Assembly: GCA_963803315.1 (NCBI GenBank)
Contig: CAWDLY010000020.1
Coordinates: 136,426-200,425, forward strand
Direction: 5' to 3'
DNA length: 64,000 nucleotides
From: an uncultured Verrucomicrobiae bacterium
GTDB taxonomy: Bacteria; Verrucomicrobiota; Verrucomicrobiia; Chthoniobacterales; UBA10450
In this document: positions 1 to 64,000 of the stretch, in pieces
Position numbering within the stretch: the stretch's first letter is position 1
How the letters are laid out: every line of letters begins with the position of its first letter
Position numbers and translations under genes: made by a program
Notes under the pieces: generated by a model
Databases searched by the model: none
What the model saw: the letters and a program-made list of their open reading frames with translations, nothing else
What the model was told of the DNA's origin: nothing

Positions 1-1332
1 ACAAGCGTGGCGACAAAAGGTGCTGATGAGGTCGCGGGATCGGCTCCCATGCGACGGAGAATGAATGGCAGCATCGAACCGGAGAGCGATCCCCACAGGA
101 CCACGCCAACGAGTGAGATCCCAACCGTGAGCGCGATAAGCGGCCAATGCGGCCCGTAAATTTGGCGATGAAAATATTCCTCGCCAATGATCGACCATAG
201 CGCCGACACGCAGCGCCCCGATCACCCCGAGGAAAGATCCAAGAATCAGGCCGGCCTGAAATTCGCGCCGCATCACCTGCCACCAATCACGCAGTGTCAC
301 TTCGCCCAATGCCATCGCGCGGATCATGAGAGTGGACGCTTGCGAGCCGGAGTTGCCTCCGCTGGAAATGATCATGGGCAGAAAAACCGCGAGCACGACC
401 GCGCGCGCGATCTCATCTTCATAGTTCGCCATCGCCGTCGCAGTCAGCATTTCGCCGACGAACAGAATGATCAGCCAGCCTGCGCGCTTCTTTACCATGC
501 GCAGAAGCGGAGTGCGCATGTACGGCTCGTCCAACGCCTCCATGCCGCCGACTTTCTGAATGTCTTCGGACGCTTCTTCTTCAGCGACGTCGAACATGTC
601 GTCACTGGTTACGATGCCTACGAGAACGCCGTTGGAATCGACCACTGGCAACGCGATACGATCGTATTTACGGAACGAATTTAGCGCTTCCTCCTGCGAA
701 TCGGTCACGTTAAGCGCCACGAAAGCCTCATCGCGGATTTCGCTCACTTTCGCCGTCAACGGCTTCAGCAAAAACTCGCGGATGCGCAGGTCGTCGACGA
801 GCTTGCCGCGGTCATCTACCACGTAGATGACGTTGAGCGTCTCACTATCGCGTCCATGTTCGCGGACATGATCGAGCACTTCGCTCACCGTCCAATCGTC
901 GCGCACCGCGATGAAATCCGGCGTCATCAAACGGCCGACACTTCCTTCGGGATAACCAAGAAGCGCCTGCGCCACCCGACGCTCCTCCGGCGTCAATAAT
1001 TGAATCAGCCGTCGCGCCGCGGTACTCGGCAGTTCTTCGAGAAGCGCCGTGCGATCGTCGGGCGACATTTCGTTGAGAATGCCGGCCACCTGTTCGTGCG
1101 CCATGGCGCGGAGCAATTGCTCCTGCTCCTCGACCTCGAGATATTCGAAAACGTCCGCCGCGAGCGCGGTCGGCAAAACGCGGAAGATAATGACCCGATC
1201 GTCTTCCGGCAGATCGGTAATGATTTCGGCAAGATCGGCCGGCGGCCATTCGCGAAAAATTTCGCGCAACGCGTTGAAATCACGCGCCTCGATCAAGCTC
1301 TTGATTTCGGGTATGAGAATTTTGCCGACCAT
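1..1332 (-). CDS. mgtE: Mg2+ transporter MgtE (C-terminal end runs off window start; apparent frameshift near 205-225)
   Basis: Minus-strand ORF from ATG 1332 stays open to the window edge, which is why it is absent from the ORF track. It reads MVGKILIPEIKSLIEARDFNALREIF..., then a CBS-pair region, then FLPMIISSGGNSGSQ. The last TM part (PHWPLIALTVGISLVGVVLWGSLSGSMLPFILRRMGADPATSSAPFVATL) reads in another frame. Confidence 0.8.
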   Translation of the reverse strand, partial: MVGKILIPEIKSLIEARDFNALREIFREWPPADLAEIITDLPEDDRVIIFRVLPTALAADVFEYLEVEEQEQLLRAMAHEQVAGILNEMSPDDRTALLEELPSTAARRLIQLLTPEERRVAQALLGYPEGSVGRLMTPDFIAVRDDWTVSEVLDHVREHGRDSETLNVIYVVDDRGKLVDDLRIREFLLKPLTAKVSEIRDEAFVALNVTDSQEEALNSFRKYDRIALPVVDSNGVLVGIVTSDDMFDVAEEEASEDIQKVGGMEALDEPYMRTPLLRMVKKRAGWLIILFVGEMLTATAMANYEDEIARAVVLAVFLPMIISSGGNSGSQASTLMIRAMALGEVTLRDWWQVMRREFQAGLILGSFLGVIGALRVGAMVDHWRGIFSSPNLRAALAAYRAHGWDLTRWRGPVGIALRFDAAIHSPSHGSRSRDLISTFCRHAC

Positions 1333-1452
1333 AGCTGAATGCCTCGCGAGTCTTAACATTCGCAATTCCCAAGCGCAATCACCGCGAACGCGCGCTGCGC
1401 TTCGGATTCACGAACACGGTTCGCTTTCGTTATCGCAGCTCGTTTCGCAATC

Positions 1453-1515
1453 AAGGAGCGGCGCTTTCTAAAGCGCCGTTTAATAAAATCGGCGACTTGG
1501 AAGTCGCCGCTCCTT
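1453..1515. repeat. Palindromic repeat, family E (AAGGAGCGGCGCTTTC..AAAGCGCCG ... CGGCGACTTGGAAGTCGCCGCTCCTT)
   Basis: Two nested hairpins bounded by inverted AAGGAGCGGCG/CGCCGCTCCTT ends. A second copy lies at 58317-58372 in the opposite orientation. Confidence 0.7.
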
Positions 1516-1582
1516 GGCAGCTCGTTGGCGAACGACACCTCTGCGCTTGGAATTTTCGGGAAACCGTCCAAAATTGAACGCT

Positions 1583-3728
1583 ATGTCTGCCACTGTTAGC
1601 AGCTCGATGATTCAGCGCGAAATCAGCGACGTAGGTATCTGCATGCTCATCTTCGATCGGCCCGAATCGGGTGCGAACATTTTCGACGCTCCCACGCTGG
1701 CCGACTTGAGCGAACACGTGGCTTTTATCGAAAATGAGCCAACGCTTAAGGGCTTGATCATCACTTCCGCGAAGAAATCGATTTTCATCGCGGGCGCTGA
1801 TCTCAAGACGCTGATGCGCCAGGCTGCGCGCGGCGAAATGCGCACGTTCATTGCCGAAGGCCAGCGCGTTTTCAATCGCATCGCTGCCTTGAAAATTCCG
1901 ACATGCGCCGCCATTCACGGCGCCTGCGCCGGCGGCGGATATGAAATCACGCTCGTGTGCGACTATCGCGTCGCGTCGAACGATCCATCGACCAAAATCG
2001 GTTTGCCGGAAACGACATTGGGCCTGATTCCCGCCTGGGGCGGCGCAACTCGCTTGCCGCGATTAATCGGTGTCGAAAAATCCGCCGACGTAATTCTGAA
2101 AGGAAAATTGTATCCGGCCGCGGAAGCGAAAGAGCTTGGACTCGTCGATGAAGTTGTAGCGCGCGAGCAATTGTTGGAAGCGGCAAGAGCAAAACTCCAA
2201 ACAGGAAAAAAACGGCCCCCACCCTCCCCTCTCCCTGAGGGAGAGGCGGACGGCAAAGCCGCCGGTGAGGATCAAACACGCAGCGTGTTGCAAACCGTCG
2301 GAAATCCAGCACCAGCCCGTGCCCGCGAAATCATTTCCAAAACACTCCACGTTTCGATTGACGATTCGTTGCAAATGGAACTCGACGCCATCGTTGATCT
2401 CGGCGAAACGGAATCGACGCGCAATCTGGTCCGCAATTTCTTTCTGGCGGACAAGTATCGCAAAGGCAGCTCAAAACCTGTCGCCGAGAAAGTCGCCCAT
2501 GCCGCGGTCATCGGCGCCGGCGTAATGGGTTCGGGCATCGCGCAATGGCTCAGCTCGCGCGGCGTCTCCGTGATTTTGCGTGACGTTAATGCCGAAGCGA
2601 TCGATCGCGGGCTGGCCAACATCGACAAAACTTACGGCGATGCGGTAAAGCGCGGCTTGATGAGTGAAGACGAAAGCGAAAGAGGGCCGCGCTCGCATTG
2701 TCGCTTCCACTGCACCCGTGGAAATGCGCAACGTGCAAATTGCGATCGAAGCGGCGTCAGAAAAGCTCGAAATCAAAAAGCAAATCTTTGCCGATCTCTC
2801 CGCGAAAACTGGGCCGGCTGCGATTCTCGCGACGAATACCTCGGCGCTGCCGATAGCCGAACTGGCCGCCACCACGAAATCGCCGGAACGCGTTATCGGC
2901 ATGCATTTTTTCAATCCCGTCAGCCGGATGAAGCTGGTGGAAGTAGTCGTCGGCAAACAAACCGCGCCGGAAACAACCGATCGCGCGCTCGCATTTACGC
3001 GACAGATCGGAAAGCTGCCTGTGCTTGTGCAGGACAGTCCCGGCTTTCTCGTCAATCGGGTGCTTTTCCCTTATTTGATCGAAGCTGCGCAACTCTACGA
3101 AAACGGCGTGAGCGCGAACGAAATTGATGAGGCCCTCGTCCCATGGGGGATGCCAATGGGTCCGCTTCGGTTAATCGATGAAATCGGCGTCGATATCACG
3201 ATCGACATCGCGGACACACTCGAGAAAGCTTACGGCGAACGCGATCGCGCACCGGACATTTTGCGAAAAATGCGCGAGGACGGAATGCTCGGTCGCAAAT
3301 CTGGCAGTGGCTTCTACAAATACGAGGGCAAGAGGCAATCGCCTAACGAGACGCTCCAGCAGTGGCGCAGCACCTCCAGCGGTCATCCCGAACGAAGTGA
3401 GGGACCCGACCAAGCTGGAACTCGCGGGGTTCCTCGCTCCGCTCGGAATGACAGCGAGAGCGATCTCGCGCTTCGTCTTGTTTTTCTCATGGTGAATGAA
3501 GCGGCGCGCTGTCTCGAAGAAAAAGTTGTCGCCACGGCGGAAGATGCCGATTACGGCATGATTCTTGGAACGGGATTCGCTCCCTTTCGCGGAGGACCAC
3601 TGCGCTTTGCCGATCATTTCGGCATCGCGGAAATGGTTCGCGCGGGAGACCGGCACGGCGGAAAATTCAAACCGTGCGATCTGCTGCGGCAGCACGCGCA
3701 GAACAACACCAAATTTTATGAAGATTAA
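1583..3728 (+). pseudogene. Bifunctional enoyl-CoA hydratase / 3-hydroxyacyl-CoA dehydrogenase (FadB/FadJ-like), one frameshift
   Basis: N-terminal crotonase fold, then a Rossmann motif AVIGAGVMGSGIAQ and MHFFNPV. ORFs 1514-3127 and 2664-3728 join as ...GLMSEDE|AKEGRARIVAS with a 1-nt shift at AAA 2673-2675. The probable start is ATG 1583. Confidence 0.75.
3382..3452. repeat. Palindromic MITE-like repeat (family A) inserted in-frame in the fadB-like gene
   Basis: GTCATCCCGAACGAAGTGAGGGA ... TCCTCGCTCCGCTCGGAATGAC inverted arms. It is translated as GHPERSEGPDQAGTRGVPRSARND inside an otherwise conserved C-terminal region. Confidence 0.75.
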
Positions 3729-3754
3729 CGTAGGGCGCGACGGCTCGCCTCTTT

Positions 3755-3858
3755 GTCATGTCGAGCGAAGTCGAGACATCTCTCTTTGTTTGGGATGGAT
3801 ACGGTCACTTGGAACAGTGAGAGATTCCTCGACTCCGCTGCGCTTCGCTCGGAATGAC
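3755..3858. repeat. Palindromic MITE-like repeat (family B)
   Basis: GTCATGTCGAGCGAAGTCGAGACATCTC ... GAGATTCCTCGACTCCGCTGCGCTTCGCTCGGAATGAC. It is intergenic, between the fadB-like gene and the acyl-CoA dehydrogenase gene. Confidence 0.8.
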
Positions 3859-3884
3859 AAAATTACAGCGCGCGCGCGAAACAT

Positions 3885-5813
3885 ATGAAATCACCACTCG
3901 AAGCGCCAGAGCGTCAGGTCGCAGAGGAAACAAGCGCGAAGCCGGAAAAACAAACGGCATCAGTCATCGACACTTCGAAAATGTCGGAGGGCAAGCGTGC
4001 CGCCCTCGAACTCGCCGAAGCATCACGCGATCCGCTCGACGATCGCGGCAGTTTCGCGAGCAATCTTTTTGTCGGTCGCTACGACTTCGACCGCATTCAC
4101 CCTTTTGCCGAACAAAGCGCGGAAGATCGCGCCGCCGGCGAAGAGTTTCTCACGAGTCTGAAGAAATATTTGCACGACAACATCGACGCCGACGAGATCG
4201 ATCGCACCGGCGAGATTCCGCAAAAGAACATCGACGATCTTTTCGCGATGGGCGCGTTCGGCGTGAAAATTCCAAAAGAATACGGCGGCCTCGGTCTATC
4301 GCAGGTCAATTATGGTCGCGCCGCGATGTTGCTCGGTAGTTGGGACGCAAATGTCACCGCTCTCATCTCCGCGCATCAATCGATCGGCGTGCCGCAGCCG
4401 CTCTTGCTTTTCGGCACGGAGGAGCAGAAGAAGAAATATCTGCCGCGTGTCGCGCGTCACGAAATCTCGGCCTTCGCCCTAACGGAATGGAATGCCGGTT
4501 CCGATCCGGCGAACATGAGTTTGCGCGCCGACCCCACGGAGGACGGCTCGGCCTTTATCCTTAACGGCGAAAAACTTTGGTGCACCAATGGCGTCAAAGC
4601 CGGCGTGCTCGTGGTCATGGCAAAGACGCCGCCGAAAATCGTCAAAGGCCGCGAGCGAAAACAGATCACAGCCTTCATCGTCGATGTTGATTCGCCCGGA
4701 CTCGAAATCACTTATCGCTGCCATTTCATGGGTTTGCGCGCGCTCTACAACGGGATCGTGAAATTCACCGATGTGCGTGTGCCGCGCGAAAACATGATCT
4801 CGAAGGAAGGCGCGGGATTGAAAGTTGCCCTAACGACTTTGAACACCGGCCGCCTGACGATTCCAGCGGCGTGCGTCGGCTTGTCGAAGCGCTTGCTCGA
4901 AATCTGCCGCAAATGGGCGGCGGAACGCGTGCAATGGGGCGTGCCGATCGGTCAGCACTACGCTATTGCCGGCAAAATCGCCGAGATGGCCGGCAGCGTT
5001 TTTGCGATGGAAGCGATGACCTTTCTGACTTCCGCGCTGGTCGACGGCAAAGCCGGCGATCTGCGCATCGAAACTGCCATGTGCAAAATGTGGGCGACGG
5101 AAACGACATGGCGCATCGCCGATGAAGCGATGCAGGTGCGCGGCGGACGCGGTTATGAGACGGCGCAGTCGCTCGCCGGTCGCGGAGAAGAACCAATCGC
5201 AGTCGAGCGGTTCCTGCGCGATTGCCGCATTAACATGATCTTCGAAGGCTCGAGCGAAATCATGCGCTTGTTTATCGCCCGTGAAGCGCTCGATCCGCAT
5301 CTCAAAGTCGGCGGCGCGATTTTCAATACGCAATTGCCGATGTCCGAACGGATCAAGGCGATGTTCAGTTCTGGAAAATTTTACGCGAGCTGGTATCCGA
5401 AACAGTTGTTCGGCGGCGGGGCTGGAGAGATCAAAGGTTTGCACGATGATCTTCGCGCGCATGTGAACTACGCCGCGCGCACGAGCCATCGTCTTGCGCG
5501 CGGATTGTTTCACGCCATGGCACGTTTCGGTCCGAAGCTCGATCGCGAACAACTGTTGCTTTCGCGTTTCTGCGGAATTGCTACGGAACTTTTCGCGATC
5601 AGCGCGACCTGTTCGTTTGCGCAATCGAAAATCAATCACGGCGAACCGGCAGATGAAATTCTTTCGCTCGCAAATTATTTCTGCCGTTCGGCGAGATTAC
5701 GCATCGATCATCATTTTGCCGGAACGAGCGCGAATGCCGATCGCCGCGGCTATGATTTGACGCAGGAATTGCTCGCAGGAAAGCACGAGTGGCTGCAGAA
5801 GGGAATTGTCTGA
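3885..5813 (+). CDS. Long acyl-CoA dehydrogenase family protein
   Basis: Intact 642-aa ORF. It shows acyl-CoA dehydrogenase N/M/C-domain features (GLGLSQVNYGRA, WCTNG, IFEGSSEIM) and follows the fadB-like gene, giving a beta-oxidation context. Confidence 0.85.
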   Translation: MKSPLEAPERQVAEETSAKPEKQTASVIDTSKMSEGKRAALELAEASRDPLDDRGSFASNLFVGRYDFDRIHPFAEQSAEDRAAGEEFLTSLKKYLHDNIDADEIDRTGEIPQKNIDDLFAMGAFGVKIPKEYGGLGLSQVNYGRAAMLLGSWDANVTALISAHQSIGVPQPLLLFGTEEQKKKYLPRVARHEISAFALTEWNAGSDPANMSLRADPTEDGSAFILNGEKLWCTNGVKAGVLVVMAKTPPKIVKGRERKQITAFIVDVDSPGLEITYRCHFMGLRALYNGIVKFTDVRVPRENMISKEGAGLKVALTTLNTGRLTIPAACVGLSKRLLEICRKWAAERVQWGVPIGQHYAIAGKIAEMAGSVFAMEAMTFLTSALVDGKAGDLRIETAMCKMWATETTWRIADEAMQVRGGRGYETAQSLAGRGEEPIAVERFLRDCRINMIFEGSSEIMRLFIAREALDPHLKVGGAIFNTQLPMSERIKAMFSSGKFYASWYPKQLFGGGAGEIKGLHDDLRAHVNYAARTSHRLARGLFHAMARFGPKLDREQLLLSRFCGIATELFAISATCSFAQSKINHGEPADEILSLANYFCRSARLRIDHHFAGTSANADRRGYDLTQELLAGKHEWLQKGIV

Positions 5814-5816
5814 TTT

Positions 5817-5893
5817 GTCGTCCTGAGCGAAGCGAAGGACCTCACGAATAGCACGGGGTAACTTGCGAGGCTCATCGCTTCGCTCAGAATGAC
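5817..5893. repeat. Palindromic MITE-like repeat (family A)
   Basis: GTCGTCCTGAGCGAAGCGAAGGACCTCACGA ... GCGAGGCTCATCGCTTCGCTCAGAATGAC, intergenic. Confidence 0.8.
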
Positions 5894-5899
5894 AGAATT

Positions 5900-7161
5900 G
5901 TGAAATCGATCACTATTCTGATTTGTTCGACTCTTCTCGCGGTTAATGCCGTGGGCGCTCAAATGAAATCTGCTGCATCCGCCACCAACGAGTTCGGACT
6001 CGATCTTTATCGCAAGCTCGCAACAGGTGACGGAAATCTTTGCCTCTCGCCTTACTCAATCGAAAGCGCGCTCGCCATGACATTCGCGGGAGCCGATGGC
6101 AAAACGCGCACCGAAATGGCGCGAGCACTGCATCTTCCGGAGAGCGATGACAACATTCACAGTTCTTTCGCTGCCCTCCAAAAATCGCTCGAAGCAATGG
6201 CGGAAAAATCCGAGGCGATCAGCCGGCAATCGAAAGGATACCGGCACGCCGAGCGATCCGATTACGTTAACAATCGCGAACCGCCTCTTCGCCGAGAAAG
6301 ATTACAACTTTCGCAAGAGTTTTCTGGCGTTGGTGAAGAACAACTATGGCGCTCCTCTCGAGCCGCTCGATTTCTCGAATAATCCGGAAGAGGCACGCAC
6401 GCACATCAACGATTGGGTCGCCGAGCAAACACGCAAACGCATTCGGGATTTGGTTCCCACCGGTGCGATCGACGCGGCCACGCGCATGGTCCTGACCAAC
6501 GCGCTTTATCTCAAGGCGCCGTGGGCCGATCCATTCGAAAAAGAAGCGACCAAGCCTGAGCCATTTCACGTGAAAGGCGGCGCGCCCGTCGATGTGCCAA
6601 TGATGCATAAACGCCTTGAACGGGTCGGTTACATGAAACAACCGGGATTCACTGCTGTTTGCATTCCCTATCCGGGCGCGAATTGAACTTCGTTGTTCTT
6701 TTGCCTGATGAAGTCAAAAGGCCTGGCCGGACTCGAGAAGAAATTGACGCCGGCGATGCTGGCTGAGTGCGCCAAACTCCCGCGCGCGGAAATCATTCTC
6801 TCATTTCCCAAATTCAAATTCGAGCCGCCAACGATGGCATTGAAGGAGCAACTCGAAGTGCTCGGAATGAAAACCGCCTTCGATGTGCCGCCGGGCAGCG
6901 CCAATTTCGACAAACTCGCGCCGCGTCGGCCTAACGAGTATTTGTATCTCTCGAATGTGTTTCACAAAACATTCATCGCGGTGGATGAAAAAGGAACAGA
7001 GGCCGCCGCCGCAACAGCCGCGGTCGTGGCGTTGGTGACGAGCATGGTGCAAGCCCGCCGAACCGATCGAGGTCAAAGTCGATCGCCCGTTTCTTTACGC
7101 CATCCAGCATGTCTCGAGCGGCGTCTGTTTGTTTCTCGGACGCGTGACCGATCCTCGTTAG
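5900..7161 (+). pseudogene. Serpin (serine protease inhibitor) with signal peptide, about four frame changes
   Basis: Serpin features are spread over three frames: NEFGLDLYRKL, LTNALYLKAPW, FVVLLPDEVKGLAGLEKKLTP, HKTFIAVDEKGTEAAAATAAV, and EVKVDRPFLYAIQHVSSGVCLFLGRVTDPR followed by a stop. Shifts lie near 6240, 6683, 6716-6719 and 7057. Confidence 0.7.
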
Positions 7162-7164
7162 GCA

Positions 7165-7683
7165 ATGGATATCTCGACCATCGCAAATTTCATCAACGCA
7201 TTTGCGGTCACAGCCGGCCTGATTTTTGCGGGCGTGCAAGTCCGGTATTATCGCCAACGAAGGCAGCGCGAGGCGATGCTCGAACTCGTGCGATCATTTC
7301 AAAGCCCGGCGTTCACGAGCGCGCTTCGCCGAGTGATGTCGTTACCCGATGGCGCGAACGCAGAAAAAATACGCGAAGTGCTCGGACCGGATGGCGAAGA
7401 CGCGGTCTATTTGGTTTCGCTCACCTGGGAAAGTATTGGGATATTGTTATTCCGTCGCGAACTGACATTGAATTTGGTCGACGATTTTTTCAGCGGTCCG
7501 ATTCTTCTTTCCTGGCAGAAACTCAAAACCTACAGCGAGGAGTGGCGACAGAAGCTAAATCGGGAAACCGGCTCGGAATGGTTTCACTGGTTGGCCGAAC
7601 AAATGATGGAGCGAGAGAAATCTTCGCCACCAGTTCCAGCCTATGTTGCGCACCGCGGTTGGCGCGAACGCCAGCGGAAGTAA
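7165..7683 (+). CDS. Hypothetical membrane-anchored protein (possibly DUF4760-like)
   Basis: 172-aa ORF with one N-terminal TM segment (FINAFAVTAGLIFAGV) followed by a soluble helical part. The family assignment is from memory only. Confidence 0.45.
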   Translation: MDISTIANFINAFAVTAGLIFAGVQVRYYRQRRQREAMLELVRSFQSPAFTSALRRVMSLPDGANAEKIREVLGPDGEDAVYLVSLTWESIGILLFRRELTLNLVDDFFSGPILLSWQKLKTYSEEWRQKLNRETGSEWFHWLAEQMMEREKSSPPVPAYVAHRGWRERQRK

Positions 7684-7713
7684 CCAACCGTTCGGGATGA
7701 CAAGGCGGCAGAG

Positions 7714-7778
7714 TTGTAGCTGCCGCTGTCATCAGCGGCAGAACTTTAATCCTGCCGCCGGCGACGGCGGCAGCTACA
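7714..7778. repeat. REP/REPIN-like palindromic doublet with GTAG...CTAC ends
   Basis: TGTAGCTGCCGC ... GCGGCAGCTACA with two internal hairpins. It sits between convergent genes and probably also acts as a bidirectional terminator. Confidence 0.6.
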
Positions 7779-8316
7779 ATAAATCGGCTTGCGCGGCGTC
7801 AGCGTAGCTTAAGCGACCGTCTACAATCCGCGCCGCGGAAGTAAACGGATGCGGTTCGGACTTTCTCGCGTCGACAATGTGCATTACCTCGACACCTCGC
7901 ACTTTCAGAAAATCCGAAATCAGCGCGCGATGACAACGCCACCAGACCGCTTCTGCGCACATGATCGCAGCTGGCCCAATCTCTCCTGACAATTGAAGAA
8001 GCCGTTCAATTCCATTTTGGAATTCTCCTGTCTCCATGTGATCGGCATAGCCGCGAAATGCGTCATTGCGCCAGGCCGTATTGTGCGAATCGGGTTTCGG
8101 CTTTCGTCGTCCGCCAAGTTCCGGAAAGTGTTCGTACCGAATCCCTGATTTGCCTAACGAATCGCGAAGAGCCTCTTTATTGAATTGCGGATACCGTTTT
8201 GAACCTGGCAACAAGCGAACATCAGCGATCAGTTTTATCTGATTCGCCTCGAGCGCAGCGATGAATTCATCGATCGACCGGGTCGAATGTCCGATAGTCC
8301 AAATCCGCTCGATCAT
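7774..8316 (-). CDS. DUF488 family protein
   Basis: 180-aa ORF: IWTIGHSTRSIDEFIAALEANQIKLIADVRLLPGSKRYPQFNKEAL ... CAEAVWWRCHR, which is typical of DUF488. Confidence 0.8.
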   Translation of the reverse strand: MIERIWTIGHSTRSIDEFIAALEANQIKLIADVRLLPGSKRYPQFNKEALRDSLGKSGIRYEHFPELGGRRKPKPDSHNTAWRNDAFRGYADHMETGEFQNGIERLLQLSGEIGPAAIMCAEAVWWRCHRALISDFLKVRGVEVMHIVDARKSEPHPFTSAARIVDGRLSYADAAQADLL

Positions 8317-8375
8317 AAATCTTTTGTTAGAAGTGAGGCAGTGATAACTTCCAACGGCAAACTTCGGAGGACCAG

Positions 8376-8915
8376 ATGAAAAACTATTTTGCTGCAGTTA
8401 TTGCAATAATCTCATTCGCTTTCACGATCATGGCCGCGACTGAAACTCAGACGCAACCGGCCATTGGAAAACCAGCGCCGGATTTTAGCCTAACGACTAG
8501 CGACGGCAGCCAGGTGAGCCTGAAGGATTATCGCGGTAAATGGGTCGTGCTTTATTTTTATCCGAAAGATTTCACGGGCGGTTGCACGATGGAGGCGAAG
8601 AATTTCGAGCGCGATCGCGCGAAATACGAGCCGTTCAATGCCGTCATCCTCGGCGTAAGCGTGGACTCGGCGCAATCGCACAAGGATTTTTGTGCGAAAG
8701 AAGGATTGAACTTCAAGCTGTTGGCCGATCCAGACGCGAAGGTCGCGACGGAGTACGGATCGGTCATGGATTATAAGGGACAAAAACTCGCGGCTCGAAA
8801 CACCTTCATCATCAATCCGCAAGGTGAGGTGGCGAAAGTTTTCGTGAAGGTTGATCCAACAACGCACAGCGTGGACGTGATGAAGGCGCTGGCCGAATTG
8901 CAGAAAGGCAGCTGA
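8376..8915 (+). CDS. bcp: Peroxiredoxin (Bcp/AhpC-TSA family) with signal peptide
   Basis: 179 aa with the motif GKWVVLYFYPKDFTGGCTMEA and an N-terminal hydrophobic leader. Confidence 0.85.
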   Translation: MKNYFAAVIAIISFAFTIMAATETQTQPAIGKPAPDFSLTTSDGSQVSLKDYRGKWVVLYFYPKDFTGGCTMEAKNFERDRAKYEPFNAVILGVSVDSAQSHKDFCAKEGLNFKLLADPDAKVATEYGSVMDYKGQKLAARNTFIINPQGEVAKVFVKVDPTTHSVDVMKALAELQKGS

Positions 8916-8919
8916 TGTT

Positions 8920-9004
8920 TGTAGCGGCGGTCTGTGACCGTCGCACTTTTTTCGATCGCACAATCCCAGGCGAAATAATGTGACGGTCATAGACCGCCGC
9001 TACA
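8920..9004. repeat. REPIN-like doublet (TGTAGCGGCGGTCTGTGACCGTC ... GACGGTCATAGACCGCCGCTACA)
   Basis: Two inverted ~23-nt REP-like units with GTAG/CTAC termini, immediately after the bcp stop. Confidence 0.7.
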
Positions 9005-9052
9005 GAAGAGGTGGAACTGAGTTGGCCTTAGCTGCGAGCGAGTGAATTAATT

Positions 9053-9919
9053 TTGTCGCGCATTCGCATCAGTAACGGTGGCGCCTCCGGCTCACGAAAA
9101 ATCGCCATCGCCGCGGGCGTGCTCGCGGGGGTTTGCGTTTTGGTAACGATGTTCGCTAATTTGCCCGACCAACTGCTTCTTTTTCCAACAACGCAGGCGA
9201 TTGATCCGCACGGTGCAATTCGGAAAACGGTCCCATTCGAGAATGGTGAGCTGGAGTTGTGGACGGCGCGATCGCGTCTTGCGCAACAACGTGGTGGCGC
9301 TGAAATCTACGTGCTGCGATTTTACGGTAACGCGGATCGTGCCGAGCGCTGGGTCGCGGCTGAAGCCGAGATGTGGAACGAGCGTCCCGCGGAAATTTGG
9401 GGAATGAATTATCCGGGATTTGGCGGCAGCACCGGCCCGGCGCGCCTGAAGCGGATCGCGCCCGCGGCGATGACTGCGTTCGATGCGCTCCGGCGCGAAG
9501 CTGGGGAACATCCGATCGTGCTTTTCGGCGCGAGCATCGGGACTGCGCCAGCGCTGCATATCGCGGCACATCGACAAGTCGCCGGCTTGATTCTGCACAA
9601 TCCGCCGCCGTTGCGACAAATGATTCTACGCCAACACGGCTGGTGGAATCTCTGGGTATTGGCCGGCCCGGTGGCGGCGCAAATTCCATCCGACCTCGAC
9701 AGCATCGCAAACGCGCGCGCGGTGCATGCGCCGGCTATTTTCCTGCTCGCAGAGCAGGACGAGATTGTTGCCCCGCGTTTTCAACATCTCGTGGTCGACG
9801 CGTATGCTGGAGAGAAGCGTCTCATTACGTTGCGCGGCGCGCATCACAATAGCCCGCTTGAAGGCGCGGCCCTCGCAGATTTCTACAACGCGGTCGATTG
9901 GCTCTTGCCCCCAAGGTAG
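9053..9919 (+). CDS. Alpha/beta hydrolase family protein
   Basis: 288 aa with an N-terminal TM segment, a nucleophile-elbow-like FGASIGT, and a C-terminal HH/D region. Confidence 0.65.
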   Translation: MSRIRISNGGASGSRKIAIAAGVLAGVCVLVTMFANLPDQLLLFPTTQAIDPHGAIRKTVPFENGELELWTARSRLAQQRGGAEIYVLRFYGNADRAERWVAAEAEMWNERPAEIWGMNYPGFGGSTGPARLKRIAPAAMTAFDALRREAGEHPIVLFGASIGTAPALHIAAHRQVAGLILHNPPPLRQMILRQHGWWNLWVLAGPVAAQIPSDLDSIANARAVHAPAIFLLAEQDEIVAPRFQHLVVDAYAGEKRLITLRGAHHNSPLEGAALADFYNAVDWLLPPR

Positions 9920-9969
9920 GGGCGGTTCACCGAACCGCCCGCGGGCGATTGAGGTCAATCGCCCCTACC
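9917..9969. repeat. REP-like palindrome (GTAGGGGCGGTTCACCGAACCGCCC ... GGGCGATTGAGGTCAATCGCCCCTAC)
   Basis: GTAG...CTAC-bounded double hairpin between convergent genes. Confidence 0.6.
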
Positions 9970-9986
9970 TGTTGCAGCCGCCTGTC

Positions 9987-10988
9987 TCACTTCACACCGG
10001 AAGCAAGCGACTGAATCAATTTCTCGGTACTGCTGACGACGAGCGCAAAACGATCGTAGTCGAGTTTGTCCGGCGTATCGGTGGCTTCGTGATAATAGGG
10101 ATAACGGAACGGCGCCGTGTCCGTGATCATGATTCCCGGATACCCGTTCTGCCAAAACGACCATTGATCGGACCAGCCGACGCCGGCGATGAATGAAGGC
10201 AGCGCTGCACCTTCGGCCGGAATCTTTCCGTCCTTTCGAAATTCCGCAATCGCGCGCCTAACGAGCCAGCGCGATCGGACATTGCCGACGATGCCGATGA
10301 AGTTGCCGACCTTCGGATAAAACGCACCAAGAGCAGCGACGGGATACTTTTGCGATCGCGGCGCATCGGAAAAATATCCGATGGTCTCCAGACTGATCAT
10401 GGCGGCGATGTGATCGCCGCGCGCTTTGCAGCGTCCCGCGTAAACAAGGCTGCCCATTTTTGGCGTTTGAAAATTAGGCGGCTCTTCATTAACAAAGGCA
10501 ACGAACCGCAAAGTCTGCTGCGTTTGCTTCCCGGCGAAACGTCGAGCTAGGGCGAGCAAGGCGGCGACTCCGGTCCCGTTGTCGTTTGCGCCCGGCGCAC
10601 CGAAAACAGAATCGTAGTGTGCACCGACAAGTACGATCTCGGGAGAAGCGCCAGGAACTTCGACTTCGATGTTGTGAGACGCCAGGCCATTAACCTCATA
10701 GCTGTCGCGACGCGATTGCAAACCAGCTTGCTGAAATGATTTCTCGATAAATTCAGCCGCTGCATTGAGCTGCGGATAACGCGACAGATTTCGTTCGCCG
10801 ATATCACCAGCGAGATGCTGAACGTCCGCCTTCAGCTCGTCGCGCAGGATGACATCCGCAGCCGACAGCGACGCCGCCCTCGATGGATTCTTACCCGGCA
10901 TCCTAATTCCGATATACCAAAGTAAAACGAAGACCGCGAGAACTGCGACCGTAATACGAAACGCACTTAACAGGATGCGGCGAAGCAT
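9987..10988 (-). CDS. M28 family metallopeptidase (aminopeptidase)
   Basis: 333 aa with VGAHYDSVFGAPGANDNGTGVAALLALAR and FVNEEPP motifs and an N-terminal TM anchor. Confidence 0.85.
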   Translation of the reverse strand: MLRRILLSAFRITVAVLAVFVLLWYIGIRMPGKNPSRAASLSAADVILRDELKADVQHLAGDIGERNLSRYPQLNAAAEFIEKSFQQAGLQSRRDSYEVNGLASHNIEVEVPGASPEIVLVGAHYDSVFGAPGANDNGTGVAALLALARRFAGKQTQQTLRFVAFVNEEPPNFQTPKMGSLVYAGRCKARGDHIAAMISLETIGYFSDAPRSQKYPVAALGAFYPKVGNFIGIVGNVRSRWLVRRAIAEFRKDGKIPAEGAALPSFIAGVGWSDQWSFWQNGYPGIMITDTAPFRYPYYHEATDTPDKLDYDRFALVVSSTEKLIQSLASGVK

Positions 10989-11027
10989 AGCGACACCATC
11001 AGAGACCCCGCGCGGGACAGACGCAAA

Positions 11028-11540
11028 TTACGGTGGACTTGGTTCCCGTTCGCCGATCGGCCAGCCTCGAAACATTCCCATGGTCTCGACAAAGTTCGCA
11101 GGTAGAAAAGAGGGCGGATCAGGATCGACTAGTTCATAGCCGGTCAAAACAAATTCCGGGTAGAAGCGACCGCTTGTCGCTTCGTAGATCAGGTCGCCGG
11201 AGAAATATCCCTGAAGACGATATTCGCAATTGTCGTCCGCTCCAGGTCTGCCCGTGTCTCGGTCGGGCGCGTGCTTTCGTTGTTCGTTCAACATCACGAG
11301 CCGAGCCCGCTTCCAGGATTCGCGCGGCTTTCTCACGTAGCCCCAGAACGAAAATTTTCCTCCGTAAAGACGCCGCCCCACGAAATCATTGCCTTGCGAT
11401 TCGTTAGCTATCCGCTGCTGCAGATTGCCGTCTTCGATGAACAGGCTGGTGCTGTCCATGCGAGTAGTAGCGCAACTGCAGATGAAAAAGGCGTTCAGGC
11501 AAATGGCAATACACAGACCAGAGCATCTTCGAAGTTTCAT
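11028..11540 (-). CDS. Hypothetical lipoprotein
   Basis: 170 aa. The leader MKLRRCSGLCIAICLNAFFICSC has a lipobox-like Cys. No family was recognised. Confidence 0.5.
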   Translation of the reverse strand: MKLRRCSGLCIAICLNAFFICSCATTRMDSTSLFIEDGNLQQRIANESQGNDFVGRRLYGGKFSFWGYVRKPRESWKRARLVMLNEQRKHAPDRDTGRPGADDNCEYRLQGYFSGDLIYEATSGRFYPEFVLTGYELVDPDPPSFLPANFVETMGMFRGWPIGEREPSPP

Positions 11541-12333
11541 TTACCCTGAGATCATCTATCAGTGACTGAGCGTAGTGAAGAAACTCGCGTTTTATCGCGA
11601 ACGAGCGAAATCGGATTACTTCGTAACCCACCGCCCGCCTGGAGAACTCAGGTACGGGCAACTGTTCGGTCATATATTGCGTTCTCCCCACCGCGCCGGT
11701 CATTTTCGCTCCAGTCGCCTGATCCCAGAAGCGCACGAAACTTTGCCCCTGATAACAGCCCCAGCTTTTGATCAGCGCATGCCTGGCAAAAATTCCGCGT
11801 CGCAACTTGCTCTTCAATTCCGATTGGTGCAGCCAGACCTTCGAGGCGCTGCCAACTTCGTTACTGTAATCGAACATGATGCAATCTTGATTGGAATGAC
11901 CGAAATAATCCAAGGAAGCGATCTTGCAGCGCGCGCGATCTTCTCCGCGATCAAGATATGCGCAAAATTGGTCGGCATTATCGAAGTAGATCAATTTCAC
12001 TCCGTATCTCGCAGGGATTGAATCGATGACGGAAAAGAGATTCTTCTTCTCCTGCAACTCGCGCCGCCGATACGAAGGAGCGAAGACGAGCCACGTTATG
12101 CGAGCATCGGCTCCATATTCCTGTTGCAGTTGTTCGATCCGAAGGCGGCTCGCCCGGATGAAATTGAGCCACCAATGATCATGCGGTTGCGGTTTGTCTT
12201 TTTCCCATTCCCATAAAGAAACACCACCGGTAACTACCACGCGCTCGTCGCACGAAATGCTCGCCCCGCTGGCTGCGATTGCCGTCAACCCGGCCAACAT
12301 CAGAGACAACAGCGCCACCAAGGTAAGTTTCAT
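11404..12333 (-). CDS. Hypothetical secreted protein
   Basis: Starts at MKLTLVALLSLMLAGLTAIAA (ATG 12333), 14 nt after the stop of the ABC-2 remnant. ORF-track entry 11404-12648 wrongly fuses the two. The 3' end overlaps the next gene by ~135 nt, so the stop may be mis-set. Confidence 0.5.
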   Translation of the reverse strand: MKLTLVALLSLMLAGLTAIAASGASISCDERVVVTGGVSLWEWEKDKPQPHDHWWLNFIRASRLRIEQLQQEYGADARITWLVFAPSYRRRELQEKKNLFSVIDSIPARYGVKLIYFDNADQFCAYLDRGEDRARCKIASLDYFGHSNQDCIMFDYSNEVGSASKVWLHQSELKSKLRRGIFARHALIKSWGCYQGQSFVRFWDQATGAKMTGAVGRTQYMTEQLPVPEFSRRAVGYEVIRFRSFAIKREFLHYAQSLIDDLRVNETSKMLWSVYCHLPERLFHLQLRYYSHGQHQPVHRRRQSAAADS

Positions 12334-12347
12334 ATCACGCGCACTCT

Positions 12348-12602
12348 TTATCCGATTTTTTTCCGAAAGCGCAAGTGCGCAGACACAGAAAAGCAAAATC
12401 GAGATGCCGATAAGGATGACAAGGTGCTGCCAGTATTCGAATAAGTGTGCGCCGCGCAGGATTATTGCACGCATGAGCGAGATGAAATAGGTGGCGGGCA
12501 AGATTGTGCTCAGGGCGTAGAAAATCGGTGGCATGGTTTCGCGCGGGAATACGAAGCCGGAAAAGAAAACGCTTGGCAACATGAAGACCATCGACATTTG
12601 CA
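12348..12602 (-). pseudogene. Orphan 3' fragment (last ~85 codons) of an ABC-2 permease
   Basis: Encodes LQMSMVFMLPSVFFSGFVFPRETMPPIFYALSTILPATYFISLMRAIILRGAHLFEYWQHLVILIGISILLFCVCAL, identical in protein to the end of the 29481-30605 gene. About 18 nt substitutions are all synonymous. A 1-nt indel lies just before the stop. Confidence 0.85.
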
Positions 12603-12653
12603 GACAAGCGCGACAGCGTTCGCCGCGCGGTTTGCAAGAAATGCTCATGCCGT

Positions 12654-13412
12654 TTACCTGCGCTGCACGTTTATTCTCCAGGTATTGTGGTATTCAAAGA
12701 AGCCACCAAAGGCGGGTTGCGTGTTGATTGCGTCGAGCTTGAGCGTATGCATCCCGGGCGAAAGGGGCCCGTGGACGATGCTGATTCCCTCGAACCAGAT
12801 GATGGCGTCGATCGGCGGGAAATTGACCGGAATCCACGGGCTAAAGACGAACCCGGAGTAGAAGTTCATTACGTTTCCTCGACTGATTACGGTCGCGCCA
12901 TCAATCTTGAAGGTTATGTGCAACGTTCGGAAAACACTCCGGGGAACACGCGGGTCCGCTGGCGTCCCATCGGTGTAATGCGTCCCGAGTAGGACCCAAA
13001 GCGGGAGGACGAAGGCTTGTCCTTTGTAGAGAGTTACGTCGAGATGGCCGGGCGTGCCGTCTCCTGGAGCGTCCGGAAGCGGCATGAGCACAACCCCGGG
13101 AGGAACAACGGCGTTGCCGTTGAGATCAGTCGGAACAGTGATGGCGCCAAAGGCCCAACATTCATAGAGTGCGTTCCAAGCCGCGAGCGTTCGGCCGAGG
13201 AAGAGACAACGTTCGCGCGATTCGCCAAGGTTGTCCGTATTTGCGATGTCGCCTTCAAACGTGACCGCATCCGGCGCGGTGATAAGGATGCCTGGTAATG
13301 CCTGGCCCAAAGCCGACCCGACCAGGCAGGCGAGAAAGGCAGCGAGAAGCAGCCGTGTGTTCGTCTTAAGGCAAAGGATTCGAAACAAGCCGTTTGATTT
13401 ATTGGTATTCAT
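12654..13412 (-). CDS. Secreted hypothetical protein (leader MNTNKSNGLFRILCLKTNTRLLLAAFLACLVGSALGQA)
   Basis: ORF 12654-13541. ATG 13412 is preferred because the neighbouring gene starts with a homologous MNTN leader. No family was recognised. Confidence 0.6.
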   Translation of the reverse strand: MNTNKSNGLFRILCLKTNTRLLLAAFLACLVGSALGQALPGILITAPDAVTFEGDIANTDNLGESRERCLFLGRTLAAWNALYECWAFGAITVPTDLNGNAVVPPGVVLMPLPDAPGDGTPGHLDVTLYKGQAFVLPLWVLLGTHYTDGTPADPRVPRSVFRTLHITFKIDGATVISRGNVMNFYSGFVFSPWIPVNFPPIDAIIWFEGISIVHGPLSPGMHTLKLDAINTQPAFGGFFEYHNTWRINVQRR

Positions 13413-13429
13413 ATTTTGGTTTTCCATTT

Positions 13430-13487
13430 TTGAGTTGGAGCAGTGATCGCTTTCCCTTTCCAACGGTGTGTCGAAGTGGCCGCTACA
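13430..13487 (-). promoter_or_regulatory. Conserved upstream motif L, copy L1 (candidate ECF-type promoter)
   Basis: On the minus strand: TGTAGCGGCCACTTCGACACACCGTTGGAAAGGGAAAGCGATCACTG. It ends ~20 nt before ATG 13412 and shares its core with L2-L5. Confidence 0.5.
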
Positions 13488-13660
13488 AAAGAATTGTAAG
13501 TTTCCTTTCAAGTCACTTCGCGGAATGAGCAGTTCCTTCAATCACAACACGCGAGTGAATCTCGCACGGCTGGTTCGCGTATGATGCGCCGTTTCAGCGC
13601 CGAGCTGCAAACTAGTGTCGCGAAAGTGAAAAAGGGGGACAGGAAGTAACTGTCCTTATT

Positions 13661-13682
13661 TCATGTTCCGTACGGAACATGA
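13661..13682. promoter_or_regulatory. Operator-like perfect palindrome P1 (TCATGTTCCGTACGGAACATGA)
   Basis: The 16-bp core TGTTCCGTACGGAACA lies at 13664-13679. It is one of five copies in the window. Confidence 0.6.
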
Positions 13683-13730
13683 ATCTTATTACTTCTTTCC
13701 TTGGCGCTTCTAGCGCCAGACAGAAATAAC

Positions 13731-13763
13731 GATGCCTCACGATGTTCGACACCGTGAGGCATC
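13731..13763 (-). terminator. Hairpin terminator after the 13785-14388 gene
   Basis: GATGCCTCACG...CGTGAGGCATC stem, followed on the minus strand by GTTATTTCTG. Confidence 0.5.
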
Positions 13764-13784
13764 TGAGTTATCGCCGGACGACTG

Positions 13785-14388
13785 TTACAGCCCTGGCGGC
13801 TGGAATATCACGTGAATGAGCCCGTTGAACGAACCTTCGCTGCGGCCGGTGAGACCGTCTGGTGCAAAGGTGAGTAGCCGATTTACAGTGAAGCTCCCGG
13901 CCGCGCCGGTATAATAACCAGTGCCACCGGTGACGGTGTGAAACTCGATTATTGATTTCACTGTCGCATTCCCGGTGTCACTCATTTGCCCTGTCGTGGT
14001 CGTATAGATACTATCTCCGTTAGCGTCGATGAAACGCGCGCACTGCGGACTCGCTCCGGTCGCGTAGTCGACCAGACCTGCGTAGACGACGCGGAACCGG
14101 CCTAACGGGCTTGCATCGGCGTTACCACCCGCCGCCACAACCAGAATGTATGGATTGATTGCCGACTGCTGGGCGGCGTCGAGCGATTTGGCAGATTGTG
14201 GATAATACTGATAGCTCTCCGCTGCAATCAGGCTTCCCCTGAAACGGATTACGCCTATGGGCAGCGAGTCCGCCCAGGCCGAGCCCACCAGGCAGACCAG
14301 CAAGGAGGCAAGAAGCAACCGCGTCTTCGCTTTGCGAGCAAGAGACGCGGAGCGATTGAAACGAAACGTTTGTTTGATTGGTATTCAT
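13785..14388 (-). pseudogene. Secreted hypothetical protein, leader out of frame with mature part
   Basis: ATG 14388 gives MNTNQTNVSFQSLRVS... The mature frame (LLLASLLVCLVGSAWADS..., ORF 13785-14318) is offset by 1 nt near 14320-14335. Alternatively the TTG at 14318 is the start. Confidence 0.5.
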
Positions 14389-14407
14389 ATATTTTTCTTT
14401 CTGTTTT

Positions 14408-14468
14408 GAGGTTTGAGCGATTGACTCGCTTTCCCTTTCCAACGGCGTTCCGCAGCCGGCGCTACACA
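14408..14468 (-). promoter_or_regulatory. Conserved upstream motif L, copy L2
   Basis: On the minus strand: TGTGTAGCGCCGGCTGCGGAACGCCGTTGGAAAGGGAAAGCGAGTCAATCGCTCAAACC. It ends ~20 nt before ATG 14388. Confidence 0.5.
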
Positions 14469-14512
14469 AAGGTAGTGTTCGCTGATTGTTAGCGGCGCGT
14501 GGCTTCGTCGTT

Positions 14513-14587
14513 GTAGCCGGGATCGGTGATCCCGGGAGTGAGTCCGGCGCCTCTTCCGGAGCGGCCGGGGTCACCGACCCCGGCTAC
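14513..14587. repeat. REPIN-like doublet (GTAGCCGGGATCGGTGATCCCGG ... CCGGGGTCACCGACCCCGGCTAC)
   Basis: Inverted REP-like units with GTAG/CTAC ends in the divergent spacer. Confidence 0.65.
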
Positions 14588-14697
14588 AACTGCGCTCCGC
14601 ACAGAGAAACAACTGGCAATTCACCAACACTACCCTGCGCAGACATTGATTTTTTTTCACGCTTGCCTTCCCGATTGCCTCGCAGCACCCTAACGAA

Positions 14698-15471
14698 GTG
14701 AGTTCCCTGCCGGGCGCTGTCCGTGGCGGGAGCGATGATCCCTTCGCTCCCACCCATTGGAGCGTAATCGCCGCGGCATCGAGAAATGAAATCGAGCCGG
14801 AGCAAGCCCGCGCCGCGCTCGGGCAGCTTTGCGAAGTGTATTGGGCGCCCCTTTACGCGTTCGTCCGCAGTCGCGGCCATTCCGTGCACGATGCGCAGGA
14901 CCTCACGCAAAGTTTTTTCGCTCACCTGATCGAACGCGAAATATATGGCCGGGCTGATCGCGCCAAGGGCCGGTTCCGCTCCTTCCTGCTCGCTGCTTTG
15001 AAAAACTTTCTGGCCGACGCCTATGCGTACGCGCACGCGCTGAAGCGCGGTGGTGCGGAGGATTTTTTACCTCTCGATGAGAGTCGGGCCGAGGCGGCGG
15101 AATCGCTTTTCCAGACGCATTCGAAAACCGGTGAGCCGATCGGAGAAGATCGGCTTTTTGAGAAAAGCTGGGCAGATGCGCTCGTTGCCACCAGTCTGGC
15201 GCGGCTTTTAGCAGAGTATCAAAGCGAAGACAAACAGACGCTCTTTGAGCGATTAAAGATTTTTTTGACCGGAAGCCCGGACCCGCTGCCCAGCTACGAT
15301 CAGCTTTCCATTGAAATGGAAATGCCGGCTTCCAGCATACGCACATACGTTACGCGCTTGCGCCAGCGTTACCGCGAAACTTTGCGCGCTGAGGTCCGCC
15401 AAACAGTCGAGACCGAGGCGGAAGTAGATGAGGAATTGCACGAGCTGTTTCGCGTGCTGTCCGCAACGTGA
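14698..15471 (+). CDS. ECF-type sigma-70 factor of the Ser/Thr-kinase-linked type (ECF43-like)
   Basis: 257 aa with an N-terminal PFAPTHWSVI motif, sigma-2-like LCEVYWAPLYAFVRSRGHSVHDAQDLTQSFF, and sigma-4-like SYDQLSIEMEMPASSIRTYVTRLRQRY. Its stop overlaps the kinase GTG (GTGA). Confidence 0.75.
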   Translation: MSSLPGAVRGGSDDPFAPTHWSVIAAASRNEIEPEQARAALGQLCEVYWAPLYAFVRSRGHSVHDAQDLTQSFFAHLIEREIYGRADRAKGRFRSFLLAALKNFLADAYAYAHALKRGGAEDFLPLDESRAEAAESLFQTHSKTGEPIGEDRLFEKSWADALVATSLARLLAEYQSEDKQTLFERLKIFLTGSPDPLPSYDQLSIEMEMPASSIRTYVTRLRQRYRETLRAEVRQTVETEAEVDEELHELFRVLSAT

Positions 15472-18295
15472 AAGTCCTAACCGTGAAAACGCTCGCTCCC
15501 CGCATCGCGCTTTGTTCGACATGCGGCAGGATGTTGAATGAGAAAGGCGAGTGCATGTCCTGCCTTGTTCGGTTGGGGTTTGATCAGCCGTTACCGGAAT
15601 TGTCTTCCGCAGTCTTCGGCGATTTCGAAATCGTGCGGCGCGAAGATGGCTTATTTTGGGAACTCGGACGCGGCGCGATGGGTGTGACTTATCGCGCCCA
15701 GGACAAGGTGTTGAATCGCACCGTCGCGTTAAAAGTGATCGACCCACCGGCAACAGAAGGCGGCGGGCAGGCGGTGCGGGATCGTTTCTTGCGCGAGGCT
15801 CGCGCCGCGGCGGCCTTTCGCCATCCAAATGTGGCAGGTGTGTTTCACTTCGGCGCCTCGAGCGAAGGCGATCGTTGCTACTATGCCATGGAGCTGGTCG
15901 AGGGCGAAACTCTCGAAGCACTCGTTAGGCGTGATGGTCCGTTAGAAGTCAAAGTCGCGCTCGAAATGACAGTTCAAGTCACGCGCGCGTTAATCGCAGC
16001 GGCAGCGCATGGACTCATCCATCGCGACCTTAAGCCGGGTAACATCATGTTGATCCGAAGCGACGCTTCAGAGCTTGAGGTTAAAGTGATCGATTTCGGT
16101 TTAGCCAAAGCGATTGCGGATGGTGGAAAAGAAATGGACTTGACCAAGGGCGGCTTCATCGGCACGCCTGCTTTCGCCAGCCCCGAGCAATTCAGCGGCG
16201 CAGCCGCCGATGCGCGCTCCGATATCTACTCGTTAGGCGTGACGCTTTGGTATGCGCTCACGGGCGAGGTGCCGTATCAGGGAAAAACTATTGAAGAGAT
16301 TCGCCATCGTCAGAGCGATCTCCCACTGCCAGTACAAAATTTGGTCGCGCGCAAAATCCCGACTCCCGTTATTCAGCTACTGCGTCGAATTCTCGCCGTG
16401 GATCCAACCCAACGACCAGCATCGGCTCGGGATTTTATGGAAGCCCTGGATTCGTGCCGCTCACGTTTGGGGCTTATTCCTTTGCCAAGATCGAAAGTGC
16501 GACAAGCCGTCCGCATGGACTTGCAGCCCTTGCCGCTGCGGTGGCGGTCGGCGCCGTAGGTTTTTTTGCTTTCCGGCCATCGCAGCAGAAACCAACGCCC
16601 GCTATAGCAGCCACCGCGCAAGTAGCACTGCCGCCGGTAGTCATACCTAGGAAGTCGATCGCGGTTCTGCCATTCGAAAATCTTAGCGCGGAGAAGGAGA
16701 ACGCTTTCTTCGCGGATGGAGTGCAAGACGACATCCTTACGGCGTTGTCGAAAATCGCCGACCTCAAAGTCATCAGCCGGACCTCTGTGATCAGTTATCG
16801 CGCAGGGGCCGCGCGCAACTTGCGCGCGATCGCTCAAGAATTGGGTGTCGCCAATATTTTGGAAGGCAGTGTTCGCCGCGCCGGAGGCAAAGTCCGGGTA
16901 ACAACCCAACTGATCAATGCGCAGACCGACGCTCATTTGTGGGCCGATACTTACGATCGGAGTTTGGAAGATGTCTTCGCGATTCAAAGCGACATCGCAT
17001 TACAAGTCGCGGCGCAACTGCAGGCGAAGCTCTCGCCCAGCATCAAGTCCGCCATTGAGGAGCGTCCCACCAGCGATTCGATCGCATATGAGTTTTACAC
17101 GCGGGCTAAATTACTCCGGCAACAACCGATGACGGCGCCAGCTGAACAGTTGGAGGCGATAGCATTGCTTGACCAGGCGGTGAGGCGAGACCCGCAGTTT
17201 CACCTTGCCTATTGCGCATTGGTGTCGTTGCACACGCTGTAATACGCGTACTTTGAACATGTGCCGGCACGACGCGCTTTGGCGGAGCGCGCTCTCGAGG
17301 CGGCAGTCCGTTTGCGGCCGGACGCGGCCGAAACTCATCTTGCTCGAGCGGATTACTATTATCGCTGCGACTTTAATTACGACAAAGCCAGGGCAGAACT
17401 CGCGCTGGCCCAGCGGGAACTTTCTGGCGAACCGCGCTTTTTCATCACCGCAGCCCGGATGGACCGATGTCAAGGCCGCTGGCAGGACGAACCTCGCAAT
17501 TGGGAGAAAGCGCTCGAACTCGATCCTCGGAACATGCAGAGCTATAAGCAGCTCTACGAATCTTACCGGGAGGTGCGGCGCTATCCAGAAGCCGCCGCGG
17601 CTCTGCAGCGCGCAGCGGCCATCGATCCGGCCGCGCCGTGGCCGCGGATATTACGCGGCGACCTCGAACTTCAGTGGCGGGCCAACACCAAGCCTTTGCA
17701 TGAGATTTTCGACGAGTTGATAAAGAAAGATCCAGAGAATATTTGGACCGAAGTGTGGTTCGACCTTGCCCTCTGCGAGCGTGATCCAGATGCGGCTGCC
17801 AGAGCCGCGGCTGAACTGGAGTGCGACCTACGATGGTGTGTGGCTCCGCGAGGGGTGGTTTAAGGGTTTAGCCGCGCGCATCCGCGGCGACGAGACGGCG
17901 GCAAGAATGGCGTTCACCGCGGCTCGTGTGGCAGCCGAAAAGGAGGTAACCGAGCAGCCAGATTACGGTCCTCCATTGTGCGCGCTCGGCCTTATCGACG
18001 CCGCTCTCGGACGGAAAGACGAGCGATCCGGGAAGGTCGGCGCGCCGCAGGAACTTCTCCCGGTAACCAAAAATGCTATCGCCGGCGCAATATATCCAAG
18101 ACATTCCTCGCCCTGATCTACGTCTTCTGCGGGGAGAAGGACCTTGCGATTGAACAACTGCAAACTTCGATGAAATCCTACAACGCCATGTTGTCCTACG
18201 GGGAACTCCGCCTGCATCCGTTCTGGGATCCGTTGCGCGGCGATCCGCGTTTTGAGAAACTCGTCGCCAGCCTTGCGCCCAAGCCGGGTGAGTAA
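15468..18295 (+). pseudogene. Membrane Ser/Thr protein kinase with periplasmic TPR domain (copy 1), at least 4 disruptions
   Basis: Order of parts: Cys4-like N-terminus (CSTCG..CMSC), Hanks kinase (HRDLKPGNIML, DFGLAK, GTPAFASPEQ), a TM segment, then KSIAVLPFENLS... and TPRs. The gene is split over ORFs 15468-16559, 16454-17242, 17261-17863, 17766-18116 and 17978-18295. Confidence 0.75.
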
Positions 18296-18318
18296 GTGCC
18301 CAACCACTACAGCCGCGA

Positions 18319-21216
18319 TCAGAATTTCTTCGTTAGGCTAAAGTAAATAAACCGCCCGGTGGGGTCGTAGAGGTACCTGTGGATAATCATTCACGCTATC
18401 GGGCGGGTCGTGGTCGAACAGATTGGTACAACCAACCGAAACGCGCATGCCATCGAGGATTTGCTTCCAACCCGGGCGGGCGTGGCTACCGCTGATGGAG
18501 GTGAAGTCGTAGGCTGCTTGCAGGTCAAAAAACCAGGTTTGCTTCACCCAGTGTTCTCGGCCGTTAAGGCCGAATTCGTGAAAACCGTCACGATAATTCG
18601 ACTGTGGCGGACAACTCGAAGTCCCGCCAACTCCAATCAAGGCGGGATGTTCCTTTCCATTTTAAATAGGCGTCTTCAGAAAAGAAAACGGTTGGGCTGG
18701 GGCTGCTGCGCAGCTCTTTTTCCTTTTCCCCGGGGACGGAGGAGAATTGAAAGGAATCCAGGAAGGCTCACTTGCGTGACGGAGGTGAAAGTTCCGAAGG
18801 ACGTCTGGAGCTGATACTGGAGGGCGAAATCAACGCCGCGGGCTTTTTGTGTCCCGCTGTTTTGATAGGACTCTGACATCGCCAGAAGGTTTCCGTTGGC
18901 ATCTCTCGTGGCGCTCTCGCCCGGCAGTGGATTTCCGGCCGCAACGCGCGCAAGAACATCTTCCGGATCTGGATTCGGGTTAATCCATCCGGTGGTTTCG
19001 ATGTCGAAAAGATCTACGGTCAGGGTGAGCCCCGGAATGAATTTTGGCGTGTAAACGAACCCTCCGCTGAAAGAACGGGAATCCTCCGGTTGCAGGTTAG
19101 GGTTATTGAGAAACGTCGTTGGAACTTCACTAACCTCTGCGCCCGTGACCGGATCTCTCACGTCCTGGAAGAATAGAACGAGCTCCTTGCTGTGCCGAGG
19201 TTTACCAGTGAAGGTTGTTTGAAACCTTCGCCCCAGGTCGCGCGGAAAGTGAGCGAATCGTCGAACGGCTGCCAGCGCATTCCAAACTTTGGCACCATCA
19301 CATTGCTGCCGTTGTTGAGAAATTCTTCGTAGCGGACCGCGGCGGTAAATTCCAGCGCATGAAACCCGGGTGCGGTGCAGCCGGAGCCGAAAACCGGGAT
19401 ACTCGTTTCGGCATAAGCGGCGTACTCGCTTCGGCTTGCGCGCACAGGGAAAAAGATGCCGGTGCCGAGAAGATCCCCGGCATTTTGCAGGACAGTTGTT
19501 TCCTGGCTGTTCGTCTCGTGTTGAAATTGTCCGCCGAAAGCGAGGCCGACGCCGCCCGCGGGCAATTTGAACAGTTCCGTCGTGTAGATGTTGACGTCGA
19601 CCGTCGTCGCACTACCGCGGTCCGGTTCGCGCTCGTGCAGAAGCACGTAGTCAATAAGCCGGTAATTCGATGCGATCGGTCTGCGATAATCGCCGAATGG
19701 ATTGTAAGGAGTGGTTGTGCCGATGTATTCCGGGGAGCTCGGATCAAAGATCGGATCGGCCGCATTGAGCGTGCGATTGAAACGCGATGGCAGAAGGACC
19801 ATTCCAAATGGTGGTGCTAAGAATGTGGCTGTAACGAAATGCGGCGTCGTAACCCCACGTGCCGTCAAAGAGTTTATCTCCTTTGATTCCGGCGGTGGTG
19901 AAAAATGCATCGACCTTGGTGTCAAACTTCGCGATTTCCCAATTCAAAGGTGCGTCCTCTGCTTCCGCCGGAGATTATTTGTTGAAAGGGATTGAAGGGA
20001 TTGTAAGCGCCGGGAGATACACCAGTTTCCTCATAGGTCGGACCTCCGAGCACCGCCCCGGGCGCATGTGGTGGAATCGCGATGAGCGGAAGCCCTGGCG
20101 ATTGAAAATCGTTAGTATTGGAAGGAGCCAATTCGTTGTGCGTATTGACACGTTGATACAGGAAGTCGGCGTAAATCACCATCTGGTTATCGAAGACTCC
20201 GTGATGCGCGTTTAAGTAGGCGCCGTAACGCTCGGAGTCCGGCAGGGCGCTGGTGAAAATCAACGGCGGGAATAGGACACTGCGTCCTTCCGAATAGGTA
20301 TAGGCCGAGGCCGGAGCAGAACCATTACTGAGAAATGGCGCGTGCCCAAAGAAGGTATCGCCCGACCCTGGAGGTGGATTGCCTCCAGCTGCGATCACTG
20401 CTGCGCGCGACAAGCTCCAGATTAAACGGACTGGCATTCGAACTGAGAATGGTTCGAGGTGTCTGGGTCGCCGAATACGATCGGTCACTGTTGAAAATAG
20501 AGTTCCTGCGGTAGTAATTAAGGACGCCGGTGACATTGGTATTTTCACTGCCGAGTCCGAAGACGAGCGAAGAAGCGAACTCAGTTGAATCTTTGTTCGT
20601 CGTATTTCCAGCCTCGATATTCACTTCTGCATCCGTGTAATTGTGGCGCAACTTAATGTTGATCACGCCGGCCACGGCATCGGCGCCATAGGTGGTCGAA
20701 GCACCGTCTTTCAGGATCTCGATGCTTTCGATTGCGGCTTTCGGAATCGAATTCAAGTCGATGAACAACTGCGAGCCATCGGCCGTCCCACCCGGAAAAG
20801 GCGTTACACGATGTCCATCAATCAAAACAAGTGTCGCTCCCGGATCGAAACCCCGCAACGAGATTGACGAAGCACCCAGCGCGAGAGGACTAGACGCATT
20901 ATTGTTCGCGATCGCGACGCCATTGGCGTTCGCGATCGGCAGATTCTTGATCAACTCCTCGCCGGTGCGTTCTCCGGAGGCGTCGATCACTGTGCGAGTG
21001 ATAACCTGCACCGGGTTCGGCCCCACTTCCGCCGCCGTTGGAATAAGAGAGCCAGTGACCATCACGCGCTCAGCCTCCGCAGTCTTCGAAGCTTCGCTAG
21101 CCGATTCGTCGCCCGGGGTTGGCGTTGCCTGCTGTGCGCTAATCGTCGCGCCTAACGACAGGACAGATCGTTGTCGTGAATGCAAGAGCACAACTCTTGC
21201 GGATTAGATTTTTCAA
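18319..21216 (-). pseudogene. TonB-dependent receptor (copy 1), at least 5-6 frame changes
   Basis: TTG 21216 gives MKNLIRKSCALAFTTTI. This is followed by a plug domain (ISLRGFDPGATLVLIDG, IEILKDGASTTYGADAVAGVINI), barrel fragments in ORFs 20325-21191, 19922-20548, 19158-19925, 18676-19161 and 18338-18640, and a terminal FIYFSLTKKF followed by a stop in yet another frame. Confidence 0.75.
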
Positions 21217-21448
21217 GGTGGGGTCCTTTCATCGCTTGCAAAGCCGTGCGAAAGAAAGCGACCGTGAGCTTGGGGCCAACCCTGCGATCTATTGCCGACG
21301 TTGAGTAACGCTACCTTGGCGGATGCCTCAAACCGATTGCAAGCATCAAATTCGGTAAACATAGACAAGCGAGTTCACACCGCTTTCTTTTAAGAGTTGA
21401 AGCGATGATCGCTCGCCGTTTCCAACGGCATTCGAGAACGAGCGCTAC
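21217..21448 (-). promoter_or_regulatory. Receptor leader including motif L3 (core 21385-21448)
   Basis: Minus-strand TGTAGCGCTCGTTCTCGAATGCCGTTGGAAACGGCGAGCGATCATCGCTTCAACTC plus ~170 nt up to the TTG. It is almost identical to 27555-27786. Confidence 0.55.
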
Positions 21449-21505
21449 ACAAATTGCGATTTTTCTGCGCTTGCCTTTGCGATTGCTTCGCACCAACCTA
21501 ACGAA

Positions 21506-21635
21506 GTGAGTTCCCTGCCGGGCGCGGACGTGGCCGGAGCGATGATCCCTTCGCTCCCACCCATTGGAGCGTGATCGCCGCGTCATCGAGAAATGAAATT
21601 AAGCCGGAGCTGTTCGCGTGCTGTCCGGTACCTGA
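21506..21635 (+). pseudogene. Remnant of the ECF sigma gene (internal ~690-nt deletion)
   Basis: The first ~30 codons (SSLPGA...PFAPTHWSVIAA..RNEI) are fused directly to the last codons (LFACCP..). The junction lies at the shared CCGGAGC microhomology. Compare 14698-15471. Confidence 0.75.
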
Positions 21636-21701
21636 AAGTCCTAACCGTGAAAACGCTCGCTCCCCGCATCGCGCTCTGTTCGACATGCGGCAGGATATTG
21701 A

Positions 21702-24462
21702 ATGACGAAAGGCGAGTGCATGTCCTGCCTCGTTCGGCTGGGGTTCGATCAACCCCTGCCGGAACTGGCTTCAGCTGTCTTTGGCGATTTCGAAATCTGC
21801 CAGCGCGAGGATGGCTTTCTTTGGGAACTTGGACGTGGCGCGATGGGTGTGACTTATCGCGCTCAGGACAAGGTGTTGAATCGCAGCGTCGCATTGAAAG
21901 TGATCGACGCACCGGCGACAGAAGGCGGCGGCCAGGCCGTGCGGGATCGCTTTTTGCGCGAGGCGCGCGCCGCTGCGGCTTTCCGTCATCCGAATGTAGC
22001 AGGTGTGTTTCACTTCGGCGCTTCAACCGAAGGCGATCGTTGCTACTATGCGATGGAGCTGGTCGAAGGTGAGACTCTGGAGGCACTCGTTAGGCGCGAC
22101 GGTCCGTTGCAAGTCAAAGCGGCGCTCGAGATGACGGTTCAAGTGACGCGCGCCTTAATTGCCGCCGCGGGGCACGGTTTGATCCATCGCGATCTCAAGC
22201 CGGGTAACATCATGTTAATCCGCAGCGACGCTTCCGAGCTTGAGGTTAAAGTGATCGATTTCGGTTTAGCCAAAGCGATCGCGGATGGTGGAAAAGAAAT
22301 CGACCTGACCAGGGGTGGCTTTATCGGCACGCCTGCTTTCGCCAGCCCCGAGCAGTTCAGCGGCGCAGCGGCCGATGCCCGCTCCGATATCTACTCGTTA
22401 GGCGTGACGCTTTGGTACGCGCTCACGGGCGAGGTTCCCTATCAGGGAAAAACCATCGAAGAGATTCGCCATTGTCAGAGCGATCTCCCACTGCCGGTGC
22501 AAAATTTGGTCGCGCGCAAAATCCCGACTTCCGTCATTCAGCTATTGCGCCGCATTCTCGCAGTTGATCCAACTCAGCGGCCAGCGTCAGCTCGGGAATT
22601 TATGGAAGCCCTTGAGTCATGCCGCTCACGTTTGGGATTCATTCCTTACCAAGAGATCGAAAGCGCAACAAACCTTTCGCATGCTCGCGGCCCTCGCCGC
22701 GGCAGTCGCGGTCGGCGCTGTGGGGTATTTCGCTTTCCGGCCGTTGCAACAGAAACAAACGCCGGCTATTGCAGGCACCACGCAAGGAGCATTGGCGCCG
22801 GTGGTCATACCGATGAAATCGATCGCGGTTCTGCCATTTGAAAATCTCAGTGCCGAAAAGGAGAACGCATTTTTCGCGGATGGAATGCAGGACGACATCC
22901 TCACGGCGTTATCGAAAATCGCCGACTTAAAAGTCATCAGCCGTACCTCCACGATCAGCTATCGCGCGGGGGCCGCCCGCAACTTGCGCGCGATCGCGCA
23001 AGAATTGGGCGTCGCTAATATTTTGGAAGGCAGTGTACGTCGCGCGGGAGGCAAAGTCCGGGTAACAACGCAACTGATTAATGCGCAGACCGACGCTCAC
23101 CTATGGGCCGATACTTACGATCGCAGTTTGGACGATGTCTTCGCGATTCAAAGCGACATCGCGTTACAAGTCGCGGCCCAACTTCAGGCGAAGCTCTCGC
23201 CCAGCGTCAAATTCGCCATTGAGGAGCGTCCCACCCGCGATTCGACAGCATACGAGTTTTACACCCGGGCTAAACTTCTCCGGCAAAAGCCGCTCACGTG
23301 GTCCGAGGATCAGTTGGAGGCGATAGCATTGCTGGACATGGCGGTGAAGCGAGACCCGGAGTTTCACCTTGCCTACTGCACGTTGGTGTCGCTACACGCG
23401 ATCTTATACGCAAACTGGGAACATGTGCCGGCACGGCGCGCTTTGGCGGAGCGTGCCCTTGAGGCAGCAGTCCGTTTGCGGCCGCGTGCGGCCGAGACTC
23501 ATCTCGCTCGAGCGGATTACTATTGTCGCTGCGAGTTTGATTACGACAAAGCCCGGGCAGAACTTGCCTTGGCCCAGCGGGAACTTTCTGGCGAACCGCG
23601 GTTTTTCATCACCGCAGCCAAAATAGACGGATTTCAAGGCCGTTCAGAGGACGAACCTCGCAATTGGGAGAAGGCACTCGAACTCGACCCCCGCAACATG
23701 CAGAGCTACAAGCAGCTCTTCGAATCTTACCGTCACGTGCGGCGCTATTCAGAAGCCGCCGCGGCTCTGCAACGAGCAGCGACTATCGATCCGACCTCGG
23801 TGTGGCCGCGGATATTACGCGGTGAACTCGAACTGCAGTGGCGGGCCAAGACCAAGCCTTTGCATGAGATTTGCGACGAGTTGATGAAAGATCCAGAGAT
23901 CGCCGCTAGTTGGGCCCATGTGTGGTTCGGCCTTGCCTTCTGCGAGCGTGATCCAGATGCGGCTGCCAAGGCGGCGGCGGTGGTTGAAGAACTGACTTAC
24001 GACGGGGTGATAGTTCCGAAGGCGTGGTTTGCTGGTTTATCTGCATCGAGCCGAAACGACCAAATCACGGCAAAGAAAGCGTTCATGTCAGCTCGCGCTG
24101 AAGCGGAAAAAACATTAGCGGAGCAGCCTGAAGAAGGAACGGCGTGGTGTGCGCTTGGCCTCATCGACGCCGCTTTGGGACGGAAAGACCGAGCGATTCA
24201 TGAAGGTCGCCGGGCTGTGGAACTTCTCCCCGTAACCAAGAATGCTGATACCGGTGGGATTATCCAGGATTTCCTTGCCCTGATCTACGTCTTCTGCGGG
24301 GAGAAGGACCTTGCGATCGAACAACTGAAGACTTCGATGAAATCCTACAACGGCATGTGGTCCTACGGAGAACTCCGCCTGCAGCCGTATTGGGATCCGT
24401 TGCGCGGTGATCCGCGTTTTGAGAAATTCGTCGCCAGTCTTGCGCCGAAACCGGGCGAGTGA
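21702..24462 (+). pseudogene. Membrane Ser/Thr protein kinase with periplasmic TPR domain (copy 2), 1-2 frameshifts
   Basis: The kinase domain is ~95% identical to copy 1. ORFs 21702-22841 and 22564-24462 join near 22682-22690. The ancestral GTG start and Cys4 N-terminus are lost (extra C near 21700, and GTG changed to CTG at 21632). Confidence 0.7.
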
Positions 24463-24534
24463 GCGTTGATCACCGTGACCCTGATCAGAGTTTGTCAACC
24501 GGACTCTTCGATTAAAAGAGGTTCAAACGAAACT

Positions 24535-27500
24535 CTAAAATTTCTTCGTTAGGCTGACATAGACGAAGCGGCCAACGGCGTCGTAAATGAAACCCGGATA
24601 GCCCGTCGAGTTACCGAAGCCCCCGAAAGCTATTGGGTTATCCTGGCCAAATACATTGTTGCAACCAACCGTGATGCTAGTGTTGTTCACCAGGTTCTTC
24701 CAGCACGGCATTGAGTAATTGGCCGTTTGTGAGTGGCTTCGCGACGATCCTTACTGTCCTTAGAGTATCCTGCCACTGGCTGTGACTCCACCGGAGGCGC
24801 GAAAGCGAAGTTGTAGGTTCCCTGCACATCAAAGGTCCAGGTGGCCTTGATCCAATGCTCCTTCTTTTTGTCAGGCAAAAAGTCCGCATCGAAGAGAATT
24901 TCGTGGAAACCACTGATGTAGTTCACGCTCGCGAAGATATCGAAGTTGTTCCAAGTCCAGTCGAGCGACGATCTGCCCTTCCATTTCAGATAACCATCGT
25001 CGGCGGTCGAAGATGAGAAACCCGTCCCTATTCCCGATATTTGTCCGACCGGAGTGCCGCTGACTTCGATCGTTGGATTGCCGGCAGTCAGCTGTAGTCT
25101 GAAGGAATCCAGATATGTCGCCTGCGTCAGCGAAGTAAATGTGCCGAAGGGCGATTGGTATTGATATTGGATTCCAAAATCGACACCACGTGCGCGCGCC
25201 TGGGCGGCGTTTTGGAAGGTAAAGCCGATGAGTGAGATGTTGCCGGCGACGTCACGCTCGACGAACTCACCAGGAAGGAGAGTGCCAGCAGCCTCACGAG
25301 CGAGCACCTGATTGGCATCTGGCGTCGCCACGACACCTGTGCGTTCGATGCTCCAGAGATCGAGCGAGAGAGTCAAACCCGGCACGAATTTGGGCGTAAA
25401 GACCACGCCTGAGCTGAATGAGTGCGAGTCCTCTGGTTGGAGATTCGGATTGCTCGAAAACAGGATATTTGTTTCTGATTCGAAATTTCCCGTGAGAGGA
25501 TCGGTCGTAGGCGTAAGTGCCAGCGGTGGCGCCCGAAAATAGCTCAAAGAGCGACGGTTCGCGGAAGCCTTTACCCCATGTCGCGCGGATGGTTAACGAG
25601 TCGTCAAAGGGCTGCCAGCGCATACCCAGTTTCGGCACCAAAACATTCGTGTCGTTGTTGCGAAACTCTTCGTAGCGGCCCGCCGCATTAAATTCCAAGG
25701 CGCGGAAGCCAGGAATCGCGTTTTCCGGGCTGAAAATCGGAATGGACGTCTCCGCATAGAACGCAAACGTTTTGCGGCCGCCGATCCGTACCGAAGAGGC
25801 CCACGTCGATGATCGATTGATCCACGCTCTGCTCGATGTTTTCACGGCGGAACTGTCCGCCGACGGCAAACCCAACACCGCCCGCCCGGAAGTTTAAACA
25901 GCTGGGTGGTGTAGATGGTCGCGTCGAGGGTTGCCAATTTAGAGGAATCGATCTCCTTGGGATGCCCGAGAACGAAATCCACGAGCGCGGCATTGGAAGG
26001 GATGTCAACCCGATAATCGCCAAATGGATTGTAGGCAGCCGCTCCTTCGAGAACTCCGCCCGGTCCAAAGATCGGGTCGGCCTGATTCAAAACTTGATTA
26101 TAACGCGGGATGGAAACGATCTGTGCCGTAAAAGTCTCCTTGACTTGACTGTAGCGGAACCCGAAATCGTAACCCCAGTTCCCGTCGAATAGTTTGTCAC
26201 CTCTGGCACCGAGGGTGAAGAGTATTGCATCGGTCTCGTCATTAAATAGTCGGTTGCCGAATTCAGCCGCTCGCAAACGGCTGCCGCCCGAAATAATCTG
26301 CCCAAACGGATTGAATGGGTTGAAGGCATTGGCCGGAACTCCGGTCTCCGCGTGGGTTGGTGTGTCAGGTGGTTCAGCGCCGGGCGCGATCGGTGTATTT
26401 GGGGGAATTGCGATCGCGATAAACCCAGCGGTCTGGAAATCTCCAGTGGCTAGCGGCGCCAGTTCGTTATGGGTCTTTACATTTTGATAAAGCATGTCGG
26501 CATAGAGCACTAATTGTTCGCCACAGATCTTGTGCTCGGCGTTCACGTATCCGCCCCACCGTTCCGATTCCGGAAACGAGCTCGAGAAGGCGTTAAAGTT
26601 AAAGAACGAAGTACGCCCGAGCTCGAATAGACATAGTCCGAGGCCGGGCTAAAGCCATTCGTGAAGAACGGCGCATGACCAAAGAATACGGGAAGCGGCA
26701 CACCATTGGCGTCCACAGGGAGAGTCGCCGGATCGACTCCCGCTGCGATGACTACGTCCCTGCTTAACTGCAAATTTGCCGGACTTGAGTTCGTGCTAAG
26801 GAATGGCGGCTTGGAGGAAAGCCCACCACGGTCACGGTTAAAGATCGAGTTGTGATGATAATAGTTAATGACACCGCTGACCTGCGTCGTCTCATCGCCG
26901 ATACCAAACAGGAGGTCGGCCGTGTAAAGGCCACCATCCTTGTCGAGTGTATTGCCATAAGATAGTGTCGCCTCCGCTCCACGGTAATTGTGGCGGAGCT
27001 TGAGGTTGACGACACCAGCAACCGCGTCTGCACCGTAGGTGCTCGAAGCGCCATCCTTCAGAATTTCAATGGAGTCGATCGCCGCCCGTGGGATCGAATT
27101 CAAATCCACGAAGGATGTTGTGCCACCGTTTCCAATCGGATACGGGGCAACACGCCTGCCGTCGACCAAAGTGAGGGTGGCACTGGCATCGAAACCGCGC
27201 AGCGAAACCGAAGAAGCGCCCGAAGTAAAGCCGGTCGCGTTATTCGAAACAGGAACACCATTGGCATTCGCCACCGGGAGATTGCGGATGAGTTCTTCGG
27301 CGTTGCGCTCACCGCGCTTGTTGATCAAATCGCGATTGATGGTCAAAATCGGGTTCGGCCCCACTTCTTCCGCCGTTGGAATGTTGGAACCGGTTACAAT
27401 GACGCGCTGAGCTTCCGCAGTCTCCGAAGCTTCGATTGCCGATTGGTCGCTCGGAGTTGGTGCTGCCTGCTGTGCACTAGTCGTCGTGCCTAACGACAGA

Positions 27501-27554
27501 ACGATCGTCGTAGTGAATGCAAGAGTACAGACCCTTGCGGATTAGATTTTTCAA
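24535..27554 (-). pseudogene. TonB-dependent receptor (copy 2), at least 5 frame changes
   Basis: TTG 27554 gives MKNLIRK. The plug and barrel lie in ORFs 26543-27364, 25842-26546, 25294-25878 and 24687-25547. The C-terminus ...GRFVYVSLTKKF followed by a stop is in another frame. About two-thirds identical to copy 1 by eye. Confidence 0.75.
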
Positions 27555-27786
27555 GGTGGGGTCCTTTCATCGCTTGCAAAGCCGTGCGAAAGAAAGCGAC
27601 CGTGAGCTTGGGGCCAACCCTGCGATCTATTGCCGACGTTGAGTAACGCTACCTTCGCGGATGCCTGAAACCGATTGCAAGCATCAAATTCGGTAAACAT
27701 AGGCAAGCGAGGTCACATCGCTTTCTTCGAAAGTTGAGGCGACGATTGCTCGCCGTTTCCAACGGCATTCCGGATCGGGCGCTACA
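27555..27786 (-). promoter_or_regulatory. Receptor leader including motif L4 (core 27723-27786)
   Basis: The first ~125 nt upstream of the TTG are identical to copy 1. The core is GTAGCGCCCGATCCGGAATGCCGTTGGAAACGGCGAGCAATCGTCGCCTCAAC. Confidence 0.55.
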
Positions 27787-27854
27787 AGAAATCCGTTGGA
27801 ATCAGAATTATCCAAACGGATTGCATCCCCGAGTGCGCTCTTCGCTAATCATGC

Positions 27855-27870
27855 TGTTCCGTACGGAACA
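27855..27870. promoter_or_regulatory. Operator-like palindrome P2 (TGTTCCGTACGGAACA)
   Basis: Perfect 16-bp palindrome ~70 nt upstream of motif L4. Confidence 0.6.
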
Positions 27871-27894
27871 CAATTTTTGAGGCTGGATTGGCCG

Positions 27895-28024
27895 GATGCC
27901 TCAACTCGGTTGCAAACATCAAATTGCGTAAACATACCCGAGCAAAGTCACGCCGCCTTCCTTCAAAAGCTTGAAGCAACCGATCACTCGCGGTTTCCAA
28001 TGGCATTCCAGAACGAGCGCTACA
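27895..28024 (-). promoter_or_regulatory. Orphan third copy of the leader with motif L5 (core 27961-28024)
   Basis: GTAGCGCTCGTTCTGGAATGCCATTGGAAACCGCGAGTGATCGGTTGCTTCAAGC plus a diverged leader start. No gene follows it before L4. Confidence 0.5.
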
Positions 28025-28086
28025 AGAAATCGTTGGAATTATCCAAGCAGATGTATCCGCGAGCACAGCTTTACGCTTAAATATGC

Positions 28087-28102
28087 TGTTCCGTACGGAA
28101 CA
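28087..28102. promoter_or_regulatory. Operator-like palindrome P3 (TGTTCCGTACGGAACA)
   Basis: Lies 50 nt upstream of the PaaX-like start (28152) and ~65 nt upstream of motif L5, in a divergent control region. Confidence 0.6.
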
Positions 28103-28151
28103 CAGTTTTAGACTGGACATTGTGATCGCGGTTTGTCTTGGCTGGCAGGAT

Positions 28152-28922
28152 ATGAACTCCAAAACCGAAGAATTTCTTTATCTGTTGCTCTGGGGAGCCG
28201 AGACCTTAATGCATCCCACCTTCCGCAATTTGCATGAGTCGTATGAAGGGTGGGCCTACCGCACAGGCCTGCTGCCGCAACTTGCAAGACTTGAACGACG
28301 CAAGCTGATCGAGAAAAAGCCGGGAAAGATGGCTCAGCGCATCTATCGCCTCACCGAAACCGGCCGTCTCACCGCCCTGGCGGGTCGCGATCCTGAGGCC
28401 CGCTGGAGCCGTTCCTGGGACGGGCGATGGCGACTCGTTGTATTCGATTTGCCTGAAAGACAGAATGCCGCACGCGTGCGACTCCGGCGTTTCCTGAAGG
28501 AGCGCAATTTCGGTTACCTTCAGAACAGTCTTTGGATCACGCCGGACCCTTTGGATGATAGAGTGGCGAAACTAGGTGCGGGCGGCAAGGACGTCGAATC
28601 GTTCCTGACTCTGGAGGCCCGGCCCTGCTCGGGAGAGAGCGACCGGGCGATTGTCGCGGGAGCGTGGGATTTCAATAAGATCAATCGGCGTTACGAGGAT
28701 TGTCTCTGCTTGCTGAAAAACCACCCGCCGTTTCATCGAATTGCTGCTGCAGGTACGGACAAGCTTTGGCAATGGGCGCGGCGGGAGCGGGTCCTCTGGC
28801 GCGCGGCTATCCAAAGCGATCCGCTTTTGCCATCGGTGCTTCTGCCGAGAGGCTACCGCGGCAAAGAAGTCTGGCGCAAGCGGAACTCGGTGTTACGAAA
28901 AGCCGGGCAACGGTTTAAGTAA
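28152..28922 (+). CDS. PaaX-family transcriptional regulator
   Basis: N-terminal wHTH (LARLERRKLIEKKPGKMAQRIYRLTETG), then the PaaX signature WDGRWRLVVFDLPERQNAARVRLRRFLKERNFGYLQNSLWITPDP. ATG 28152 is preferred because ATG 28083 lies inside palindrome P3. Confidence 0.75.
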   Translation: MNSKTEEFLYLLLWGAETLMHPTFRNLHESYEGWAYRTGLLPQLARLERRKLIEKKPGKMAQRIYRLTETGRLTALAGRDPEARWSRSWDGRWRLVVFDLPERQNAARVRLRRFLKERNFGYLQNSLWITPDPLDDRVAKLGAGGKDVESFLTLEARPCSGESDRAIVAGAWDFNKINRRYEDCLCLLKNHPPFHRIAAAGTDKLWQWARRERVLWRAAIQSDPLLPSVLLPRGYRGKEVWRKRNSVLRKAGQRFK

Positions 28923-28940
28923 TGTTTCAATATTGTATGC

Positions 28941-28956
28941 TGTTCCGTACGGAACA
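28941..28956. promoter_or_regulatory. Operator-like palindrome P4 (TGTTCCGTACGGAACA)
   Basis: Lies 19 nt after the PaaX-like stop and is followed by A6C5T9. Confidence 0.5.
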
Positions 28957-29255
28957 GTGAAAAAACCCCCTTTTTTTTTAGCGACCGAAGGGTTTTATTC
29001 GGCGGCTAATTCGCGCAAGGCTGGTTGGTTTAGAGAAGCTACCCGGCTCGTTAGGCGAAAATTGTGGTCTAAGTGAAGCGGTCCATGCGAAGCTTGGCGA
29101 AATTTTGCCCGCTCTGCGCCCGGGGCGCATGAGCGCAAAAGGCTCTGAGGCAGGTCGGTGCTCCTTGCCGCTTAGCGCTGTCCTTCTGAGATAAGCTAGC
29201 TAGTGGTTTCACAAATAAAGTTTCTGCAATTCTTCGCTTGTTCTGAAGGCGCGCT

Positions 29256-29285
29256 AAAACGTTGTTCCGTACGGAACAACGTTTT
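29256..29285. promoter_or_regulatory. Operator-like palindrome P5, extended to 30 nt (AAAACGTTGTTCCGTACGGAACAACGTTTT)
   Basis: Perfect 30-nt palindrome containing the same 16-bp core (29263-29278). It could also act as a bidirectional hairpin terminator. Confidence 0.5.
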
Positions 29286-29480
29286 GCACATGCGATAGAG
29301 GGACCCACTCGTTCTTCCCCTTGTAGGCTGGTGGCGCTAATCTGGGGACTTTTGCCGGACATTGGCGCGGGAGAAGTTTGACGTGAGTTGAAAGAACTTC
29401 CCAGTCACACCAATAGGTCACACCGCTTCTTTCAACGTTTGAGAACAATGATCGACCACGAGGAGATTGCCCATCGCGAG

Positions 29481-30605
29481 TCACCCGATCTTTTTTCGGA
29501 ATCGCAGCGCGCAGACGCAGAAAAGCAAAATCGATATGCCGATAAGGATGACGAGGTGCTGCCAGTATTCGAATAAGTGTGCGCCGCGTAAGATGATCGC
29601 GCGCATGAGGGAAATGAAATAGGTCGCAGGCAGAATCGTGCTCAGGGCGTAGAAAATCGGCGGCATGGTTTCGCGCGGGAAGACGAAGCCGGAAAAGAAA
29701 ACGCTCGGCAACATGAAGACCATCGACATTTGCAAGGCCTGCATTTGGTTCTCGGCTTTGGTGGCGACGAGCAGGCCGAGACTGAGCAATGCGAATACGT
29801 AAACGAGCGTCGCGAACATCATCGCGATCACGCTTCCGTTAATCGGCACGCCAAACAGGAATCGCATGATCAGAAACAGGATCACGGCCATCATCATGCC
29901 GATGCAGAGATAGGGAACGAGTTTGCCGAGCATAAGTCCCCAACGGCTGAGTGGACTAACGAGTAATGTCTCGAGCGTTCCTTTCTCGCGTTCGCGCACG
30001 ACGGCCATGGCGGTGGCGAAGGTGGTGCCGATTTGCAGGACGATGCCGATCACGCCCGGGATGTAGAAGTTCGGGCTTTTCATCGCCGGGTTGTAAAGCA
30101 TTTGCGGGCGGATCTCGATCGGCACATCGCGTCTTCCGCTTTCGCGCAGGAGCGTTTCGATCGATTGCGTGAGACCGACGGCAAGCGCGGTGTTGAGCGC
30201 TTGGAGCGCAGTTGTGGAATTCGAACCGTCGATGAGCAATTGCACCTGAGCGGGATTTCCAGCACGCACATCGCGCGTGAAGGTCGGCGGAATCTCGAGT
30301 CCGACATAGGCGCGACCACCGCGAATCGCGCTTGCCAGTTCGTCGATGCTTCGCACTTCGCCGACGACGCGAAATGTTTCGGTGTTCACGAATCGATCGA
30401 TGAACTGCCGGCTCTCGACCGTGCGATCTTCGTTCAGGATCATCATCGCCATGTGTTTCACATCGGTGTCGAGCGCGTAACCGAACGCGATCATTTCCAC
30501 GAGGGGCGGGAAGAACATGAAGAACAACGTCATCGGATCGCGCCAGACGATGATGAATTCCTTGAACAAAATGGCGCTGAGGCCGCGGAAGGGAACGTGT
30601 TTCAT
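29481..30605 (-). CDS. ABC-2 type transporter permease (YbhS/YbhR-like)
   Basis: 374 aa with 6 TM segments and an ABC-2 membrane domain. It lies downstream of the ABC ATPase and the HlyD-like gene. Confidence 0.85.
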   Translation of the reverse strand: MKHVPFRGLSAILFKEFIIVWRDPMTLFFMFFPPLVEMIAFGYALDTDVKHMAMMILNEDRTVESRQFIDRFVNTETFRVVGEVRSIDELASAIRGGRAYVGLEIPPTFTRDVRAGNPAQVQLLIDGSNSTTALQALNTALAVGLTQSIETLLRESGRRDVPIEIRPQMLYNPAMKSPNFYIPGVIGIVLQIGTTFATAMAVVREREKGTLETLLVSPLSRWGLMLGKLVPYLCIGMMMAVILFLIMRFLFGVPINGSVIAMMFATLVYVFALLSLGLLVATKAENQMQALQMSMVFMLPSVFFSGFVFPRETMPPIFYALSTILPATYFISLMRAIILRGAHLFEYWQHLVILIGISILLFCVCALRFRKKIG

Positions 30606-30625
30606 AGGAGGGCACTCTCCATATC

Positions 30626-30997
30626 TGTCATCCCGAGGTCGCCGCGGCGACCGAGGGACCTCGCGATTCCTGATAAAGCATCGTCGAAAGGTCAGCCCAC
30701 TTCGGATTTAATGTTCCAATCAATGCGTTTTTCTTGCTTCGACGCCAGCCTTTGATTTCTTTTTCGCGCGATATCGCATCGCGCGGATCGTCGTAGCTCT
30801 CGTAGTACACGAGACGATCAACGCGATACTTTTTTGTAAAGCCATCACGCGTGTGGTTCCTATGCTGCCAGACACGAACTTCGAGGCTATTTGTGATGCC
30901 GGTATACAGAACTACACGACTCTTGTTCGTCATCATATAGACATAGAATGTTTTCACTGATTCGTGAGGTCCTTCGCTTCGCTCAGGATGACATATC
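30626..30997 (-). mobile_element. GIY-YIG gene flanked by the two arms of the family-A palindromic repeat
   Basis: Left arm: GTCATCCCGAGGTCGCCGCGGCGACCGAGGGACCTCGCGA (30628-30667). Right arm: TCGTGAGGTCCTTCGCTTCGCTCAGGATGAC (30962-30992). The arms are mutually inverted, matching the solo elements at 5817, 47208 and 3382. Confidence 0.6.
30628..30957 (-). CDS. GIY-YIG nuclease family protein (small, URI-domain only)
   Basis: 109 aa: FYVYMMTNKSRVVLYTGITNSLEVRVWQHRN...GFTKKYRVDRLVYYESYDDPRDAISREKEIKGWRRSKK. The C-terminal tail is encoded by the repeat arm. Confidence 0.8.
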   Translation of the reverse strand: MKTFYVYMMTNKSRVVLYTGITNSLEVRVWQHRNHTRDGFTKKYRVDRLVYYESYDDPRDAISREKEIKGWRRSKKNALIGTLNPKWADLSTMLYQESRGPSVAAATSG

Positions 30998-31003
30998 TTT
31001 TGA

Positions 31004-31972
31004 TCATGCTGCTTTCTTTTGTTCGGTCGCGTGTTTCTCGCTCAAGGTGACGAAAACGTCTTCGAGCGACGGCCCGATCTCGTGAATGTCACTGTGAGTA
31101 ATGCCGACTTCGCGCAATCGATTATCGATCCTTTCCCGCGTGACCGACTCATCGACCAACAGGTGCATCGATTGACCAAAGACGGTGGCGGTCCGCACGC
31201 CATCGAGTTGGCGCATCGCTTGTAGCGCCCTCGTCACGTGATCACATGTGACGTCCAGGCGACGGGTGCCCGGCGGGCTCACCTCCGGCATCTGTTTCAG
31301 ATCATCCGGTTCGCCGCATGCGATCAACTTCGACATATATATGTAGCCGACGTGGTCGCAGCGTTCGGCCTCATCCATGTAATGCGTCGTGACGAAGAGC
31401 GTCATCCCTTGTCCCGCGAATTCGAAGAGCAGATCCCATAACTCCCGACGCGCGACCGGATCGATGCCGGCCGTCGGTTCGTCGAGGAACAACACGGTTG
31501 GTTTGTGCATGAGCGAGCAGGCCATCGCGAGTCGTTGCCGCCAACCGCCGGAAAGTAATGCGGCGCGGCGGTCGAGGTACGGTTCGAGATGCGTGAGAGC
31601 GATCAGTTCGTCGCGTCGCTGAGTCAACGCGCGGCCTTTCAGGCCGTAAAGTTTTCCGGCGAAGAGCAGGTTCTCGTTCGTCGTCAGTTCGTCGTAGAGC
31701 GAAAACTTCTGCGACATGTAGCCAATCATCTCTTTGATGTCGTCACCTTCCTTGATGATGTCGTGCCCGCCGATGCGCGCGGTGCCTTCGCTCGGCTCAA
31801 GTATTCCGCAGAGCATCCGGATCACCGTCGATTTCCCGGAGCCGTTCGGTCCGAGAAATCCGAAAATGGAACCTTTGCCGACCGAAAACGAAACATGATC
31901 CACGGCCGTGAACGTGCCGAAACGTTTCGTTAGGCCGTCGCATTCGATCATGGCGTCAGCGTTTGTTGTCAT
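31004..31972 (-). CDS. ABC transporter ATP-binding protein
   Basis: Walker A GPNGSGKST, signature LSGGWRQR, Walker B LFLDEPTAGID. The true start may be the second Met (MIECDGLTKRFG, ~31951), because ATG 31972 lies in a repeat arm. Confidence 0.85.
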   Translation of the reverse strand: MTTNADAMIECDGLTKRFGTFTAVDHVSFSVGKGSIFGFLGPNGSGKSTVIRMLCGILEPSEGTARIGGHDIIKEGDDIKEMIGYMSQKFSLYDELTTNENLLFAGKLYGLKGRALTQRRDELIALTHLEPYLDRRAALLSGGWRQRLAMACSLMHKPTVLFLDEPTAGIDPVARRELWDLLFEFAGQGMTLFVTTHYMDEAERCDHVGYIYMSKLIACGEPDDLKQMPEVSPPGTRRLDVTCDHVTRALQAMRQLDGVRTATVFGQSMHLLVDESVTRERIDNRLREVGITHSDIHEIGPSLEDVFVTLSEKHATEQKKAA

Positions 31973-32079
31973 CTCGAGCGAAGCGGAACGAAGTGGAGCG
32001 CAGTCGAGAGATCTCTCATCGTTGTCGGAAAACTGGGTGGATCCACAGTAAGAGATTCCTGGACTTCGCTCGGAATGAC
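31968..32079. repeat. Palindromic MITE-like repeat (family B)
   Basis: GTCATCTCGAGCGAAGCGGAACGAAGTGGAGCGCAGTCGAGAGATCTCTC ... GAGATTCCTGGACTTCGCTCGGAATGAC, between the HlyD-like and ATPase genes. Confidence 0.8.
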
Positions 32080-32091
32080 ATAATGGCCTTT

Positions 32092-32178
32092 CTTCTTCCT
32101 CTTCCGCTTCCTCTTAGTCTGAATCTCTTTCTTGCAGCCAGTTCCTAAGAAGATTCAGAGGAAGCGGAAGAGGAAGAG
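32092..32178. repeat. Long perfect-stem hairpin (TTCTTCCTCTTCCGCTTCCTCT..TGAATCT / AGATTCAGAGGAAGCGGAAGAGGAAGAG)
   Basis: Inverted arms of ~28 nt around a ~25-nt loop, adjacent to the family-B repeat inside the operon spacer. Confidence 0.7.
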
Positions 32179-32186
32179 AACAAAAG

Positions 32187-33071
32187 TCAGGATTTAACAT
32201 TCGGGAAATAAGCATCGGCCGACATGCCGGCGCGTAACCGGTCGTCGTTATTCGGCAGCCGAATTTTTACGCCAAAGACCTGGCGAATGCGGTCCGCGAC
32301 GGTTTGCACGTTGCGCGGAGTAAATTCCGCCTGGCGATTTATCTGCTCGACCACGCCATCGAAATCCTTGTCGGGAAAAGAATCGACACGGACGCGAACG
32401 TGCTCGCCAACCTTGATCAAACCGAGCCACGGTTCCGGCACGAAAACACGGACCCAGAGATGCCCCGTTAAGAGCAAAGTCGCCACTTCGCGATTTGCCG
32501 GAAGCACGTCACCCACCTTCACGCTCAAGACTTCAAGGACCGAAGCGGTCGGCGCCGTCACTTGCATTTCGGCAAGCTGCGCATCGACATCGGCAAGCTG
32601 CGCGCGCGCCTGGACGACGCGCGTCTTTGCCGCCTCGACATTTTTTTCCTGGGCTTTGGCTGCGCTGACAGCGCGCTCGGTGTCGTTAGGCGAAACTACT
32701 TTGCGTTTGAGCAGATCCTGCTGGCGCTTCGCGTCGTCGCGCAGAAATTCGAGCTGTGCCTGTTGCGCAGAGACATCGTGGATGGCGGTATCAATTTGGG
32801 CAGCGGCAAGATCGCGTCGCGCGAGAAGCTCGGTCGCTTCCAACTGCACAATCGGCTGTCCGGCACGCAGCTTGTCCCCTTCCCATGCGAAAATTTTCTC
32901 GACGCGGCCGCCGCTGCGCGGGCCAACGTGCACTTCGTCTACTTCGATTGTGCCCGAGACGGCGTTATCGTGCTTCTGACAACTCGATAACGCCATCGCC
33001 GAAACCATGAACACGAGCGAGCAAAGCCATTTGCAAATTCCGAGTCGATAACTAGAGGAATTCATCACCAT
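32187..33071 (-). CDS. HlyD-family periplasmic adaptor lipoprotein (YbhG-like)
   Basis: 294 aa with a lipobox (AMALSSC), a coiled-coil hairpin, and a barrel-sandwich motif (AGQPIVQLE...VTAPTASVLEV). It is the first gene of the ABC-2 exporter operon. Confidence 0.8.
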   Translation of the reverse strand: MVMNSSSYRLGICKWLCSLVFMVSAMALSSCQKHDNAVSGTIEVDEVHVGPRSGGRVEKIFAWEGDKLRAGQPIVQLEATELLARRDLAAAQIDTAIHDVSAQQAQLEFLRDDAKRQQDLLKRKVVSPNDTERAVSAAKAQEKNVEAAKTRVVQARAQLADVDAQLAEMQVTAPTASVLEVLSVKVGDVLPANREVATLLLTGHLWVRVFVPEPWLGLIKVGEHVRVRVDSFPDKDFDGVVEQINRQAEFTPRNVQTVADRIRQVFGVKIRLPNNDDRLRAGMSADAYFPNVKS

Positions 33072-33483
33072 GGCGGGCTACTCTGGAACTCCACTGCCCC
33101 AGAAACTGGGGATCAAATCGGGAATGCGTGTCATTGCCATCGGCGCCCCGGAAAATTACCGAGCGCTTCTGGGCAAGCTTCCCGATGATGTAGCTTTTTC
33201 AAATCGGCCGCACCTTGGCGCGCAATTTATCCACTTCTTTGTCAAACGTCGAAGTGATTTGGAGAAGCAGTTGCCGCGTCTGCTCAAGAGACTTGCCGAC
33301 GACGGAACGCTTTGGATCTCATGGCCCAAGAAATCGTCGCGCGTGGCGAGCGACGTGACCGAAGATGTGATTCGCGCGGTTGCATTGCCGCTCGGTTTGG
33401 TCGACGTGAAAGTTTGCGCAGTCGACGAGACGTGGTCGGGACTGAAATTCATGATTCGGAGGGAACGAAGGTTAAAAAAATGA
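33070..33483 (+). CDS. DUF3052 domain protein
   Basis: 137 aa: MAGYSGTPLPQKLGIKSGMRVIAIGAPENY...LWISWPKKSS...DVKVCAVDETWSGLKF. Confidence 0.7.
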   Translation: MAGYSGTPLPQKLGIKSGMRVIAIGAPENYRALLGKLPDDVAFSNRPHLGAQFIHFFVKRRSDLEKQLPRLLKRLADDGTLWISWPKKSSRVASDVTEDVIRAVALPLGLVDVKVCAVDETWSGLKFMIRRERRLKK

Positions 33484-33884
33484 AGAGAAGACGATTCGAT
33501 CATATCGATCTGCGCGTAAAAGACCGCGCCGCAGCGCAAAAGTTCTACGAAAACATTTTGCCCGCGCTTGGATTTACATTGGAAAAGTCGGATCGAGAAT
33601 GGGGCACGTTTTATGCAGAAACCGATGGAGTGCCGACGGAATTTTTTGGTTTCACCGAAGACAAGAATCATCAGCCTAACGAAACGCGCATCGCGTTCTG
33701 GGCCGACACGCGCGACGAAGTAAACCAGATAGCCGAGGTTGTGCGCCAGGCCGGCGGAGGCAATCTCGAAGGACCGCAGATCTGGCCGGAATACACGGCC
33801 GGTTACTACGCGTTATTTTTCGAGGACCCCGATGGAAACAAATTGGAAGTGTGCTGCCGGCAAACTGCGCTCGGAACGAAATGA
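33480..33884 (+). CDS. VOC (glyoxalase/bleomycin-resistance fold) family protein
   Basis: FDHIDLRVKD...FFEDPDGNKLEV. The start overlaps the preceding stop. Confidence 0.75.
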   Translation: MKRRRFDHIDLRVKDRAAAQKFYENILPALGFTLEKSDREWGTFYAETDGVPTEFFGFTEDKNHQPNETRIAFWADTRDEVNQIAEVVRQAGGGNLEGPQIWPEYTAGYYALFFEDPDGNKLEVCCRQTALGTK

Positions 33885-34444
33885 GTTCCGTTCAAGAATT
33901 GCCGAAAGCCGAGACGAAACATGTTCCCGCGATCTTGTCTCAGCCTCGACGCGTTCGATTTCTCAAGCTGATCGCGATCTTTAAAATTTTGCAGGGGACT
34001 CTTTTGCTTGCGGCCGGATTCTCCCTTTTCTTTTTGAACAGCCGGACTCTCTGGCTGGACCAAATCTCCGAGTGGGCGGATGATGAATTGCTGCTGCATC
34101 ACAGCCGGGCTGTCTTGTATCTGCTCAACAAGTTGCAGGACGTGCTCGCGGAAGGGCAGCTGCGCGCGACCGGTTTGCTCGCTTTCTTTTATGCCGCGGT
34201 TTTATTTACGGAAGGTTTCGGCGTTTATTTTCAGAAACGCTGGGCGGAATTCCTGATGGTTTTTGCGACGGGGGCATTGATCCCATTGGAAATTCGCCAT
34301 ATCTGGTATCGGCCGAGCGCGGCCGCGATAATCACCCTCGTGGTGAATTGCTTTATTGTCTGGTTCTTATATCGCATCCTGCGGCGTGATGCCGAAAAAC
34401 GGCGACACCCCGACTCGCAACCGGAAGTCGCGCCCCTCAGTTAA
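33881..34444 (+). CDS. DUF2127 membrane protein
   Basis: ATGA overlap with the VOC gene. Four TM segments. KLIAIFKILQGTLLLAAG ... EFLMVFATGALIPLEI, typical of DUF2127. Confidence 0.65.
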   Translation: MSSVQELPKAETKHVPAILSQPRRVRFLKLIAIFKILQGTLLLAAGFSLFFLNSRTLWLDQISEWADDELLLHHSRAVLYLLNKLQDVLAEGQLRATGLLAFFYAAVLFTEGFGVYFQKRWAEFLMVFATGALIPLEIRHIWYRPSAAAIITLVVNCFIVWFLYRILRRDAEKRRHPDSQPEVAPLS

Positions 34445-35037
34445 GATGACGCCGGTTCAATCCCGAAACGTCGTAATTCCACCGTTGTCCTCTCCATCGG
34501 TAACCCGACAACGTTGGTAAACGATCCATCGATCGCTTCGATAATCTCGAAACCAGCACCCTGTGCTGCGTAAGCTCCTGCTTTATCCAACGGATTAATT
34601 TTGGTCAGATAAGTTGCAATCATATTACTCGTTAGGCGACGGAATCGCACCAGCGAGAACTCACAGAAGTTCGAGACGCGGGTTCTTGCGAGCTGGCAGA
34701 TGAAGACTGCGGTGCAAACAGTGTGAGTACGACCGCTCAGGCGCCGGAGAGTCTTAGCTGCCTCCTTCATATCGGCCGGCTTGCCAATAATCTCGTGGTC
34801 GATCGCGACCAGCGTATCCGCGGCCAGGACCACCTCCTGGCGATGCGCTCGCGCGGCAAAAAGCCCTTTGCGCGATGCGTTGTAGAGGGCGAGTTCGCCG
34901 AGACTTAAATTGCGGTCTAACCGCTCCGTCACAGCGGCGCGCGCGATTTCAAACTTGAACCCGGCTGCGGCAAGCAATTCACGCCGCCGCGGTGACGCGG
35001 AAGCCAGGACCAAATTTGTCGCCACGTTGCGCGACAA
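34441..35037 (-). CDS. maf: Maf-like nucleoside triphosphate pyrophosphatase
   Basis: LVLASASPRRRELL...ADTLVAIDHEIIGKP...KAGAYAAQG. Confidence 0.85.
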   Translation of the reverse strand: MSRNVATNLVLASASPRRRELLAAAGFKFEIARAAVTERLDRNLSLGELALYNASRKGLFAARAHRQEVVLAADTLVAIDHEIIGKPADMKEAAKTLRRLSGRTHTVCTAVFICQLARTRVSNFCEFSLVRFRRLTSNMIATYLTKINPLDKAGAYAAQGAGFEIIEAIDGSFTNVVGLPMERTTVELRRFGIEPASS

Positions 35038-35039
35038 AT

Positions 35040-35732
35040 TTACGGCGTCGGAATGGGAGACGCTGTCCTGGGCCGGCCCAGAATGTCGGGCATATTCATC
35101 TCCTTGTAATCGGCCGGCACCGCGAATTCACTATCGCTCAGGGCATCTTGTTTGACTGAGCTAAGCGTCGTGGTGACTGCGTTGCCATTTACGGAGACGA
35201 CCGTCTTCACCGGCACACCCGGGAAATCGCGATAATCCGGCATCTGATTATTTGGTCCACTCAAAGCATCCATCTTTATTGCCTGAAGCTGCTTAAGGAT
35301 TGCGGGGCCGTCGGGATAGTTGGTGGCGATCCAATAGGTCGCTTTGAAACGCGGCGCATCGCAGGTGTACTGTTCGGTTTGATAGCCGTTGAGCGTTTCT
35401 TTCTTTCCGGTCGCGACAATCTTCGGTTTCTCCGCGCCCTCTTTCTGCCCCTGGGATTTTCCCATCATGGCGGCGGCAGCTTTGATTTTATCGGCAGACG
35501 TGCGAACAGCCAGTTTCTGGTCGCGCATGAGATTGATCATCTCGCCTGTTTTGGCATTGAAAATCATGGTCATTTGCGGAGAGGCCTCGATACGGGCCTT
35601 ATCGCCCTTAATTTTCATGGTCATTTGCGTAATGGGACCAATCCCTTCGACGCTTTGCACGAGAGTGAGATCGCCAAATGCGGCGGTGACCAATGCGGCA
35701 TAAAGGCCGAAGACAAGGCAGTAAAGTTTCAT
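35040..35732 (-). CDS. Secreted DUF4412-like protein
   Basis: 230 aa with a signal peptide. The family call is from memory of the GxxTMKIKGDKARIE-type pattern. Confidence 0.5.
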   Translation of the reverse strand: MKLYCLVFGLYAALVTAAFGDLTLVQSVEGIGPITQMTMKIKGDKARIEASPQMTMIFNAKTGEMINLMRDQKLAVRTSADKIKAAAAMMGKSQGQKEGAEKPKIVATGKKETLNGYQTEQYTCDAPRFKATYWIATNYPDGPAILKQLQAIKMDALSGPNNQMPDYRDFPGVPVKTVVSVNGNAVTTTLSSVKQDALSDSEFAVPADYKEMNMPDILGRPRTASPIPTP

Positions 35733-35859
35733 GGAAAGTTGCTAATCTCCCTTCCGCAAAAAGCAAGCGCCTAACGAAAAGAGGTTGCCTCAGCGTAACC
35801 CCGGTTCCGCGGGAAAATCCGCTTGGCTTTCACGCATCTTCGCGCCAGCTTAGCGGCGC

Positions 35860-35930
35860 GCGGGCATAGCTTAATGGTAAAGTTCCAGCCTTCCAAGCTG
35901 GCCATGCGGGTTCGATTCCCGCTGCCCGCT
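35860..35930 (+). tRNA. tRNA-Gly (anticodon TCC)
   Basis: Acceptor GCGGGCA/TGCCCGC, anticodon stem CCAGC/GCTGG with loop CTTCCAA, T-arm GCGGG-TTCGATT-CCCGC. No CCA is encoded. Confidence 0.9.
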
Positions 35931-36221
35931 TACGGAAATGCGGCCTTTCCAGCTGGCTGCCCGGCAATTTACAGAAAAAAATCGTCCGCCGGGCATGTAG
36001 ATCGCTGAAACAAAGCCAGCGCGGCAGCACCAGCGCCGTCCACGACTCGCGCGGCACCGGAAAAACGATGAACGAACAAAATCTCGCCGGCAAAAACCGA
36101 ACGCCTGAGGCGGACCTCAGAAAAAGATTGCCCTTTTTCGACGACCTCTTACTCTTCGGACGCTTGGGCAAAACACTTGCGAAACCACCTCAAAGTGTGT
36201 TTGGAATATCTGCTGGGGCAT

Positions 36222-37487
36222 ATGAGAAATTATAAAATCTCAAGATTGAGCTGTACTGGACTCTTCCTTTTGCTCGCCCTCCTCCCCAGCCATCGGCTCT
36301 CTGCCGGCGGAGAAGAACTCGCCACTAACGCCGAGAGCGACCAGAGTGTTTCGGACGACGGCAGCACAACAGGAAACATCGGCATAGGGAAGTTCACAGG
36401 TCTGCCGTTTCACGTATCGGTGTCCGTCCGGGGTGGGTATGACGACAACGTTCTCACAGCCCATTCCGATCAGCAGGGCTCGGCTTTCGTAAATACGAAT
36501 TTTGCGCTGACCTATAACTTTGGCAGCCCGCGCATGACAATCAATCTGCAGACAAACGGAGGAATCACGGACTATTTCGATCAACCGGGCGGCATCAATT
36601 ATGACTTCAACCCGAACATCAATTTTTCCTTAACCTACAAAGCAAGTCCGCGCCTTACTATCTCGGAGACCACTTACGCGGCGTACCAGAATCAGCCTGA
36701 TTTCCAGTACAACGCCGGGCTGACGCGCAGAAGCGGGAGCTTCTTTTATTCGTCGAACAAGTTCTCCGCCGCCTATCGATGGAGACCGCGCTTTTCCACC
36801 GTCACCAGCTACACGATCGGGATACTTCAGTACGCGGATAACGCGACCGCGAGTTACGAGAATCGCTTCGAGCACACGTTCGGCAATGAGTTTCGATTTC
36901 TGCTTTGGCCGACTACGACTGTGATCGCTGAATACCGGTTCTCCTTTCTCGACTACGAAGACTCGGTGCGCAACTCCACCTCGAATTACTTTTTGGGAGG
37001 CCTGGATCACAACTTCAGCCCACGTTTTAGTATTTCCACGCGCGCTGGCGTGGAGGTTCGTACTTTCGAAAATTTTGGCACTCGTAGCGATCCCTACTTC
37101 GAGGGCACTTTGTCTTACGCGCTCGGGCCCCATTTCTCGCTGGCGTGGAATAATCGTTATTCTCTGGAAGAACCCGACGTTCCCGGCTCTCAGGCTCGCA
37201 CCACTTTTCGCACCGGTTTGACGGGAAGCTACAGGCTCACGCCGCGCATCGTCGCGAGCCTGAGCGCTTTTTACGAGCACGACGAAAACGATCCCTCCAT
37301 GATATTTATTTTCATTCAGCCGGGATTTGCCGAAGACTCTTTGTCCTCGACGCTCTCTCTTCGCTACGCGATCAATCACACTTGGGCAGCTGAGCTTGGT
37401 TGGGATTTCAGCGACGTCGAATCCGACATCCCCCTCCGTGGGTACTACCGCAATCGTTTTTACGGCGGAGTAAATTTCACCTTCTGA
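36222..37487 (+). CDS. Outer-membrane beta-barrel protein of an EPS export locus
   Basis: Signal peptide, alternating beta-strand pattern, and C-terminal ...YGGVNFTF. It precedes the Wzc-like and Wza-like genes. Confidence 0.6.
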   Translation: MRNYKISRLSCTGLFLLLALLPSHRLSAGGEELATNAESDQSVSDDGSTTGNIGIGKFTGLPFHVSVSVRGGYDDNVLTAHSDQQGSAFVNTNFALTYNFGSPRMTINLQTNGGITDYFDQPGGINYDFNPNINFSLTYKASPRLTISETTYAAYQNQPDFQYNAGLTRRSGSFFYSSNKFSAAYRWRPRFSTVTSYTIGILQYADNATASYENRFEHTFGNEFRFLLWPTTTVIAEYRFSFLDYEDSVRNSTSNYFLGGLDHNFSPRFSISTRAGVEVRTFENFGTRSDPYFEGTLSYALGPHFSLAWNNRYSLEEPDVPGSQARTTFRTGLTGSYRLTPRIVASLSAFYEHDENDPSMIFIFIQPGFAEDSLSSTLSLRYAINHTWAAELGWDFSDVESDIPLRGYYRNRFYGGVNFTF

Positions 37488-37560
37488 GGGAACCAGAGAG
37501 ATTGCGTTCCTGAGACTTTATTGGTAGGCTCTTAATCTCCTTCAGAGGGATTTCTCGCTT

Positions 37561-39723
37561 ATGGCACAAACGGAAGAAGTTAAACTTCATTTTCTCGACT
37601 ACTGGAGAGTCATCCGCGTCCGCTGGATTCTGATTCTTCTGGCGTTTCTACTTGTTCTCATTACCGCCGCAGTTGTGACCTATTTTCAACCCCGCGAATA
37701 TCAGGCCTCCTGTTTCGTCGAGGTCAAATCCATGGCGCAAAATCCGCGCATCTTTGATAGCACAAACCCGAGTATCCCCATCCATGATCCGCAACTGGCG
37801 CCAACGGTTTTCCAGGTCATTCAGCGCACCGGTATTCTCTATCCGGTGATTGAAGATTTAAAGCTGCAGGACAAATGGACCAAAGAAGGGAACCGCCCAT
37901 CGCGTGAGCAAGCTTACCAACTCTTGCGGCGCAAGCTGGACGTCGATGAAGTGCGCAACACCGATTTGCTGCAAATCAGTGTTTTTAGCGTCGATCCGCA
38001 GGAAGCGGCCGATATCGCCAACAAAATCGTCGCTGTTTATCAAGACAAACGCGTCGAAGAGGAGAAGGACATCCTGAATCGGGCGGTCACGACGATGAAC
38101 GAAGAAGTGGCCAAGCAGCAAAAGGCTGTGGCCGATGCCGGTACTGAAGTCGCTCGCATCCGTGACGAGGAGCATATTGTCGATCTCAATCCCGAGGGCA
38201 AAGAGGATACGGAGGCGCCGGTTAACGCCATCGTCGTCAAGCAAGAGTCGGAAGTAAACGAAGCCGAAACACAAGAGGCGACGCTCGCGAACAAGCTCAA
38301 ACAGATCGAGAACGTTAGTGGCGACGAGCTAATCCGAATGTTGCCGACGCTCAATCCGACCCTGAATATCCAGGATCCGACCATTCAGAAGATTCTACCG
38401 ACCTATCAGGAAGCGGTGGCCAACGAAGCATTGATGCTCAATTCCGGACTTGGCGAGAACCATCCTCGGGTCAAAGCGATTCGCGCCACGAAGCTGGTTT
38501 ACGAGAAACAACTGCGAGAGCAGATCGCCAGTATCCGCATAGCCTTGGAAAAAAATCTCGAGGCGGCCAAAACGACGCGCCAATCTTTGCAGAAGCGGCT
38601 CGACGAAATTAACACCAAACAACTTGCCTCGAAGAATCTGAGCGCCAACTACACGCGCGCCAAGAACGAATACATCAAGGAGAAGCTGCTCCTCGACGGT
38701 GTGCGCGCGCGCGCGCAGACACAGGCCATGGAATTGGCCATGCCGCGAATGGCGGTCAGTGTGAAACAAGTGGCGGAGCCACCCAGTTACGCCGCGCGTC
38801 CGCGTGTCGGGTTGAACCTCGCCCTTGGCGCTGTCATCGGCCTGGTCGTCGGCCTGGGTCTCGCATTTTTCATCGAATACCTCGACACCAGTGTGAAAAC
38901 GATGGAAGACGTGGAAAGTCTGCTCGGCGTCCCCGTCCTTGCAATTATTCCGAAAAACATTCGCCTGCTGCACAAGGAAGCGGGCGATAGCCCCGATGCC
39001 GAAGCCTATCGAATTCTGCGCACCAACATCGAATTCAATCGCAAAAGCCCGGAAGCAAACACCATTTCCGTGGCGAGTGGCGGGCCGGGCGAAGGAAAAT
39101 CGACTACGATTGCCAACCTCGCCTTTATTTCCGCGCAAGGCGGTTACTCGACCCTGGTGGTCGATGCGGACTTACGCCGACCCACGCAACACGGCATATG
39201 GGATCTGTCGAACAGGATTGGCCTAACGAATTACCTCACCACCGAGATTCCGCTCGAGGAAGCGATCTTTCCTACCTCGGTGGAAAATCTTTCTGTCCTG
39301 CCCAGCGGCATTCTTCCGTCAGACGCGGTCGGCATCCTCAATTCGCAGCGCATGTCCGACTTGATCGGAGAATTGAAGACGCGTTTTGACATCGTCTTCT
39401 TCGACTCGCCACCGATGCTCGGCGTGAGCGATGCGTCGGTTCTCGCCAGCGAAGTCGATCAGACAATCATCGTCGTGCAACATCGTCGTTTTCCGCGGGC
39501 AATGTTGTCGCGAGTCAAACAAGCCATCGTCGGCGTGGGCGGATCGGTTTTGGGCGTGGTCCTGAACAACGTCGATCTCAAACACGATCAGAACTACTAC
39601 TACTACACCAATTACTACGGCTATTACCAACCGCGAGATAAGGAAACGCGCAGCAGCAGAAAACAACGCGCTGCCGCCACCACCGCCAGTAACGGCGCTT
39701 CGAAGGAACCGGAGGAATATTAA
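37561..39723 (+). CDS. Polysaccharide co-polymerase / tyrosine autokinase (Wzc/GumC-like)
   Basis: 720 aa with a Wzz domain between two TM segments, a long coiled coil, Walker A GGPGEGKSTT, VVDADLRRP, and a Tyr-rich tail YYYYTNYYGYY. Confidence 0.85.
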   Translation: MAQTEEVKLHFLDYWRVIRVRWILILLAFLLVLITAAVVTYFQPREYQASCFVEVKSMAQNPRIFDSTNPSIPIHDPQLAPTVFQVIQRTGILYPVIEDLKLQDKWTKEGNRPSREQAYQLLRRKLDVDEVRNTDLLQISVFSVDPQEAADIANKIVAVYQDKRVEEEKDILNRAVTTMNEEVAKQQKAVADAGTEVARIRDEEHIVDLNPEGKEDTEAPVNAIVVKQESEVNEAETQEATLANKLKQIENVSGDELIRMLPTLNPTLNIQDPTIQKILPTYQEAVANEALMLNSGLGENHPRVKAIRATKLVYEKQLREQIASIRIALEKNLEAAKTTRQSLQKRLDEINTKQLASKNLSANYTRAKNEYIKEKLLLDGVRARAQTQAMELAMPRMAVSVKQVAEPPSYAARPRVGLNLALGAVIGLVVGLGLAFFIEYLDTSVKTMEDVESLLGVPVLAIIPKNIRLLHKEAGDSPDAEAYRILRTNIEFNRKSPEANTISVASGGPGEGKSTTIANLAFISAQGGYSTLVVDADLRRPTQHGIWDLSNRIGLTNYLTTEIPLEEAIFPTSVENLSVLPSGILPSDAVGILNSQRMSDLIGELKTRFDIVFFDSPPMLGVSDASVLASEVDQTIIVVQHRRFPRAMLSRVKQAIVGVGGSVLGVVLNNVDLKHDQNYYYYTNYYGYYQPRDKETRSSRKQRAAATTASNGASKEPEEY

Positions 39724-40271
39724 TGCGCCTCATCACAACGCTCCTGTTTTTCTTCTGCATCATCGGCATCGCTTTCGGGCAGGCCACGCTGCGCATCGGC
39801 GATCCGATTGAAATAAAAATCGGCGGCGTTCCGGTCGACGAACAAACGCAGATCAACAACACCTACACCGTCGATGTTAACGGAGACATCAGCTTGCCTT
39901 ACATTAATAAAGTGCAGGCTGCCGGGCTCGTCCCGGCACAGGTCGCGGCCGCTGCCGAGGCCAAGTATCGCGAGGAGAAAATCTTCACCAATCCGACGAT
40001 CACCATCATGATGCAGCCGACGGCCCGCTTCGTGAACGTGGGTGGCGCGGTCCGCAACCCCTCGCGTGTCCCTTTCACCGAGGATCTGACGATGCTCGCT
40101 TCCATTAACGCAGCGGGCGGCTTCAATGATTTTGCCGATCAGAAACGGGTCCGGCTTCTTCGCGGGAGCGAGGTAAAGGTTTTCGACGTTCGTCAATTTC
40201 GGCGTGATCCATCGCGCGACCCGAGGCTCCAGCCCGGCGATCGCGTCGAAGTTCCGCAAAGCTTCTTCTGA
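39723..40271 (+). CDS. Polysaccharide export protein (Wza-like; Poly_export plus SLBB)
   Basis: 182 aa. TAATG overlap with the Wzc-like gene. LRIGDPIEIKI...VDVNGDISLPYI...VNVGGAVRNPSRVPF...LQPGDRVEVP. Confidence 0.8.
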   Translation: MRLITTLLFFFCIIGIAFGQATLRIGDPIEIKIGGVPVDEQTQINNTYTVDVNGDISLPYINKVQAAGLVPAQVAAAAEAKYREEKIFTNPTITIMMQPTARFVNVGGAVRNPSRVPFTEDLTMLASINAAGGFNDFADQKRVRLLRGSEVKVFDVRQFRRDPSRDPRLQPGDRVEVPQSFF

Positions 40272-40315
40272 TCCGCCGCGTCCACCGCTCAATCTCGCGA
40301 CGCGGAGTCGGCCGA

Positions 40316-40891
40316 TTATTGCGGTGTGATTACCTGGCGATGACGCCAGGCATAGCCGAGTCCGGAATAAAGCGTGAGCGCGACTGCGATCCAGATAAGA
40401 ACGGGCCCGCCCCGGTACCACGCATTCGACCACCATTCGCTTTCGCGTCCGGCATATTTCAATTCGCGCGCGGCCAGCAGCACGAGAAAGAACAGGATCG
40501 TCACAATCTGCCAGGAAGTCTTGTGTTTGCCGAGACGCTCGGCCGGAAGCACCTGTCCCTGCGCGCTTGCCATTAATCGCAAGCCGGTGATCAGAAAGTC
40601 GCGCGCCACCACAATCGTCGCTGCCCATGCCGGAATCGCTTTAAACGGGACCAGGCAAATGAACGCCGCCGCCATCAGCACTTTGTCCATCAGCGGGTCC
40701 ATGAGCTTCCCGAAATTTGTCACGATCGCATAACGGCGCGCGATCTCGCCGTCAAAGAAGTCAGTCGCACCGGCCACGAGAAAAAGAATAAGCGCAGCGG
40801 TTCGCCCGTAGCTCCATGAGGAATTGAGCGCAACGACAAATAAAATCGTCAGCAGCAACCGGCTTAATGTCAGTCGATTCGCCCAATTCAT
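40316..40891 (-). CDS. pgsA: CDP-diacylglycerol--glycerol-3-phosphate 3-phosphatidyltransferase
   Basis: MNWANRLTLSRLLL...GATDFFDGEIARRYAIVTNFGKLMDPLMDK (CDP-alcohol phosphatidyltransferase motif). Start at the internal Met 40891, with ATGA overlap to moaE. Confidence 0.8.
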   Translation of the reverse strand: MNWANRLTLSRLLLTILFVVALNSSWSYGRTAALILFLVAGATDFFDGEIARRYAIVTNFGKLMDPLMDKVLMAAAFICLVPFKAIPAWAATIVVARDFLITGLRLMASAQGQVLPAERLGKHKTSWQIVTILFFLVLLAARELKYAGRESEWWSNAWYRGGPVLIWIAVALTLYSGLGYAWRHRQVITPQ

Positions 40892-41331
40892 GCGCGCGCG
40901 ACTTCTTGCGGTTGCCTCCCCGCAGCCCGGGCCGGATGACCGTCTCTGAATACGGGACGCTTCCAGATCGGCACTTTCCGCTTTAACTCTTCGATCAACC
41001 ACTGGCTTGCCGCGAATGCAGCAGTGCGGTGAGGGCTCGCGACGCGCAGAAACAGAGAAGCTTCGCCCACCGGCACAAAACCAATCCGATGTAGCAAGAG
41101 CAGCCCGGTCAAAGAAAAATTGAGCATCGCTTTCTTCGCGAGAAAATTCATCTGGTATTCGGCCATGACCCGATGCACTTCATAGGTGATTCCTTCCAGT
41201 GCGCGCCCATCTTCGGTTCCCCTCACTTTCCCCCAAAAGTCGATTACGGCTCCCGAGCCCGGATCGCGTGCTTCTCCAGGAGATTCCAGCGGAAGATTCG
41301 TGATTAAAATTTCGGAATTCGAAATTGCCAT
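40888..41331 (-). CDS. moaE: Molybdopterin synthase catalytic subunit MoaE
   Basis: 147 aa: GAVIDFWGKVRG...ITYEVHRVMAE...GEASLFLRVASPHRTAAFAASQWLIEELKRKVPIWKR. Confidence 0.8.
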   Translation of the reverse strand: MAISNSEILITNLPLESPGEARDPGSGAVIDFWGKVRGTEDGRALEGITYEVHRVMAEYQMNFLAKKAMLNFSLTGLLLLHRIGFVPVGEASLFLRVASPHRTAAFAASQWLIEELKRKVPIWKRPVFRDGHPARAAGRQPQEVARA

Positions 41332-41383
41332 GAACTAAAGTAACGCGGAGAATGATTCTCCCGAACGATTCAGCATACTCAGA

Positions 41384-42868
41384 ATGACCACGAAGCAATG
41401 TGATATTGGCGTCATCGGCCTGGCGGTCATGGGCGAAAATCTCGCGCTCAACATGGAATCGAAAGGTTTCTCCGTCGCGGTTTACAATCGCACGCACGAA
41501 GTGACGGAGAAATTCGCGACCGGGCGCGGCAGCGGAAAGAACATCCTGCCGGCGCGCACCGTGGAAGAATTTGTCGCGGGCCTGGCCCGCCCACGCAAAG
41601 CGATGATCATGGTCAAAGCGGGGGCGCCGGTCGATTCGGTCATCGCTCAGCTCACGCCACTTTTGGAAAAGGGAGATGTCATCATCGATGGCGGCAATTC
41701 CCTTTTTACCGACACGCAGCGCCGCTGCCGCGAAATCGAAGCGCAGGGAATTCATTACATCGGCTGTGGAGTTTCCGGTGGCGAGGAAGGCGCGCTCAAA
41801 GGTCCATCACTCATGCCCGGCGGGAAGCGCGAAGGATTCGATATTATTGCGCCGATCTTTTTGAAAATCGCCGCCCAAGTAGATGGCGAGCCGTGCTGCC
41901 GCTACATGGGTCCGGACGGTGCCGGCCATTACGTCAAGATGGTGCATAACGGAATCGAGTACGGCGACATGCAGTTGATTTGCGAAGCGTATGCCATTTT
42001 GCAACACGTCCTCGGTCTGGCGGCAGCCGAGCTGGCTGAGATTTTCAGCGATTGGAACCGCGGCGCACTCGAGAGCTATCTCATTGAAATCACCGCGCAG
42101 ATATTTGGCAAAAAAGATCCGGACACGGGCAAGCCGCTTGTCGATGTCATCCTCGACAAGGCAGGACAGAAAGGGACCGGGCTTTGGACGCTGCAATCGG
42201 CACTCACGCAATCTGTTGTCATCTCAACGATCAACGCAGCGGTCGAAGCGCGCGTGATTTCGTCGCGCAAAGACGAACGCGTCGCCGCTTCCAAGATTCT
42301 GCCGCAACCGAAGCCCGTGAAATTTAACGGCGATCGGAAGCAACTCGTTCAAGCGGTGCACGACGCATTGTATGCCTCGAAAATCGTTTCGTATGCGCAG
42401 GGAATGGAATTGCTCGGCGCCGCCAGTACCACTTACAAATGGAATTTGAATTTCGGTGACATCGCCACCATCTGGCGGGGCGGTTGCATCATTCGCGCGA
42501 AATTTCTGAATCGAATCACCGACGCTTACACGCGCGATCCTGCCCTGCACAATCTCCTTTTCGATTCCTACTTCACCGACATTATGGCGAAGTCGCAGGA
42601 TCGGTGGCGCGTCGCTGTTTCTAAAGCCGTCGAGCACGGTGTCGCTGTGCCCGCCTTCAGCGCTTCGCTGGCTTACTTCGACAGCTATCGTTCCGCGCGG
42701 TTGCCGGCAAACCTCCTGCAGGCGCAACGGGATTTCTTTGGCGCGCATACCTACGAGCGCGTCGACAAGCCGGGCATTTTCCACACCGAATGGATGGAAT
42801 CCGGTGAAGAACCTACTGGAAAACCAGCTGCGCCGAAGCCGCCTGAGAAACGTCACGCGGCTGAGTAA
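41384..42868 (+). CDS. gnd: 6-phosphogluconate dehydrogenase, decarboxylating
   Basis: 494 aa: DIGVIGLAVMGENLALN, GGNSLFTDT, HYIGCGVSGGEEGA, GAGHYVKMVHNGIEYGDMQLI. Confidence 0.9.
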   Translation: MTTKQCDIGVIGLAVMGENLALNMESKGFSVAVYNRTHEVTEKFATGRGSGKNILPARTVEEFVAGLARPRKAMIMVKAGAPVDSVIAQLTPLLEKGDVIIDGGNSLFTDTQRRCREIEAQGIHYIGCGVSGGEEGALKGPSLMPGGKREGFDIIAPIFLKIAAQVDGEPCCRYMGPDGAGHYVKMVHNGIEYGDMQLICEAYAILQHVLGLAAAELAEIFSDWNRGALESYLIEITAQIFGKKDPDTGKPLVDVILDKAGQKGTGLWTLQSALTQSVVISTINAAVEARVISSRKDERVAASKILPQPKPVKFNGDRKQLVQAVHDALYASKIVSYAQGMELLGAASTTYKWNLNFGDIATIWRGGCIIRAKFLNRITDAYTRDPALHNLLFDSYFTDIMAKSQDRWRVAVSKAVEHGVAVPAFSASLAYFDSYRSARLPANLLQAQRDFFGAHTYERVDKPGIFHTEWMESGEEPTGKPAAPKPPEKRHAAE

Positions 42869-42870
42869 GA

Positions 42871-45800
42871 TTAGTGGAAATCGTGGGAGTTGCTTCCCAC
42901 GAGCTGCTCATGTGCGAGCGGCCGGATCTGTTGCGCCTTGATCAAAACTACGCCATCGGAGTTCTGCACTTCACCTTCGATCAATAAAAACGCCTCTTCC
43001 GTTATGACGAGGCGCAGTTTCTCAAACAGGTCCGGTGTCACGATTGCGTTCGACACACCGGTCTCATCTTCCAGGCTGATGAAAACAAAACCTTTCGCCG
43101 TACCGGGTCGCTGACGGCAGATCACATTTCCGGCAATCTGGACAATCGATTTGTGCCGAGCCTGATTGAGATCGCTCGCGCGCCAGATATTCGGCAAGCT
43201 GTCGCGCAAAAGCTTCATTGGGTGCGGACCAGTTGTTAAGTTCATCCCTTCGTAATCCGCTCGCACGCGCTCCGACATCGTCATCGGAAGAAGCGGCGAA
43301 CTCCTCTTCTGGGGAGCGCACGCCTGTGGCGTGCGGGCGAAGGCATTCTGCCTTCGCGAACTTTTCTGAGCAGCGCACATCTCTCCTGAAGTCTCCGGCT
43401 CCATAAAAGTTCGTCGTTGCAGAATGCAACGACCAGCACGCTGCAAGCGTGCGCTCCCCAGAAGATCATCATGCCACGTCTCTTCTACATCCCACATCGC
43501 CGCCCGCCGATGTTCGGCAAAACAATTCAGCGCGCCCAATTCCGCCAATGTCCGCAGCTCTTCCTTCGACAATGAAGTACGTTGCCGGAAATCGTCCATC
43601 GAGCACAACGGCTTTTCATTGCGTTGCCTAACGAGTTCTTCCACATGCTCCTGCCGCAAACCGTTCACCACACAAAAACCCAATCTCACCGTGTCATCCG
43701 AAATAACGGTGCAGCGCCATTCCGAGCGTTGCACGCAAACCGGTTCCATCTTTGTCCCATGCCGGCGTGCATCCTTGACGATGGTTGCGGGCGTATAAAA
43801 TCCCATCGGCTGATTATTCAGCAGACTGGCGTAAAACTCCGCCGCGCGATGCACTTTTAGATATGCACTGCCATAAGCGAGAATGGCAAAACTGATCGCG
43901 TGCGATTCCGGAAATCCGTAAAGCGCAAACGATGTGATCGCCTGCAGGATTTTTTCGATCACATCAGGTGCGATATTTTTCCGCATCATCGCGGTGCGCA
44001 ATTTCACGCTCACTTTTTGCATCCGCTCCTGCGAACGATGAAAGCTTAGCGCCCGTCGTAACTCTTCCGCTTCATCGCCGGAAAAATCTGCCATCACCAT
44101 CGCGATCTTGAGCATCTGCTCCTGAAACAACGGCACGCCGAGGGTACGACCTAAAATCGGTTCAAGTCGCGGATCAAAGTAAGTAACCGGTTCGCGGCCG
44201 GCGCGTCGCGCCAGATACGGATGCACCATGTCGCCCTGGATCGGCCCCGGGCGGATGATCGCGACTTCGATGACAACATCGTAAAAACATTTCGGCTTCA
44301 TCCGCGGCAGCGTCGCCATTTGCGCGCGGCTTTCGATCTGAAACACACCGATCGTGTCGGCTTTCTGCATCATCTCGAAAGTGGCCGGATCGTCCTTCGG
44401 AATATGGGCGAGATCGAGCGGGCGATTGCGTTCGCGGCACAACTCAAACGCATCCTGCATCACTGACATCATGCCGAGGCCTAACAAGTCCACTTTCACG
44501 ATGCCGAGATCTTCGCAATCATCCTTGTCCCATTGCGCCACGACGCGTCCCGGCATCGATGCATTTTCCAAAGGCACAAACGAGCTGAGCTTGTTCTGAC
44601 AAATAATCATCCCGCCAGAATGCTGGCCGAGATGGCGCGGCAATCCGTAGATCGCGCGATACAAATTCACGAATGCCGGCATGCGCGGATGCGCTTTGGG
44701 CAATCCGGCCTGCTCGATTTGCGATTGCAAATCGAGCGTGTGCGGGAAATCGCCGTTCGCAAAAAGATGCGAGAAACGATCGAGAATGCTGGGCGAAAAA
44801 TTCAGCGCTTTACCGATTTCACGTGCCGCGCTGCGACCGCGATAGGTAATCACGTTTGCCGTCATGGCAGCGCCATGTTTGCCGTAGCGACGATAAATTT
44901 CCTGGATGACGCTTTCACGGCGATCGCCGCTCGGCAGATCGAGATCGATGTCGGGCCAGCCTTTGCGGCTTTCGCTGAGAAAACGCTCGAAAACCAAATG
45001 GTTGCTGACCGGATCGACCGGCGTGATCCCAAGACAATAACAGACCGCGCTATTCGCTGCGCTACCGCGGCCCTGCACCATGACATTGTGTTCGCGGCAG
45101 AAATTGATGATGTCCCAAACGATTAGAAAATATCCTGAGAAGCCGAGCTTTTGAATAAGGGCCAGTTCCTCTTTGAGTTGTCTTTTTACTGCGCTGCTGA
45201 TCGCGTCATAGCGTTGCTGCGCGCCAAACCAGACGATGGTGTTGAGGAACGAATTCATGTTGTGTCCATCAGGAACGGGAAATTGCGGGAATTCGTAACC
45301 GATGTTTTCGAGTGAGAACGTGAGGCGTTCCGCGAGCCGTTCCGTGTTCGCAATCGCATCAGGACGATCGTGAAAAAGTGCGCGCATTTCCGCATCGCTT
45401 TTCAGATGGCGTTCGCTGTTTTGGCTCAGAAGTTTTCCCGCGGCATCGAGATGTGTGTGCTCTCGGATGCAGGTAAAAACATCGAGGACGTTTCGACCGT
45501 TTGATGTCGCGTACTGCACGCCGTTTGTCGCGAGTAACGGCAGCCGATAATGATCCGCCAGATTGATTAGCTGCCGATTAATCTGTTCTTCGCCGCGGAT
45601 GAAATGGCGCTGGATTTCAACGTAAACATTCTTGCGACCGAACCCATCGATAAGGCGTTGCACATTCTGGGGAGCGCACGCCTGTGGCGTGCGGGCGACG
45701 ACATTCTGTCGTCGCGAACTTTTCTGAGCAACGTACATCTCCCCTGAAGTCGGCAGCTCCATCAAAGTTCGTCGTTGCAGAATGCAACGACCCGCACGCT

Positions 45801-46209
45801 GCAAGCGTGCGCTCCCCAGAGTTTCCCCCAGAGTTTTCCCCAGAAGGGCTACTAGCCCGGCACTGAATCGCGGGAGTTCATCCCATCGCACCGCGCATTC
45901 GCCTTTCACTTCGCTCCGGAGATGCGCTTCGGTCAGGAGCGAGCAGAGATTCGCGTAGCCGGTGCGATCCTGCACGAGAACCGGCAAAATACTGCCGTCC
46001 TCTATTGTCAGTTCGCTGCCAACGATCGGCCGCACATTTTGTTCGCGCGCGGCAACAGAAAATCGTTGCGCGCCATATACGCCGTTGCGATCGAGCAACG
46101 CCAGCGCCGGCATTTCCAACTCGGCGGCGCGTTCCGCTAAATGTTCAGGAAAAGATCCGCCACGCAGGAAACTGAAAGCGCTGCACGCATGGAGTTCGAT
46201 GTAAGACAT
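42871..46209 (-). CDS. dnaE2: Error-prone DNA polymerase DnaE2 (with two 50-aa repeat-encoded inserts)
   Basis: Intact 1112-aa ORF with PHP domain (YIELHACSAFSFLRG), pol III alpha core and an OB fold. It lies immediately downstream of the imuB fragment. Confidence 0.9.
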   Translation of the reverse strand: MSYIELHACSAFSFLRGGSFPEHLAERAAELEMPALALLDRNGVYGAQRFSVAAREQNVRPIVGSELTIEDGSILPVLVQDRTGYANLCSLLTEAHLRSEVKGECAVRWDELPRFSAGLVALLGKTLGETLGSARLQRAGRCILQRRTLMELPTSGEMYVAQKSSRRQNVVARTPQACAPQNVQRLIDGFGRKNVYVEIQRHFIRGEEQINRQLINLADHYRLPLLATNGVQYATSNGRNVLDVFTCIREHTHLDAAGKLLSQNSERHLKSDAEMRALFHDRPDAIANTERLAERLTFSLENIGYEFPQFPVPDGHNMNSFLNTIVWFGAQQRYDAISSAVKRQLKEELALIQKLGFSGYFLIVWDIINFCREHNVMVQGRGSAANSAVCYCLGITPVDPVSNHLVFERFLSESRKGWPDIDLDLPSGDRRESVIQEIYRRYGKHGAAMTANVITYRGRSAAREIGKALNFSPSILDRFSHLFANGDFPHTLDLQSQIEQAGLPKAHPRMPAFVNLYRAIYGLPRHLGQHSGGMIICQNKLSSFVPLENASMPGRVVAQWDKDDCEDLGIVKVDLLGLGMMSVMQDAFELCRERNRPLDLAHIPKDDPATFEMMQKADTIGVFQIESRAQMATLPRMKPKCFYDVVIEVAIIRPGPIQGDMVHPYLARRAGREPVTYFDPRLEPILGRTLGVPLFQEQMLKIAMVMADFSGDEAEELRRALSFHRSQERMQKVSVKLRTAMMRKNIAPDVIEKILQAITSFALYGFPESHAISFAILAYGSAYLKVHRAAEFYASLLNNQPMGFYTPATIVKDARRHGTKMEPVCVQRSEWRCTVISDDTVRLGFCVVNGLRQEHVEELVRQRNEKPLCSMDDFRQRTSLSKEELRTLAELGALNCFAEHRRAAMWDVEETWHDDLLGSARLQRAGRCILQRRTFMEPETSGEMCAAQKSSRRQNAFARTPQACAPQKRSSPLLPMTMSERVRADYEGMNLTTGPHPMKLLRDSLPNIWRASDLNQARHKSIVQIAGNVICRQRPGTAKGFVFISLEDETGVSNAIVTPDLFEKLRLVITEEAFLLIEGEVQNSDGVVLIKAQQIRPLAHEQLVGSNSHDFH
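43308..43462. repeat. Palindromic repeat, family D, in-frame in dnaE2 (copy 1)
   Basis: TCTGGGGAGCGCACGCCTGTGGCGTGCGGGCGAAGGCATTCTGCCTTCGC ... GTTGCAGAATGCAACGACCAGCACGCTGCAAGCGTGCGCTCCCCAGA. Translated as GSARLQRAGRCILQRRTFMEPETSGEMCAAQKSSRRQNAFARTPQACAPQ. Confidence 0.8.
45666..45820. repeat. Palindromic repeat, family D, in-frame in dnaE2 (copy 2)
   Basis: Same 155-nt element, about 90% identical by eye, in the same orientation. Translated as GSARLQRAGRCILQRRTLMELPTSGEMYVAQKSSRRQNVVARTPQACAPQ. Confidence 0.8.
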
Positions 46210-46224
46210 ACGCGAGCGACATGG

Positions 46225-47173
46225 CTAATCGTAAATTCCATCGACTTTCCAAGCTTGATCGGCATCGCGATAACAACGGCACAGCGCGCCATTCTCCAAT
46301 TGCAAATCCCATTCGGCGCGCGCCCACAAATTTTCATCCCACCAGTTTCCGGAAGAATGATAAGGTCCGTTCGCGTTTTGCACCTCGCCTTGTAGTTGCG
46401 AACTCTGCAAATGCGCAGGTTCATTTTCCGTCGATAAAACAGACGCCGAAATTGGAGAGCGGAATCGCCGTAGCGCACAAGACGGCATCTGTTGTTCCAC
46501 TGCAGTGACCTCATCGAGCTCCCACGTGAATGGCTCGAGATGAAAACTGTCCGGCCGGTGTGTGTCTTCCAGAACCGGCGTGCCAACACGATCGGCTCCG
46601 AGCAAACCGGTCAAACGCGCCAGAGTTTCGGAAAGTTGCGCCGGATCACGGAGCGCTGTTTCAAAAAGACCGAATTGCTGTTGCCCGGGCCTGGCCGCTT
46701 GCGCCTCGAGCGAGACCGCGGTGATGGGAAACTCCGATCTAAAATTTTCGAGATGCGTATGCAGCATTCGAAACAGCACTTCCACGCTGCGGGTTGGCCT
46801 GCGGAATTTTAAAGCGATGCTCGTAACTTTTTTTGTCGCTAAAAGTGATTTGCAGATTCAGCTCGTTGGCGACGAGATAAAGCGCGCCGAGACGCAGAGA
46901 TATTTGCTCTAAAAAACGGCGCAGAATGAAAAGAAGCGGCTCGACCGTTTCGATTTCGTTTTCGAACTCGAATGTCTCGGCAAACGATTCCACCGGCGGC
47001 ACGAGCTTGAGCAAGCGAACGCATTTGCCATTAGCGCGTTCCCACAAATGCACTGCGGTCGGCCCGAGACGTCGCCCAAGATCGTCTTTATTTAAATTAG
47101 CGAATTGGCCGAGCGTGTGAATTCCCCACTTGTGCAGGATGTCTAGGATATGCTGAACTTCGAGCCGCCTTAT
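46225..47173 (-). pseudogene. imuB: ImuB (Y-family polymerase-like) C-terminal two-thirds, detached from its N-terminus and frameshifted
   Basis: Opens after an in-frame TAG at 47174-47176: IRRLEVQHILDILHKWGIHTLGQFANLNKDDLGRRLGP... (ORF 46739-47053). It continues in ORF 46225-46785 after a shift near 46790. The stop lies 15 nt before dnaE2. Confidence 0.7.
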
Positions 47174-47207
47174 CTATCGATGTCTTAGTGGTCATTGCAA
47201 ATAGCCT

Positions 47208-47283
47208 GTCATCCTGAGCGAAGCGAAGGACCTCGCAAAAATCCCAATGTATTCGTGAGGTCCCTCGCTTCGCTCGGGATGAC
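47208..47283. repeat. Palindromic MITE-like repeat (family A)
   Basis: GTCATCCTGAGCGAAGCGAAGGACCTCGC...GTGAGGTCCCTCGCTTCGCTCGGGATGAC, 35 nt from the imuB break. Confidence 0.8.
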
Positions 47284-47338
47284 ATGTTCGGTATGCAACG
47301 GTAATTTCCGCGTTTCGTTTGCATGGACATGTCTAAGA

Positions 47339-49276
47339 TTAGCGCTTCGGCAGAAGGCGCATCTTCGTTTCCTCTGGCAAAGCGGATGCGCTAATCCAGT
47401 TCGTGGCCGCATTGGCATCCATTTTTAGCCAGTTGCCGAGAAGAGATTCGAGCCGGCTGTTGCGCATTCTTTCATTGCTAATCGTTTGCGCCCATTGCAC
47501 CGCCGCCGCTGGATCAGACCCCATAATTCGCCCGGTATAAGCATTGACGGCGGCATCCCGGGAATCGCCCGCCGGCAAGGTGCCGAGCCACGAGCCAGCC
47601 GCATACGGATCGTTTTGCGCCCATCGATTCATCACGGTTTCAAAAGCGCGTTGCCGCGTTGGGCCTTCGGGAAAAGAGGCGGCCCATTTGCTTGCCGCTT
47701 GCGGATCGTCTCCGGCCCATTGCCAGCCGATCGAGCCCGCCGCACTAGCTTGCGAATCGCCTGCGGGCAATCGCGCTACCAGCCGTGTCGCTTCCGGCAA
47801 ATCGGTCTCCGCGACCGAAGCAATAATGCCGGGCAAAACAGAATCGCGCGTGGCACTCGGCAAACTGCTCACCCACGCGATGGCCGCCTGGGCATCGACT
47901 CGGGCCCATTGCCGCGAAATATTTTCGAGCAAATTATTGCGTCCAGCCAGGTCACTTGAACGCAAAGCAAAATTGGCCGCCGCTTGGGGATCGGCTTGCG
48001 TCCATTGCGAAACAATATTGGTGAGCGCATTTTGCTTGCCCGGACCGTCGGGAAGTTTTTGCGCCCAGGCGATGGCGTTTTGCACATCGCTGCTGGCTAA
48101 TTGCATCGCGATGGCGGTGACGGCTTTCTCCTGCGCTTTCCCCGCGGGCATGCTCGCGACGTACTCGGCGGCCGCCGCCGGTTCCGATTGCACCCAGGTG
48201 GCGAGCACATTGCTCAAGGCATTTTGCTGTGCCTCGTTCGCCGGTAACCTCTGCGTCCAGGCGAGCGCAGCGCGGGGATCAGTTGTGGCCCATTGCCGGG
48301 CAATGTTGGCGACCGCTTGATCCCGCGCGGAACCGGAAGGCAATGTGTCGATCATGGAAGCGGCTTTTTGCGGATCTTTGTTCCCCCAATTGGAAAAAAT
48401 ATTCTGCAGCGCGTTATTCCGACCCTGCCCAGCGGGCAAAGTATTCGCCCAGGCATAAGCCGCCTCCGGATCCTGCTGGGCCCAATTGGAAGCGACCACT
48501 TGCAACGCTGTGTCTCGACTCGATCCGGCTGGCAGTTGTGCGGCGCGTTGGGCGGCCGCAAGTGGATCGTCCGAGGTCCAGCGGGTGAAAATCGGCCAAT
48601 ACAAACCCTGGCGCTTCCGGCCCTCAGGCAGGTTTTGCAAAAAAGCGAGTGCCGCTTGTGGATCTTTCTCCGCCAATGCGGAAACGATTGTTTGCATGGC
48701 CTGATCGCGCTGCGGACCGGGCGGAAGCTGCTCCACCCACGCCATGGCCGCAGTGGTATCGTGCTCGGCCCAACCGGCCACCGCACTCGTTAGGGCCCAA
48801 TTGTGAAATGATCCGGCCGGCAAACCCTGCGCGTAAACGACGGCGGCTTTGGGATCGAGTTCCGCCCAACGGGCGATCACCATCGGCACAACCATGCTTT
48901 TTTCGCGGTCGCGCAGCGTTTCTACGAAAGCGAGAACTTCACGAACATTTTGTTGATCGACCAAATCGATCACTCGATTCAATGCGGCATAGGTGCGTTG
49001 TCGGCCGGAATGCAGTAAGGCCGCTTTGATTTTCGAAATGATCGCGGCGGCGCTTGTGCCGGATGGAACCGCCTCATCAGCATCGCGCTTTGATTCCGCA
49101 ATAGCGACGCTCTCTGGAGGAAGAGAGGGCGCAGGGGAAATGGTGGAAGCCGCTAATGAGTTAACGGATTTTTGCGACGCAGCATTTCTGACCACCGGAA
49201 ATGCATAACGGCCAACTGCGATTCCGATCATGAGCGCGACAAACGCAATGACGGCTGAAGGAACAAAGCGCTTCAC
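47339..49276 (-). CDS. Membrane-anchored protein built of ~15 tandem ~36-aa helical repeats
   Basis: 645 aa with an N-terminal TM segment. The recurring unit is LPxGxxRxxAxxxIxxxWxxxDPxAAxxW (for example LPAGQGRNNALQNIFSNWGNKDPQKAASMIDT). Confidence 0.7.
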   Translation of the reverse strand: MKRFVPSAVIAFVALMIGIAVGRYAFPVVRNAASQKSVNSLAASTISPAPSLPPESVAIAESKRDADEAVPSGTSAAAIISKIKAALLHSGRQRTYAALNRVIDLVDQQNVREVLAFVETLRDREKSMVVPMVIARWAELDPKAAVVYAQGLPAGSFHNWALTSAVAGWAEHDTTAAMAWVEQLPPGPQRDQAMQTIVSALAEKDPQAALAFLQNLPEGRKRQGLYWPIFTRWTSDDPLAAAQRAAQLPAGSSRDTALQVVASNWAQQDPEAAYAWANTLPAGQGRNNALQNIFSNWGNKDPQKAASMIDTLPSGSARDQAVANIARQWATTDPRAALAWTQRLPANEAQQNALSNVLATWVQSEPAAAAEYVASMPAGKAQEKAVTAIAMQLASSDVQNAIAWAQKLPDGPGKQNALTNIVSQWTQADPQAAANFALRSSDLAGRNNLLENISRQWARVDAQAAIAWVSSLPSATRDSVLPGIIASVAETDLPEATRLVARLPAGDSQASAAGSIGWQWAGDDPQAASKWAASFPEGPTRQRAFETVMNRWAQNDPYAAGSWLGTLPAGDSRDAAVNAYTGRIMGSDPAAAVQWAQTISNERMRNSRLESLLGNWLKMDANAATNWISASALPEETKMRLLPKR

Positions 49277-49341
49277 AAGACGAATATGAGCGGGTTTAAT
49301 ATATGTTCAAGTGAACTTAAGCAAATCGGGGTCTCTTTTTT

Positions 49342-49433
49342 GTCATGTCGAGCGAAGTCGAGACATCTCACATTGTTCATCGTCCTCCGTCCCAGCTAAC
49401 AGTTAGAGATTCCTCGACTTCGCTCGGAATGAC
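49342..49433. repeat. Palindromic MITE-like repeat (family B)
   Basis: GTCATGTCGAGCGAAGTCGAGACATCTCAC ... AGAGATTCCTCGACTTCGCTCGGAATGAC. Confidence 0.8.
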
Positions 49434-49596
49434 ATAGATGGCGGTTTCACTGCGATCGCGCACCTCAGATGATTTTTCTCGGACATTTCGGTAAGGCGTC
49501 TAAAAACGCGCGGCCATATGAGTTGTCTCTCGCGGGGCGGGTTTTCGTTCAGGATTTTTCTTGACAATCATTTCTCGCTCTGTCGTTCTCGCTCAC

Positions 49597-52182
49597 ATGA
49601 ACACTTCCTCTCAGTTCGCTCGTTTCCTCTTTCCTCTTTCCTCGTTTCCTCGTTTCCTCGTTTCCTCGTTTCCTCGTTTCCTCGTTTCCTCGTTTCCTCG
49701 TTTCTCCTTTTCATTATCCCGTTCTCGGCTTCCGCGCTACTGATGCGCGATGATGGACCCGAGCCCGTCATTGTCCAAATAAAGGAGTCGTTGCGAACAT
49801 CGGACGATTTGGATAGCCGGCTGGCGGAGTTCGCGTTGCTACGCCAGCAGAGTCGGGTAGATGCCATCAAATGGTGGGCTGGCCGGAAATTATTGGTCAT
49901 GCTTTCTTTCCCAACAAATTTCACCGAGCAACAAGCATTGGCGGTTATCGCCCGGCTGAAACAATCGCCCGCAGTTGAAAAAGTAGTTGCGCAATCGGCC
50001 TTCAATCTCGAGTTCAAGTCAGGTGATTTTTCCCGTGATTACGAAGCCTCTGCGGCAATCCCGGACGCTGCTCGCCGCGGTTTTGATGTGGCCGCCTTTC
50101 TCGTCCGGCAGTCAATTACAGCGCAACCACTGAGCTTCCTCTTCACGTTGCGAATCGACTGATCGTTCGTTGGAAGGATGAATACGTCTGGAAAGCTGCT
50201 CAAACTGGTTTCAGCAGCGCTTCGCCAATTTTAACGCACAACGAGAATGCAACGTCGTTAAAGAATACAGGTATTCCGATCATGATCTGACTCAGCTTCT
50301 TGAATTCGATCCGGTGGAATACTCGGTTCTGAGTCAACTAAGGTATTACCAAGCCTGTGATTGGGTGGATTATGTTCAGCCAGATTATATTTACGAGCCT
50401 CAAAGACGTGCCAAACGATACCTTTTACGGCGGTTACCAACAGGCGAAACTAGCCAAGATCAGTGCTGAGGCCGCGTGGAGCATAACCCATGGAAGCAAG
50501 TCGGTGATTGTTGGCATCCTGGACACAGGTGTGAATACAGCGCATCCGGACTTTATGCCAAATCTCTGGAGCGGACAGAATAATCCTGACCCAAAGAACT
50601 TTACCACTACCCCGCACTCAACAAACATATATGACGGCAATGGACATGGAAGTAATGTCGCTTCAATTGTTGGAGCAAAAGGAAACAACGGGCTTTATTT
50701 GAGCGGCGTTAGTTGGATTGTTTCGCTCATGCATCTCAAGGTCCTGACGGATGGTACTCGACAGGATCCAAGCCATGGGGACGATGATTGGACTATCGAC
50801 GCTATCAACTATGCTCGCACTCATGGTGCTTCTGCCATCAATTTGAGTTATGGCGGTTATGTTATTGATAATTTGTCCGAGACGCGTTGGATCTCGCGCG
50901 ACAGAGCAATGTCGTGGCGGTATGCGCAGCCGGTAATGACGACTCGAACACAGATACCGCGCCATTCGTGCCAGCTGATTACCCGACGGACAATGTAATT
51001 TCGGTGGCGGCGTCCGACCAGTATGATGTGAAATGGTTTCATTCGAATTTCGGCCCAAAGACCGTTGACCTGGCTGCCCCAGGCGTAGCGATATATGGTT
51101 TAAAGCCAACCTATACCGACGATCATTTCGCAAGCAATTACATCGCTTACAGGGAACTTCTCAAGCCGCCCCCCATGTGACTGGCACAATCGCCTTGCTA
51201 AAGACAAAATATGATTGGGAGGATTATCATGGTCTCAGGGATCGCGTGCTCATGGGGACCGATGACGTTACCTCATTTGCGGGATTGACCCGGACGGGAG
51301 GGCGCTTGAACGCGGCTAAGGCGCTGCACCCAGATCAGTGATTCGCAATCTTTCTACGCGTGCTCGGGTAGAGAGCGGTGACCGCATCATGATCGGCGGA
51401 TTCATGATCGGCGGGAGCGGAAGCGGAACATTGAAGGTCATGATTCGCGCCCTCGGACCCAGTATCCAGGGACTGAGCGTTCCCAAACTTAGCGACCCTA
51501 AAATTCGGTTAAACAATGCCTCTGGCCAGATTGCCTCGAACAATAACTGGTAGAAGCCCACACGCAAGAAACGCTCATCATGTCGACCGGACTCGCGCCG
51601 ACCGATGACCGGGAAGCAGCTATGGTGCAGACTTTGCCCCCGGGGCCTTATACCGTATTCGTGGAAATCCAGAGCGGACAACCTGGAGTGGGAGTGTTCG
51701 AAATTTACGAATTGGAGGGCGGCGCAGATGAGCAAACCCGCCTAGTTGATGTCGCCACACGCTGTATCGTCGGAATCAATGAGGAACGAGCGATCGCCGG
51801 CGTAATTATCGGCGACCTCGCCCACCCCAACGACGTGACCCTTCCGAAACGCAGTCTTCTCATACTAGGCAAAGGACCAAGCTTGCTCACCGTTCCGGGG
51901 CGTTTGGCGAACCCTTTCCTCACGCTTAACAATTCGGTCGGCACTCAAATGGCTACGAACGATTCTTGGTCGAGCGCACTGGCGCCGGTTGTCGCGGCCG
52001 CGAACAGTTCCTGGACGACGCAGCCGGCCGCCGTTGATGAACTGGTCCAGGCAGGCTTCAGTCCCACCTCCGCTTCTGAAAGTGCGGTGTGGCCAATTCT
52101 GAAATCAGGTCTCTATACGGCCGTCTTAAGCGGCGTAAGCGGCGGCACTGGTATCGGTTTAATAGAGATGTTCGAATACTGA
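49597..52182 (+). pseudogene. Subtilisin-like (S8) serine peptidase with propeptide and two C-terminal ~110-aa modules, at least 6 frame changes plus an in-frame TAG
   Basis: Parts in order: MNTSSQFARF leader, octamer tract, I9-like propeptide (VIVQIKESL...), Asp (VGILDTGV), His (NGHGSNVASIVGA), Ser (GTSQAAPHVTG at ~51150), then IRNLSTRARVESGDRIMIGGF... modules. Pieces lie in ORFs 49518-50162, 50357-50998, 50887-51180, 51338-51553 and 51580-52182. Confidence 0.65.
49621..49705 (+). repeat. Octanucleotide microsatellite (CGTTTCCT)x7 perfect (49643-49698) with degenerate flanking units
   Basis: Read directly: cgtttcct ctttcct ctttcct (cgtttcct)x7 cgtttct. The unit length is not a multiple of 3. 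Confidence 0.9.
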
Positions 52183-52198
52183 ACGAAGGAGACGGCTT

Positions 52199-53405
52199 AT
52201 GAAACTAAGAATAGTCTATCATCTGTTTGTGAAGGCTGTCGCGCTAAGCGTATGCATGGTTCCCCTCTGTGCGCGCGCTGCCGCAGGCGATCTGTACGTA
52301 GCAGGTCAGGGGTCCGGGGACTTTTTTCAATCGATTTTCAAATTTACTCCTACCGGTACGATGAGTACCTTTGCCTCGTTCGATATCTCCAGTATCCCAG
52401 CAGGAGTTGCCTTTGACACCGCGGGCAATCTCTTTGTCGCCGATGCCGGCACTGGAACAATCTTCAAGTTCACTCCCGCCGGAAGTCGGAGCACATTCGC
52501 ATCGGGAGCGATCAGCCCGATTGGCATCGCCTTCGATGGCTCTGGGTAATCTGTTTGTGGCTGACTCCGCCAGCCATGCGATCCTCAAATTCACACCCAA
52601 TGGAGTAGAAAGCGAGTTCGGTTCCACCGGAATGGGTCCTCCTAGCGGCCTGGCATTTGATAATTCTGGCGATCTTTTCTGTAACCGAACGCTGACTCGC
52701 ATCTTCCGGTTCAAACCAAACGGGACAAAAAGCACCTTCGCCTCCGGACTAAGCGACCCCTCCGGTCTGGCATTTGACCGCGCTGGTAACCTCTTTGTGG
52801 CAGATAACATCAGCGGAACGATCTTCAAATTCACTCCTGCTGGAGTGAAGACCACTTTTGCCTCAGGGCTGGGCAACGTTCACGGGCTGGCCTTTGACAG
52901 CTCGGGCAATCTCTTTGCGACGGCCAGCAGCTTGATTTTGAAATTCACGCCCGATGGAACAAAAACCACCTTCGCCTCCTTGATCGGAAGCTACCTCGCC
53001 TTCGAACCGGTGACCGAAAAGCTGCGCAACATCAGCGCACGTGGATTTGTTCAAACGCGGGACAATGTTTTGATTGCCGGCTTGATCGTTGGCGGCAACG
53101 GCCTGGCCAACAATGCTGTCGTGTTGCGCGCCATCGGGCCTTCTCTTTCACATTCTGGAATCGCTAATCCCCTACAAGATCCAATGCTGGAATTACACAA
53201 CTCCAGCGGCACGATTATCGCATCCAATGACAATTGGCAGGACACGCAACAGGCGCAAATCATGGCGAGCGGCCTTGCACCAAGTGATGCGCATGAATCA
53301 GCAATCTTTGCCGCACTGCCGGCCGGGGCCTACACCGCGATCGTGCGTGGCGTCGATGACACCACGGGCGTAGCTTTGGTCGAAGTTTACAGTCTTATCA
53401 GGTAA
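52199..53405 (+). pseudogene. Secreted NHL/beta-propeller repeat protein with the same C-terminal module as the S8 peptidase, one frameshift
   Basis: Repeats of the form GNLFVAD...GTIFKFTPxGxxSTFASGLxxPxGLAFD. ORFs 52199-52549 and 52371-53405 join at GGG 52544-52546. The C-terminal module is KLRNISARGFVQTRDNVLIAGLIVGG...GAYTAIVRGVDDTTGVALVEVYSL. Confidence 0.65.
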
Positions 53406-53513
53406 ACTGTCGCTGCCGGAGCAAGCATGTTTGCCTAACGAGTAAAGTAGAATCGGTTTCCTGCCGCTTTTCTTTTCTTTGCCACGCGACTGGAAGTCGC
53501 GTCGACATGCACC

Positions 53514-55520
53514 TTAGATGATTTTTTGCGGACATTTCGGCAATGCATTCAGAAACGCGCGTCCGTATGATTTCGTCACGATGCGATTATCTAAAATCAC
53601 CACGATGCCATGATCGCTCTTCGTGCGAATCAACCGTCCGACTCCCTGCCGAAATTTTAGCACCGCTTCCGGCAAAGAATATTCTGTGAACGGATCGCCT
53701 CCGCGCTCCTGCACAAGTTCCAGTTTCGCCTCGATGAGCGGATGGTCGGGAACGGCAAACGGTAGTCGCGTGATGATGACATTGGAAAGCGCCTCGCCGG
53801 GAACATCCACGCCCATCCAGAAACTGTCCGTCCCAAAAAGAACGCTGCGCGGTGTGTTCTTGAACTGTTCAAGCAACCGCCCGCGCGGCGCACCCTGTCC
53901 CTGCACCAGCAGGTTCATTCTGCTTTTCGCAAAAAACGTTTCCATCTCTCCCGCGAGCAATTGCATTCCGCGATAGCTCGTAAAGAGAACAAAAGCGCGG
54001 CCCTCCGTCTGCTCGACAAAATGCGCGACCCATTTCGCGAGCGCTTCGTTGTAACCGGCGTCGCGCGGATCGGGCATTTTCTTTACGACGAACAATTCCA
54101 TCTGCGCGGTGAAATCGAACGGACTTCCCAGTTGCACCGGCTCGGCTTCGCCCGCGCCAATGCGCTCGCGGAAATAAGCGAGATCAGGACGGCCGACAGC
54201 GAGCGTTGCGCTCGTCATGATGCAGGAACAATCATCCCGAAAAAGCATGCGCCGGAGAACGGGCGCGATATCGATCGGCGCGGCATTAAGCGAAAGGAAC
54301 TGCGCCGTTTTTCCGGTGCGCTCGACCCAATAAACGTGGCCCTCCGCGCTCTGCTCCAGGAATGTGACGATGCCAAGCCGCGCATCGCGAACGCGGCGGC
54401 CGAGCTCATTTAGCTCGGCTTTGAGAAATTCATCGTCGTTGCGCCTGACCACCTCGGTGATGCGCGCCTGCAAGCCCATCAAGCGCGCGCTGATCGTATC
54501 GGGCACAAAATCCGGCTCGCGCACGCGCACTTCGCGGCCTTTGCGAAAATCGCAACGCTCCTCGACCGCTTTGAAAAATCTGTCGAGATCGTCCACCAGC
54601 TCCGCCGCCAAAGTCACGCCCGCCGCATCGCGTGTAACGGTAAAGAGACCTTTGCGCGTGCGCGCGTTGTAAAGTCGCTGCACCGTGCTCCGCAGCCCAT
54701 ATTGCGAAACGCCAATCCCGATCTGGCGCGAAGCGACCTGCTCGACCGTATGGGCTTCATCGAAAATAATGAAGTCGTTAGGGAAAAGATAACCGCTTTC
54801 GCGTTCGGCCATTTCCTCGACACCGCCCAGAAGCATGAAGAGCAAGGTGTGATTGATGACGATCACGTCGGCTGCGAGCAATCGTTTGCGGGCTTGCTGG
54901 AAAAAACAGTTCCCAAGCAGGCCGCATGTTTTCGTCGTGCAGATATGCGCTTCGCTACAGATCTGCGTCCACACTTTCGCGTCCGGCTCGATCGACAAAT
55001 CGCTCAGCGAACCATCCTTTGTCGTGCGCGCCCAATCGGCGATGCGTTCGAGTTCCACCTTCTCCGACGTCGTGAAAAGCTCGGTCGCCTGCTGTAATGC
55101 GCGCTCCAGACGCCGCGGACAAAGATAATTTTGCCGGCCTTTCAATAACGCCGCTTCAAATTCGATCGGCAGAATTTTTTTTACGATCGGAATGTCCTTG
55201 TTCAGCAACTGTTCCTGAAGACTGATGGTGTAGGTCGAAATGATGGCCTTTTTCGATTGCTCGATGGCGTAGAGAACCGCCGGCACGAGGTAGGCAATCG
55301 ATTTGCCAACGCCAGTGCCGGCTTCGATGACCAGATGACGCTCTTCTTCCAGAGCGCGGGCCACCGCCCTGGCCATCTCCTGTTGCTCGCGGCGATACTC
55401 GAAATTCTTTGCTTTGGAGAGCAAACCATCGGAGGCGAAGATCGCGCAAACGCGTTCCACGAATTCGGTTCCGAGGTTGTTTTTGAGCGCGATCATAGCG
55501 GCCGAAGCACCAAGCACCAA
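53514..55520 (-). CDS. dinG: DinG-family ATP-dependent DNA helicase
   Basis: 668 aa with EAGTGVGKSIAYLVPA (Walker A), FDEAHT (DEAH box), and the C-terminal helicase motif GVGRLIR. The start may be Met 55496, because the first codons lie in a repeat. Confidence 0.85.
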   Translation of the reverse strand: MVLGASAAMIALKNNLGTEFVERVCAIFASDGLLSKAKNFEYRREQQEMARAVARALEEERHLVIEAGTGVGKSIAYLVPAVLYAIEQSKKAIISTYTISLQEQLLNKDIPIVKKILPIEFEAALLKGRQNYLCPRRLERALQQATELFTTSEKVELERIADWARTTKDGSLSDLSIEPDAKVWTQICSEAHICTTKTCGLLGNCFFQQARKRLLAADVIVINHTLLFMLLGGVEEMAERESGYLFPNDFIIFDEAHTVEQVASRQIGIGVSQYGLRSTVQRLYNARTRKGLFTVTRDAAGVTLAAELVDDLDRFFKAVEERCDFRKGREVRVREPDFVPDTISARLMGLQARITEVVRRNDDEFLKAELNELGRRVRDARLGIVTFLEQSAEGHVYWVERTGKTAQFLSLNAAPIDIAPVLRRMLFRDDCSCIMTSATLAVGRPDLAYFRERIGAGEAEPVQLGSPFDFTAQMELFVVKKMPDPRDAGYNEALAKWVAHFVEQTEGRAFVLFTSYRGMQLLAGEMETFFAKSRMNLLVQGQGAPRGRLLEQFKNTPRSVLFGTDSFWMGVDVPGEALSNVIITRLPFAVPDHPLIEAKLELVQERGGDPFTEYSLPEAVLKFRQGVGRLIRTKSDHGIVVILDNRIVTKSYGRAFLNALPKCPQKII

Positions 55521-55645
55521 AACCCAAATCCCAAGGAAACTCCAATCACGAAATTACAATAGCTTGTCCCCAGCAAGGGTTGGAGCTTGAAGATTGGTGC
55601 TTCTCTGGGGTTTGGTGCTTGGGATTTGGGATTTCGCATCCGCGG
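55505..55645. repeat. Composite inverted repeat built of GGTGCTTGG / GGGATTTGGG sub-units
   Basis: GCACCAAGCACCAAAACCCAAATCCCAAGG ... GGGGTTTGGTGCTTGGGATTTGGGATTTCGC, in the dinG / lptF-G divergent spacer. Confidence 0.6.
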
Positions 55646-55683
55646 CGTGCAGGTTCAACCGGGTTAGGCTAAATTCGCCGCCG

Positions 55684-56832
55684 ATGCGCCTGCTCGACCG
55701 CTACGTACTCCGCAATTTCCTGCAGGCGTACTTCTATTGTATTGCCGCGTTTTTCTCCATCTGGCTCATCTTCGATATCAGCGACAAGATCTCTACCTTT
55801 CTCGACGAGCGTCTTCCGCTCCACCGCGTCCTGCATTATTACCTCACCCAAATCCCGCAGATTTTCGTTATCCTTCTGCCGGTCTCGTTTCTTCTCGGTC
55901 TGCTTTTTTGCCTCGGCCGCATGTCGCGTGCGAACGAAATCGTCTCGATGCTGACCGCGGGCATCAGTCTGCCGCGCGTCATTTTGCCGCTGATCTGCGT
56001 TGGAGTAATCACTTCGGTGGCCATGGCCGCGTTGAATTATTCTCTCGCGCCGCATGCAGATATCGCGCAGCGCGCTTTCGACGAAGAAACACACGCCCGT
56101 CGGGAATACAAAGGAGTGATTGGCCAGATCTTTCGTAATCGGGCCGACAATCGCACCTGGTTTATTCAGTCATTTGTTCCCGGAGAAAATGAATTTCACA
56201 GCGTCCAGGTTCTTCAGCAGGATCAGCATGACGACATCACGCGCGACTATCTCGCGAATAAGGCCATTTATCATCCGGAAGACAAAGCCTGGGAACTGCA
56301 GGGAGTTAAAATCGTCGATTACGACGCTGCTGGAAATATCAAGCGTTCGCGCATTCTGCGATCTTTCGTCATCAAAGATTGGAGTGAGACGCCGTATCGA
56401 TTGGTGAGCGCGAATATGCGCGCGGATTCACTCAGCGTTCCGGAGCTGCGCGAATATTTGCATTTCAATTCCGACTTTCCGCCCGTTTTGCTGGCGCCTT
56501 TCGCCACGCATTTGCAATATCGCCTCGCCCTGCCTTGGAGTTGTCTGGTCGTTGTTTTCATTGCCGCGCCACTTGGCGTCGGCTTTTCGCGGCGCGGGAT
56601 TCTTTCCAGCGTGGCGACTGCGATTCTTCTCGTGTTCGCGATGAATTTTCTTACTCACTTCTTTCTCGCGCTCGGTGAGGGGTATCGCATCTCCGCATGG
56701 GTCGCCGGTTGGACACCGAACATCGCATTCGCCATCATCGGTGCTTATTTATTGTATTTGCGTGCGGGCAATCGTGAAGCGCCGGGACTCCGCTTCGCCT
56801 TTGCCCGCGCCGCTTCTACCCCTAACGAATGA
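55684..56832 (+). CDS. LptF/LptG family permease (YjgP/YjgQ)
   Basis: MRLLDRYVLRNFLQAYFYCIAAFFSIWLIFD..., 6 TM segments with a periplasmic beta-jellyroll insert. ATG 55684 is preferred over the ORF-track start. Confidence 0.8.
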   Translation: MRLLDRYVLRNFLQAYFYCIAAFFSIWLIFDISDKISTFLDERLPLHRVLHYYLTQIPQIFVILLPVSFLLGLLFCLGRMSRANEIVSMLTAGISLPRVILPLICVGVITSVAMAALNYSLAPHADIAQRAFDEETHARREYKGVIGQIFRNRADNRTWFIQSFVPGENEFHSVQVLQQDQHDDITRDYLANKAIYHPEDKAWELQGVKIVDYDAAGNIKRSRILRSFVIKDWSETPYRLVSANMRADSLSVPELREYLHFNSDFPPVLLAPFATHLQYRLALPWSCLVVVFIAAPLGVGFSRRGILSSVATAILLVFAMNFLTHFFLALGEGYRISAWVAGWTPNIAFAIIGAYLLYLRAGNREAPGLRFAFARAASTPNE

Positions 56833-57332
56833 ATCCTTTAGCAAACGAATGGCCGATCAAACATCGCGCGGATGCTTGCGCCGTGACGCAACGGCCGTTC
56901 GTTTCGGGCGAGCAATTTTACACCCTGCTCTTTCGTGAAGGCGACGGTTTCCGGCGCGAAGATTTGAGCGAAGAAGCATGGGCTAATCGCAACGAAAACA
57001 TCCGCCCATTTTCATTCTGGAAAAGCCGCTACGAACCGCCGCCCGCCACGCCGCCGGAACCGATCGCAAAAGAAAGCGCGGAAGATTTTTTGCGCCGGTT
57101 GCTCGGGGAGAAAAATCCGGAACGCGCAAATGCCTGCTACGTGCTGGCCGTGATGCTCGAGCGCAAGCGCGTTCTCAAGCAGATAAAAAGCGAAGCGGCG
57201 GACGATGGTCGCGTCTTGATTTACGAACACAACAAGACAGGCGATGTTTTCATCGTGCCCGACCCGCAGTTGCGACTCGATGAAATCGAGAAAGTGCAGA
57301 CTGAAGTGGGCGCACTGCTGCGAAACGCCTAA
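56829..57332 (+). CDS. Conserved hypothetical protein
   Basis: 167 aa with ATGA overlap to the lptF/G-like gene. No family was recognised. Confidence 0.55.
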   Translation: MNPLANEWPIKHRADACAVTQRPFVSGEQFYTLLFREGDGFRREDLSEEAWANRNENIRPFSFWKSRYEPPPATPPEPIAKESAEDFLRRLLGEKNPERANACYVLAVMLERKRVLKQIKSEAADDGRVLIYEHNKTGDVFIVPDPQLRLDEIEKVQTEVGALLRNA

Positions 57333-57345
57333 CGAATCATTGCCA

Positions 57346-58374
57346 ATGACGCCTGCTCTTCCATGGTTTTCCGAAGGAAACTTCCCGCTCTACCTCGCTC
57401 CCATGGCGGGTGTGTCGGACAAGATTTTCCGGCAAATCTGCAAATCATACGGCGCCGACGTTCTCGTGACCGAATTCGTTTCGGCCGAAGGCGTCTTTCG
57501 GCGTAACGAACGCACGCGAGAATATCTCGACTTCGATGAGATCGAGCGCCCCATCGGCGTCCAACTTTTCGGCGCCAATGCCGCGCACATGGCGGAAGCG
57601 GCGCGTCACGTCGTCGATTGGGTTCGTCCGGATTTTATCGATCTCAATTTCGGTTGCCCGGTTAACAAAGTCGTCGCCAAGAATGGCGGCTCAGCTTTGC
57701 TGAAAGATTGTCCGACACTCGCCGCTGTCGCCGAGGCGGTCGTGCGCGCGGTCGCTCCGCTTCCTGTGACTGCGAAAATTCGCATCGGTTGGGACGCGGA
57801 TTCAATCAATGCGCCGCGCGTCGGCCAGCTTTTGGAAGAGTTGGGCATTGCTGCGATCGCGGTGCACGGACGCACCCGCGCGCAAGGTTATTCTGGCGCA
57901 GCGGATTGGAACGTCATCGGCGAGGTCGCTTCAGCGGTTTCGATTCCGGTGATCGGAAACGGCGATCTCACTACTGCGGCAATCGTTGCCGATCGACGTG
58001 CGAGAACCGGAATCGCCGGCGCGATGCTCGGCCGCGCCGCGATGAATGCGCCCTGGATTTTTCAGCAAATCAAAACTTATTTCACGACGAGCGAAGTGCC
58101 GCCGGCACCCGAACCCGCGAAGCGATGGGAATTAATCAGACGTCATTGCCAGCTGGCCGTTCAGGAATGGGGCGCGGAAGAACCAGCGATTCGCTCGATG
58201 CGCGCCCGCTTGATGGCGTACTCCAAAGGTTTTCCGGAAGGCAAAAGTTTGCGCGAAAAATTTCAGCACGTTTCAACGTTATCTGAGATCGCGCACATCG
58301 CCGACGAGCACCTATCAAGGAGCGGCAGTTTCCAAACTGCCGACAACGGCGCTTTGGAAAGCGCCGCTCCTTGA
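57346..58374 (+). CDS. dusB: tRNA-dihydrouridine synthase
   Basis: LYLAPMAGVSDKIFRQICKSYGADVLVTEFVSAEG, DLNFGCPVNKV, AIAVHGRTRAQGYSG. The last ~18 codons and the stop lie in repeat family E. Confidence 0.85.
   Translation: MTPALPWFSEGNFPLYLAPMAGVSDKIFRQICKSYGADVLVTEFVSAEGVFRRNERTREYLDFDEIERPIGVQLFGANAAHMAEAARHVVDWVRPDFIDLNFGCPVNKVVAKNGGSALLKDCPTLAAVAEAVVRAVAPLPVTAKIRIGWDADSINAPRVGQLLEELGIAAIAVHGRTRAQGYSGAADWNVIGEVASAVSIPVIGNGDLTTAAIVADRRARTGIAGAMLGRAAMNAPWIFQQIKTYFTTSEVPPAPEPAKRWELIRRHCQLAVQEWGAEEPAIRSMRARLMAYSKGFPEGKSLREKFQHVSTLSEIAHIADEHLSRSGSFQTADNGALESAAP
58317..58372. repeat. Palindromic repeat, family E (second copy)
   Basis: AAGGAGCGGCAGTTTCCAAACTGCCG..CGGCGCTTTGGAAAGCGCCGCTCCTT, the inverse orientation of 1453-1515. 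Confidence 0.7.
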
Positions 58375-58404
58375 CCGCTGCTCGTTAACGCGAGATTTTT
58401 CGTC

Positions 58405-58782
58405 GTGGAAAGCTCGCCAGCGAACGGACAGATCAATTACAAGATCGGCAACGAACGCCTGATCAAGGTAACGGAAAATGCCTCGCGTAAATTGGTCTCA
58501 CTGCTGGAGAAACAAGGTCGCGCTCAAGGCGCACTGCGCGTCGCCGTGATCGGTGGCGGCTGTTCGGGACTGCAATACAAAATGGACCTGGTCGACGGAC
58601 CCGCTAATCGCGACATCCTGGTTCAATCCGAAAATGTGCGCGTGGTGGTCGATCCAAAAAGCGCGCTTTTCGTGAGCGGTTCGCTTCTCGATTACAGCGA
58701 AGATCTGCAAAAAGGCGGATTCAAAGTCACGAATCCGAACGCAGTCGCGCACTGCTCTTGCGGCGAAAGCTTCGCCGCATGA
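58405..58782 (+). CDS. Iron-sulfur cluster insertion protein (HesB/IscA/ErpA family)
   Basis: VIGGGCSGLQYKMDL ... NPNAVAHCSCGESFAA, the C-terminal CxC signature. Confidence 0.8.
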   Translation: MESSPANGQINYKIGNERLIKVTENASRKLVSLLEKQGRAQGALRVAVIGGGCSGLQYKMDLVDGPANRDILVQSENVRVVVDPKSALFVSGSLLDYSEDLQKGGFKVTNPNAVAHCSCGESFAA

Positions 58783-59357
58783 CGGATTTTTTCGCGCTCT
58801 TCTCCCAACCGCGGCAGCCCTGGATCGAGCGCGGCGTATTGAAAGAAAGACATCATCAGCTCACGCGTCTTGCGCATCCGGACGTGCGCGGTCCGCATGC
58901 CGACCAGAAATTCGAAGACGTCAACGAAGGGTATCGGATCCTTTCCGATCCGAAATTGCGCATCGAACATCTTCTCGCGCTGGAAGGTTCCGGAAATCTC
59001 GCGAGAGATCGACCCCTTCCTGCTGATTTGCAGGAACTTTTTCTGCGCATCGGAACACTGCGCCAGGCAATGCAGCGAGTGTTCACGGCGCTTGGCGATG
59101 TCACGAGCGCCCTCAAGCTTTCTCTCGCAAAAAACGACCTGCTGCAGTTACAAAAGCAAACGAACGAAATGCTGGAGGAGTTGAATCGTTCTTACGACCG
59201 CTGTCTCAAAGAGCTTCGAAATTCGAACGAAGTTTGGAAACGTGCGCGGCAACAGGCCATCGCACAGCTACAATCTTTACGCGATCGCATTGCCTACCTC
59301 GCACGCTGGATCGCGCAGTTGAAGGAAATGGAGTTGCAGCTCAAGCTGCGCGGCTAA
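58779..59357 (+). CDS. J-domain co-chaperone (HscB-like)
   Basis: ATGA overlap with the preceding gene. FFALF...LKERHHQLTRLAHPDV (HPD motif), followed by a helical C-terminal domain. Confidence 0.65.
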   Translation: MTDFFALFSQPRQPWIERGVLKERHHQLTRLAHPDVRGPHADQKFEDVNEGYRILSDPKLRIEHLLALEGSGNLARDRPLPADLQELFLRIGTLRQAMQRVFTALGDVTSALKLSLAKNDLLQLQKQTNEMLEELNRSYDRCLKELRNSNEVWKRARQQAIAQLQSLRDRIAYLARWIAQLKEMELQLKLRG

Positions 59358-59366
59358 CGAGCAATC

Positions 59367-59380
59367 TGTTCATTTGAACT
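59367..59380. promoter_or_regulatory. Candidate LexA box (TGTTC-ATTT-GAACT)
   Basis: Lies 35 nt upstream of the lexA ATG. It fits the TGTTC-N4-GAACA palindrome that I recall being reported for Verrucomicrobia LexA. Confidence 0.6.
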
Positions 59381-59414
59381 TGCAAATCGCCTGGTCGTTA
59401 GCGAAACTCAGTTC

Positions 59415-60050
59415 ATGCTGACTGAGCGACAACGCAACGTCCTCGAATTCATTCAAAGCGAGCAGCGCGAAAAAGGGATTACGCCGAGCACACGCGAAAT
59501 CCAAACTCATTTCGGTCTGGCGAGCCAGACTTCGGTGATGCAATACCTCGCGGTTTTGGAGCGCAAAGGATTTATCGATCGCCACGCTCGTAAAGCGCGC
59601 GCGCTCATCACGCCGGTGCAGAAGGTTCGCATCACCGATATTCCAATTTACGGGCAGATCCCTGCCGGCATGGCGACGTTGACCGAGCAAACGATCGAAG
59701 GCCACGTTTCCCTTGATGCGCGCTCGGTAAATGCATCGAAAAATGGCCGCACTTTCGCGTTGCGCGTGCGAGGCGACTCGATGATCGACGCGCATATTCT
59801 TGATGGCGACATCGTCATCCTGGAAGACCGCAAAGACGTCCGGAATGGCGATATCGTCGCGGCGTTGATCGATGGCGAGACAACATTGAAGCGGTATGTA
59901 ACGGAACACGGGCGGCCTTATTTGAAGGCGGAGAATCCGTTGTATCCGGATCTGATCCCCGCGCGCGAATTGCGGGTGCAGGGTGTCATGGTTTCTCTGG
60001 TGCGGAAACAAGCAGCCGGGCAGGGCGGACAAAAGCGAAAACGCATCTAA
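59415..60050 (+). CDS. lexA: LexA repressor
   Basis: 211 aa with N-terminal wHTH (TPSTREIQTHFGLASQTSVMQYLAVLERKGFI) and the S24 peptidase part (GDSMIDAHILDGDIV...TLKRY). Confidence 0.9.
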   Translation: MLTERQRNVLEFIQSEQREKGITPSTREIQTHFGLASQTSVMQYLAVLERKGFIDRHARKARALITPVQKVRITDIPIYGQIPAGMATLTEQTIEGHVSLDARSVNASKNGRTFALRVRGDSMIDAHILDGDIVILEDRKDVRNGDIVAALIDGETTLKRYVTEHGRPYLKAENPLYPDLIPARELRVQGVMVSLVRKQAAGQGGQKRKRI

Positions 60051-60063
60051 GTTCGTTTGAACA
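60050..60063. promoter_or_regulatory. Candidate LexA box (AGTTC-GTTT-GAACA)
   Basis: Lies in the 25-nt lexA-imuA spacer and has the same half-sites and N4 spacing. Confidence 0.6.
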
Positions 60064-60075
60064 TATCTCAACCTC

Positions 60076-60834
60076 GTGCCATCCTCGGGGATGGAAGCGG
60101 GTTTCAGATTGGAGGGCGCCGCGTCCGCCGGTCGGACGGACTCGTCCCGTGGCGAGCTGTCGGCGCCAGATTTGAAACACGACAGCCCGCGTTCCTCCAA
60201 TAAACTCATCGATCTGCGGAAACTTCTCGCGGAGCGGTATCCGCATTCTTCGCCGATTCCTGCCAGCCGGTTAAAAACGAATATCGCGGCGCTCGATCGA
60301 GCGAGCGAAGGCGGACTGCCCAAAAACGCCATTACCGAAATCACCAGTCCTCATGCCAGCGGTGGAAGTGCGTCGCTGATCCATAAGCTTTTGCGGACAG
60401 CACATCGCGATCGTTATTTCCTGGCGCTTATTGATGGTCGGGATTCGTTCGATCCCGAGTCCATCGGAAATCCATGTTTGCGAAATCTGCTCTGGATTCG
60501 CTGCCATAATGCGATGGAAGCGGTGAAGGCAGCCGACTTGCTTTTGCGCGATGGAAATTTTCCTCTCGTTATTCTCGATCTGGTGCTGAACGCAGCGGAT
60601 GAATTGCGAAAAATTCCGCAGACTAGCTGGTATCGCCTGCAACGATTAGTAGAGCCGGTGGCGACGGCATTTCTGGTTCTGACGCGCCGAAGCATGGTCA
60701 GCAGCGCGCAATGGAAACTGACACTCGATAATTACTGGACGCTGGAACATCTGGAGAATCGTGACGTTGTTTCCGAACTAAAAATTCGCGTGCAACGCGT
60801 TCACGGCACGCGGGAAATCGCGGAAATGCGCTGA
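60076..60834 (+). CDS. imuA: ImuA (RecA-fold SOS mutagenesis cassette protein)
   Basis: 252 aa: GLPKNAITEITSPHASGGSASLIHKLL...FLALIDGRDSFDPES...LVILDL. Positioned between lexA and imuB. Confidence 0.75.
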   Translation: MPSSGMEAGFRLEGAASAGRTDSSRGELSAPDLKHDSPRSSNKLIDLRKLLAERYPHSSPIPASRLKTNIAALDRASEGGLPKNAITEITSPHASGGSASLIHKLLRTAHRDRYFLALIDGRDSFDPESIGNPCLRNLLWIRCHNAMEAVKAADLLLRDGNFPLVILDLVLNAADELRKIPQTSWYRLQRLVEPVATAFLVLTRRSMVSSAQWKLTLDNYWTLEHLENRDVVSELKIRVQRVHGTREIAEMR

Positions 60835-61355
60835 TGTTTGCCACGATTTATTTGCCGAACTTTTATCTGCAAGCAGTGCTGCGCCACCAAACGGAGCTGG
60901 GCATCCAACCGGTTGCCTTGCTCAACGCCGAGGATGCGAAACCAGTGATCTTGCAACTCAATCCGGCGGCAGAAAGCGCGGGCGTCTGCAAAGGAATGAC
61001 GCCCAGCCAGGGATTGGCGCGCTGTTTACATTTGGTTGTGAAAGTTCGAAGCCGGACTCAGGAAAAATTGCTCGATGAAATTTTGCTGCAACATGCCTTC
61101 ATGCTTGCGCCTTATGTGGAAGCAACCGCTCCCGGGATTTGCACCGTCGAATTTACCGATAACCGCAATCTGACCGACAAAGTCTCGCGCGTAATCGAGC
61201 GCCTGATCGACGCTGACGTGAATGCACAAGCAGGCATCGCCAGCACGCCCGATACGAGCTTGCTCGCCGCGCATCTGGCGAAACCGGTTTTGCAAATCGA
61301 CGACGCGAAACAATTTCTCGCGCCGCTCCCGATCGAAACGCTCGCGATCACTTAG
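60834..61355 (+). pseudogene. imuB: ImuB N-terminal third (truncated)
   Basis: MFATIYLPNFYLQAVLRH...GVCKGMTPSQGLARC...APGICTVEF...FLAPLPIETLAIT followed by a stop. It ends 27 nt before a family-B repeat. The continuation is at 47173-46225 on the other strand. Confidence 0.7.
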
Positions 61356-61382
61356 GAGCATCTGACGCTGTGGAAAAGCTCT

Positions 61383-61470
61383 GTCATTCCAAGCGCAGTC
61401 GAGGAATCTCTCATTGGTATTACCCGGCGGAATAAACAGTAAGAGATGTCTCGACTTTGCTCGACATGAC
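61383..61470. repeat. Palindromic MITE-like repeat (family B, inverse orientation)
   Basis: GTCATTCCAAGCGCAGTCGAGGAATCTCTC ... GAGATGTCTCGACTTTGCTCGACATGAC. Confidence 0.8.
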
Positions 61471-61481
61471 AGAACCCAGTT

Positions 61482-63023
61482 TCATCCGAAAGAACGCAAG
61501 CGCGGCCATAACTCACTCCATTTCACACGCAAACCGCGGCACAAAAAAATGTTCGGATTATCACTCGTTTCTTCGTTTTTGATCTGCCACGGATTTGGGG
61601 TGCGGCCAACGATCTCGACCGAATCAAAAAGCTTCTCGAGCCGCTCGCGCTTGCCGCCGAGGACGATCAATGATTCCGGCGGCGGAGTTCCGGGACCACG
61701 AGCCCAGTAGGAATTAATCCCGCTGATTGCAGATGGAAGTCCGTAAGCGGGACCGTACAGATCAATCGCCCCGGCTTCGCCGTAGTTTGCACAATAAATA
61801 CCCACGCGCGCGCGTTGGGATGCAGGCAGCGTTGCGTAAATCCGCGCCACTTCGCGCACGAGTTCCGGCCAGCCGATTTCTTCTACGAGATCGCCATTCT
61901 GTCTGATAGCGAAGCGAAAGAGCGGCGAATCAATTTTGCCCAGAGGCAGAATGGCAAAAGCGACAGCGCTGCCGATCAGCAACGCCAGTGTAATCGCTGC
62001 GTAGGCCGCGATCCTCCACGACGAGCGCACGCGCGCCAGAATCCGCTCCAGAGCCACCGCACCAGCCGCGATAAGCATCGGATAAACCGGTCCCATATAA
62101 TAACCGCGACCATGAGCGAGAAGAAGAATCGCAAATGGCACGAGCGTCATCCACGCGAGAACTCGATCGCTCCTATCGCGTGGTGCAATCAACAACGAAG
62201 ACAAACCCAGCAGCCAGAGCGGGACGGTGATGATGTTTGTTGCCTCGGAAAATTGATCGGCAACAAATCCGGATGTCCGACCGATACGCACATCGCGTTC
62301 GTGGATATGGCGAAGAAAATCCAGCGTGATGAAATGGTGGTGCCATTGCCACAGAAAATTTGGCAGCGCGATGAGGAGAGAGAGGGCTGCGCCAATCCAA
62401 AGCCATTTGCTCGTTAGGTATGACCGGAGCGGTGTTGCCAGGACTCCGCAAAGCAAACCGACGACGAAGAAAGCAGCCGTGTATTTTGTCTCGATCGCGA
62501 GACCGATGACTATCCCGACGGCCAGCCACCAGCGCGGATCTCGCGATCGAATAAGCCGCACCATGAAATAGGCAAGCAAGACGAACCAGAGATAATCAAA
62601 AGACACATATTGGAACAATGCGCTGGCACCGATTGAGATCGGCGCGATCGCCGTCGCCCCAGCGGCGATGAACATTGCGGCGCGTTTGCCGCCGAGTTCA
62701 CGCGCGATCAATCCGGCAACAACAATGGCGACACTTTGCGCGAGCGCCGCTAAAAATCGGAAGCCGGTGAGCGACGGCCCGAACAAGATCAGCTCGATTC
62801 GTCCAATGAGCGGCGTAAGCGGCGGATAAGCGACGTAGCCCCAATCCAGATGGCGCGCGTCTGAAAGCGTGGCCAGTTCGTCGCGATGAAAACCGTAGCG
62901 GGTATTGACCAGCAGGTGAAATACGAGTTTGAGCGCGGCGAACGCAATGAGAATGAGAAGATCAACATCCCTGCGCTGCCACGAACTGCCGGAAGTCGCT
63001 TTCACGCAGCCGCACGTTCCCAA
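61482..63023 (-). CDS. Glycosyltransferase family 39 (ArnT/PMT-like) membrane protein
   Basis: 513 aa with many TM segments and an N-terminal DE...YPPL loop (FHRDELATLSDARHLDWGYVAYPPLTP). Confidence 0.75.
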   Translation of the reverse strand: MGTCGCVKATSGSSWQRRDVDLLILIAFAALKLVFHLLVNTRYGFHRDELATLSDARHLDWGYVAYPPLTPLIGRIELILFGPSLTGFRFLAALAQSVAIVVAGLIARELGGKRAAMFIAAGATAIAPISIGASALFQYVSFDYLWFVLLAYFMVRLIRSRDPRWWLAVGIVIGLAIETKYTAAFFVVGLLCGVLATPLRSYLTSKWLWIGAALSLLIALPNFLWQWHHHFITLDFLRHIHERDVRIGRTSGFVADQFSEATNIITVPLWLLGLSSLLIAPRDRSDRVLAWMTLVPFAILLLAHGRGYYMGPVYPMLIAAGAVALERILARVRSSWRIAAYAAITLALLIGSAVAFAILPLGKIDSPLFRFAIRQNGDLVEEIGWPELVREVARIYATLPASQRARVGIYCANYGEAGAIDLYGPAYGLPSAISGINSYWARGPGTPPPESLIVLGGKRERLEKLFDSVEIVGRTPNPWQIKNEETSDNPNIFLCRGLRVKWSELWPRLRSFG

Positions 63024-64000
63024 CTATCCGCCGGCGTAGTCTGGATATTTTTCGTGCAGTTGTTTCGCGACACGATCCGCTTCGTCTTTGTGGCCCGCTT
63101 TTTCGTAGGCGAACGCGGCCTTTTCCAGAGCACGAGGCGTTATCGCCGGATCGTCGTAAAGAAGCGCAACACCCATGAACGCTTTACTCGCTTCATCGAA
63201 ACGCTGGCGCTCAAGCTCCACTTCGCCGGCCAGCAAACGGGCTTCGGCATTGACGCGACCTTCCGGTTGCAGCGTCATGATTTCCTCCGCGATTTTTTGC
63301 GCGTCGTCCGGTTTGTGTGCGCCGATCTTGGCGGCGCCCAGCGCGAGAAGGGTTTTTGCTTTGCCGGCCGGATCCGTCGCGGTCTGCAAATACTTTTCAT
63401 ACGCGGTTTCCGCCGCCGGAAAATTTTTCAACTTCGTTTCCGCGTCGCCGAGGTAAAACCAGAAATCCGGTTTAACCGCGCCGAGATTATCGCTTTGACT
63501 TAGCGCCGTCAGATATTTCTCGGCCACCGCGTAATTCTTTTCGTTGTAATATTCTATGCCGAGCCATTCCAGAATTTCCGCAGGCACCCTGGTCTGTGGA
63601 TTTGTCGACATGAACGCGTCGACTTCATTCGTTAGGGCGCTGCGATCCTTCAAATAAAAGTAGGCGGAGATAATTCGCAGAGTCGCGAGACTAAAATATT
63701 GCTCTTTGTTCAGAGTGCGCGCGGCATTCAATTCCGTGATCGCTGTTTTGTAATCCTTGTCGTCAAACGCCGCTTTGCCAATGTAGTAATGCGCCTGCGC
63801 CGCGACCGAGCTTTTTGGGAACTCCCTTAACAATTGCCGAAACGCATCGGACATCCCTTTGTTATTTTCCTCCTGTCCGAGAATAAGCGCTTTTTGTTGC
63901 AGAGCGGCTTCGCGTTCGTGCGCCTTGGGATAGCTAGCCAAAAGCGCATTCAGGTCCTGTAGGGCAGCGCTGTAATTCTTGCTGTCCTGGTACGAGAGAG
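63024..64000 (-). CDS. TPR-repeat protein (N-terminus beyond window end)
   Basis: The reading frame stays open upstream of the ORF-track start through 64000 (..LSYQDSKNYSAALQDLNALLASYPKAHE..). TPR-like A/Y/L periodicity throughout. Confidence 0.65.
   Translation of the reverse strand, partial: LSYQDSKNYSAALQDLNALLASYPKAHEREAALQQKALILGQEENNKGMSDAFRQLLREFPKSSVAAQAHYYIGKAAFDDKDYKTAITELNAARTLNKEQYFSLATLRIISAYFYLKDRSALTNEVDAFMSTNPQTRVPAEILEWLGIEYYNEKNYAVAEKYLTALSQSDNLGAVKPDFWFYLGDAETKLKNFPAAETAYEKYLQTATDPAGKAKTLLALGAAKIGAHKPDDAQKIAEEIMTLQPEGRVNAEARLLAGEVELERQRFDEASKAFMGVALLYDDPAITPRALEKAAFAYEKAGHKDEADRVAKQLHEKYPDYAGG

Follow-up and report, generated by a model that had tools for sequence, protein, structure and literature searches.

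Candidate envelope-signaling module of a TonB-dependent receptor, an ECF-like sigma factor, and a transmembrane Ser/Thr kinase in a soil Verrucomicrobium

Results

In the window, the 64,000-nucleotide stretch of a soil Verrucomicrobia genome analyzed here, two tandem units each bring together genes for a sigma factor, a membrane Ser/Thr kinase, and a TonB-dependent receptor (TBDR). Unit 1 spans positions 14698-21216 and consists of an ECF-like sigma gene, an overlapping Hanks kinase gene, and a convergent TBDR gene. Sigma 1 (14698..15471, plus strand; 257 amino acids [aa]; Sigma70_r2 match) is intact. Kinase 1 (15468..18295, plus strand; Pkinase and TPR matches) is interrupted in the assembly. 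Its GTG at 15468 overlaps the TGA of sigma 1 at 15469-15471 in the string ACGTGAAAG, matching the translational overlap (GTGA) that an earlier note on this DNA had described. TBDR 1 (18319..21216, minus strand; Plug and barrel without STN by Pfam) carries at least six frame changes in the assembly. The TAA of kinase 1 ends at 18295 and the receptor stop occupies 18319-18321; the convergent arrangement with exactly 23 nt between stops in unit 1 thus agrees with the earlier description. A 49-codon leader open reading frame (ORF) (21213..21362, minus strand; MFTEFDACNRF...) precedes TBDR 1, its TGA overlapping the receptor TTG. In unit 2, only a remnant of the sigma gene is present (21506..21631, plus strand; identified by translation and repeat families D11, D12, and D14), with ∼645 bp missing that are equivalent to 14804-15448 of unit 1. 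It is followed by kinase 2 (21632..24462, plus strand), which has the Pfam architecture of kinase 1 and, in the assembly, a +1 frame change at each of 21706 and 22653, and by TBDR 2 (24532..27554, minus strand; interrupted in the assembly), an old paralog of TBDR 1 (56% aa identity; dN/dS, 0.12). Upstream of unit 1 lie two exported-protein genes on the minus strand, one divergent from sigma 1 (13785-∼14388) and one whose N terminus has a signal peptide (12654-∼13430); a PaaX-like gene (28083-28922, plus strand) lies beyond unit 2. A profile search found no FecR-like gene among the ORFs of 14.7-27.6 kb, in agreement with the earlier note; sigma, kinase, and receptor genes fill the space and leave no room for a further gene. 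The region belongs to a ∼17-kb segment whose flanks are direct repeats of the 3′ end of an ABC-2 gene.

The N terminus of sigma 1 reads PFAPTHWSVI, with T19, W21, S22, and V23 nearly invariant across 24 aligned relatives, which bears out its earlier description as THWS type. More than 7,500 relatives were detected, the closest at 87 to 88% identity. The window sigma has a long linker between regions 2 and 4 and, at its N terminus, the conserved motif FxxT(H/R/Q)WS. Profile matches were weak: Sigma70_r2 in Pfam, the generic sigma70-ECF model in NCBIfam at 32 bits (cutoff, 42.9), and a handful of non-FecI subfamily models that fell far short of their cutoffs. None of the FecI-type models in the NCBIfam search matched. 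ECF43 sigma factors, with which the earlier note had compared this protein, are defined by replacement of the region 2.2 DAED with uncharged residues plus a conserved Thr (QTTA/STTA) (PMC13147305, PMC8999054). Region 2.2 is acidic in the window sigma and in all aligned relatives, reading HDAQDLTQSFF or EAEDxTQGFF. We therefore rejected ECF43 membership: DAQD is kept, and the QTTA/STTA replacement is absent. The other ECF43 hallmark, an adjacent Hanks kinase gene without an anti-sigma gene, is present in the window pair. The earlier label "ECF43-like" is valid solely at the level of kinase association. Given that DAQD is retained, the activation logic of ECF43, where a phospho-Thr provides the charge of region 2.2, cannot be carried over directly to this sigma.

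Both kinase copies encode, in order, a Cys-rich zinc-ribbon-like N terminus, a kinase domain, one transmembrane helix, a CadC-like/FlgO-like domain, and TPRs, consistent with the Hanks domain, single transmembrane segment, and large periplasmic TPR domain first read from the sequence. The Pkinase matches are strong (Pfam E values, 3.7e-42 for kinase 1 and 3.2e-42 for kinase 2), and both copies show the VALKVI, HRDLKPGN, DFG, and SPEQ motifs of Hanks-type kinases. The homolog at a related locus, L005, is intact as a single ORF of 932 aa. An AF2 model of the kinase 2 sensor part (22654-24459; pLDDT, 89.4) was compared with the PDB by Foldseek, and the CadC periplasmic domain (3LY7/8/9/A) was the closest structure (E value, about 1e-7; target-normalized TM-score, 0.69 to 0.73; rmsd, 4.2 to 4.9 Å over ∼315 to 340 columns; identity, 13%). 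A weak NCBIfam CadC match (PRK10153, 1.3e-6) agrees with the fold search. The modeled sensor has the fold of the CadC periplasmic domain, which pairs a mixed-sheet subdomain at the N terminus with a helical bundle; the resemblance is at the fold level only. Between units 1 and 2, dN/dS was 0.06 for the kinase domain, 0.40 for the sensor, and 0.12 for the TBDR, and this sequence comparison indicates that both copies are under purifying selection.

Pfam matched Plug (E values, 4.9e-19 and 1.2e-20) and barrel domains in the two window receptors. Both end in TKKF, with an aromatic residue at the C terminus, and are recognizable as TBDRs, with reading frames interrupted in the assembly. In TBDR 2 we read a TonB-box-like sequence, AQRVIVTGSNIP; relatives carry ETERIIVTGS. 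The intact L005 receptor is 50 to 67% identical to the window receptors, and TBDR 1 aligns with it in eight well-aligned pieces at 48 to 66% aa identity. We looked for the N-terminal signaling extension whose presence the earlier note had suggested checking. No STN or other such extension was found in either window receptor or in the intact L005 homolog, for which Pfam returned Plug and barrel only; the NCBIfam FecA model aligns from profile position 132 onward, i.e., at the plug, and the mature N terminus has about 20 to 25 low-complexity residues before the TonB box. The structure of these receptors thus offers no basis for a relay of the FecA type that starts at the receptor itself, and periplasmic sensing of an imported ligand is the simpler version.

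A promoter-like 45-nt sequence, here called motif M (motif L in the earlier note), lies before genes that are divergent from sigma and encode exported proteins. In the window, copies on the minus strand precede the exported-protein genes at 12654-∼13430 (13448..13492; PWM score, 23) and 13785-∼14388 (14427..14471; score, 46), the TBDR 1 leader (21410..21454, flanked by TBDR 1 and the sigma 2 remnant; score, 32), and the TBDR 2 leader (27747..27791; score, 44.5). An orphan copy with a truncated leader (27985..28029, minus strand; MFTQFDVCNRV..., from alignment and translation) lies 55 nt before the PaaX-like gene. On the reverse complement, an ATG follows 25 to 55 nt beyond the motif in most of 112 matches and, in most of the cases printed among these matches, opens a signal-peptide-like N terminus. 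For example, an ATG and the N terminus MNTNQTNVSFQSLR lie 38 nt past the copy at 14427..14471. The conserved motif that the earlier note placed upstream of the receptor was thus recovered at 21410-21454 in promoter orientation. In about 83 of 100 family members, some of them at loci that have no TBDR, motif M also lies ∼100 nt ahead of the sigma start; it further precedes the TBDRs of loci L066 and L093. Some copies form arrays that have minus-strand genes but no plus-strand gene to serve; these arrays, together with the ATGs and N termini on the reverse complement, led us to reject motif M as the sigma gene's own autoregulatory promoter. The region may have a second, sigma-directed function. 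The orientation evidence also speaks against taking GG-N10-GC in the motif as a sigma-54-like element. At most TBDR-linked loci the receptor gene lies downstream of the kinase and has no motif M match; its regulation at those loci would depend on read-through or on a separate promoter. The TBDR 1 leader region (21193-21389) is 97% identical to the unit 2 leader, and Rfam returned no riboswitch or other known RNA in these leaders.

The earlier note implied broken genes, and the assembly does show many interruptions: in kinase 1, for example, a +2 insertion lies at 16518, a TAA stop interrupts the frame near 17240, and five more small indels are present. However, short-read contigs from a soil run showed indels at or near the frameshift sites 17829, 20411, 21528, 22654, and 24734-24747, and no such indels across 20 kb of flank. 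One contig of 292 nt, otherwise identical, does not have the extra base at 22654 in kinase 2, and another, 98% identical, does not have 5 bases at 24734-24747 in TBDR 2. The near-identical short reads cover these sites and do not reach the TAA near 17240 or the sigma 2 deletion. Given these indels and the clean flank, the label "pseudogene" is unproven, and the broken state is at least partly an assembly artifact. As a general statement, that these are true pseudogenes is not supported, considering also dN/dS values far below 1. Where a long-read MAG covers a strain-variable region, closely spaced frameshifts should be checked against reads before the genes are called pseudogenes.

Sigma-kinase pairing is kept in about 82 to 84 of 86 related loci. 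In seven of these 86 genome loci, all from distinct MAGs (L005, L010, L019, L021, L032, L066, and L082), a TBDR gene lies beside the pair; this linkage is thus limited to about 8% of the related sigma-kinase pairs, and most pairs would drive exported enzymes instead. It turns up in several genomes, with the genes in several orders. In the reverse survey, a sigma, kinase, or sensor gene adjoined the TBDR at about 22 of 80 metagenome loci, and at least two thirds of the TBDR relatives lay in unrelated housekeeping contexts. Adjacency was nonetheless enriched: across the 80 TBDR-relative loci, sensor/kinase ORFs made up 17 of 115 immediate neighbors versus 4 of 263 distant genes (P = 1.2e-6), and the forward survey, starting from sigma-kinase pairs, gave 5 of 185 versus 0 of 636 (P = 5.6e-4). 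The receptor link is not due to chance. Beside the receptor, the same periplasmic module is joined to a kinase (with sigma), to a cyclase, or to a kinase-cyclase fusion. What stays constant beside the receptor is the periplasmic sensor module rather than the kinase or the sigma factor. The co-occurrence that the earlier note proposed to survey is therefore recurrent and enriched, though confined to a small fraction of pairs and centered on a different component.

Among kinase-bearing pairs, TBDR identity tracked sensor identity (rho, 0.73) better than it did kinase-domain identity (rho, 0.27). L082 and L152, for example, are 69% identical in the TBDR and 73% in the sensor and have different outputs. 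When all 210 pairs were taken together, TBDR and sensor identity correlated weakly (rho, 0.19; reached by 43 of 2,000 permutations), and there are clear exceptions to the covariation, such as L151 versus L165 (TBDR, 68%; sensor, 26%). Plain coinheritance of neighbors can also explain the covariation.

Discussion

We hold, with about even confidence, that in soil Chthoniobacterales the locus serves as an envelope module responsive to a nutrient or ligand and works as a relay with a feedback loop. The TBDR would import a substrate into the periplasm, where the CadC-like/FlgO-like and TPR domain of the kinase may detect either this substrate or the transporter in its loaded state. The kinase domain would then activate the co-encoded sigma factor by phosphorylation, as the EcfP/PknT and EcfK/PknS pairs suggest by analogy. 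Activated sigma would transcribe the genes behind motif M, for which position and orientation suggest a promoter role; in the window, these candidate targets are the two receptor genes and the two exported-protein genes. Since the receptor would import the signal and is itself preceded by motif M, it would let the signal in and also be one of the targets, closing a positive loop that resembles FecA or SusC systems without a FecR and without a signaling domain on the receptor. The earlier note had already sketched a relay from receptor or periplasmic ligand through the kinase TPR domain and phospho-sigma to the motif. The enriched linkage and the motif orientation are consistent with this relay, whereas a receptor-borne signaling extension drops out of it; motif orientation before both receptors and before other sigma-divergent genes would also fit its last step, recognition of these promoters by sigma.

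The receptor could instead be a target only, an ordinary member of the sigma regulon, with the kinase responding to a stimulus unrelated to transport. The TBDR genes of the window and of L066 do occupy the divergent, motif M-preceded slot that at most loci holds exported enzymes (in relatives, secreted peroxidases, laccases, and repeat proteins take the same position), and the receptors have no signaling domain. We nevertheless consider this reading rather unlikely, as it leaves unexplained why the TBDR family lies beside cyclase versions of the sensor with no sigma detected nearby and why receptor identity follows that of the sensor and not that of the kinase domain. Quite unlikely, in our estimate, is direct contact across the envelope, in which the TPR/CadC-like domain would bind the receptor (for example, its TonB box or plug upon ligand binding) and switch the kinase, as a FecA-FecR-like relay built from other parts or a LysP-CadC-like "trigger transporter." Receptor and sensor module travel together while outputs swap, TPR domains commonly bind extended peptides, and the sensor fold resembles that of CadC, a protein whose activity depends on contact with a transporter; however, the receptor offers no extension past the short low-complexity stretch before its TonB box. 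That both units are pseudogenized remnants in a variable accessory segment, with receptor adjacency devoid of functional meaning, is very unlikely: the many frame changes, one nonsense codon, and internal deletion of sigma 2 in the assembly and the repeat-flanked segment would fit decay, but both the forward and the reverse survey show enriched adjacency, dN/dS between the copies is far below 1, and short-read indels cluster at or near several frameshift sites and are absent from the flank.

Extending the preferred relay beyond this locus, the TBDR and the CadC-like/TPR ectodomain could form a general two-membrane sensing unit of soil Verrucomicrobiota, independent of FecR and STN, that reads transport state directly and feeds interchangeable outputs (kinase to ECF-like sigma, nucleotide cyclase, or both). 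We regard this generalization as unlikely at present.

The closest described pairs are EcfP-PknT of Vibrio parahaemolyticus and EcfK-PknS of Xanthomonas citri, ECF43 sigma factors with Hanks kinases whose targets are a T6SS and polymyxin resistance (PMC13147305, PMC8999054). Like them, the window has a sigma gene beside a transmembrane Hanks kinase with periplasmic TPRs and no anti-sigma gene, and sigma activation by phosphorylation would be the logic expected by analogy. Unlike them, its sigma family has DAQD/EAED, FxxT(H/R/Q)WS, and a long linker, and the targets differ. The word "TonB" occurs zero times in these two papers. FecA-FecR-FecI systems (ECF242 and relatives, PMC7826278) also have clustered genes for a receptor, an ECF-type sigma, and a protein of the inner membrane bearing a periplasmic domain, and the window receptor is probably likewise under the control of its sigma. 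In contrast to those systems, the window has no FecR, no STN on the receptor, and no FecI-type sigma; with a kinase in the place of the anti-sigma factor, the logic would be activation, not release from inhibition. LysP is a co-sensor of CadC. The CadC/LysP pair of Escherichia coli (PDB 3LY7-3LYA for the CadC periplasmic domain) resembles the window in the predicted periplasmic fold and in a single-pass membrane sensor encoded beside a transporter. It differs in sequence (the 13% identity above), in having no further TPR superhelix after the CadC-like part, in a fused DNA-binding domain as output where the window families have a kinase or cyclase, and in its partner transporter, which in the window lies in the outer membrane. 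In Bacteroidota polysaccharide utilization loci, a SusC-type receptor imports, and an inner-membrane hybrid two-component sensor or an ECF/anti-sigma pair senses and induces the receptor gene. The order proposed here, import, periplasmic detection, and receptor induction, would be the same, whereas phylum, sensor family, and output differ, and no SusD-like gene was found among the ORFs scanned. In Sinorhizobium meliloti, the outer-membrane barrel NsrA is needed for signal perception by the CHASE2 cyclases CyaD1/CyaD2/CyaK, according to the account of Garnerone et al. 2018 given in PMC9239204. The tie between an outer-membrane protein and cyclases may be analogous to the cyclase-output sensors that adjoin the receptor here, although NsrA is not of the window TBDR family and its sensors are CHASE2 rather than CadC-like/TPR.

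The recurrence of this receptor family beside the sensor module in other genomes points to a kinase-based variant of outer-membrane nutrient signaling for which we found no description in the literature searched, in line with the earlier note's remark that a TonB receptor linked to an ECF-kinase pair had not been described. Kinase-activated ECF sigma factors are a recently demonstrated signaling mode, and the receptor-sensor link gives a testable candidate for the input: the substrate entering via the receptor. The arrangement suggests a way of coupling outer-membrane uptake to transcription that needs no FecR/STN machinery. Udaeobacter-like Chthoniobacterales are reported to be among the most abundant soil bacteria. 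The locus belongs to this lineage, whose members are mostly uncultured and whose regulation is poorly understood. In relatives, motif M-linked genes encode mostly secreted oxidative enzymes (haloperoxidase-like, heme-peroxidase-like, and multicopper-oxidase proteins), and the regulon that this suggests would be of ecological interest in itself. A different motif, TATCGGRTTT-N9-TGCCTAGAAAAA, is shared by the regions before some unlinked TBDR genes (L111, L121, L127, L131, and L155).

Genes of the locus and likeness to known systems

In unit 1 (14698-21216), the sigma factor gene (sigma 1; 14698-15471, plus strand), which gives a weak Sigma70_r2 match, is followed on the same strand by a Hanks kinase ORF whose GTG start overlaps the sigma 1 TGA. 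The kinase runs from a Cys-rich N terminus through a Pkinase domain (E = 3.7e-42 in kinase 1, with catalytic motifs intact) and one transmembrane helix to a large periplasmic part with TPR matches. The minus-strand gene for a TonB-dependent receptor (Plug and barrel) ends with its stop codon 23 nt from that of the kinase. Unit 2 (21.4-27.8 kb), in tandem, has its own kinase and receptor, but some 645 bp are missing from its sigma gene. No FecR-like gene was found among the ORFs of either unit, and the layout described in the earlier note (sigma, overlapping kinase, convergent receptor, no FecR) was confirmed in the sequence. The leaders of both receptors carry a 49-codon ORF ending on the receptor's TTG start, and an Rfam search of these leaders matched no family. 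Related sequences come from Chthoniobacterales/Candidatus Udaeobacter soil MAGs, many out of one long-read survey.

The locus shows none of the features that define FecA/FecR/FecI signaling, namely, an STN domain, FecR, and a FecI-type sigma; NCBIfam matches of sigma 1 were all subthreshold, and the models concerned were generic or otherwise non-FecI ECF models. The ECF43 pairs EcfP/PknT and EcfK/PknS have kinase association and absence of an anti-sigma factor in common with the window family. However, ECF43 is defined by having lost the acidic motif of region 2.2, which the window sigma family keeps as DAQD or EAED. The ECF43 likeness proposed for the sigma therefore does not extend beyond kinase association, and any site at which it is phosphorylated must be sought outside that motif; we infer a candidate in the conserved N-terminal T(H/R/Q)WS. 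The searchable literature contained no description of a receptor linked to ECF43-type sigma-kinase pairs.

Recurrent linkage of receptors to sigma-kinase pairs

Among 80 genome loci and 6 contigs holding sigma relatives, a kinase follows the sigma in about 82 to 84 of 86, and seven, each from a different MAG, have a receptor next to the pair (loci L005, L010, L019, L021, L032, L066, and L082). The window receptors are 50 to 67% identical to that of L005. Receptor ORFs accounted for 5/185 immediate neighbors versus 0/636 genes at a distance of at least 3 (p = 5.6e-4). In the reverse direction, a sigma, kinase, or sensor gene adjoins the receptor in about 22 of 80 soil-metagenome loci holding receptor relatives, such ORFs making up 17/115 immediate neighbors versus 4/263 distant genes (p = 1.2e-6); the other receptor relatives have unrelated housekeeping genes around them. 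The most frequent order was sigma, kinase, and receptor on a single strand, with gaps often short or overlapping. The window's convergent kinase-receptor order also occurs in L090, L145, and L165, and its sigma-divergent receptor in L066. Receptor linkage characterizes a minority of sigma-kinase pairs. It nevertheless recurs and is enriched in both surveys, and therefore the lack of conserved linkage that would have spoken against the relay proposed in the earlier note (receptor or ligand to kinase sensor to phosphorylated sigma to motif promoters) was not found. Overall, the relay is supported in part. In the reading we prefer, to which we give about an even chance, the receptor would bring a ligand in, the periplasmic domain of the kinase would sense it, and the sigma would then be activated and would induce the receptor together with other exported proteins.

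Motif M and its genes

Motif M, the "motif L" of the earlier note, is a 45-nt element (consensus in promoter orientation, TTTCGTGCAGCACGCGCTCCGGAATCCCTTTGTAAAGGGAAAACG); about 83 of 100 family members have it roughly 100 nt upstream of the point where the sigma gene starts. It was rejected as the sigma's own promoter: further copies form arrays ahead of minus-strand genes, at places where the plus strand offers no gene that they could drive. Most of 112 matches are followed, when read on the reverse complement, by an A-rich leader and an ATG 25 to 55 nt past the motif, where in most printed cases a signal-peptide-like N terminus begins. Motif M is thus a promoter-like site of sigma-divergent genes and, most simply, a candidate target promoter of the sigma. 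The products include PAP2/vanadium-haloperoxidase-like, heme-peroxidase-like, multicopper-oxidase, beta-propeller, cupin, and unknown repeat proteins. All five window copies lie within the variable segment: two before exported-protein genes, two before receptor leaders, and one orphan before a PaaX-like gene. Outside the window, the motif precedes a receptor in this orientation in L066 and L093 only. That the receptor is a mere target, as its motif copies might be taken to indicate, seems to us unlikely.

Upstream of the sigma in L079, L039, L014, and L073, three or four genes, each behind a copy of motif M, form an array and encode secreted haloperoxidase-like, heme-peroxidase-like, and repeat proteins, which suggests that a set of extracellular oxidative enzymes is under the control of the sigma-kinase pairs at these loci. 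Receptor relatives with no sensor neighbor (L111, L121, L127, L131, and L155) have a common element, TATCGGRTTT-N9-TGCCTAGAAAAAAA, 280 to 340 nt before the receptor match, in a layout like that of motif M (GGATTCC-N8-TGCTGCACGAAA).

The sensor module as the linked partner

The receptor's neighbor always carries one periplasmic module (FlgO-like, TPR, and "TPR end" domains), and its cytoplasmic part differs between loci: a kinase, with a sigma upstream where the contig reaches far enough; a class III cyclase (L066, L093, L147/148, and L152); a kinase-cyclase fusion (L082); or no recognizable output (L019). An AF2 model of the window sensor (pLDDT 89) best matched the E. coli CadC periplasmic domain (target-normalized TM-score, 0.69 to 0.73), followed by a TPR superhelix. 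In kinase-bearing pairs, receptor identity tracked sensor identity (rho = 0.73) much more closely than kinase-domain identity (0.27). For example, L005 and L087/088 are 68 to 70% identical in the receptor, 83 to 84% in the sensor, 53 to 54% in the kinase domain, and about 45% in the sigma; L082 and L152 share receptor (69%) and sensor (73%) with different outputs. Across all 210 pairs, the receptor-sensor correlation was weak (0.19), with exceptions. This covariation may be taken as supportive, not decisive, for the link. Direct contact between receptor and sensor, with which it would also be compatible, we regard as slightly less probable than the mere-target alternative.

Frame changes and divergence of the two units

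As assembled, the frame of kinase 1 is broken by a +2 insertion at 16518, by a TAA near 17240, and by another five small indels; that of kinase 2 shifts by +1 at both 21706 and 22653, through insertions; and each receptor has several frame changes. We compared short-read contigs of one public soil run with the window. At 30-50 kb, 61 of 67 contigs were at least 99% identical, with zero indels. At 14.4-28.2 kb, the majority were just 90 to 95% identical, many differences falling at multiple-of-three spacing, as expected for intact related alleles. Contig indels at or near window frame changes were +CG at 17829, -1 at 20411, net +4 at 19179-19206, +C at 21528, and, in a contig at 98% identity, -5 at 24734-24747; at 22654 one base was absent from an otherwise 100% identical contig. 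The kinase gene most closely related to those of the window lies on a contig of the long-read survey mentioned above (L001, 10640-13594) and has about a dozen nonhomopolymer 1-nt deletions within 1 kb, which illustrates how the consensus can fail locally in such assemblies. We therefore read 14.4-28.2 kb as strain variable with poor consensus. The majority of frameshifts in both units, as distinct from the TAA near 17240 and the sigma 2 deletion, are probably artifacts.

Between units, amino acid identity was 94.5% for the kinase domain (dN/dS 0.06), about 73% for the sensor (0.40), and 56% for the receptor (0.12, with dS saturated). Because these ratios span 0.06 to 0.40, purifying selection acted on both copies. 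The receptor leaders are 97% identical in DNA, in contrast to the receptors themselves. By these sequence comparisons, the units are not a simple recent duplication: the receptors are old paralogs, and the sigma-kinase part and leaders were probably homogenized at a later time. With most frameshifts probably artifactual, dN/dS low, and adjacency enriched in both survey directions, a layout produced by decay or chance is improbable despite the disrupted frames.

The variable segment

Direct repeats at 12352-12602 and 29485-29734 (251 nt, 90% identical), each corresponding to an ABC-2 permease gene's 3' end, flank a roughly 17-kb segment. Every sigma, kinase, receptor, motif, and PaaX element falls inside it, and this suggests that the segment is an accessory region that was inserted or rearranged. 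Fragments of serpin and ABC-2 genes lie at 6.1-7.7 kb and 11.4-12.6 kb, and a FadB-like gene (enoyl-CoA hydratase plus 3-hydroxyacyl-CoA dehydrogenase; 1514-3728) is split into two overlapping ORFs as assembled. Between motif M and sigma 1, a GC-rich inverted repeat (14510-14590; 26-nt arms, 92% complementary, GTAG...CTAC ends) looks REP-like and stretches the spacer to about 230 nt, compared with about 55 nt otherwise. The region of the motif and leader is duplicated in tandem (27658-27895 and 27893-28130; 235 to 238 nt), which leaves the orphan motif and its truncated leader ORF immediately before the PaaX-like gene. A perfect 16-bp palindrome, TGTTCCGTACGGAACA, likely an operator, occurs at 13664, 27855, 28087, 28941, and 29263, clustering around this PaaX/PadR-like regulator gene (28083-28922).

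Follow-up and report, generated by a model that had tools for sequence, protein, structure and literature searches.

A GIY-YIG Gene of the Ssn Family Nested between Inverted Hairpin Repeats, and Its Gene-less Repeat Doublets, in Verrucomicrobiota

Introduction

In a 64,000-nucleotide stretch of DNA from an uncultured Verrucomicrobiae bacterium (the window), a small gene encoding a GIY-YIG protein lies between two inverted repeat arms, and arms of the same kind recur in the window as inverted pairs that carry no gene. We conclude that an endonuclease of the Ssn family, specific for single-stranded DNA (ssDNA), and its cognate arms, which belong to a dialect of the Ssn-related motif (SRM), probably form a discrete module, and that the solo palindromes are the same arms minus the gene. 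Judged by its sequence, the window locus is typical: an ssn gene lies within its recognition repeats and is accompanied by REPIN-like gene-less doublets.

The Ssn family (cd10448) comprises single-domain GIY-YIG proteins of about 94 amino acids (Chenal et al., Nat Commun 2025, PMC11893778). According to that paper, binding of the hairpin repeat is restricted to its ssDNA form and the cut falls a few bases upstream of it, the characterised members do not cut double-stranded DNA (dsDNA), and mutation of Y6, Y17 or E64 in the N. meningitidis (Nm) protein SsnA abolishes cleavage. The Neisseria form of the repeat is NTS (CGTCATTCCCGCGMAVGCGGGAATCYRG) and the general form is SRM; an SRM is found near 71% of Ssn homologues, 42% are flanked on both sides, and Rickettsia is counted among the SRM-rich genomes (PMC11893778). 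Neisseria SsnA modulates transformation, and the NTS-ssnA-NTS arrangement was likened by the authors to an insertion sequence and to REP/RAYT, mobility not being demonstrated there (PMC11893778). Literature searches that combined GIY-YIG with REP or REPIN turned up no relevant paper other than this one. An earlier sequence-only reading of the window had proposed an association of nuclease and palindromes, with a homing-type or as yet uncharacterised mobility mechanism; the association and its resemblance to an insertion sequence had appeared in print in 2025. What is new here is the phylum, Verrucomicrobiota, and the repeat dialect, while the gene-repeat association was already known.

Results

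The gene and its arms

The GIY-YIG open reading frame extends from 30957 to 30628 on the minus strand of the 64-kb window, begins with GTG and encodes 109 amino acids. The features of the locus are as follows.

30628..30957, minus strand: ssn gene, encoding a single-domain GIY-YIG nuclease (Pfam, BLASTP, dN/dS, AlphaFold)
30960..30993, minus strand: 5' arm (relative to ssn), canonical and SRM-like, (T)GTCAT-CCT-GAGCGAAGCGA-AGG-ACCTCACGAAT
30626..30666, plus strand: 3' arm (relative to ssn), inverted, (T)GTCAT-CCC-GAG[GTCGCCGCGGCGAC]CGA-GGG-ACCTCGCGA; holds the ssn stop codon and the tail
31004..31972, minus strand: ABC transporter ATPase gene (context; Pfam ABC_tran, E 3e-31)
29481..30605, minus strand: ABC-2 permease gene (context; Pfam ABC2_membrane_3, E 2e-53)

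The ATPase, ssn and permease genes are on one strand, with an HlyD-like gene upstream. Between the transporter genes the gene-carrying unit occupies 368 bp, with the layout SRM> ssn <SRM, and lies 10 nt from the stop codon of the ATPase gene (31004) and 20 nt from the start codon of the permease gene (30605). On the minus strand from 30992 the 5' arm reads GTCATCCTGAGCGAAGCGAAGGACCTCACGAAT, preceded by a T, and the start codon of ssn is 35 nt downstream of the beginning of its GTCAT; this spacing is 35-46 nt in related two-armed units. From 30627 on the plus strand the 3' arm runs GTCATCCCGAG[GTCGCCGCGGCGAC]CGAGGGACCTCGCGA and is equivalent to a 5'-type arm in which a 14-nt palindrome (GTCGCCGCGGCGAC) replaces the CGAAG loop. 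The TGA stop codon of ssn (30630-30628) falls within the terminal GTCAT/ATGAC. Arm sequence makes up the last ~13 codons; the conserved core of the protein comprises residues 1 to ~97, and the tail, residues ~98-109, is encoded by the 3' arm. The sequence-only reading, which had placed a GIY-YIG frame between two inverted arms, held in every detail; it was also right in placing the stop codon and the C-terminal tail inside one arm.

The protein

On sequence criteria the product of this frame is a member of the Ssn family, whose nucleases act on ssDNA at specific sites. Residues 4-76 match the Pfam family GIY-YIG (PF01541, E 5e-16). The Neisseria reference was taken from a gonococcal chromosome that is filed as a plasmid in PLSDB, in which the ssnA orthologue is a 94-codon frame amid NTS repeats; from its length, the positions of Y6, Y17 and E64 and the surrounding NTS repeats, we infer that this frame is orthologous to NMV_0044. 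BLASTP aligned the window protein with the gonococcal orthologue at 41% identity over 85 amino acids (E 2e-22), and a tblastn search of a 7.3-Gb database with the window protein matched the gonococcal chromosome at E 3e-13. Homology to the family was defined in PMC11893778 by E < 1e-10 to N. meningitidis SsnA, for which the gonococcal orthologue stands in here, and both values are below this limit. Residues Y6, Y17 and E64 of the Nm enzyme align to Y7, Y18 and E65 of the window protein; among 29 relatives E65 is invariant and Y7 and Y18 are nearly so.

The AlphaFold model (pLDDT 82) consists of one alpha/beta GIY-YIG domain, in which residues 102-109 of the arm-encoded tail are disordered (pLDDT below 50), and its nearest folds in the PDB (UPF0213 BH0048, UvrC-N and Slx1) are GIY-YIG domains only. 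An accessory DNA-binding domain is absent from the 109-residue protein by Pfam, by the model and by the fold matches. A sequence search of the PDB found no solved Ssn structure, the only match being a weak one to UPF0213 (1ZG2, E 0.013), and searches of NCBIfam, PADLOC and PHROGs with the window protein returned no match. The weakness of the UPF0213 match and the empty NCBIfam result are indirect indications that the protein may fall under cd10448 rather than cd10456 (UPF0213/YhbQ). Comparison of the window gene with its orthologue at locus L003 gave a dN/dS of 0.036; by this sequence measure ssn is under purifying selection and functional.

Gene-less doublets in the window

There are 16 copies of the arm in the window, arranged without exception as 8 inverted pairs whose GTCAT ends point away from each other (3382/3452, 3755/3858, 5817/5893, 30627/30992, 31968/32079, 47208/47283, 49342/49433 and 61383/61470). 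One pair belongs to the ssn-carrying unit and the remaining 7 are gene-less doublets of 71-112 bp, listed here by type.

47208..47283, no strand assigned: doublet A1, a pair of SRM-like arms, GTCAT ends facing out, separated by a 20-nt spacer
3382..3452, no strand assigned: doublet A2, read through in frame within a 3-hydroxyacyl-CoA dehydrogenase frame
5817..5893, no strand assigned: doublet A3, directly after an acyl-CoA dehydrogenase-like frame
3755..3858, no strand assigned: doublet B1, arms with a GTC/GAC stem and a TCC/GGA stem, an ATCTCTC tail on both
31968..32079, no strand assigned: doublet B2, flanked by the HlyD-like and ABC ATPase genes, absent in the close relative L003
49342..49433, no strand assigned: doublet B3, an inverted arm pair
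61383..61470, no strand assigned: doublet B4, in the orientation opposite to B1 and B3

Based on dinucleotide shuffling, 0.04 occurrences of GTCATCCYGAG would be expected in the window, where there are 4, and a looser local motif is present 12 times as compared with 0.16 expected. The 5' arm of the ssn unit agrees at 27 of 27 positions with the left-hand arm of the solo palindrome at 47208. This identity and the seven gene-less doublets bear out the statement, made from the letters of the window, that the arms of the gene recur back-to-back in solo elements. No Rfam family covers the palindromes, the sole match in the window being a tRNA.

Structure of the arms and the published SRM pattern

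All 16 window arms follow the same plan, GTC(AT), then a hairpin, then a C directly 3' of the stem, so that GTC lies 5' and C lies 3' of the stem as they do in NTS. The stem may be written T-CCC-G-A-G-C[GAA]G-C-G-A-GGG-A, in which a GCGAAGC mini-hairpin is enclosed by two conserved tandem G.A mismatches. Folded with the standard nearest-neighbour parameters for DNA, one arm on its own gives a weak hairpin (-2.2 kcal/mol, z 0.25), for comparison with -9.2 kcal/mol (z -3.4) for the Neisseria NTS. By folding energy it is the complete doublet, not the single arm, that makes the strong structure; doublet A1 as ssDNA reaches -29.2 kcal/mol (z -9.8).

The outer stem triplets covary among the 271 arms collected from all loci (CCC/GGG in 128, CCT/AGG in 51, TCC/GGA in 9 and GTC/GAC in 5), and they are fully paired in 205 of the 271, as against 123 expected and a maximum of 136 in 500 shuffles. 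The inner pair changes jointly from G-C to A-T (GAGCGAAGCGA vs GAACGAAGTGA, GAGC..GCGA<->GAAC..GTGA), and the arm tail is CCTC or TCTC in 168 of the 271 arms. Comparative sequence evidence thus indicates that the stem within the arm is under selection despite the weak folding predicted for a single arm. The B-type doublets join a GTC/GAC arm to a TCC/GGA arm. Each of these arms is self-complementary, yet the two mismatch one another, and for this reason the single-arm hairpin appears to be the selected unit. At loci L054-L078 the B-type tail, ATCTCTC, goes with a different subclade of ssn.

The published SRM pattern, HGTCWYN(0-2)YYVSBRHN(0-5)WNVSBRGN(0-2)RNCYNB, when applied strictly, has 0 matches in the window and misses all 16 arms. 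The canonical A-type arms break it at one stem position, where they have A and B is required. When one mismatch is allowed the number of matches in the window is at the chance level (8, with 7.9 expected) and includes 1 true arm. As a detector for this clade the published expression was rejected, being non-specific once relaxed. Since the pattern misses the arms in its strict form and is non-specific in its relaxed form, the repeats constitute a dialect that lies outside it. The repeats beside the Shinella, Rhizobium and gonococcal homologues do fit the published pattern.

Gene and repeats among relatives

The comparison covered 160 related loci. A scan with one genome per species yielded 80 ssn loci, all from Verrucomicrobiota (labelled Chthoniobacterales, Candidatus Udaeobacter or similar). 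Among 82 related ssn genes, 90% have a 3' arm, 70% a 5' arm and 66% both. The 3' arm overlaps the end of the reading frame, and typical protein tails (...RGPSLRSG*) are the arm read as protein. Although the arm loops vary across loci, the paired arms of one unit match, with an identity of 0.80 within a unit vs 0.62 between units, a value reached in 0 of 2000 permutations. Homologues on Shinella and Rhizobium plasmids, 41-45% identical, are nested between outward-facing repeats in the same layout. A partnership of nuclease and palindromes had been proposed from the window, and it is upheld by the assignment to the Ssn family, by the frequency of arms among the 82 genes and by the likeness of the arms within a unit. 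Nor did these 82 genes show the contrary picture, that of copies lacking arms and of repeats without sequence continuity with the gene's flanks.

History of the insertion in the ABC operon

The order HlyD-ATPase-ssn-permease is present in 45 of the 80 loci, and at locus L022 ssn is on the other side of the ATPase gene. A sample of operons that is independent of ssn was obtained by a metagenome scan with the ATPase as query. In distant operons (below 60% identity) the ATPase and permease genes almost always overlap or abut. Among close relatives, locus L082 (87% identity) has a clean, empty ATPase-permease junction, with TAA followed directly by ATG; at the same junction L085 and L086 retain a remnant of the 5' arm only, and L084 and L090 have different repeats. 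In a neighbour-joining tree of the ATPase, drawn with no support values, the ssn-bearing operons form one clade with ssn-less operons nested inside it. Distances between ssn genes and between ATPases are correlated with a Mantel r of 0.78, which 0 of 2000 permutations reached. The simplest reading of these sequences is a single ancient entry into the junction in an ancestor of a Chthoniobacterales clade, followed by vertical inheritance and several losses. The impression that the unit had recently been wedged into the operon has to be given up, the insertion being found in 45 of 80 genomes and having diverged together with the ATPase.

Evidence bearing on mobility

A unit shared by loci L001 and L002 sits elsewhere, beside an FHA-ABC gene. 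After the orthologue at L003, the ssn gene closest to that of the window is the one in L001. The window and L001 units are 81% identical in nucleotide sequence over a span that is exactly TGTCAT...ATGAC, with no identity beyond, and the odd loop of the 3' arm is common to the window and L001/L002 units. In 846 pairs of units not both in the ABC-operon context, homology starts at -2..0 of GTCAT and ends at 0..+2 of ATGAC, and the flanks of units in different contexts share nothing. The units occupy at least 12 distinct genomic contexts, a number that is a lower bound only; the tblastx clustering was too coarse because ABC paralogues joined unrelated loci.

A further element, at 9259-9417 of L001, is an internally deleted unit that still has its two arms and, of the gene, the first ~35 nt and the last ~60 nt. 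It is therefore a direct intermediate between unit and doublet, and it supports the earlier suggestion that gene-carrying units can give rise to the short elements. The elements are polymorphic in their presence (L082, L084-87, and doublet B2 with respect to L003); every such case is old, and empty and filled sites do not align at their boundaries. In the case of B2 the alignable flanking segments of the window and L003 are 86-92% identical in nucleotide sequence, the intergenic DNA of the two is not alignable and exact insertion boundaries were not obtained.

A flanking direct repeat of the kind left by target-site duplication is lacking in 128 of 151 elements, which equals the null expectation. 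The flanks hold no target motif other than the T that belongs to the repeat, so the common insertion target that the sequence-only reading had suggested looking for was not found. The 6-bp sequence ATATCT, present on both sides of the window unit, was considered as a target duplication and rejected, being absent in the orthologue L003 and not general. Between units at different loci synonymous substitution has reached saturation, the spacers of the doublets have diverged, and no recent transposition event is documented in the comparative set. As read from these sequences, mobility of the module is well supported historically; mobilisation of the repeats by the nuclease, and the mechanism by which this may occur, are what we infer.

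Discussion

A model for the unit and the doublets

We propose that the two arms are the cognate recognition repeats of the window Ssn and represent a lineage-specific version of SRM, each arm consisting of GTCAT, a short hairpin around GAGCGAAGCGA and, beyond the stem, a C. If it behaves like Neisseria SsnA, the window enzyme would bind the arm hairpin only in ssDNA and would cut a few bases 5' of GTCAT, just outside each end of the unit; because the arms are inverted, the predicted cuts fall on opposite strands. The 368-bp unit would have entered the ATPase-permease junction in an ancestor within Chthoniobacterales, where it would have been maintained by purifying selection and lost in some descendants. 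Since it is co-oriented with the operon it is probably co-transcribed. The seven solo palindromes would be the same two arms without ssn, analogous to REPINs, and at least some may arise by internal deletion of the unit. Spread of the doublets would most likely occur in trans, through nicking by Ssn and repair or replication by the host. GIY-YIG enzymes cut DNA by hydrolysis, with no covalent intermediate; Ssn alone therefore cannot join strands.

Comparison with known systems

The window system resembles Ssn with NTS/SRM in its protein, which is homologous, shares the catalytic residues and has one domain of about 100 amino acids, in the repeat logic of GTCAT, hairpin and C, and in having repeats on both sides of the gene together with scattered outward-facing inverted doublets, which also surround the gonococcal gene. 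The nested arrangement SRM>-gene-<SRM is identical in the Shinella and Rhizobium homologues, whereas in the gonococcus ssnA lies between outward-facing doublets and not inside one. Other differences are the host (Chthoniobacterales/Udaeobacter-like Verrucomicrobiota, of which there is no mention in the text of PMC11893778), repeats that fail the published SRM pattern, a stem with conserved tandem G.A mismatches that is weak on its own, and a reading frame that enters the 3' repeat and stops in its final bases.

As in REP/REPIN and RAYT systems, short hairpin repeats form inverted doublets in intergenic DNA, and a single-copy gene flanked by the same repeats is vertically inherited, under selection and seemingly "domesticated", with no target duplications. 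The enzymes differ, RAYT being an HUH tyrosine transesterase (Y1/HUH) and Ssn an unrelated GIY-YIG hydrolase that lacks covalent cut-and-join chemistry, and movement is experimentally supported for RAYT and putative for Ssn. With IS200/IS605 (TnpA, "peel and paste") the shared features are the lack of target-site duplication and, as predicted for the window enzyme, subterminal hairpins recognised as ssDNA and offset cleavage; unlike the present system, TnpA cuts both ends on the same strand and uses a specific 4-5 nt target. Doublet A2, a palindromic repeat in frame inside a protein-coding gene, recalls the Rickettsia palindromic elements (RPE), a likeness that is based on this one in-frame case and not on sequence comparison.

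Alternative explanations

How the module came to be distributed in this way may be explained in more than one manner. The unit may be an autonomous single-strand transposon driven by its GIY-YIG enzyme, with Ssn excising or copying it, and in trans the doublets, through nicks placed just beyond the outward-facing GTCAT ends, and with the doublets as its MITEs. This we entertain tentatively, as a possibility that falls somewhat short of an even chance. It accounts for cross-context homology that stops exactly at the termini, for the at least 12 distinct contexts, for the gene on the opposite side of the ATPase in L022 and for polymorphic presence, including the empty junction of L082 and the doublet missing in a close relative. 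It also accommodates the known deletion intermediate, the concerted evolution of the arms of one unit, and a nearest non-orthologous copy that sits at another locus and has the same odd 3'-arm loop. Against this, the enzyme has no strand-joining chemistry, target-site duplications and target preference are lacking, every documented event is ancient, most copies have been inherited vertically at a few fixed sites and the predicted cuts, unlike those in IS200/IS605, are on opposite strands; the idea is, moreover, already a hypothesis in PMC11893778. Alternatively, ssn may be a domesticated, non-mobile host gene for a housekeeping or defence-like ssDNA nuclease, with the palindromes kept in place as elements that regulate expression or structure mRNA. 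One role of this kind would be the restriction of incoming transforming, conjugative or phage ssDNA that bears the motif, as in Neisseria. The long-conserved position in an operon with which the gene co-diverges, the strong purifying selection on ssn, the modulation of transformation by Neisseria SsnA and the location of doublets at gene boundaries, where hairpins could be terminators or stabilisers, all fit such a function. We nevertheless judge it less likely than not; it leaves unexplained the unit-delimited homology at unrelated loci, the deletion derivative, the in-frame doublet in coding sequence and the 16 copies in 64 kb, and the PADLOC defence models give no match.

The sequence-only reading had offered a homing-type mechanism as one option. 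In this case a GIY-YIG endonuclease would cleave an unoccupied dsDNA target, and repair would copy its gene into the cut. The catalytic domain and the intergenic position between conserved genes are what would be expected of such an enzyme, but this explanation is very improbable. The protein is one domain of 109 amino acids with no DNA-binding module, it groups with Ssn and not with the phage proteins of PHROGs, where free-standing homing endonucleases would be expected, and its characterised relatives leave dsDNA uncut, the family cutting only ssDNA. There is no conserved target; flanks differ wholly between contexts, and the insertion is vertically inherited.

Significance

These results extend the Ssn/SRM system to abundant soil Verrucomicrobiota. 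They also suggest that SRM counts are likely to be underestimates, because the published pattern misses a whole dialect of the repeat. The comparative set, in which one ancient insertion is traced across about 45 genomes, with several losses, and which also holds a clean empty site, a copy moved to another locus and an internally deleted intermediate, bears on whether these modules are mobile or domesticated, a question that PMC11893778 left open. If the transposon reading were true, it would define a class of prokaryotic transposable element that operates without DDE, HUH, serine or tyrosine recombinase chemistry, with a GIY-YIG ssDNA nickase of ~100 amino acids as its sole protein and the doublets as its non-autonomous derivatives. 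The verrucomicrobial loci, with their exact termini, empty site, relocated copy and deletion intermediate, would then be its natural-history evidence. Ssn enzymes are under development as tools for cutting ssDNA, and a new pair of nuclease and repeat specificity is of practical interest in this regard.

Repeats within and beside coding sequences

Some of the gene-less inverted pairs of arms (SRM-like hairpin repeats beginning GTCAT), here called doublets, touch protein-coding sequence in the window. The features concerned are the following.

1514..3127, first ORF of a FadB-like gene (enoyl-CoA hydratase plus HADH; whole gene 1514-3728)
2664..3728, plus strand, second ORF of this gene, 3-hydroxyacyl-CoA dehydrogenase (3HCDH_N plus 3HCDH)
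3382-3452, doublet A2
27794-29467, segment missing in L003, a close relative with an orthologous ssn (Ssn-family GIY-YIG nuclease gene)
28083..28922, PaaX/PadR-like regulator ORF
31968-32079, doublet B2
32085-32185, hairpin
32187..33071, minus strand, HlyD-like ORF

Doublet A2 lies inside the dehydrogenase ORF and is translated in frame, where it contributes about 25-30 extra residues (...GHPERSEGPDQAGTRGVPRSARND...) placed after the first C-terminal domain. In this it resembles the Rickettsia palindromic elements, which are also in frame. The FadB-like gene is divided between two overlapping ORFs; the split suggests a frameshift, which would mean either a pseudogene or an assembly error.

At doublet B2 it is the start of a gene that may be affected. 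In the ABC ATPase ORF (MTTNADAMIEC), the earliest ATG in frame comes from the doublet's terminal ATGAC (31968-31975). In L003, which lacks this doublet, the ATPase begins MADAMIEC (1990-2010). The repeat may have replaced the ATPase start codon, or the internal Met may be the true start. Between doublet B2 and the HlyD-like ORF, just past the 5' end of the latter, there is a long, perfect-looking hairpin (CTTCCTCTTCCGCTTCCTCT...AGAGGAAGCGGAAGAGGAAG); the HlyD-ATPase intergenic region of L003 carries a different one (AGGAAAAGAGGAAAAGG...). Elsewhere, the 1.67-kb segment that includes the PaaX/PadR-like ORF is represented in L003 by 80 nt, and this is therefore an indel between close relatives.

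Arms and other repeats around ssn in related loci

Immediately after the ssn unit of L003 (the gene between two inverted arms), there is a second forward arm together with about 19 nt resembling the ssn 5' end (3330-3433), left over from a second unit in tandem. One subclade among the operon loci differs in its 5' arm (L005, L007, L011, L012, L017, L019, L021, L025, L027, L030, L032, L040, L041 and L043): this arm, about 70 nt upstream of ssn, is without its GTCATCC end and is fused to a reverse-oriented arm (...GGGATGAC-AGAGTAGC-GAAGCGAAGGAyCTCAC), which looks like a rearrangement with its breakpoint within the repeat. In some relatives this ATPase-permease junction of the ABC operon holds unrelated palindromic repeat families (L084, 3455-3686; L090, 1384-1612), exemplified by CACAGGCTGCCAGCCTGT and CCAGCCTGGGGCAACGCCCCAGG. 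Repeats are tolerated at, or attracted to, this junction.

Homologues of ssn outside Verrucomicrobiota

In N. gonorrhoeae NZ_CP119142 the 94-codon ssnA frame starts with ATT, not ATG (L162, 1489-1500), and the ATG close by at 1494-1496 (...tatATGcac...) is out of frame with it. The ATT is possibly a start-codon variant, or ssnA a pseudogene. Planktothrix agardhii plasmid p1 carries a homologue with 56% identity (L163, 18447-19516), which has an MmeI-type restriction-modification gene on one side and DISARM drmA on the other and is followed by tandem GTCATTCTGAG... repeats. On this plasmid the ssn gene therefore resides in a defence-gene neighbourhood.

Follow-up and report, generated by a model that had tools for sequence, protein, structure and literature searches.

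The two insertions in the dnaE2-like gene of a soil bacterium from the Verrucomicrobiota are, with a probability that we put at roughly 80%, non-autonomous REPIN-like mobile elements, and their likely autonomous partner is a RAYT transposase gene that is bordered by the same arms. The gene is part of a 64,000-nucleotide stretch of DNA (the window; GCA_963803315.1 CAWDLY010000020.1:136426-200425) from a Ca. Udaeobacter-like metagenome-assembled genome (MAG; 4.08 Mb, 85% complete). RAYTs (REP-associated tyrosine transposases) are HUH/Y1 enzymes with single-stranded DNA as their substrate, and in the mechanism that we propose the RAYT would recognize the hairpins of the arms and mobilize the small elements in trans. 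The inserts in DnaE2 would simply be translated, adding about 51 disordered residues in the frame LGSA...ACAPQ, which is also used where the arms form linkers around in-frame RAYT cassettes. Copies A and B in dnaE2 are probably of recent common origin, either by a local hop or by gene conversion.

The dnaE2 gene and its two inserts

Both elements are hosted by one intact open reading frame (ORF) of 1112 residues (Table 1), as the original prediction had stated. A Pfam search of the translation returned the full domain set of Pol III alpha/DnaE2 (PHP, DNA_pol3_alpha, finger, HHH_6 and OB), Pol III alpha chains in the PDB match the protein with E = 1e-117, and the catalytic motifs PDIDLD and KVDLLGL are present. 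A database search for contigs encoding this protein returned no record of the exact DnaE2 sequence. In an alignment to E. coli Pol III alpha, residues 3–133 and 197–905 of DnaE2 correspond to residues 7–142 and 169–900, and both insert regions appear as gaps. This alignment, together with the Pfam boundaries of the PHP domain (residues 5–202), places site 1 inside PHP and not between PHP and the polymerase core, where the first insert had been located before. Site 2 falls ahead of the OB fold, as anticipated, in the linker between the HhH (residues 819–903) and OB (residues 1023–1098) domains.

Table 1. Features of the dnaE2-like gene and of the two elements inserted in it (positions counted from the first nucleotide of the window)
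Feature	Position	Strand	Evidence
dnaE2-like gene, error-prone Pol III alpha-type polymerase	42871..46209	-	ORF list and translation, Pfam, PDB matches
Element copy B, site 1, within PHP domain; 51 codons L131-Q181 = LGSARLQRAGRCILQRRTLMELPTSGEMYVAQKSSRRQNVVARTPQACAPQ	45666..45820	-	sequence, alignment, repeat finder, fold, AlphaFold
Copy B arm 1: REP-like unit, two hairpins, conserved terminus TCTGGGGAGCGCACGC at head	45764..45820	.	inverted repeat I4, terminus consensus, hairpin covariation
Copy B central spacer, 41 nt; in the autonomous cassette the RAYT gene holds the same position	45723..45763	.	alignment, cassette comparison
Copy B arm 2, inverted relative to arm 1; inner hairpin GACGACA/TGTCGTC	45666..45722	.	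inverted repeat I4
Element copy A, site 2, HhH-OB linker; 51 codons L917-Q967 = LGSARLQRAGRCILQRRTFMEPETSGEMCAAQKSSRRQNAFARTPQACAPQ	43308..43462	-	sequence, alignment, repeat finder, fold, AlphaFold
Copy A arm 1; 52/56 identical to right arm of recG RAYT cassette (G000 C5:48520-48575)	43406..43462	.	repeat finder, blastn, cassette comparison
Copy A central spacer, 41 nt	43365..43405	.	alignment, cassette comparison
Copy A arm 2; 48/56 identical to left arm of recG RAYT cassette (G000 C5:47962-48017)	43308..43364	.	repeat finder, blastn, cassette comparison

Copies A and B (155/156 nt) have the same orientation and are 92% identical by pairwise alignment, close to the 90% that had been estimated by eye; the repeat finder lists them as family D8 at 43307-43462 and 45665-45820, with inverted arms of 57–64 nt (inverted repeats I1, I3 and I4). 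Each translated insert consists of 51 codons, CTG...CAG, which corrects the earlier count of exactly 50 residues, and the 155-nt block contains these codons plus one flanking T and one flanking A. The RNA folds computed for the 149-nt cores have energies of -97.2 kcal/mol for copy B (z = -11.9 relative to dinucleotide shuffles) and -91.4 kcal/mol for copy A (z = -9.3), and in the inner hairpin the two copies differ by two compensated changes. An Rfam scan of dnaE2 at permissive thresholds found no intron or ribozyme; the sole match, MIR918 (34.6 bits against a threshold of 268), was rejected as a generic long-hairpin match. We also discarded a possible duplication of a dnaE2 fragment at C20:323373-323726, which matches residues 851–971, because the blastp similarity is limited to the element.

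AlphaFold predicts both inserts as coil between confident helices, in agreement with the expectation that they occupy loops (copy B region, residues 126–179, pLDDT 22–33; copy A region, residues 912–968, pLDDT 29–39), in a model that is of moderate quality (mean pLDDT 66, pTM 0.47, alignment of 72 sequences) and contains other segments of low confidence.

A dispersed repeat family and its RAYT cassettes

By way of blastn and iterated nhmmer searches of the 4.08 Mb MAG we could establish that the inserts are indeed copies of a dispersed palindromic element, with approximately 102 loci of which 64 are full length. The family element is an inverted pair of double-hairpin arms of about 57 nt that flank a spacer of about 41 nt; single arms also occur alone. 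At least six copies, on contigs C19 and C20, have a 149-nt core in common, spacer included. In 98 arms, 99.4% of the stem cells are paired compared to 77% in shuffles, both partners are changed in 351 cells, and compensatory changes occur in 12 of 16 pairs. Sliding the partners by 1–3 columns reduces stem pairing to 20–53%.

The alignment of 128 ends gave the terminus consensus TC(T/C)GGGGAGCGCACGC-N5-GCGTGC, from which the tetranucleotide head GTAG (or CGTC) is absent. The nearest known motif is that of TIRYT (GGGGWSAS; PMC3733652), which the terminus GGGGAGCG fits at only 7/8 positions. Conservation at these 128 ends stops at TCT/AGA, which is inverted rather than direct. The same ends revealed no target-site duplication (no conservation beyond position -3, no direct repeat) and no target-site preference in the form of a motif or duplication past the conserved TCT/AGA.

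Nine regions of the genome match PF01797 (Y1_Tnp), and three of these are flanked by family units. In the cassette at C5:47962-48575 a RAYT occupies the place of the spacer, between arms that are 86% and 93% identical to those of copy A (Table 1). This RAYT lies in frame inside recG, and carB and alaS contain sister cassettes, likewise in frame. Its assignment is based on a match to the NCBIfam model REP_Tyr_transpos (NF047646; 91.6 bits, cut-off 80), and on HUH (PDHVH) and Y (YIVRNP) motifs that align with those of TnpA-REP (PDB 4ER8). In this assembly, the recG that bears this closest RAYT contains three frame breaks, and alaS has frame breaks as well; those in recG may mean that the RAYT has lost its activity, or they may stem from indel errors of the assembly. 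Between family arms in this 85%-complete MAG, we found only Y1/RAYT genes.

These observations raise a broader reading, to which we lean with some reserve: the 155-nt elements may be miniatures, without the RAYT, of a mobile class that normally inhabits coding genes. In this lineage the full cassette, without a start or stop of its own, would form an internal domain of RecG, CarB, AlaRS, MetH, ThrRS and ValRS, with the arms translated into the linkers LGSA... and ...ACAPQ. Both linkers would be retained in the small elements, which would spread into permissive loops, preferentially those of DNA-repair proteins (DnaE2, UvrA). We found no paper describing in-frame RAYT cassettes in the literature that could be searched.

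Reading frame, turnover and alternative explanations

The unbroken frame had initially been ascribed either to selection for frame-preserving insertions or to a length and phase property of the element. To classify the approximately 102 loci as intragenic or as upstream/intergenic, we relied on stop-to-stop ORFs, inspected by eye for recognizable protein on both sides of the element, and on Pfam for three ORFs. By this classification only about 10 of about 95 insertion events (~10%) are truly intragenic, and these keep the frame; among 17 ORF-spanned candidates, 11 belong to the frame-keeping class. The cores, which are 109–166 nt long, cover all three classes modulo 3 (measured from CT to AG, 27 copies have a remainder of 0, 16 of 1 and 21 of 2), and each of the three entry frames is open at a similar rate (55–65%); on these grounds we rejected an intrinsic length or phase property as the main cause. 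The in-frame status is therefore mostly due to selection, aided by the scarcity of stop codons in the family (3.5 of 6 frames open, compared to 2.6 of 6 in shuffles). Selection would remove most insertions into genes, and the survivors would be those that are a multiple of three in length, free of stops and located in tolerant surface loops. Additional in-frame copies are found in two uvrA-like genes, hypF and alaS, and the intragenic copies cluster in DNA-repair genes, namely dnaE2, the two uvrA-like genes, recG and a ligase fusion.

At both sites, most of approximately 98 DnaE2 orthologues hold a repeat of some kind, which belongs either to one of several subfamilies of the element or to one unrelated repeat family. 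The inserts are lineage-specific, as first proposed, and in some orthologues the sites are empty or scarred. Species within one genus differ in the element they carry, with three different element types in that genus. Since independent assemblies of related species contain an insert of the same kind at both sites, we consider an assembly artefact, which had been named as a possible refutation, to be unlikely. In the abundant soil clade around Ca. Udaeobacter, about 100 species document very fast turnover at the two fixed loops, which also provide a natural map of insertion tolerance in Pol III alpha-type polymerases.

Classical MITEs, derived from a DDE-type insertion sequence that moves by cut-and-paste with target-site duplication, would also be about 150 nt long, carry long terminal inverted repeats and be dispersed in many copies. 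We regard this origin as very improbable because the 128 ends carry the inverted TCT/AGA and lack a target-site duplication, because the sole gene type between matching arms is the Y1/HUH RAYT, and because lone arms and strong stem covariation are both typical of REP systems. No DDE parent insertion sequence with the same termini was found in the MAG, which is 85% complete. Equally slim is the chance that the extra residues are removed before DnaE2 matures, by excision at the RNA level or by intein-like protein splicing, even though the long closed hairpin brings the ends of the element together, and even though in-frame RAYT cassettes hold an intein-like niche in essential genes. The insert reads LGSA...CAPQ followed by K/N, and has neither an N-terminal block with a Cys/Ser nucleophile nor a His-Asn pair before Cys/Ser/Thr. 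Together with the absence of Pfam intein/Hint domains, this composition supports the initial view that the inserts are not inteins, and the Rfam result offers no intron or ribozyme for excision from the transcript. All intragenic copies are stop-free and a multiple of three in length, which also argues against splicing, since splicing would lift that need. The insert is most likely retained in mature DnaE2.

Two further alternatives concern the history and the use of REPIN-like inserts at these sites. The original prediction described two independent hits in one gene, but this may not hold because A and B resemble each other more closely than either resembles any other copy in the genome, the remaining full-length copies reaching at most 81% identity to them. 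That the two are not independent transpositions at all, one site having been copied or both having been homogenized by gene conversion or a local hop, would be compatible with our main explanation, and we place its chances just short of even. Both sites are filled by this kind of element in 28 orthologues (a set that includes the query and one duplicate genome), and in 13 of them the subfamily, as defined by simple peptide patterns, is the same at both sites, compared to 3.1 expected by permutation. However, a subfamily that dominates a genome could produce equal concordance, and the six copies of the 149-nt core on C19 and C20 indicate that this sub-lineage has recently been active in general. 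We consider it unlikely, though less so than the MITE and removal scenarios, that the inserts have been co-opted, such that arginine-rich peptides or strong DNA/mRNA hairpins regulate the activity or expression of DnaE2, for example by slowing translation of this SOS polymerase. The retention of some insert at both sites in most orthologues would fit such a role, as would the very stable structures of the elements and the enrichment of DNA-repair genes among intragenic copies, a bias also seen by Di Nocera 2013. In contrast, close species have unrelated sequences at these sites, three element types occur in a single genus, some sites are empty or scarred, and the peptides are modelled as disordered. 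This turnover argues against a conserved function of any particular insert.

Comparison with known systems

Taken alone, the dnaE2 inserts are another case of selfish palindromic DNA that is tolerated as a loop peptide, a behavior known from Rickettsia palindromic elements (RPEs) and intragenic REPs. Beyond this, a likely transposase partner can be named for an in-frame palindromic element, and the small elements are tied to RAYT cassettes that are translated within housekeeping proteins, a lifestyle that appears undescribed in the searchable literature. This link would make the persistence of RAYTs and REPINs directly testable. Gene calling in soil MAGs is also inflated and distorted by repeats of this type, which give rise to fused ORFs, to spurious N-termini and to odd dual annotations, of which "synthase/RayT" is an example.

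The closest precedent is the description of intragenic REPs and REP dimers in DNA-repair genes by Di Nocera, De Gregorio and Rocco (2013, BMC Genomics 14:522, PMC3733652), which includes REP dimers at residues 934–971 of DnaE2 from Opitutus terrae (Oter_4053) and a REP group at residues 166–246 of DnaE2 from Sphingomonas wittichii (Swit_1119). REP inserts in dnaE2 at these positions are therefore already published, and it is the link to in-frame RAYT cassettes that is less ordinary. The first reading of the window had missed both the published inserts and the REPIN-like derivation from a RAYT cassette. The two systems share in-frame translated palindromic dimers, the same gene with equivalent positions, one case in the same phylum (Verrucomicrobia) and a bias to uvrA, ligase and tRNA synthetase genes. 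They differ in that the family described here has another sequence, lacks the GTAG/CGTC head, contains two hairpins per arm and adds 51 codons, while most published cases add 20–40. Furthermore, the partner transposase here lies in frame in host genes, a location on which that paper is silent.

With the REPIN-RAYT systems or REPtrons (Nunvar 2010; Bertels & Rainey 2011, PMC3116915; Ton-Hoang 2012; E. coli TnpA-REP, PDB 4ER8; TIRYT/TIRtron, Di Nocera 2013) the family shares a spacer-containing doublet of inverted hairpin repeats that is present in many copies. Also shared are a Y1/HUH transposase that has these repeats, inverted, on either side, and the presence of several RAYTs, each paired with a repeat subfamily of its own. 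The differences are the missing GTAG, the incomplete fit to the TIRYT motif, and the location of elements and RAYT cassettes within coding sequence that is read through. In the classical systems, REPINs lie outside genes and RAYTs are genes of their own.

RPEs (Ogata et al. 2000, Science 290:347; review PMC10969869) are likewise palindromic elements of about 100–150 bp with many copies, a sizeable fraction of which lies in frame in unrelated genes and encodes peptides predicted at the protein surface. They come from an unrelated phylum and are unrelated in sequence. The family described here has a likely partner in the RAYT, and only about 10% of its copies are intragenic. Since the host is a Verrucomicrobiota MAG, the likeness to RPEs is one of behavior and not of membership. 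We know of no transposase partner for RPEs.

Finally, unlike inteins and mini-inteins, the elements contain neither splicing motifs nor a homing endonuclease. Nevertheless, they too are mobile and persist in frame in conserved proteins, and the full RAYT cassette relates to the 155-nt element much as a full intein relates to a mini-intein.

Two hairpin elements within dnaE2

Pairwise alignment, a repeat finder and the ORF list confirmed the original prediction that two palindromic copies lie in the same orientation inside an intact 1112-aa DnaE2 frame. Copies A and B measure 155/156 nt each, are 92% identical, and carry inverted arms of 57–64 nt (inverted repeats I1, I3 and I4). The fold of either copy is a single long closed hairpin with two local stem-loops, with energies of −91 to −97 kcal/mol and z-scores from −9 to −12 relative to dinucleotide shuffles. 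In one hairpin the copies differ by two compensated changes (GAAGGCA/TGCCTTC vs GACGACA/TGTCGTC). An Rfam match to the MIR918 microRNA precursor (window 43312–43458, minus strand; 34.6 bits, threshold 268) is spurious, due to the long hairpin.

Coordinates of the dnaE2 elements, their host frame and the RAYT-bearing genes
Feature	Position	Strand or orientation	Description
Element copy A	window 43307-43462	same as copy B	pairwise alignment and repeat finder
Element copy B	window 45665-45820	same as copy A	pairwise alignment and repeat finder
dnaE2 host ORF	window 42871-46209	-	1112 aa, holds both copies
carB with RAYT	C27:40377-44384	-	1336-aa open frame, CPSase domains on both sides
alaS with RAYT	C12:132632-135265	+	in-frame RAYT, family-flanked
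recG with RAYT	C5:47723-48577	+	in-frame RAYT, family-flanked

The host protein has the full Pol III alpha/DnaE2 architecture (Pfam PHP, DNA_pol3_alpha, finger, HHH_6 and OB) and retains the catalytic motifs PDIDLD and KVDLLGL. On the coding strand each element reads CTG...CAG, which keeps the frame as predicted but adds 51 codons instead of exactly 50 residues (L131–Q181 at site 1, copy B; L917–Q967 at site 2, copy A). Pfam and an E. coli Pol III alpha alignment put site 2 after the HhH domain and before the OB fold, as anticipated, whereas site 1 falls within the PHP domain and not between PHP and the polymerase core. In a moderate AlphaFold2 model built from 72 orthologues (mean pLDDT 66, pTM 0.47), both inserts are very-low-confidence coil (residues 126–179, pLDDT 22–33; 912–968, pLDDT 29–39) bracketed by confident helices. 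Against E. coli Pol III alpha, too, both regions align as gaps, and some orthologue sites are empty, in agreement with the expectation that the inserts are lineage-specific and fall in loops.

Our orthologue alignment comprised about 98 DnaE2 proteins (full-length ones 1011–1240 aa), and all relatives of the query protein come from Chthoniobacterales or Ca. Udaeobacter MAGs. Most orthologues contain an insert in at least one of the two sites; in a few, such as L053, L061 and L065, sites are empty or scarred. The inserts represent several subfamilies, the first hairpin of which differs by compensated changes (GSARLQRAG, GSARVSRAG, GSAGCQPAV, GSARDSRAV and others), and some at site 2, likewise in frame, belong to a repeat family of unrelated sequence with the translation (C/R)H(P/S)ERSE...ARDD (L083, L084, L033, L077, L025 and others). 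Within the query's genus alone (87–90% protein identity), three different element types occupy the sites. The HPERSE-type family also occurs inside a uvrA-like gene of the source MAG (C31:29148-32666), a gene with two or more in-frame repeats from different families, and it resembles the repeat at window 3742–3790, 49329–49377 and 61370–61418.

The two dnaE2 copies had been taken as independent in-frame hits. Both are in frame, but they may not be independent: copies A and B are each other's nearest relatives in the query, and of the 28 orthologues in which such elements fill both sites, 13 have one subfamily in the two positions (3.1 expected). This concordance suggests that the pair may stem from a local hop or gene conversion and not from two unrelated hits.

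The repeat family and the frame of its insertions

By blastn and four nhmmer rounds, the genome-wide count proposed with the prediction gave about 102 family loci in the source MAG (4.08 Mb, 34 contigs, 85% complete), including 64 full-length copies and otherwise single arms or partial copies; about ten events are intragenic. The window corresponds to C20:136426-200425 of this MAG. The full copies have the terminus TC(T/C)GGGGAGCGCACGC-N5-GCGTGC in common at all 128 ends, conservation ends at position −3, and no target-site duplication was found at these ends. The arm is a two-hairpin unit. When 98 distinct arms are aligned, pairing holds for 99.4% of stem cells (77% after shuffling), 351 cells are altered on both sides, and compensatory changes occur in 12 of 16 pairs, including 8 of the 9 pairs of the second stem; sliding the stem partners by 1–3 columns leaves only 20–53% paired. 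This covariation, together with the compensated differences between copies A and B, indicates that the arm structure is under selection, as expected for a repeat recognised as a single-stranded hairpin.

In alignment A3 of all full copies, the second stem is hypervariable and always paired nonetheless, and the loops of hairpins 1 and 2 of one arm co-vary by subfamily (GACTC with GACTC; TTGCA or CTGTG with ATTCT; GTCTC with GTCTC; GCCTC with GCCTC). Such co-variation may reflect the matching of each RAYT (REP-associated tyrosine transposase) to its own repeat population.

For the preserved frame, the original prediction had offered either selection or a length and phase property of the element. 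Among the 64 full copies the core ranges from 109 to 166 nt, with lengths from CT to AG in all classes modulo three (27 = 0, 16 = 1, 21 = 2), and thus there is no built-in multiple of three. Read inward from the terminus, each of the three frames is open at a similar rate (55–65%), which also speaks against a phase property. Open frames do number 3.5 of 6 per family copy (2.6 in dinucleotide shuffles, 2.2 in random genomic segments), with stops below expectation. Intragenic events, assigned from stop-to-stop ORFs and recognisable protein sequence on both sides, are rare: dnaE2 (twice), two uvrA-like genes, hypF, an exonuclease–ligase fusion, alaS and three RAYT cassettes. Most other copies sit a short way ahead of a start codon, such as those of valS, pyrB, nuoD, ku, gmhA and murF. 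In a mostly coding genome this distribution argues that selection purges most intragenic insertions. The surviving ones keep the frame, and nine of ten use LGSA...ACAPQ, the frame native to the RAYT cassette, with many small residues. At C10:65024-66907(-) a family copy lies at the exact point where a metallo-beta-lactamase-fold exonuclease meets an ATP-dependent DNA ligase, with one open frame across both, and may have fused two neighbouring genes.

RAYT cassettes inside housekeeping genes

A Y1_Tnp (PF01797) search of the MAG returned nine matches. Three are flanked by family units, and all three were, unexpectedly, in frame inside housekeeping ORFs (carB, alaS and recG). Each cassette consists of a complete RAYT with hairpin arms and has no start or stop codon of its own. 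Based on its HUH (PDHVH) and Y (Y-x3-NP) motifs, its match to E. coli TnpA-REP (PDB 4ER8) and NCBIfam NF047646 scores of 91.6, 80.3 and 78.8 bits for the three copies (cut-off 80), the embedded domain is assigned as a REP-associated tyrosine transposase. The arms of the recG cassette match those of dnaE2 copy A at 48/56 (left) and 52/56 (right) positions, and its 470-nt RAYT takes the exact position of the 41-nt spacer in the small element. The arm reading frame is identical in both, LGSARLQRAG...[RAYT]...SSRQNAATSTLQACAPQ in recG and LGSARLQRAG...[13 aa]...SSRRQNAFARTPQACAPQ in dnaE2. Judged from these matches, the 155-nt element appears to relate to the cassette as a MITE does to an insertion sequence, or a REPIN to a REPtron.

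Three single-position frame changes spread the recG region (C5:46806-49551) over four frames, and alaS (C12:131668-135265) has one such change; homology is otherwise contiguous, at 82–94% identity outside the RAYT-bearing segment and 59% within it. Either the assembly contains indels at these breaks or the RAYT host genes have decayed very recently.

RAYT homologues occur in 20 of 41 related genomes, mostly within open frames of 860–1514 aa; the hosts are recG, alaS, carB, metH and valS, with thrS also seen, and in recG the cassette keeps a single position in several families of the order. A database search confined to long proteins found 907 (E <= 1e-10) with a RAYT domain inside CarB, AlaRS, MetH, RecG or ThrRS. 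Many carry automatic names such as 'carbamoylphosphate synthase large subunit/REP element-mobilizing transposase RayT'. We found no description of in-frame RAYT cassettes inside housekeeping genes in the literature searched; over-long TnpA-Y1 proteins have been thrown out as fusions or annotation errors (Quentin et al. 2018).

In two relatives (G001 and G010), carB (L138, L125) contains a second, longer RAYT type, about 40% identical and with different flanking repeats, at the same oligomerisation-domain site. Two types at one site point to independent colonisation of a permissive position. Since a Y1/RAYT-like gene at C7:81804-82805(-) of the source MAG has yet another repeat on both flanks, translated VIKEGRFPKRP(V/L)FGI...RRLGSRRSL, this genome holds several RAYT–repeat pairs.

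Relation to known elements

Intragenic REPs have been catalogued and are concentrated in genes of DNA synthesis and repair (Di Nocera et al. 2013, PMC3733652). Among the entries are several tRNA synthetases and, from the verrucomicrobium Opitutus terrae, DnaE2, the two uvrA genes and the DNA ligase. According to Additional file 3 of that study, O. terrae dnaE2 has a REP dimer at residues 934–971 and Sphingomonas wittichii dnaE2 a REP group at residues 166–246, positions equivalent to our sites 2 and 1, respectively. Under the name 'TIRYT', the same work describes RAYT-like genes whose long flanking inverted repeats carry a GGGGWSAS motif. Rickettsia RPEs (PMC10969869) are the classic example of palindromic elements inserted in frame. 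Although they lack the GTAG head, the dnaE2 elements share the structure and the partner of the REPIN/RAYT system. Therefore, the in-frame palindromic inserts in dnaE2 belong to an already known kind of element.

Follow-up and report, generated by a model that had tools for sequence, protein, structure and literature searches.

In bacteria without Pol V, the principal machinery of SOS mutagenesis is organised around ImuB as its hub. The canonical LexA-regulated (lexA-)imuA-imuB-dnaE2 cassette, or 'mutasome', is found in Caulobacter, Pseudomonas and Myxococcus, and as imuA'-imuB/dnaE2 in mycobacteria. The polymerase core of ImuB is catalytically dead. A natural division of another polymerase gene occurs in cyanobacteria, in which the products of dnaE-n and dnaE-c are joined by a natural split intein. 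Divided forms of the mutasome have been described. The iPolY protein and the stand-alone ImuB-C of DnaE2X/DnaE2B systems have been termed 'a split ImuB' (Timinskas and Venclovas, PMC6511836; NAR 2026, PMC12926913), and in the mycobacterial 'split cassette' imuA'-imuB forms one locus and dnaE2 another (PMC6511836). The survey of iPolY and ImuB-C was confined to complete genomes and dropped fragments of <200 aa (PMC6511836; PMC12926913); a 173-aa piece such as the one described below would therefore have been discarded. A literature search found no publication describing a cut of imuB at the palm/thumb boundary.

Such a cut is seen in the window, by which I mean the whole stretch of 64,000 nucleotides that was analysed, taken from one contig of an uncultured Verrucomicrobiae bacterium. 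The features of interest are the following.

42871-46209, minus strand: dnaE2, 1112 aa, beginning 15 nt downstream of the C-piece stop and matching NF004225 (error-prone polymerase) with 1189 bits
46225-47330, minus strand: ImuB C piece, with thumb, little finger, beta-clamp motif QQQFGLFE and ImuB C-terminal region, in three frames here
47207-47284: repeat A, a dispersed palindrome with 33-nt arms, inserted in frame between ATG 47330 and ATG 47195 of the C-piece frame
47339-49276, minus strand: g47339m, a 645-aa repeat protein with no family assigned, in the same position in 7 of 9 relatives
49304-49317: putative LexA box TGTTCAAGTGAACT, 28 nt before g47339m, conserved here in G001-G004 and G006
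49330-53500: private insert of ~4.2 kb, with S8 peptidase pieces and an NHL-repeat protein, GC down to 0.50
53514-55520, minus strand: DinG/YoaA-type DNA repair helicase (NF053712, 9.5e-177), within the inverted segment
59367-59380: putative LexA box TGTTCATTTGAACT, 35 nt before lexA, the same box in 8 of 10 genomes compared
59415-60050, plus strand: lexA, 211 aa (TIGR00498, 6.7e-52, 176 bits; PF01726 and PF00717)
60050-60063: putative LexA box AGTTCGTTTGAACA, in the spacer that separates lexA from imuA, retained in 9 of the 10 genomes
60076-60834, plus strand: imuA, 252 aa, RecA-like (NF033429 ImuA, 1.1e-07; weak RecA matches)
60834-61355, plus strand: ImuB N piece, 173 aa, ending LPIETLAIT (PF00817 IMS, 1.8e-10)
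about 61380-61475: repeat B, a dispersed palindrome after the N-piece stop, with 187 BLAST matches in the genome

The gene positions given in an earlier note on this DNA are borne out: the plus strand carries lexA, imuA and the ImuB N piece (59415-61355), the minus strand the remainder of imuB and dnaE2 (47330-42871). The stop codon of imuA, a gene that is syntenic in all relatives compared, overlaps the ATG of the N piece. On the other strand, the imuB remainder reads from ~47173 (LEVQHILDILHKWGIHTLGQF) to the stop at 46225 and is followed by dnaE2, which the note had called intact; it is indeed a single open frame, but one that carries two in-frame repeat-derived insertions of ~50 aa (~43308-43462 and ~45666-45820). 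The stop of g47339m lies 8 nt before the original C-piece ATG, which makes g47339m the first gene of a g47339m-imuBC-dnaE2 unit. The ORFs of the private insert have no counterpart in nine relatives, in which dinG abuts the LexA box, and the insert stretches the gap between the imuB halves from ~10 kb to 14 kb. The source assembly holds no second imuB, the sole related gene being a 365-aa DinB-like paralogue on C26.

Once the inversion is undone, the four genes and their order are those of the canonical mutasome, with operator-like LexA sites, and the product resembles canonical ImuB (PMC10421592): it belongs to the Y family, has a putatively dead core and carries both the clamp-binding motif and the C-terminal region, its N piece being encoded beside imuA and its C piece beside dnaE2. 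The locus differs from the canonical one in that ImuB is encoded as two polypeptides, the division falling within the polymerase core where palm meets thumb, and in that there are two divergent LexA-boxed units, the one with the C piece and dnaE2 being headed by the extra 645-aa repeat-protein gene. As in the iPolY/ImuB-C systems, two proteins found with DnaE2 share the functions of ImuB. There, however, the cut follows a complete Y-family core (palm, fingers, thumb and little finger), whereas here it falls within the core, at the equivalent of Pol IV residue 179, and the halves are plainly orthologous to the one-piece ImuB of sister families. The mycobacterial split cassette likewise comprises two separately transcribed, damage-inducible units, but its division falls between genes rather than inside imuB.

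The family profile of the N piece aligns to residues 13-179 of E. coli Pol IV and thus ends at the palm/thumb junction. Pol IV D103/E104 (SLDEA) align to non-acidic residues; since this alignment is weak (E = 2e-4), it is moderate evidence that the N piece, the palm and fingers of a Y-family polymerase, has lost the catalytic acidic residues and is dead. It has 40 invariant columns among 30 family members and ends 1-4 codons past LPIETLAI in all relatives; modelled alone by AlphaFold, the N piece reached a pLDDT of just 57, a low confidence. Over its entire length the C piece can be aligned to the full-length ImuB of sister families with 40-49% identity, and Pol IV profiles match positions ~190-340, corresponding to thumb and little finger. 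Its motif QQQF(G/S)LFE is conserved and predicts binding to the beta clamp. In relatives, the C piece forms a single open frame, 300-420 aa when measured between stops, and has an ATG or GTG of its own.

imuB matches were obtained in 144 of the 151 genomes sampled from the family and in 36/36 genera. Where both halves were found they gave separate matches (N, residues 1 to ~173; C, ~172-484), and no match in this survey of 151 genomes crossed the N/C junction in one open frame. Gene order is identical in nine relatives from six genera. In families f5-f10 and f16 a single frame of 484-695 aa spans the whole of ImuB and lies in a colinear lexA-imuA-imuB-dnaE2 cassette; this arrangement, kept by five families of Chthoniobacterales besides the split-imuB one, is the ancestral state. 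The pieces had been read as adjacent parts of one protein, and this reading holds for an ancestral ImuB; judged against the outgroup full-length ImuB, nothing was lost at the cut. One inversion, as proposed, explains the present order, although the second breakpoint is not reconstructable because the outgroups have no flanking genes in common with the split-imuB family.

An artificial inversion made by misassembly at the repeats might have been suspected of a metagenome-assembled genome with repeats near both junctions. Its probability is negligible: the same arrangement occurs in >140 independent assemblies produced by different groups and methods, among them the single-contig genome G121 and relatives without repeats at the junctions, so that the relatives' assemblies rule it out. 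It is also very improbable that a recent inversion, perhaps set off by the flanking palindromic repeats, broke imuB and left the cassette decaying. Repeats within ~30 nt of both junctions, two frame breaks in the C piece of the source genome and a dnaE2 with two repeat insertions would suit this account, but the occurrence of the split in 144 genomes and 36 genera refutes it. Moreover, both ImuB halves have dN/dS near 0.1, the junction repeats are missing at these sites in congeners and the LexA box before the C-piece unit is conserved. Within-genus dN/dS values range over 0.08-0.15 (N piece) and 0.10-0.17 (C piece), as compared with 0.12-0.22 for imuA and 0.06-0.11 for dnaE2; both ImuB halves are under purifying selection. 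The gene is therefore not 'broken' in the sense of recent damage, every imuB-bearing genome sampled having the same split.

Repeats A and B are real, as the earlier note had it, with ~150-190 BLAST matches each across the genome. Repeat A is present at the C-piece site in G004 and G001 and absent in G002 and G003; repeat B follows the N-piece stop in the source genome only, and is absent in G001-G004. The repeats must therefore have arrived long after the inversion, and the suggestion of repeat-associated breakage falls. Compared with the congeners, both junction repeats are later, lineage-specific insertions.

The three cassette sites share the consensus TGTTC-N4-GAAC(A/T). Erill et al. reportedly described the Verrucomicrobia LexA operator in 2016 as TGTTC-N4-GAACA, and by this motif I take the cassette palindromes to be LexA operators. 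The assignment combines position, conservation and the motif, and LexA would be expected to bind. Only 7 LexA-type sites occur in the whole genome, of which 3 lie in the cassette and 1 precedes a radical SAM gene of PA0069 type; the reversed sequence has 5, so the case for operators rests on position and not on count. SplB-type genes are counted among the core SOS genes (PMC8565304). It had been claimed that dnaE2 lacks a LexA-controlled promoter. On the contrary, the box at 49304-49317 heads the g47339m-imuBC-dnaE2 unit and is conserved in relatives; in G009, G011 and G016 a LexA box stands directly before the C piece.

The best explanation of these results, and a probable one, is that ImuB was split by an ancient inversion, has been kept in this form throughout the family and works as two polypeptides. 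In the ancestor of the Candidatus Udaeobacter family (Chthoniobacterales), one inversion of ~8-10 kb would have cut imuB at the palm/thumb junction and left lexA-imuA-imuB(N) and imuB(C)-dnaE2 pointing in opposite directions. Fixation of the cut would have followed, the N piece acquiring a stop 1-4 codons past it and the C piece a short basic leader with a start codon that it had lacked. A LexA operator of its own would serve the C-piece/dnaE2 unit and, since both units lie behind such operators, LexA cleavage after DNA damage would switch on both. The two polypeptides may associate non-covalently and rebuild the ImuB hub that ties DnaE2 and ImuA to the beta clamp; this reassembly, like mutasome function, is what I infer from the sequences.

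An alternative to non-covalent association is that the halves are rejoined by programmed DNA inversion, RNA trans-splicing or a split intein. Cyanobacterial dnaE is a precedent, being likewise a DNA-polymerase-family gene cut into two distant genes on opposite strands, both of them retained, and joined by a split intein. Yet rejoining is extremely improbable for imuB. The N piece ends 1-4 residues past the conserved motif and the C-piece leader has only ~10-20 residues, which is too short for intein halves; in contrast to cyanobacterial dnaE, split imuB has no intein halves and its pieces must act as separate chains. Rfam families, introns included, gave no match in the 40-64 kb region, and the interval between the imuB halves contains no recombinase. 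Furthermore, in several genomes a distance of 20 kb to 1.3 Mb separates the pieces, which in some of them are on the same strand and must therefore act in trans in these genomes; genomes with a separation of 55 kb to 1.3 Mb, or with both pieces on one strand, speak against rejoining.

Another possibility, though an unlikely one, is that the C piece alone serves the mutasome, like stand-alone ImuB-C, and that the N piece survives because it performs some unrelated or novel function or because it is translationally coupled to imuA. Stand-alone ImuB-C systems do exist (PMC6511836, PMC12926913), and the partner-binding elements known from mycobacteria all lie in the C part (PMC10421592). However, the C piece retains thumb and little finger, for which there would be little use in the absence of a palm, and the N piece, as conserved as the C piece, remains in the LexA-controlled lexA-imuA unit. 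In addition, lexA, imuA, both ImuB pieces and dnaE2 are missing together from three genomes of 92-95% completeness, the N piece having gone along with its partners.

If ImuB works as two polypeptides, the fission might itself be put to use: assembly of the mutasome would require that two transcripts under separate control be present at once. Mutagenesis would then be gated by two keys, in that the dead palm/fingers half comes with lexA-imuA, and the clamp- and DnaE2-binding half with dnaE2 and the membrane-anchored repeat protein. This is a tentative idea and rather doubtful. Were it true, a lineage that is among the most abundant in soil would gate its mutagenesis in this way, and the inactive polymerase core of ImuB would be essential in its own right and able to act when supplied in trans. 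Irrespective of the gate, a natural cut through the core that has long been kept family-wide, with both halves under selection, argues that the palm/fingers part is needed and able to act as a separate chain. The cut site offers a ready-made split point for ImuB biochemistry. The split-imuB family includes abundant soil Verrucomicrobia (Candidatus Udaeobacter and relatives). Reports may understate the capacity for SOS mutagenesis of Udaeobacter-type soil bacteria, since the 173-aa N piece falls under common length filters and such genes will probably be annotated by pipelines as pseudogenes.

In the source genome, the frame change noted near 46790 is real, being a 1-nt insertion at ~46797 relative to four congeners. 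A second insertion of 1 nt, at ~47163, had been overlooked; it separates the C piece from ATG 47330 and ATG 47195, the start codons proper to it, which share a frame. Since the C piece is out of frame twice, the mutagenesis system may be dead in this genome. A recent pseudogene confined to the source species, made by two real insertions, with the mutasome lost here and kept in the family, is a substantial possibility. The insertions are 370 nt apart and neither is within a long homopolymer, no other gene is broken in the 24-kb syntenic block, and C-piece dN/dS is slightly higher in pairs that include the source genome (0.14-0.17 versus 0.10-0.16). Assembly errors are nevertheless somewhat the likelier cause. 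The same contig has 22 frame-break sites per ~172 kb of coding sequence relative to the congener G002 (10 in the reverse test), and other pairs of sites are only ~220-640 nt apart. Given this raised background, the breaks may be assembly errors, and the frameshift cannot be told from it as a sign of decay. The source assembly, 85% 'complete' in only 34 contigs, fits a long-read metagenome-assembled genome with indel errors, and the frame-corrected C piece has neither a stop nor excess divergence.

The cassette genes occupy two places in the window, on opposite strands:

59415-60050, plus strand: lexA (open reading frame map and translation; match to profile TIGR00498)
60076-60834, plus strand: imuA (open reading frame map and translation)
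60834-61355, plus strand: N piece of ImuB, 173 aa, ending ...FLAPLPIETLAIT and a stop, with the Y-family IMS domain PF00817
about 47173 to the stop at 46225, minus strand: C part of ImuB, starting LEVQHILDILHKWGIHTLGQF, with a change of frame near 46790
46209-42871, minus strand: dnaE2, after the C piece (error-prone polymerase model NF004225)

The open reading frame map, the translations and the profile searches agree with one another and bear out the gene positions and names of an earlier note, and in the profile search the first segment of the C part matched the middle of Pol IV models. No second imuB was found in the assembly (34 contigs, 85% complete), in which a DinB-like paralogue on another contig is the only imuB-related gene besides the split one. 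An exact-protein database look-up of DnaE2 returned no record.

The family to which the genome belongs (Verrucomicrobiota, Chthoniobacterales) includes, from record titles, Candidatus Udaeobacter. When relatives were searched with the N piece, every match from the same family broke off at residue 171-172 and lay in a 172-311-aa open frame; in the order's other families the frames were 492-549 aa long. The C part of family members lies on the opposite strand, about 8-10 kb off, in a single open frame of 300-420 aa from stop to stop; that of the congener G002 is 326 aa counted from its ATG. The gene order of the window is identical in nine relatives from six genera, namely gnd / dnaE2(-) / imuB-C(-) / [645-aa repeat protein(-)] / dinG-yoaA helicase(-) / lptFG(+) ... 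hscB-like(+) / lexA(+) / imuA(+) / imuB-N(+) / two conserved genes(-). Of 151 family genomes surveyed, 144 had imuB, and these covered 36 of 36 genera. In genomes that yielded both halves, the N piece matched residues 1 to about 173 and the C piece, as a separate match, about 172-484; none of the matches ran across the junction in one open frame. Conversely, the whole protein was in one frame in all of the approximately 55 genomes surveyed from seven other families of the order, and loci from five of the seven carry a colinear lexA-imuA-imuB-dnaE2 cassette. The split of imuB is old and family-wide. Misassembly is ruled out as its source, since upwards of 140 independent assemblies, including a single-contig genome, show the same arrangement. 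The earlier note had proposed that imuB was broken by inversion within a colinear operon; of this, the ancestral operon and the inversion hold, but the gene is more than just broken. The family appears instead to have a fixed two-piece ImuB, apparently under LexA control.

Comparison of both pieces with full-length outgroup ImuB, which reads ...FLAPLPLSDLEP/DSALEMILGGWGVRTLG... at this position (the slash marks the cut), shows that the N piece ends LPIETLAI, that the C piece resumes EVQHILDILHKWGIHTLG, and that nothing is missing. All N pieces stop 1-4 codons past the LPIETLAI motif, and the C pieces of relatives start at an ATG or GTG of their own, followed by a short leader that is mostly basic (MSKRTKSKTSIDKTA-EVQ in G002). 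In alignment, a profile built from 30 N pieces spans residues 13-179 of E. coli Pol IV, so the cut falls at the palm/thumb junction; as expected for ImuB, the profile has other residues in place of the catalytic D103/E104 of Pol IV. Pol IV was reached with the family profile only, a phmmer search of PDB sequences giving no match for either piece, and an AlphaFold2 model of the N piece built with 30 family sequences had a pLDDT of 57, too low to be of use in searching for similar folds. The C piece contains QQQF(G/S)LFE, a motif of the clamp-binding type; in mycobacteria, the ImuB clamp motif and C-terminal region are essential to mutasome function (PMC10421592).

Pairwise Nei-Gojobori dN/dS values within the genus were 0.08-0.15 for the N piece and 0.10-0.17 for the C piece, alongside 0.12-0.22 for imuA, 0.06-0.11 for dnaE2 and 0.02-0.03 for lexA. 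The N piece has 40 invariant columns among 30 family members, and lexA, imuA, both pieces and dnaE2 are jointly absent from three genomes that are 92-95% complete. The sequence comparisons indicate that selection keeps both ImuB halves. Rejoining of the halves by a split intein, an intron or programmed DNA inversion is argued against by the lack of an intein-sized extension on either piece, of any match to introns or another Rfam family in 40-64 kb, and of a recombinase in the interval. Rejoining by re-inversion is ruled out, since some members have the pieces 20 kb to 1.3 Mb from each other, in certain cases both on one strand.

Two forms of split cassette have been published (PMC6511836, PMC12926913). 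In the mycobacterial form the division falls between genes, whereas here it falls inside imuB; in the second, consisting of iPolY and a stand-alone ImuB-C domain, the cut follows a complete Y-family core, in contrast to the palm/thumb cut of this family. A 2026 survey was confined to complete genomes and dropped fragments of <200 aa (PMC12926913). I found no description in the literature of a cut at the palm/thumb junction, or of any in Verrucomicrobia, and the two-piece ImuB appears to be a variant of the known mutasome system not found described.

In the genome under study (G000), alignment with four congeners confirmed the frame change noted near 46790 as a 1-nt insertion (~46797) and revealed a second one at ~47163, with no other damage to the C piece. 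These breaks could reflect a real recent loss in this species, as the remaining genes of the 24-kb block are all unbroken here. However, between about 110 and 345 kb of the same contig there are 22 frame-break sites relative to G002 in ~172 kb of coding sequence, against 10 in the reverse test on G002, a noisy census that supports a raised background only, and other pairs of breaks lie only about 220-640 nt apart. Together with a completeness of 85% in few large contigs, the breaks make the assembly look like a long-read MAG with residual indels. An assembly artefact is thus the somewhat favoured explanation of the C-piece breaks, recent loss being a little less probable, and since the assembly probably contains indel errors, any frameshift in it calls for caution. 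Among the congeners, G004 (L012) has imuA and a 513-aa neighbour gene spread over two or three frames, and dnaE2 of G001 (L014) aligns in five pieces; either local decay or additional assembly errors account for these anomalies.

The palindrome TGTTC-N4-GAAC(A/T) occurs at 59367, before lexA, at 60050, in the lexA-imuA spacer, and at 49304, 28 nt before the gene for the 645-aa repeat protein (47339-49276, minus strand), whose stop and the original C-piece ATG are 8 nt apart. The palindrome equals the Verrucomicrobia LexA motif reportedly described by Erill et al. 2016. Conservation of all three positions was seen across ten genomes; G009, G011 and G016 have a perfect box immediately upstream of the C piece. 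Only seven such sites exist genome-wide: besides the three in the cassette, one (TGTTCATATGAACT, contig C23, position 31730) precedes a PA0069-type radical SAM gene (NF033668, 1.7e-54), whose reading frame appears shifted at its end in the assembly. The suggestion that dnaE2 had lost LexA/SOS control is contradicted by the predicted box at 49304, conserved before the C-piece/dnaE2 unit or directly before the C piece. Before the inversion the third box would have stood between two convergent gene ends, so it was probably gained afterwards. Sigma-70 and terminator scans around the junctions performed no better than on shuffled sequence. The 645-aa protein matched no known family; its gene stands first in the LexA-boxed unit of 7 of 9 relatives, and it may be an undescribed SOS-regulated mutasome companion. 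Weakly similar repeat-protein genes adjoin the intact cassette of G201 and G271, two genomes that belong to another family. A core list of SOS genes includes SplB-type genes (PMC8565304). Contig C19 (8540-8888) holds another LexA/S24-like C-terminal segment, which is 57-59% identical to LexA residues 95-210 and is spread over two overlapping frames.

The palindromic repeats near the two junctions, A (47207-47284) and B (about 61380-61475), were confirmed; both are dispersed, and BLAST found about 150-190 matches to each across the genome. Repeat A is present at the C-piece site in G004 and G001 and absent in G002 and G003, and repeat B is absent at the N-piece site in all four congeners. The repeats are therefore later insertions that have nothing to do with the break, contrary to the repeat-associated breakage considered before. 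The short resemblance between GATCACTTAGGAGCATC, after the N stop, and GACCACTAAGACATCGA, before the C start, was also dropped as a recombination core because it is not common to relatives. Two in-frame start codons flank repeat A, the original C-piece ATG at 47330, with which the repeat shares its frame, and a second ATG at 47195; were the first in use, the repeat would lengthen the leader by about 40 residues. The 14-kb spacing includes a low-GC (0.50) insert of ~4.2 kb, absent from relatives (49330-53500). This insert is flanked by the LexA box and the dinG/yoaA gene and encodes an NHL-repeat protein as well as S8 peptidase pieces. Two in-frame palindromic elements of about 150 nt each interrupt dnaE2 (43308-43462 and 45666-45820), adding about 50 residues each, one to a PHP-domain loop and one to the linker that precedes the OB domain. 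In relatives these two loops hold different repeat-derived inserts, or none, which marks the loops as hot spots tolerating repeat insertion, a situation that resembles the Rickettsia palindromic elements.
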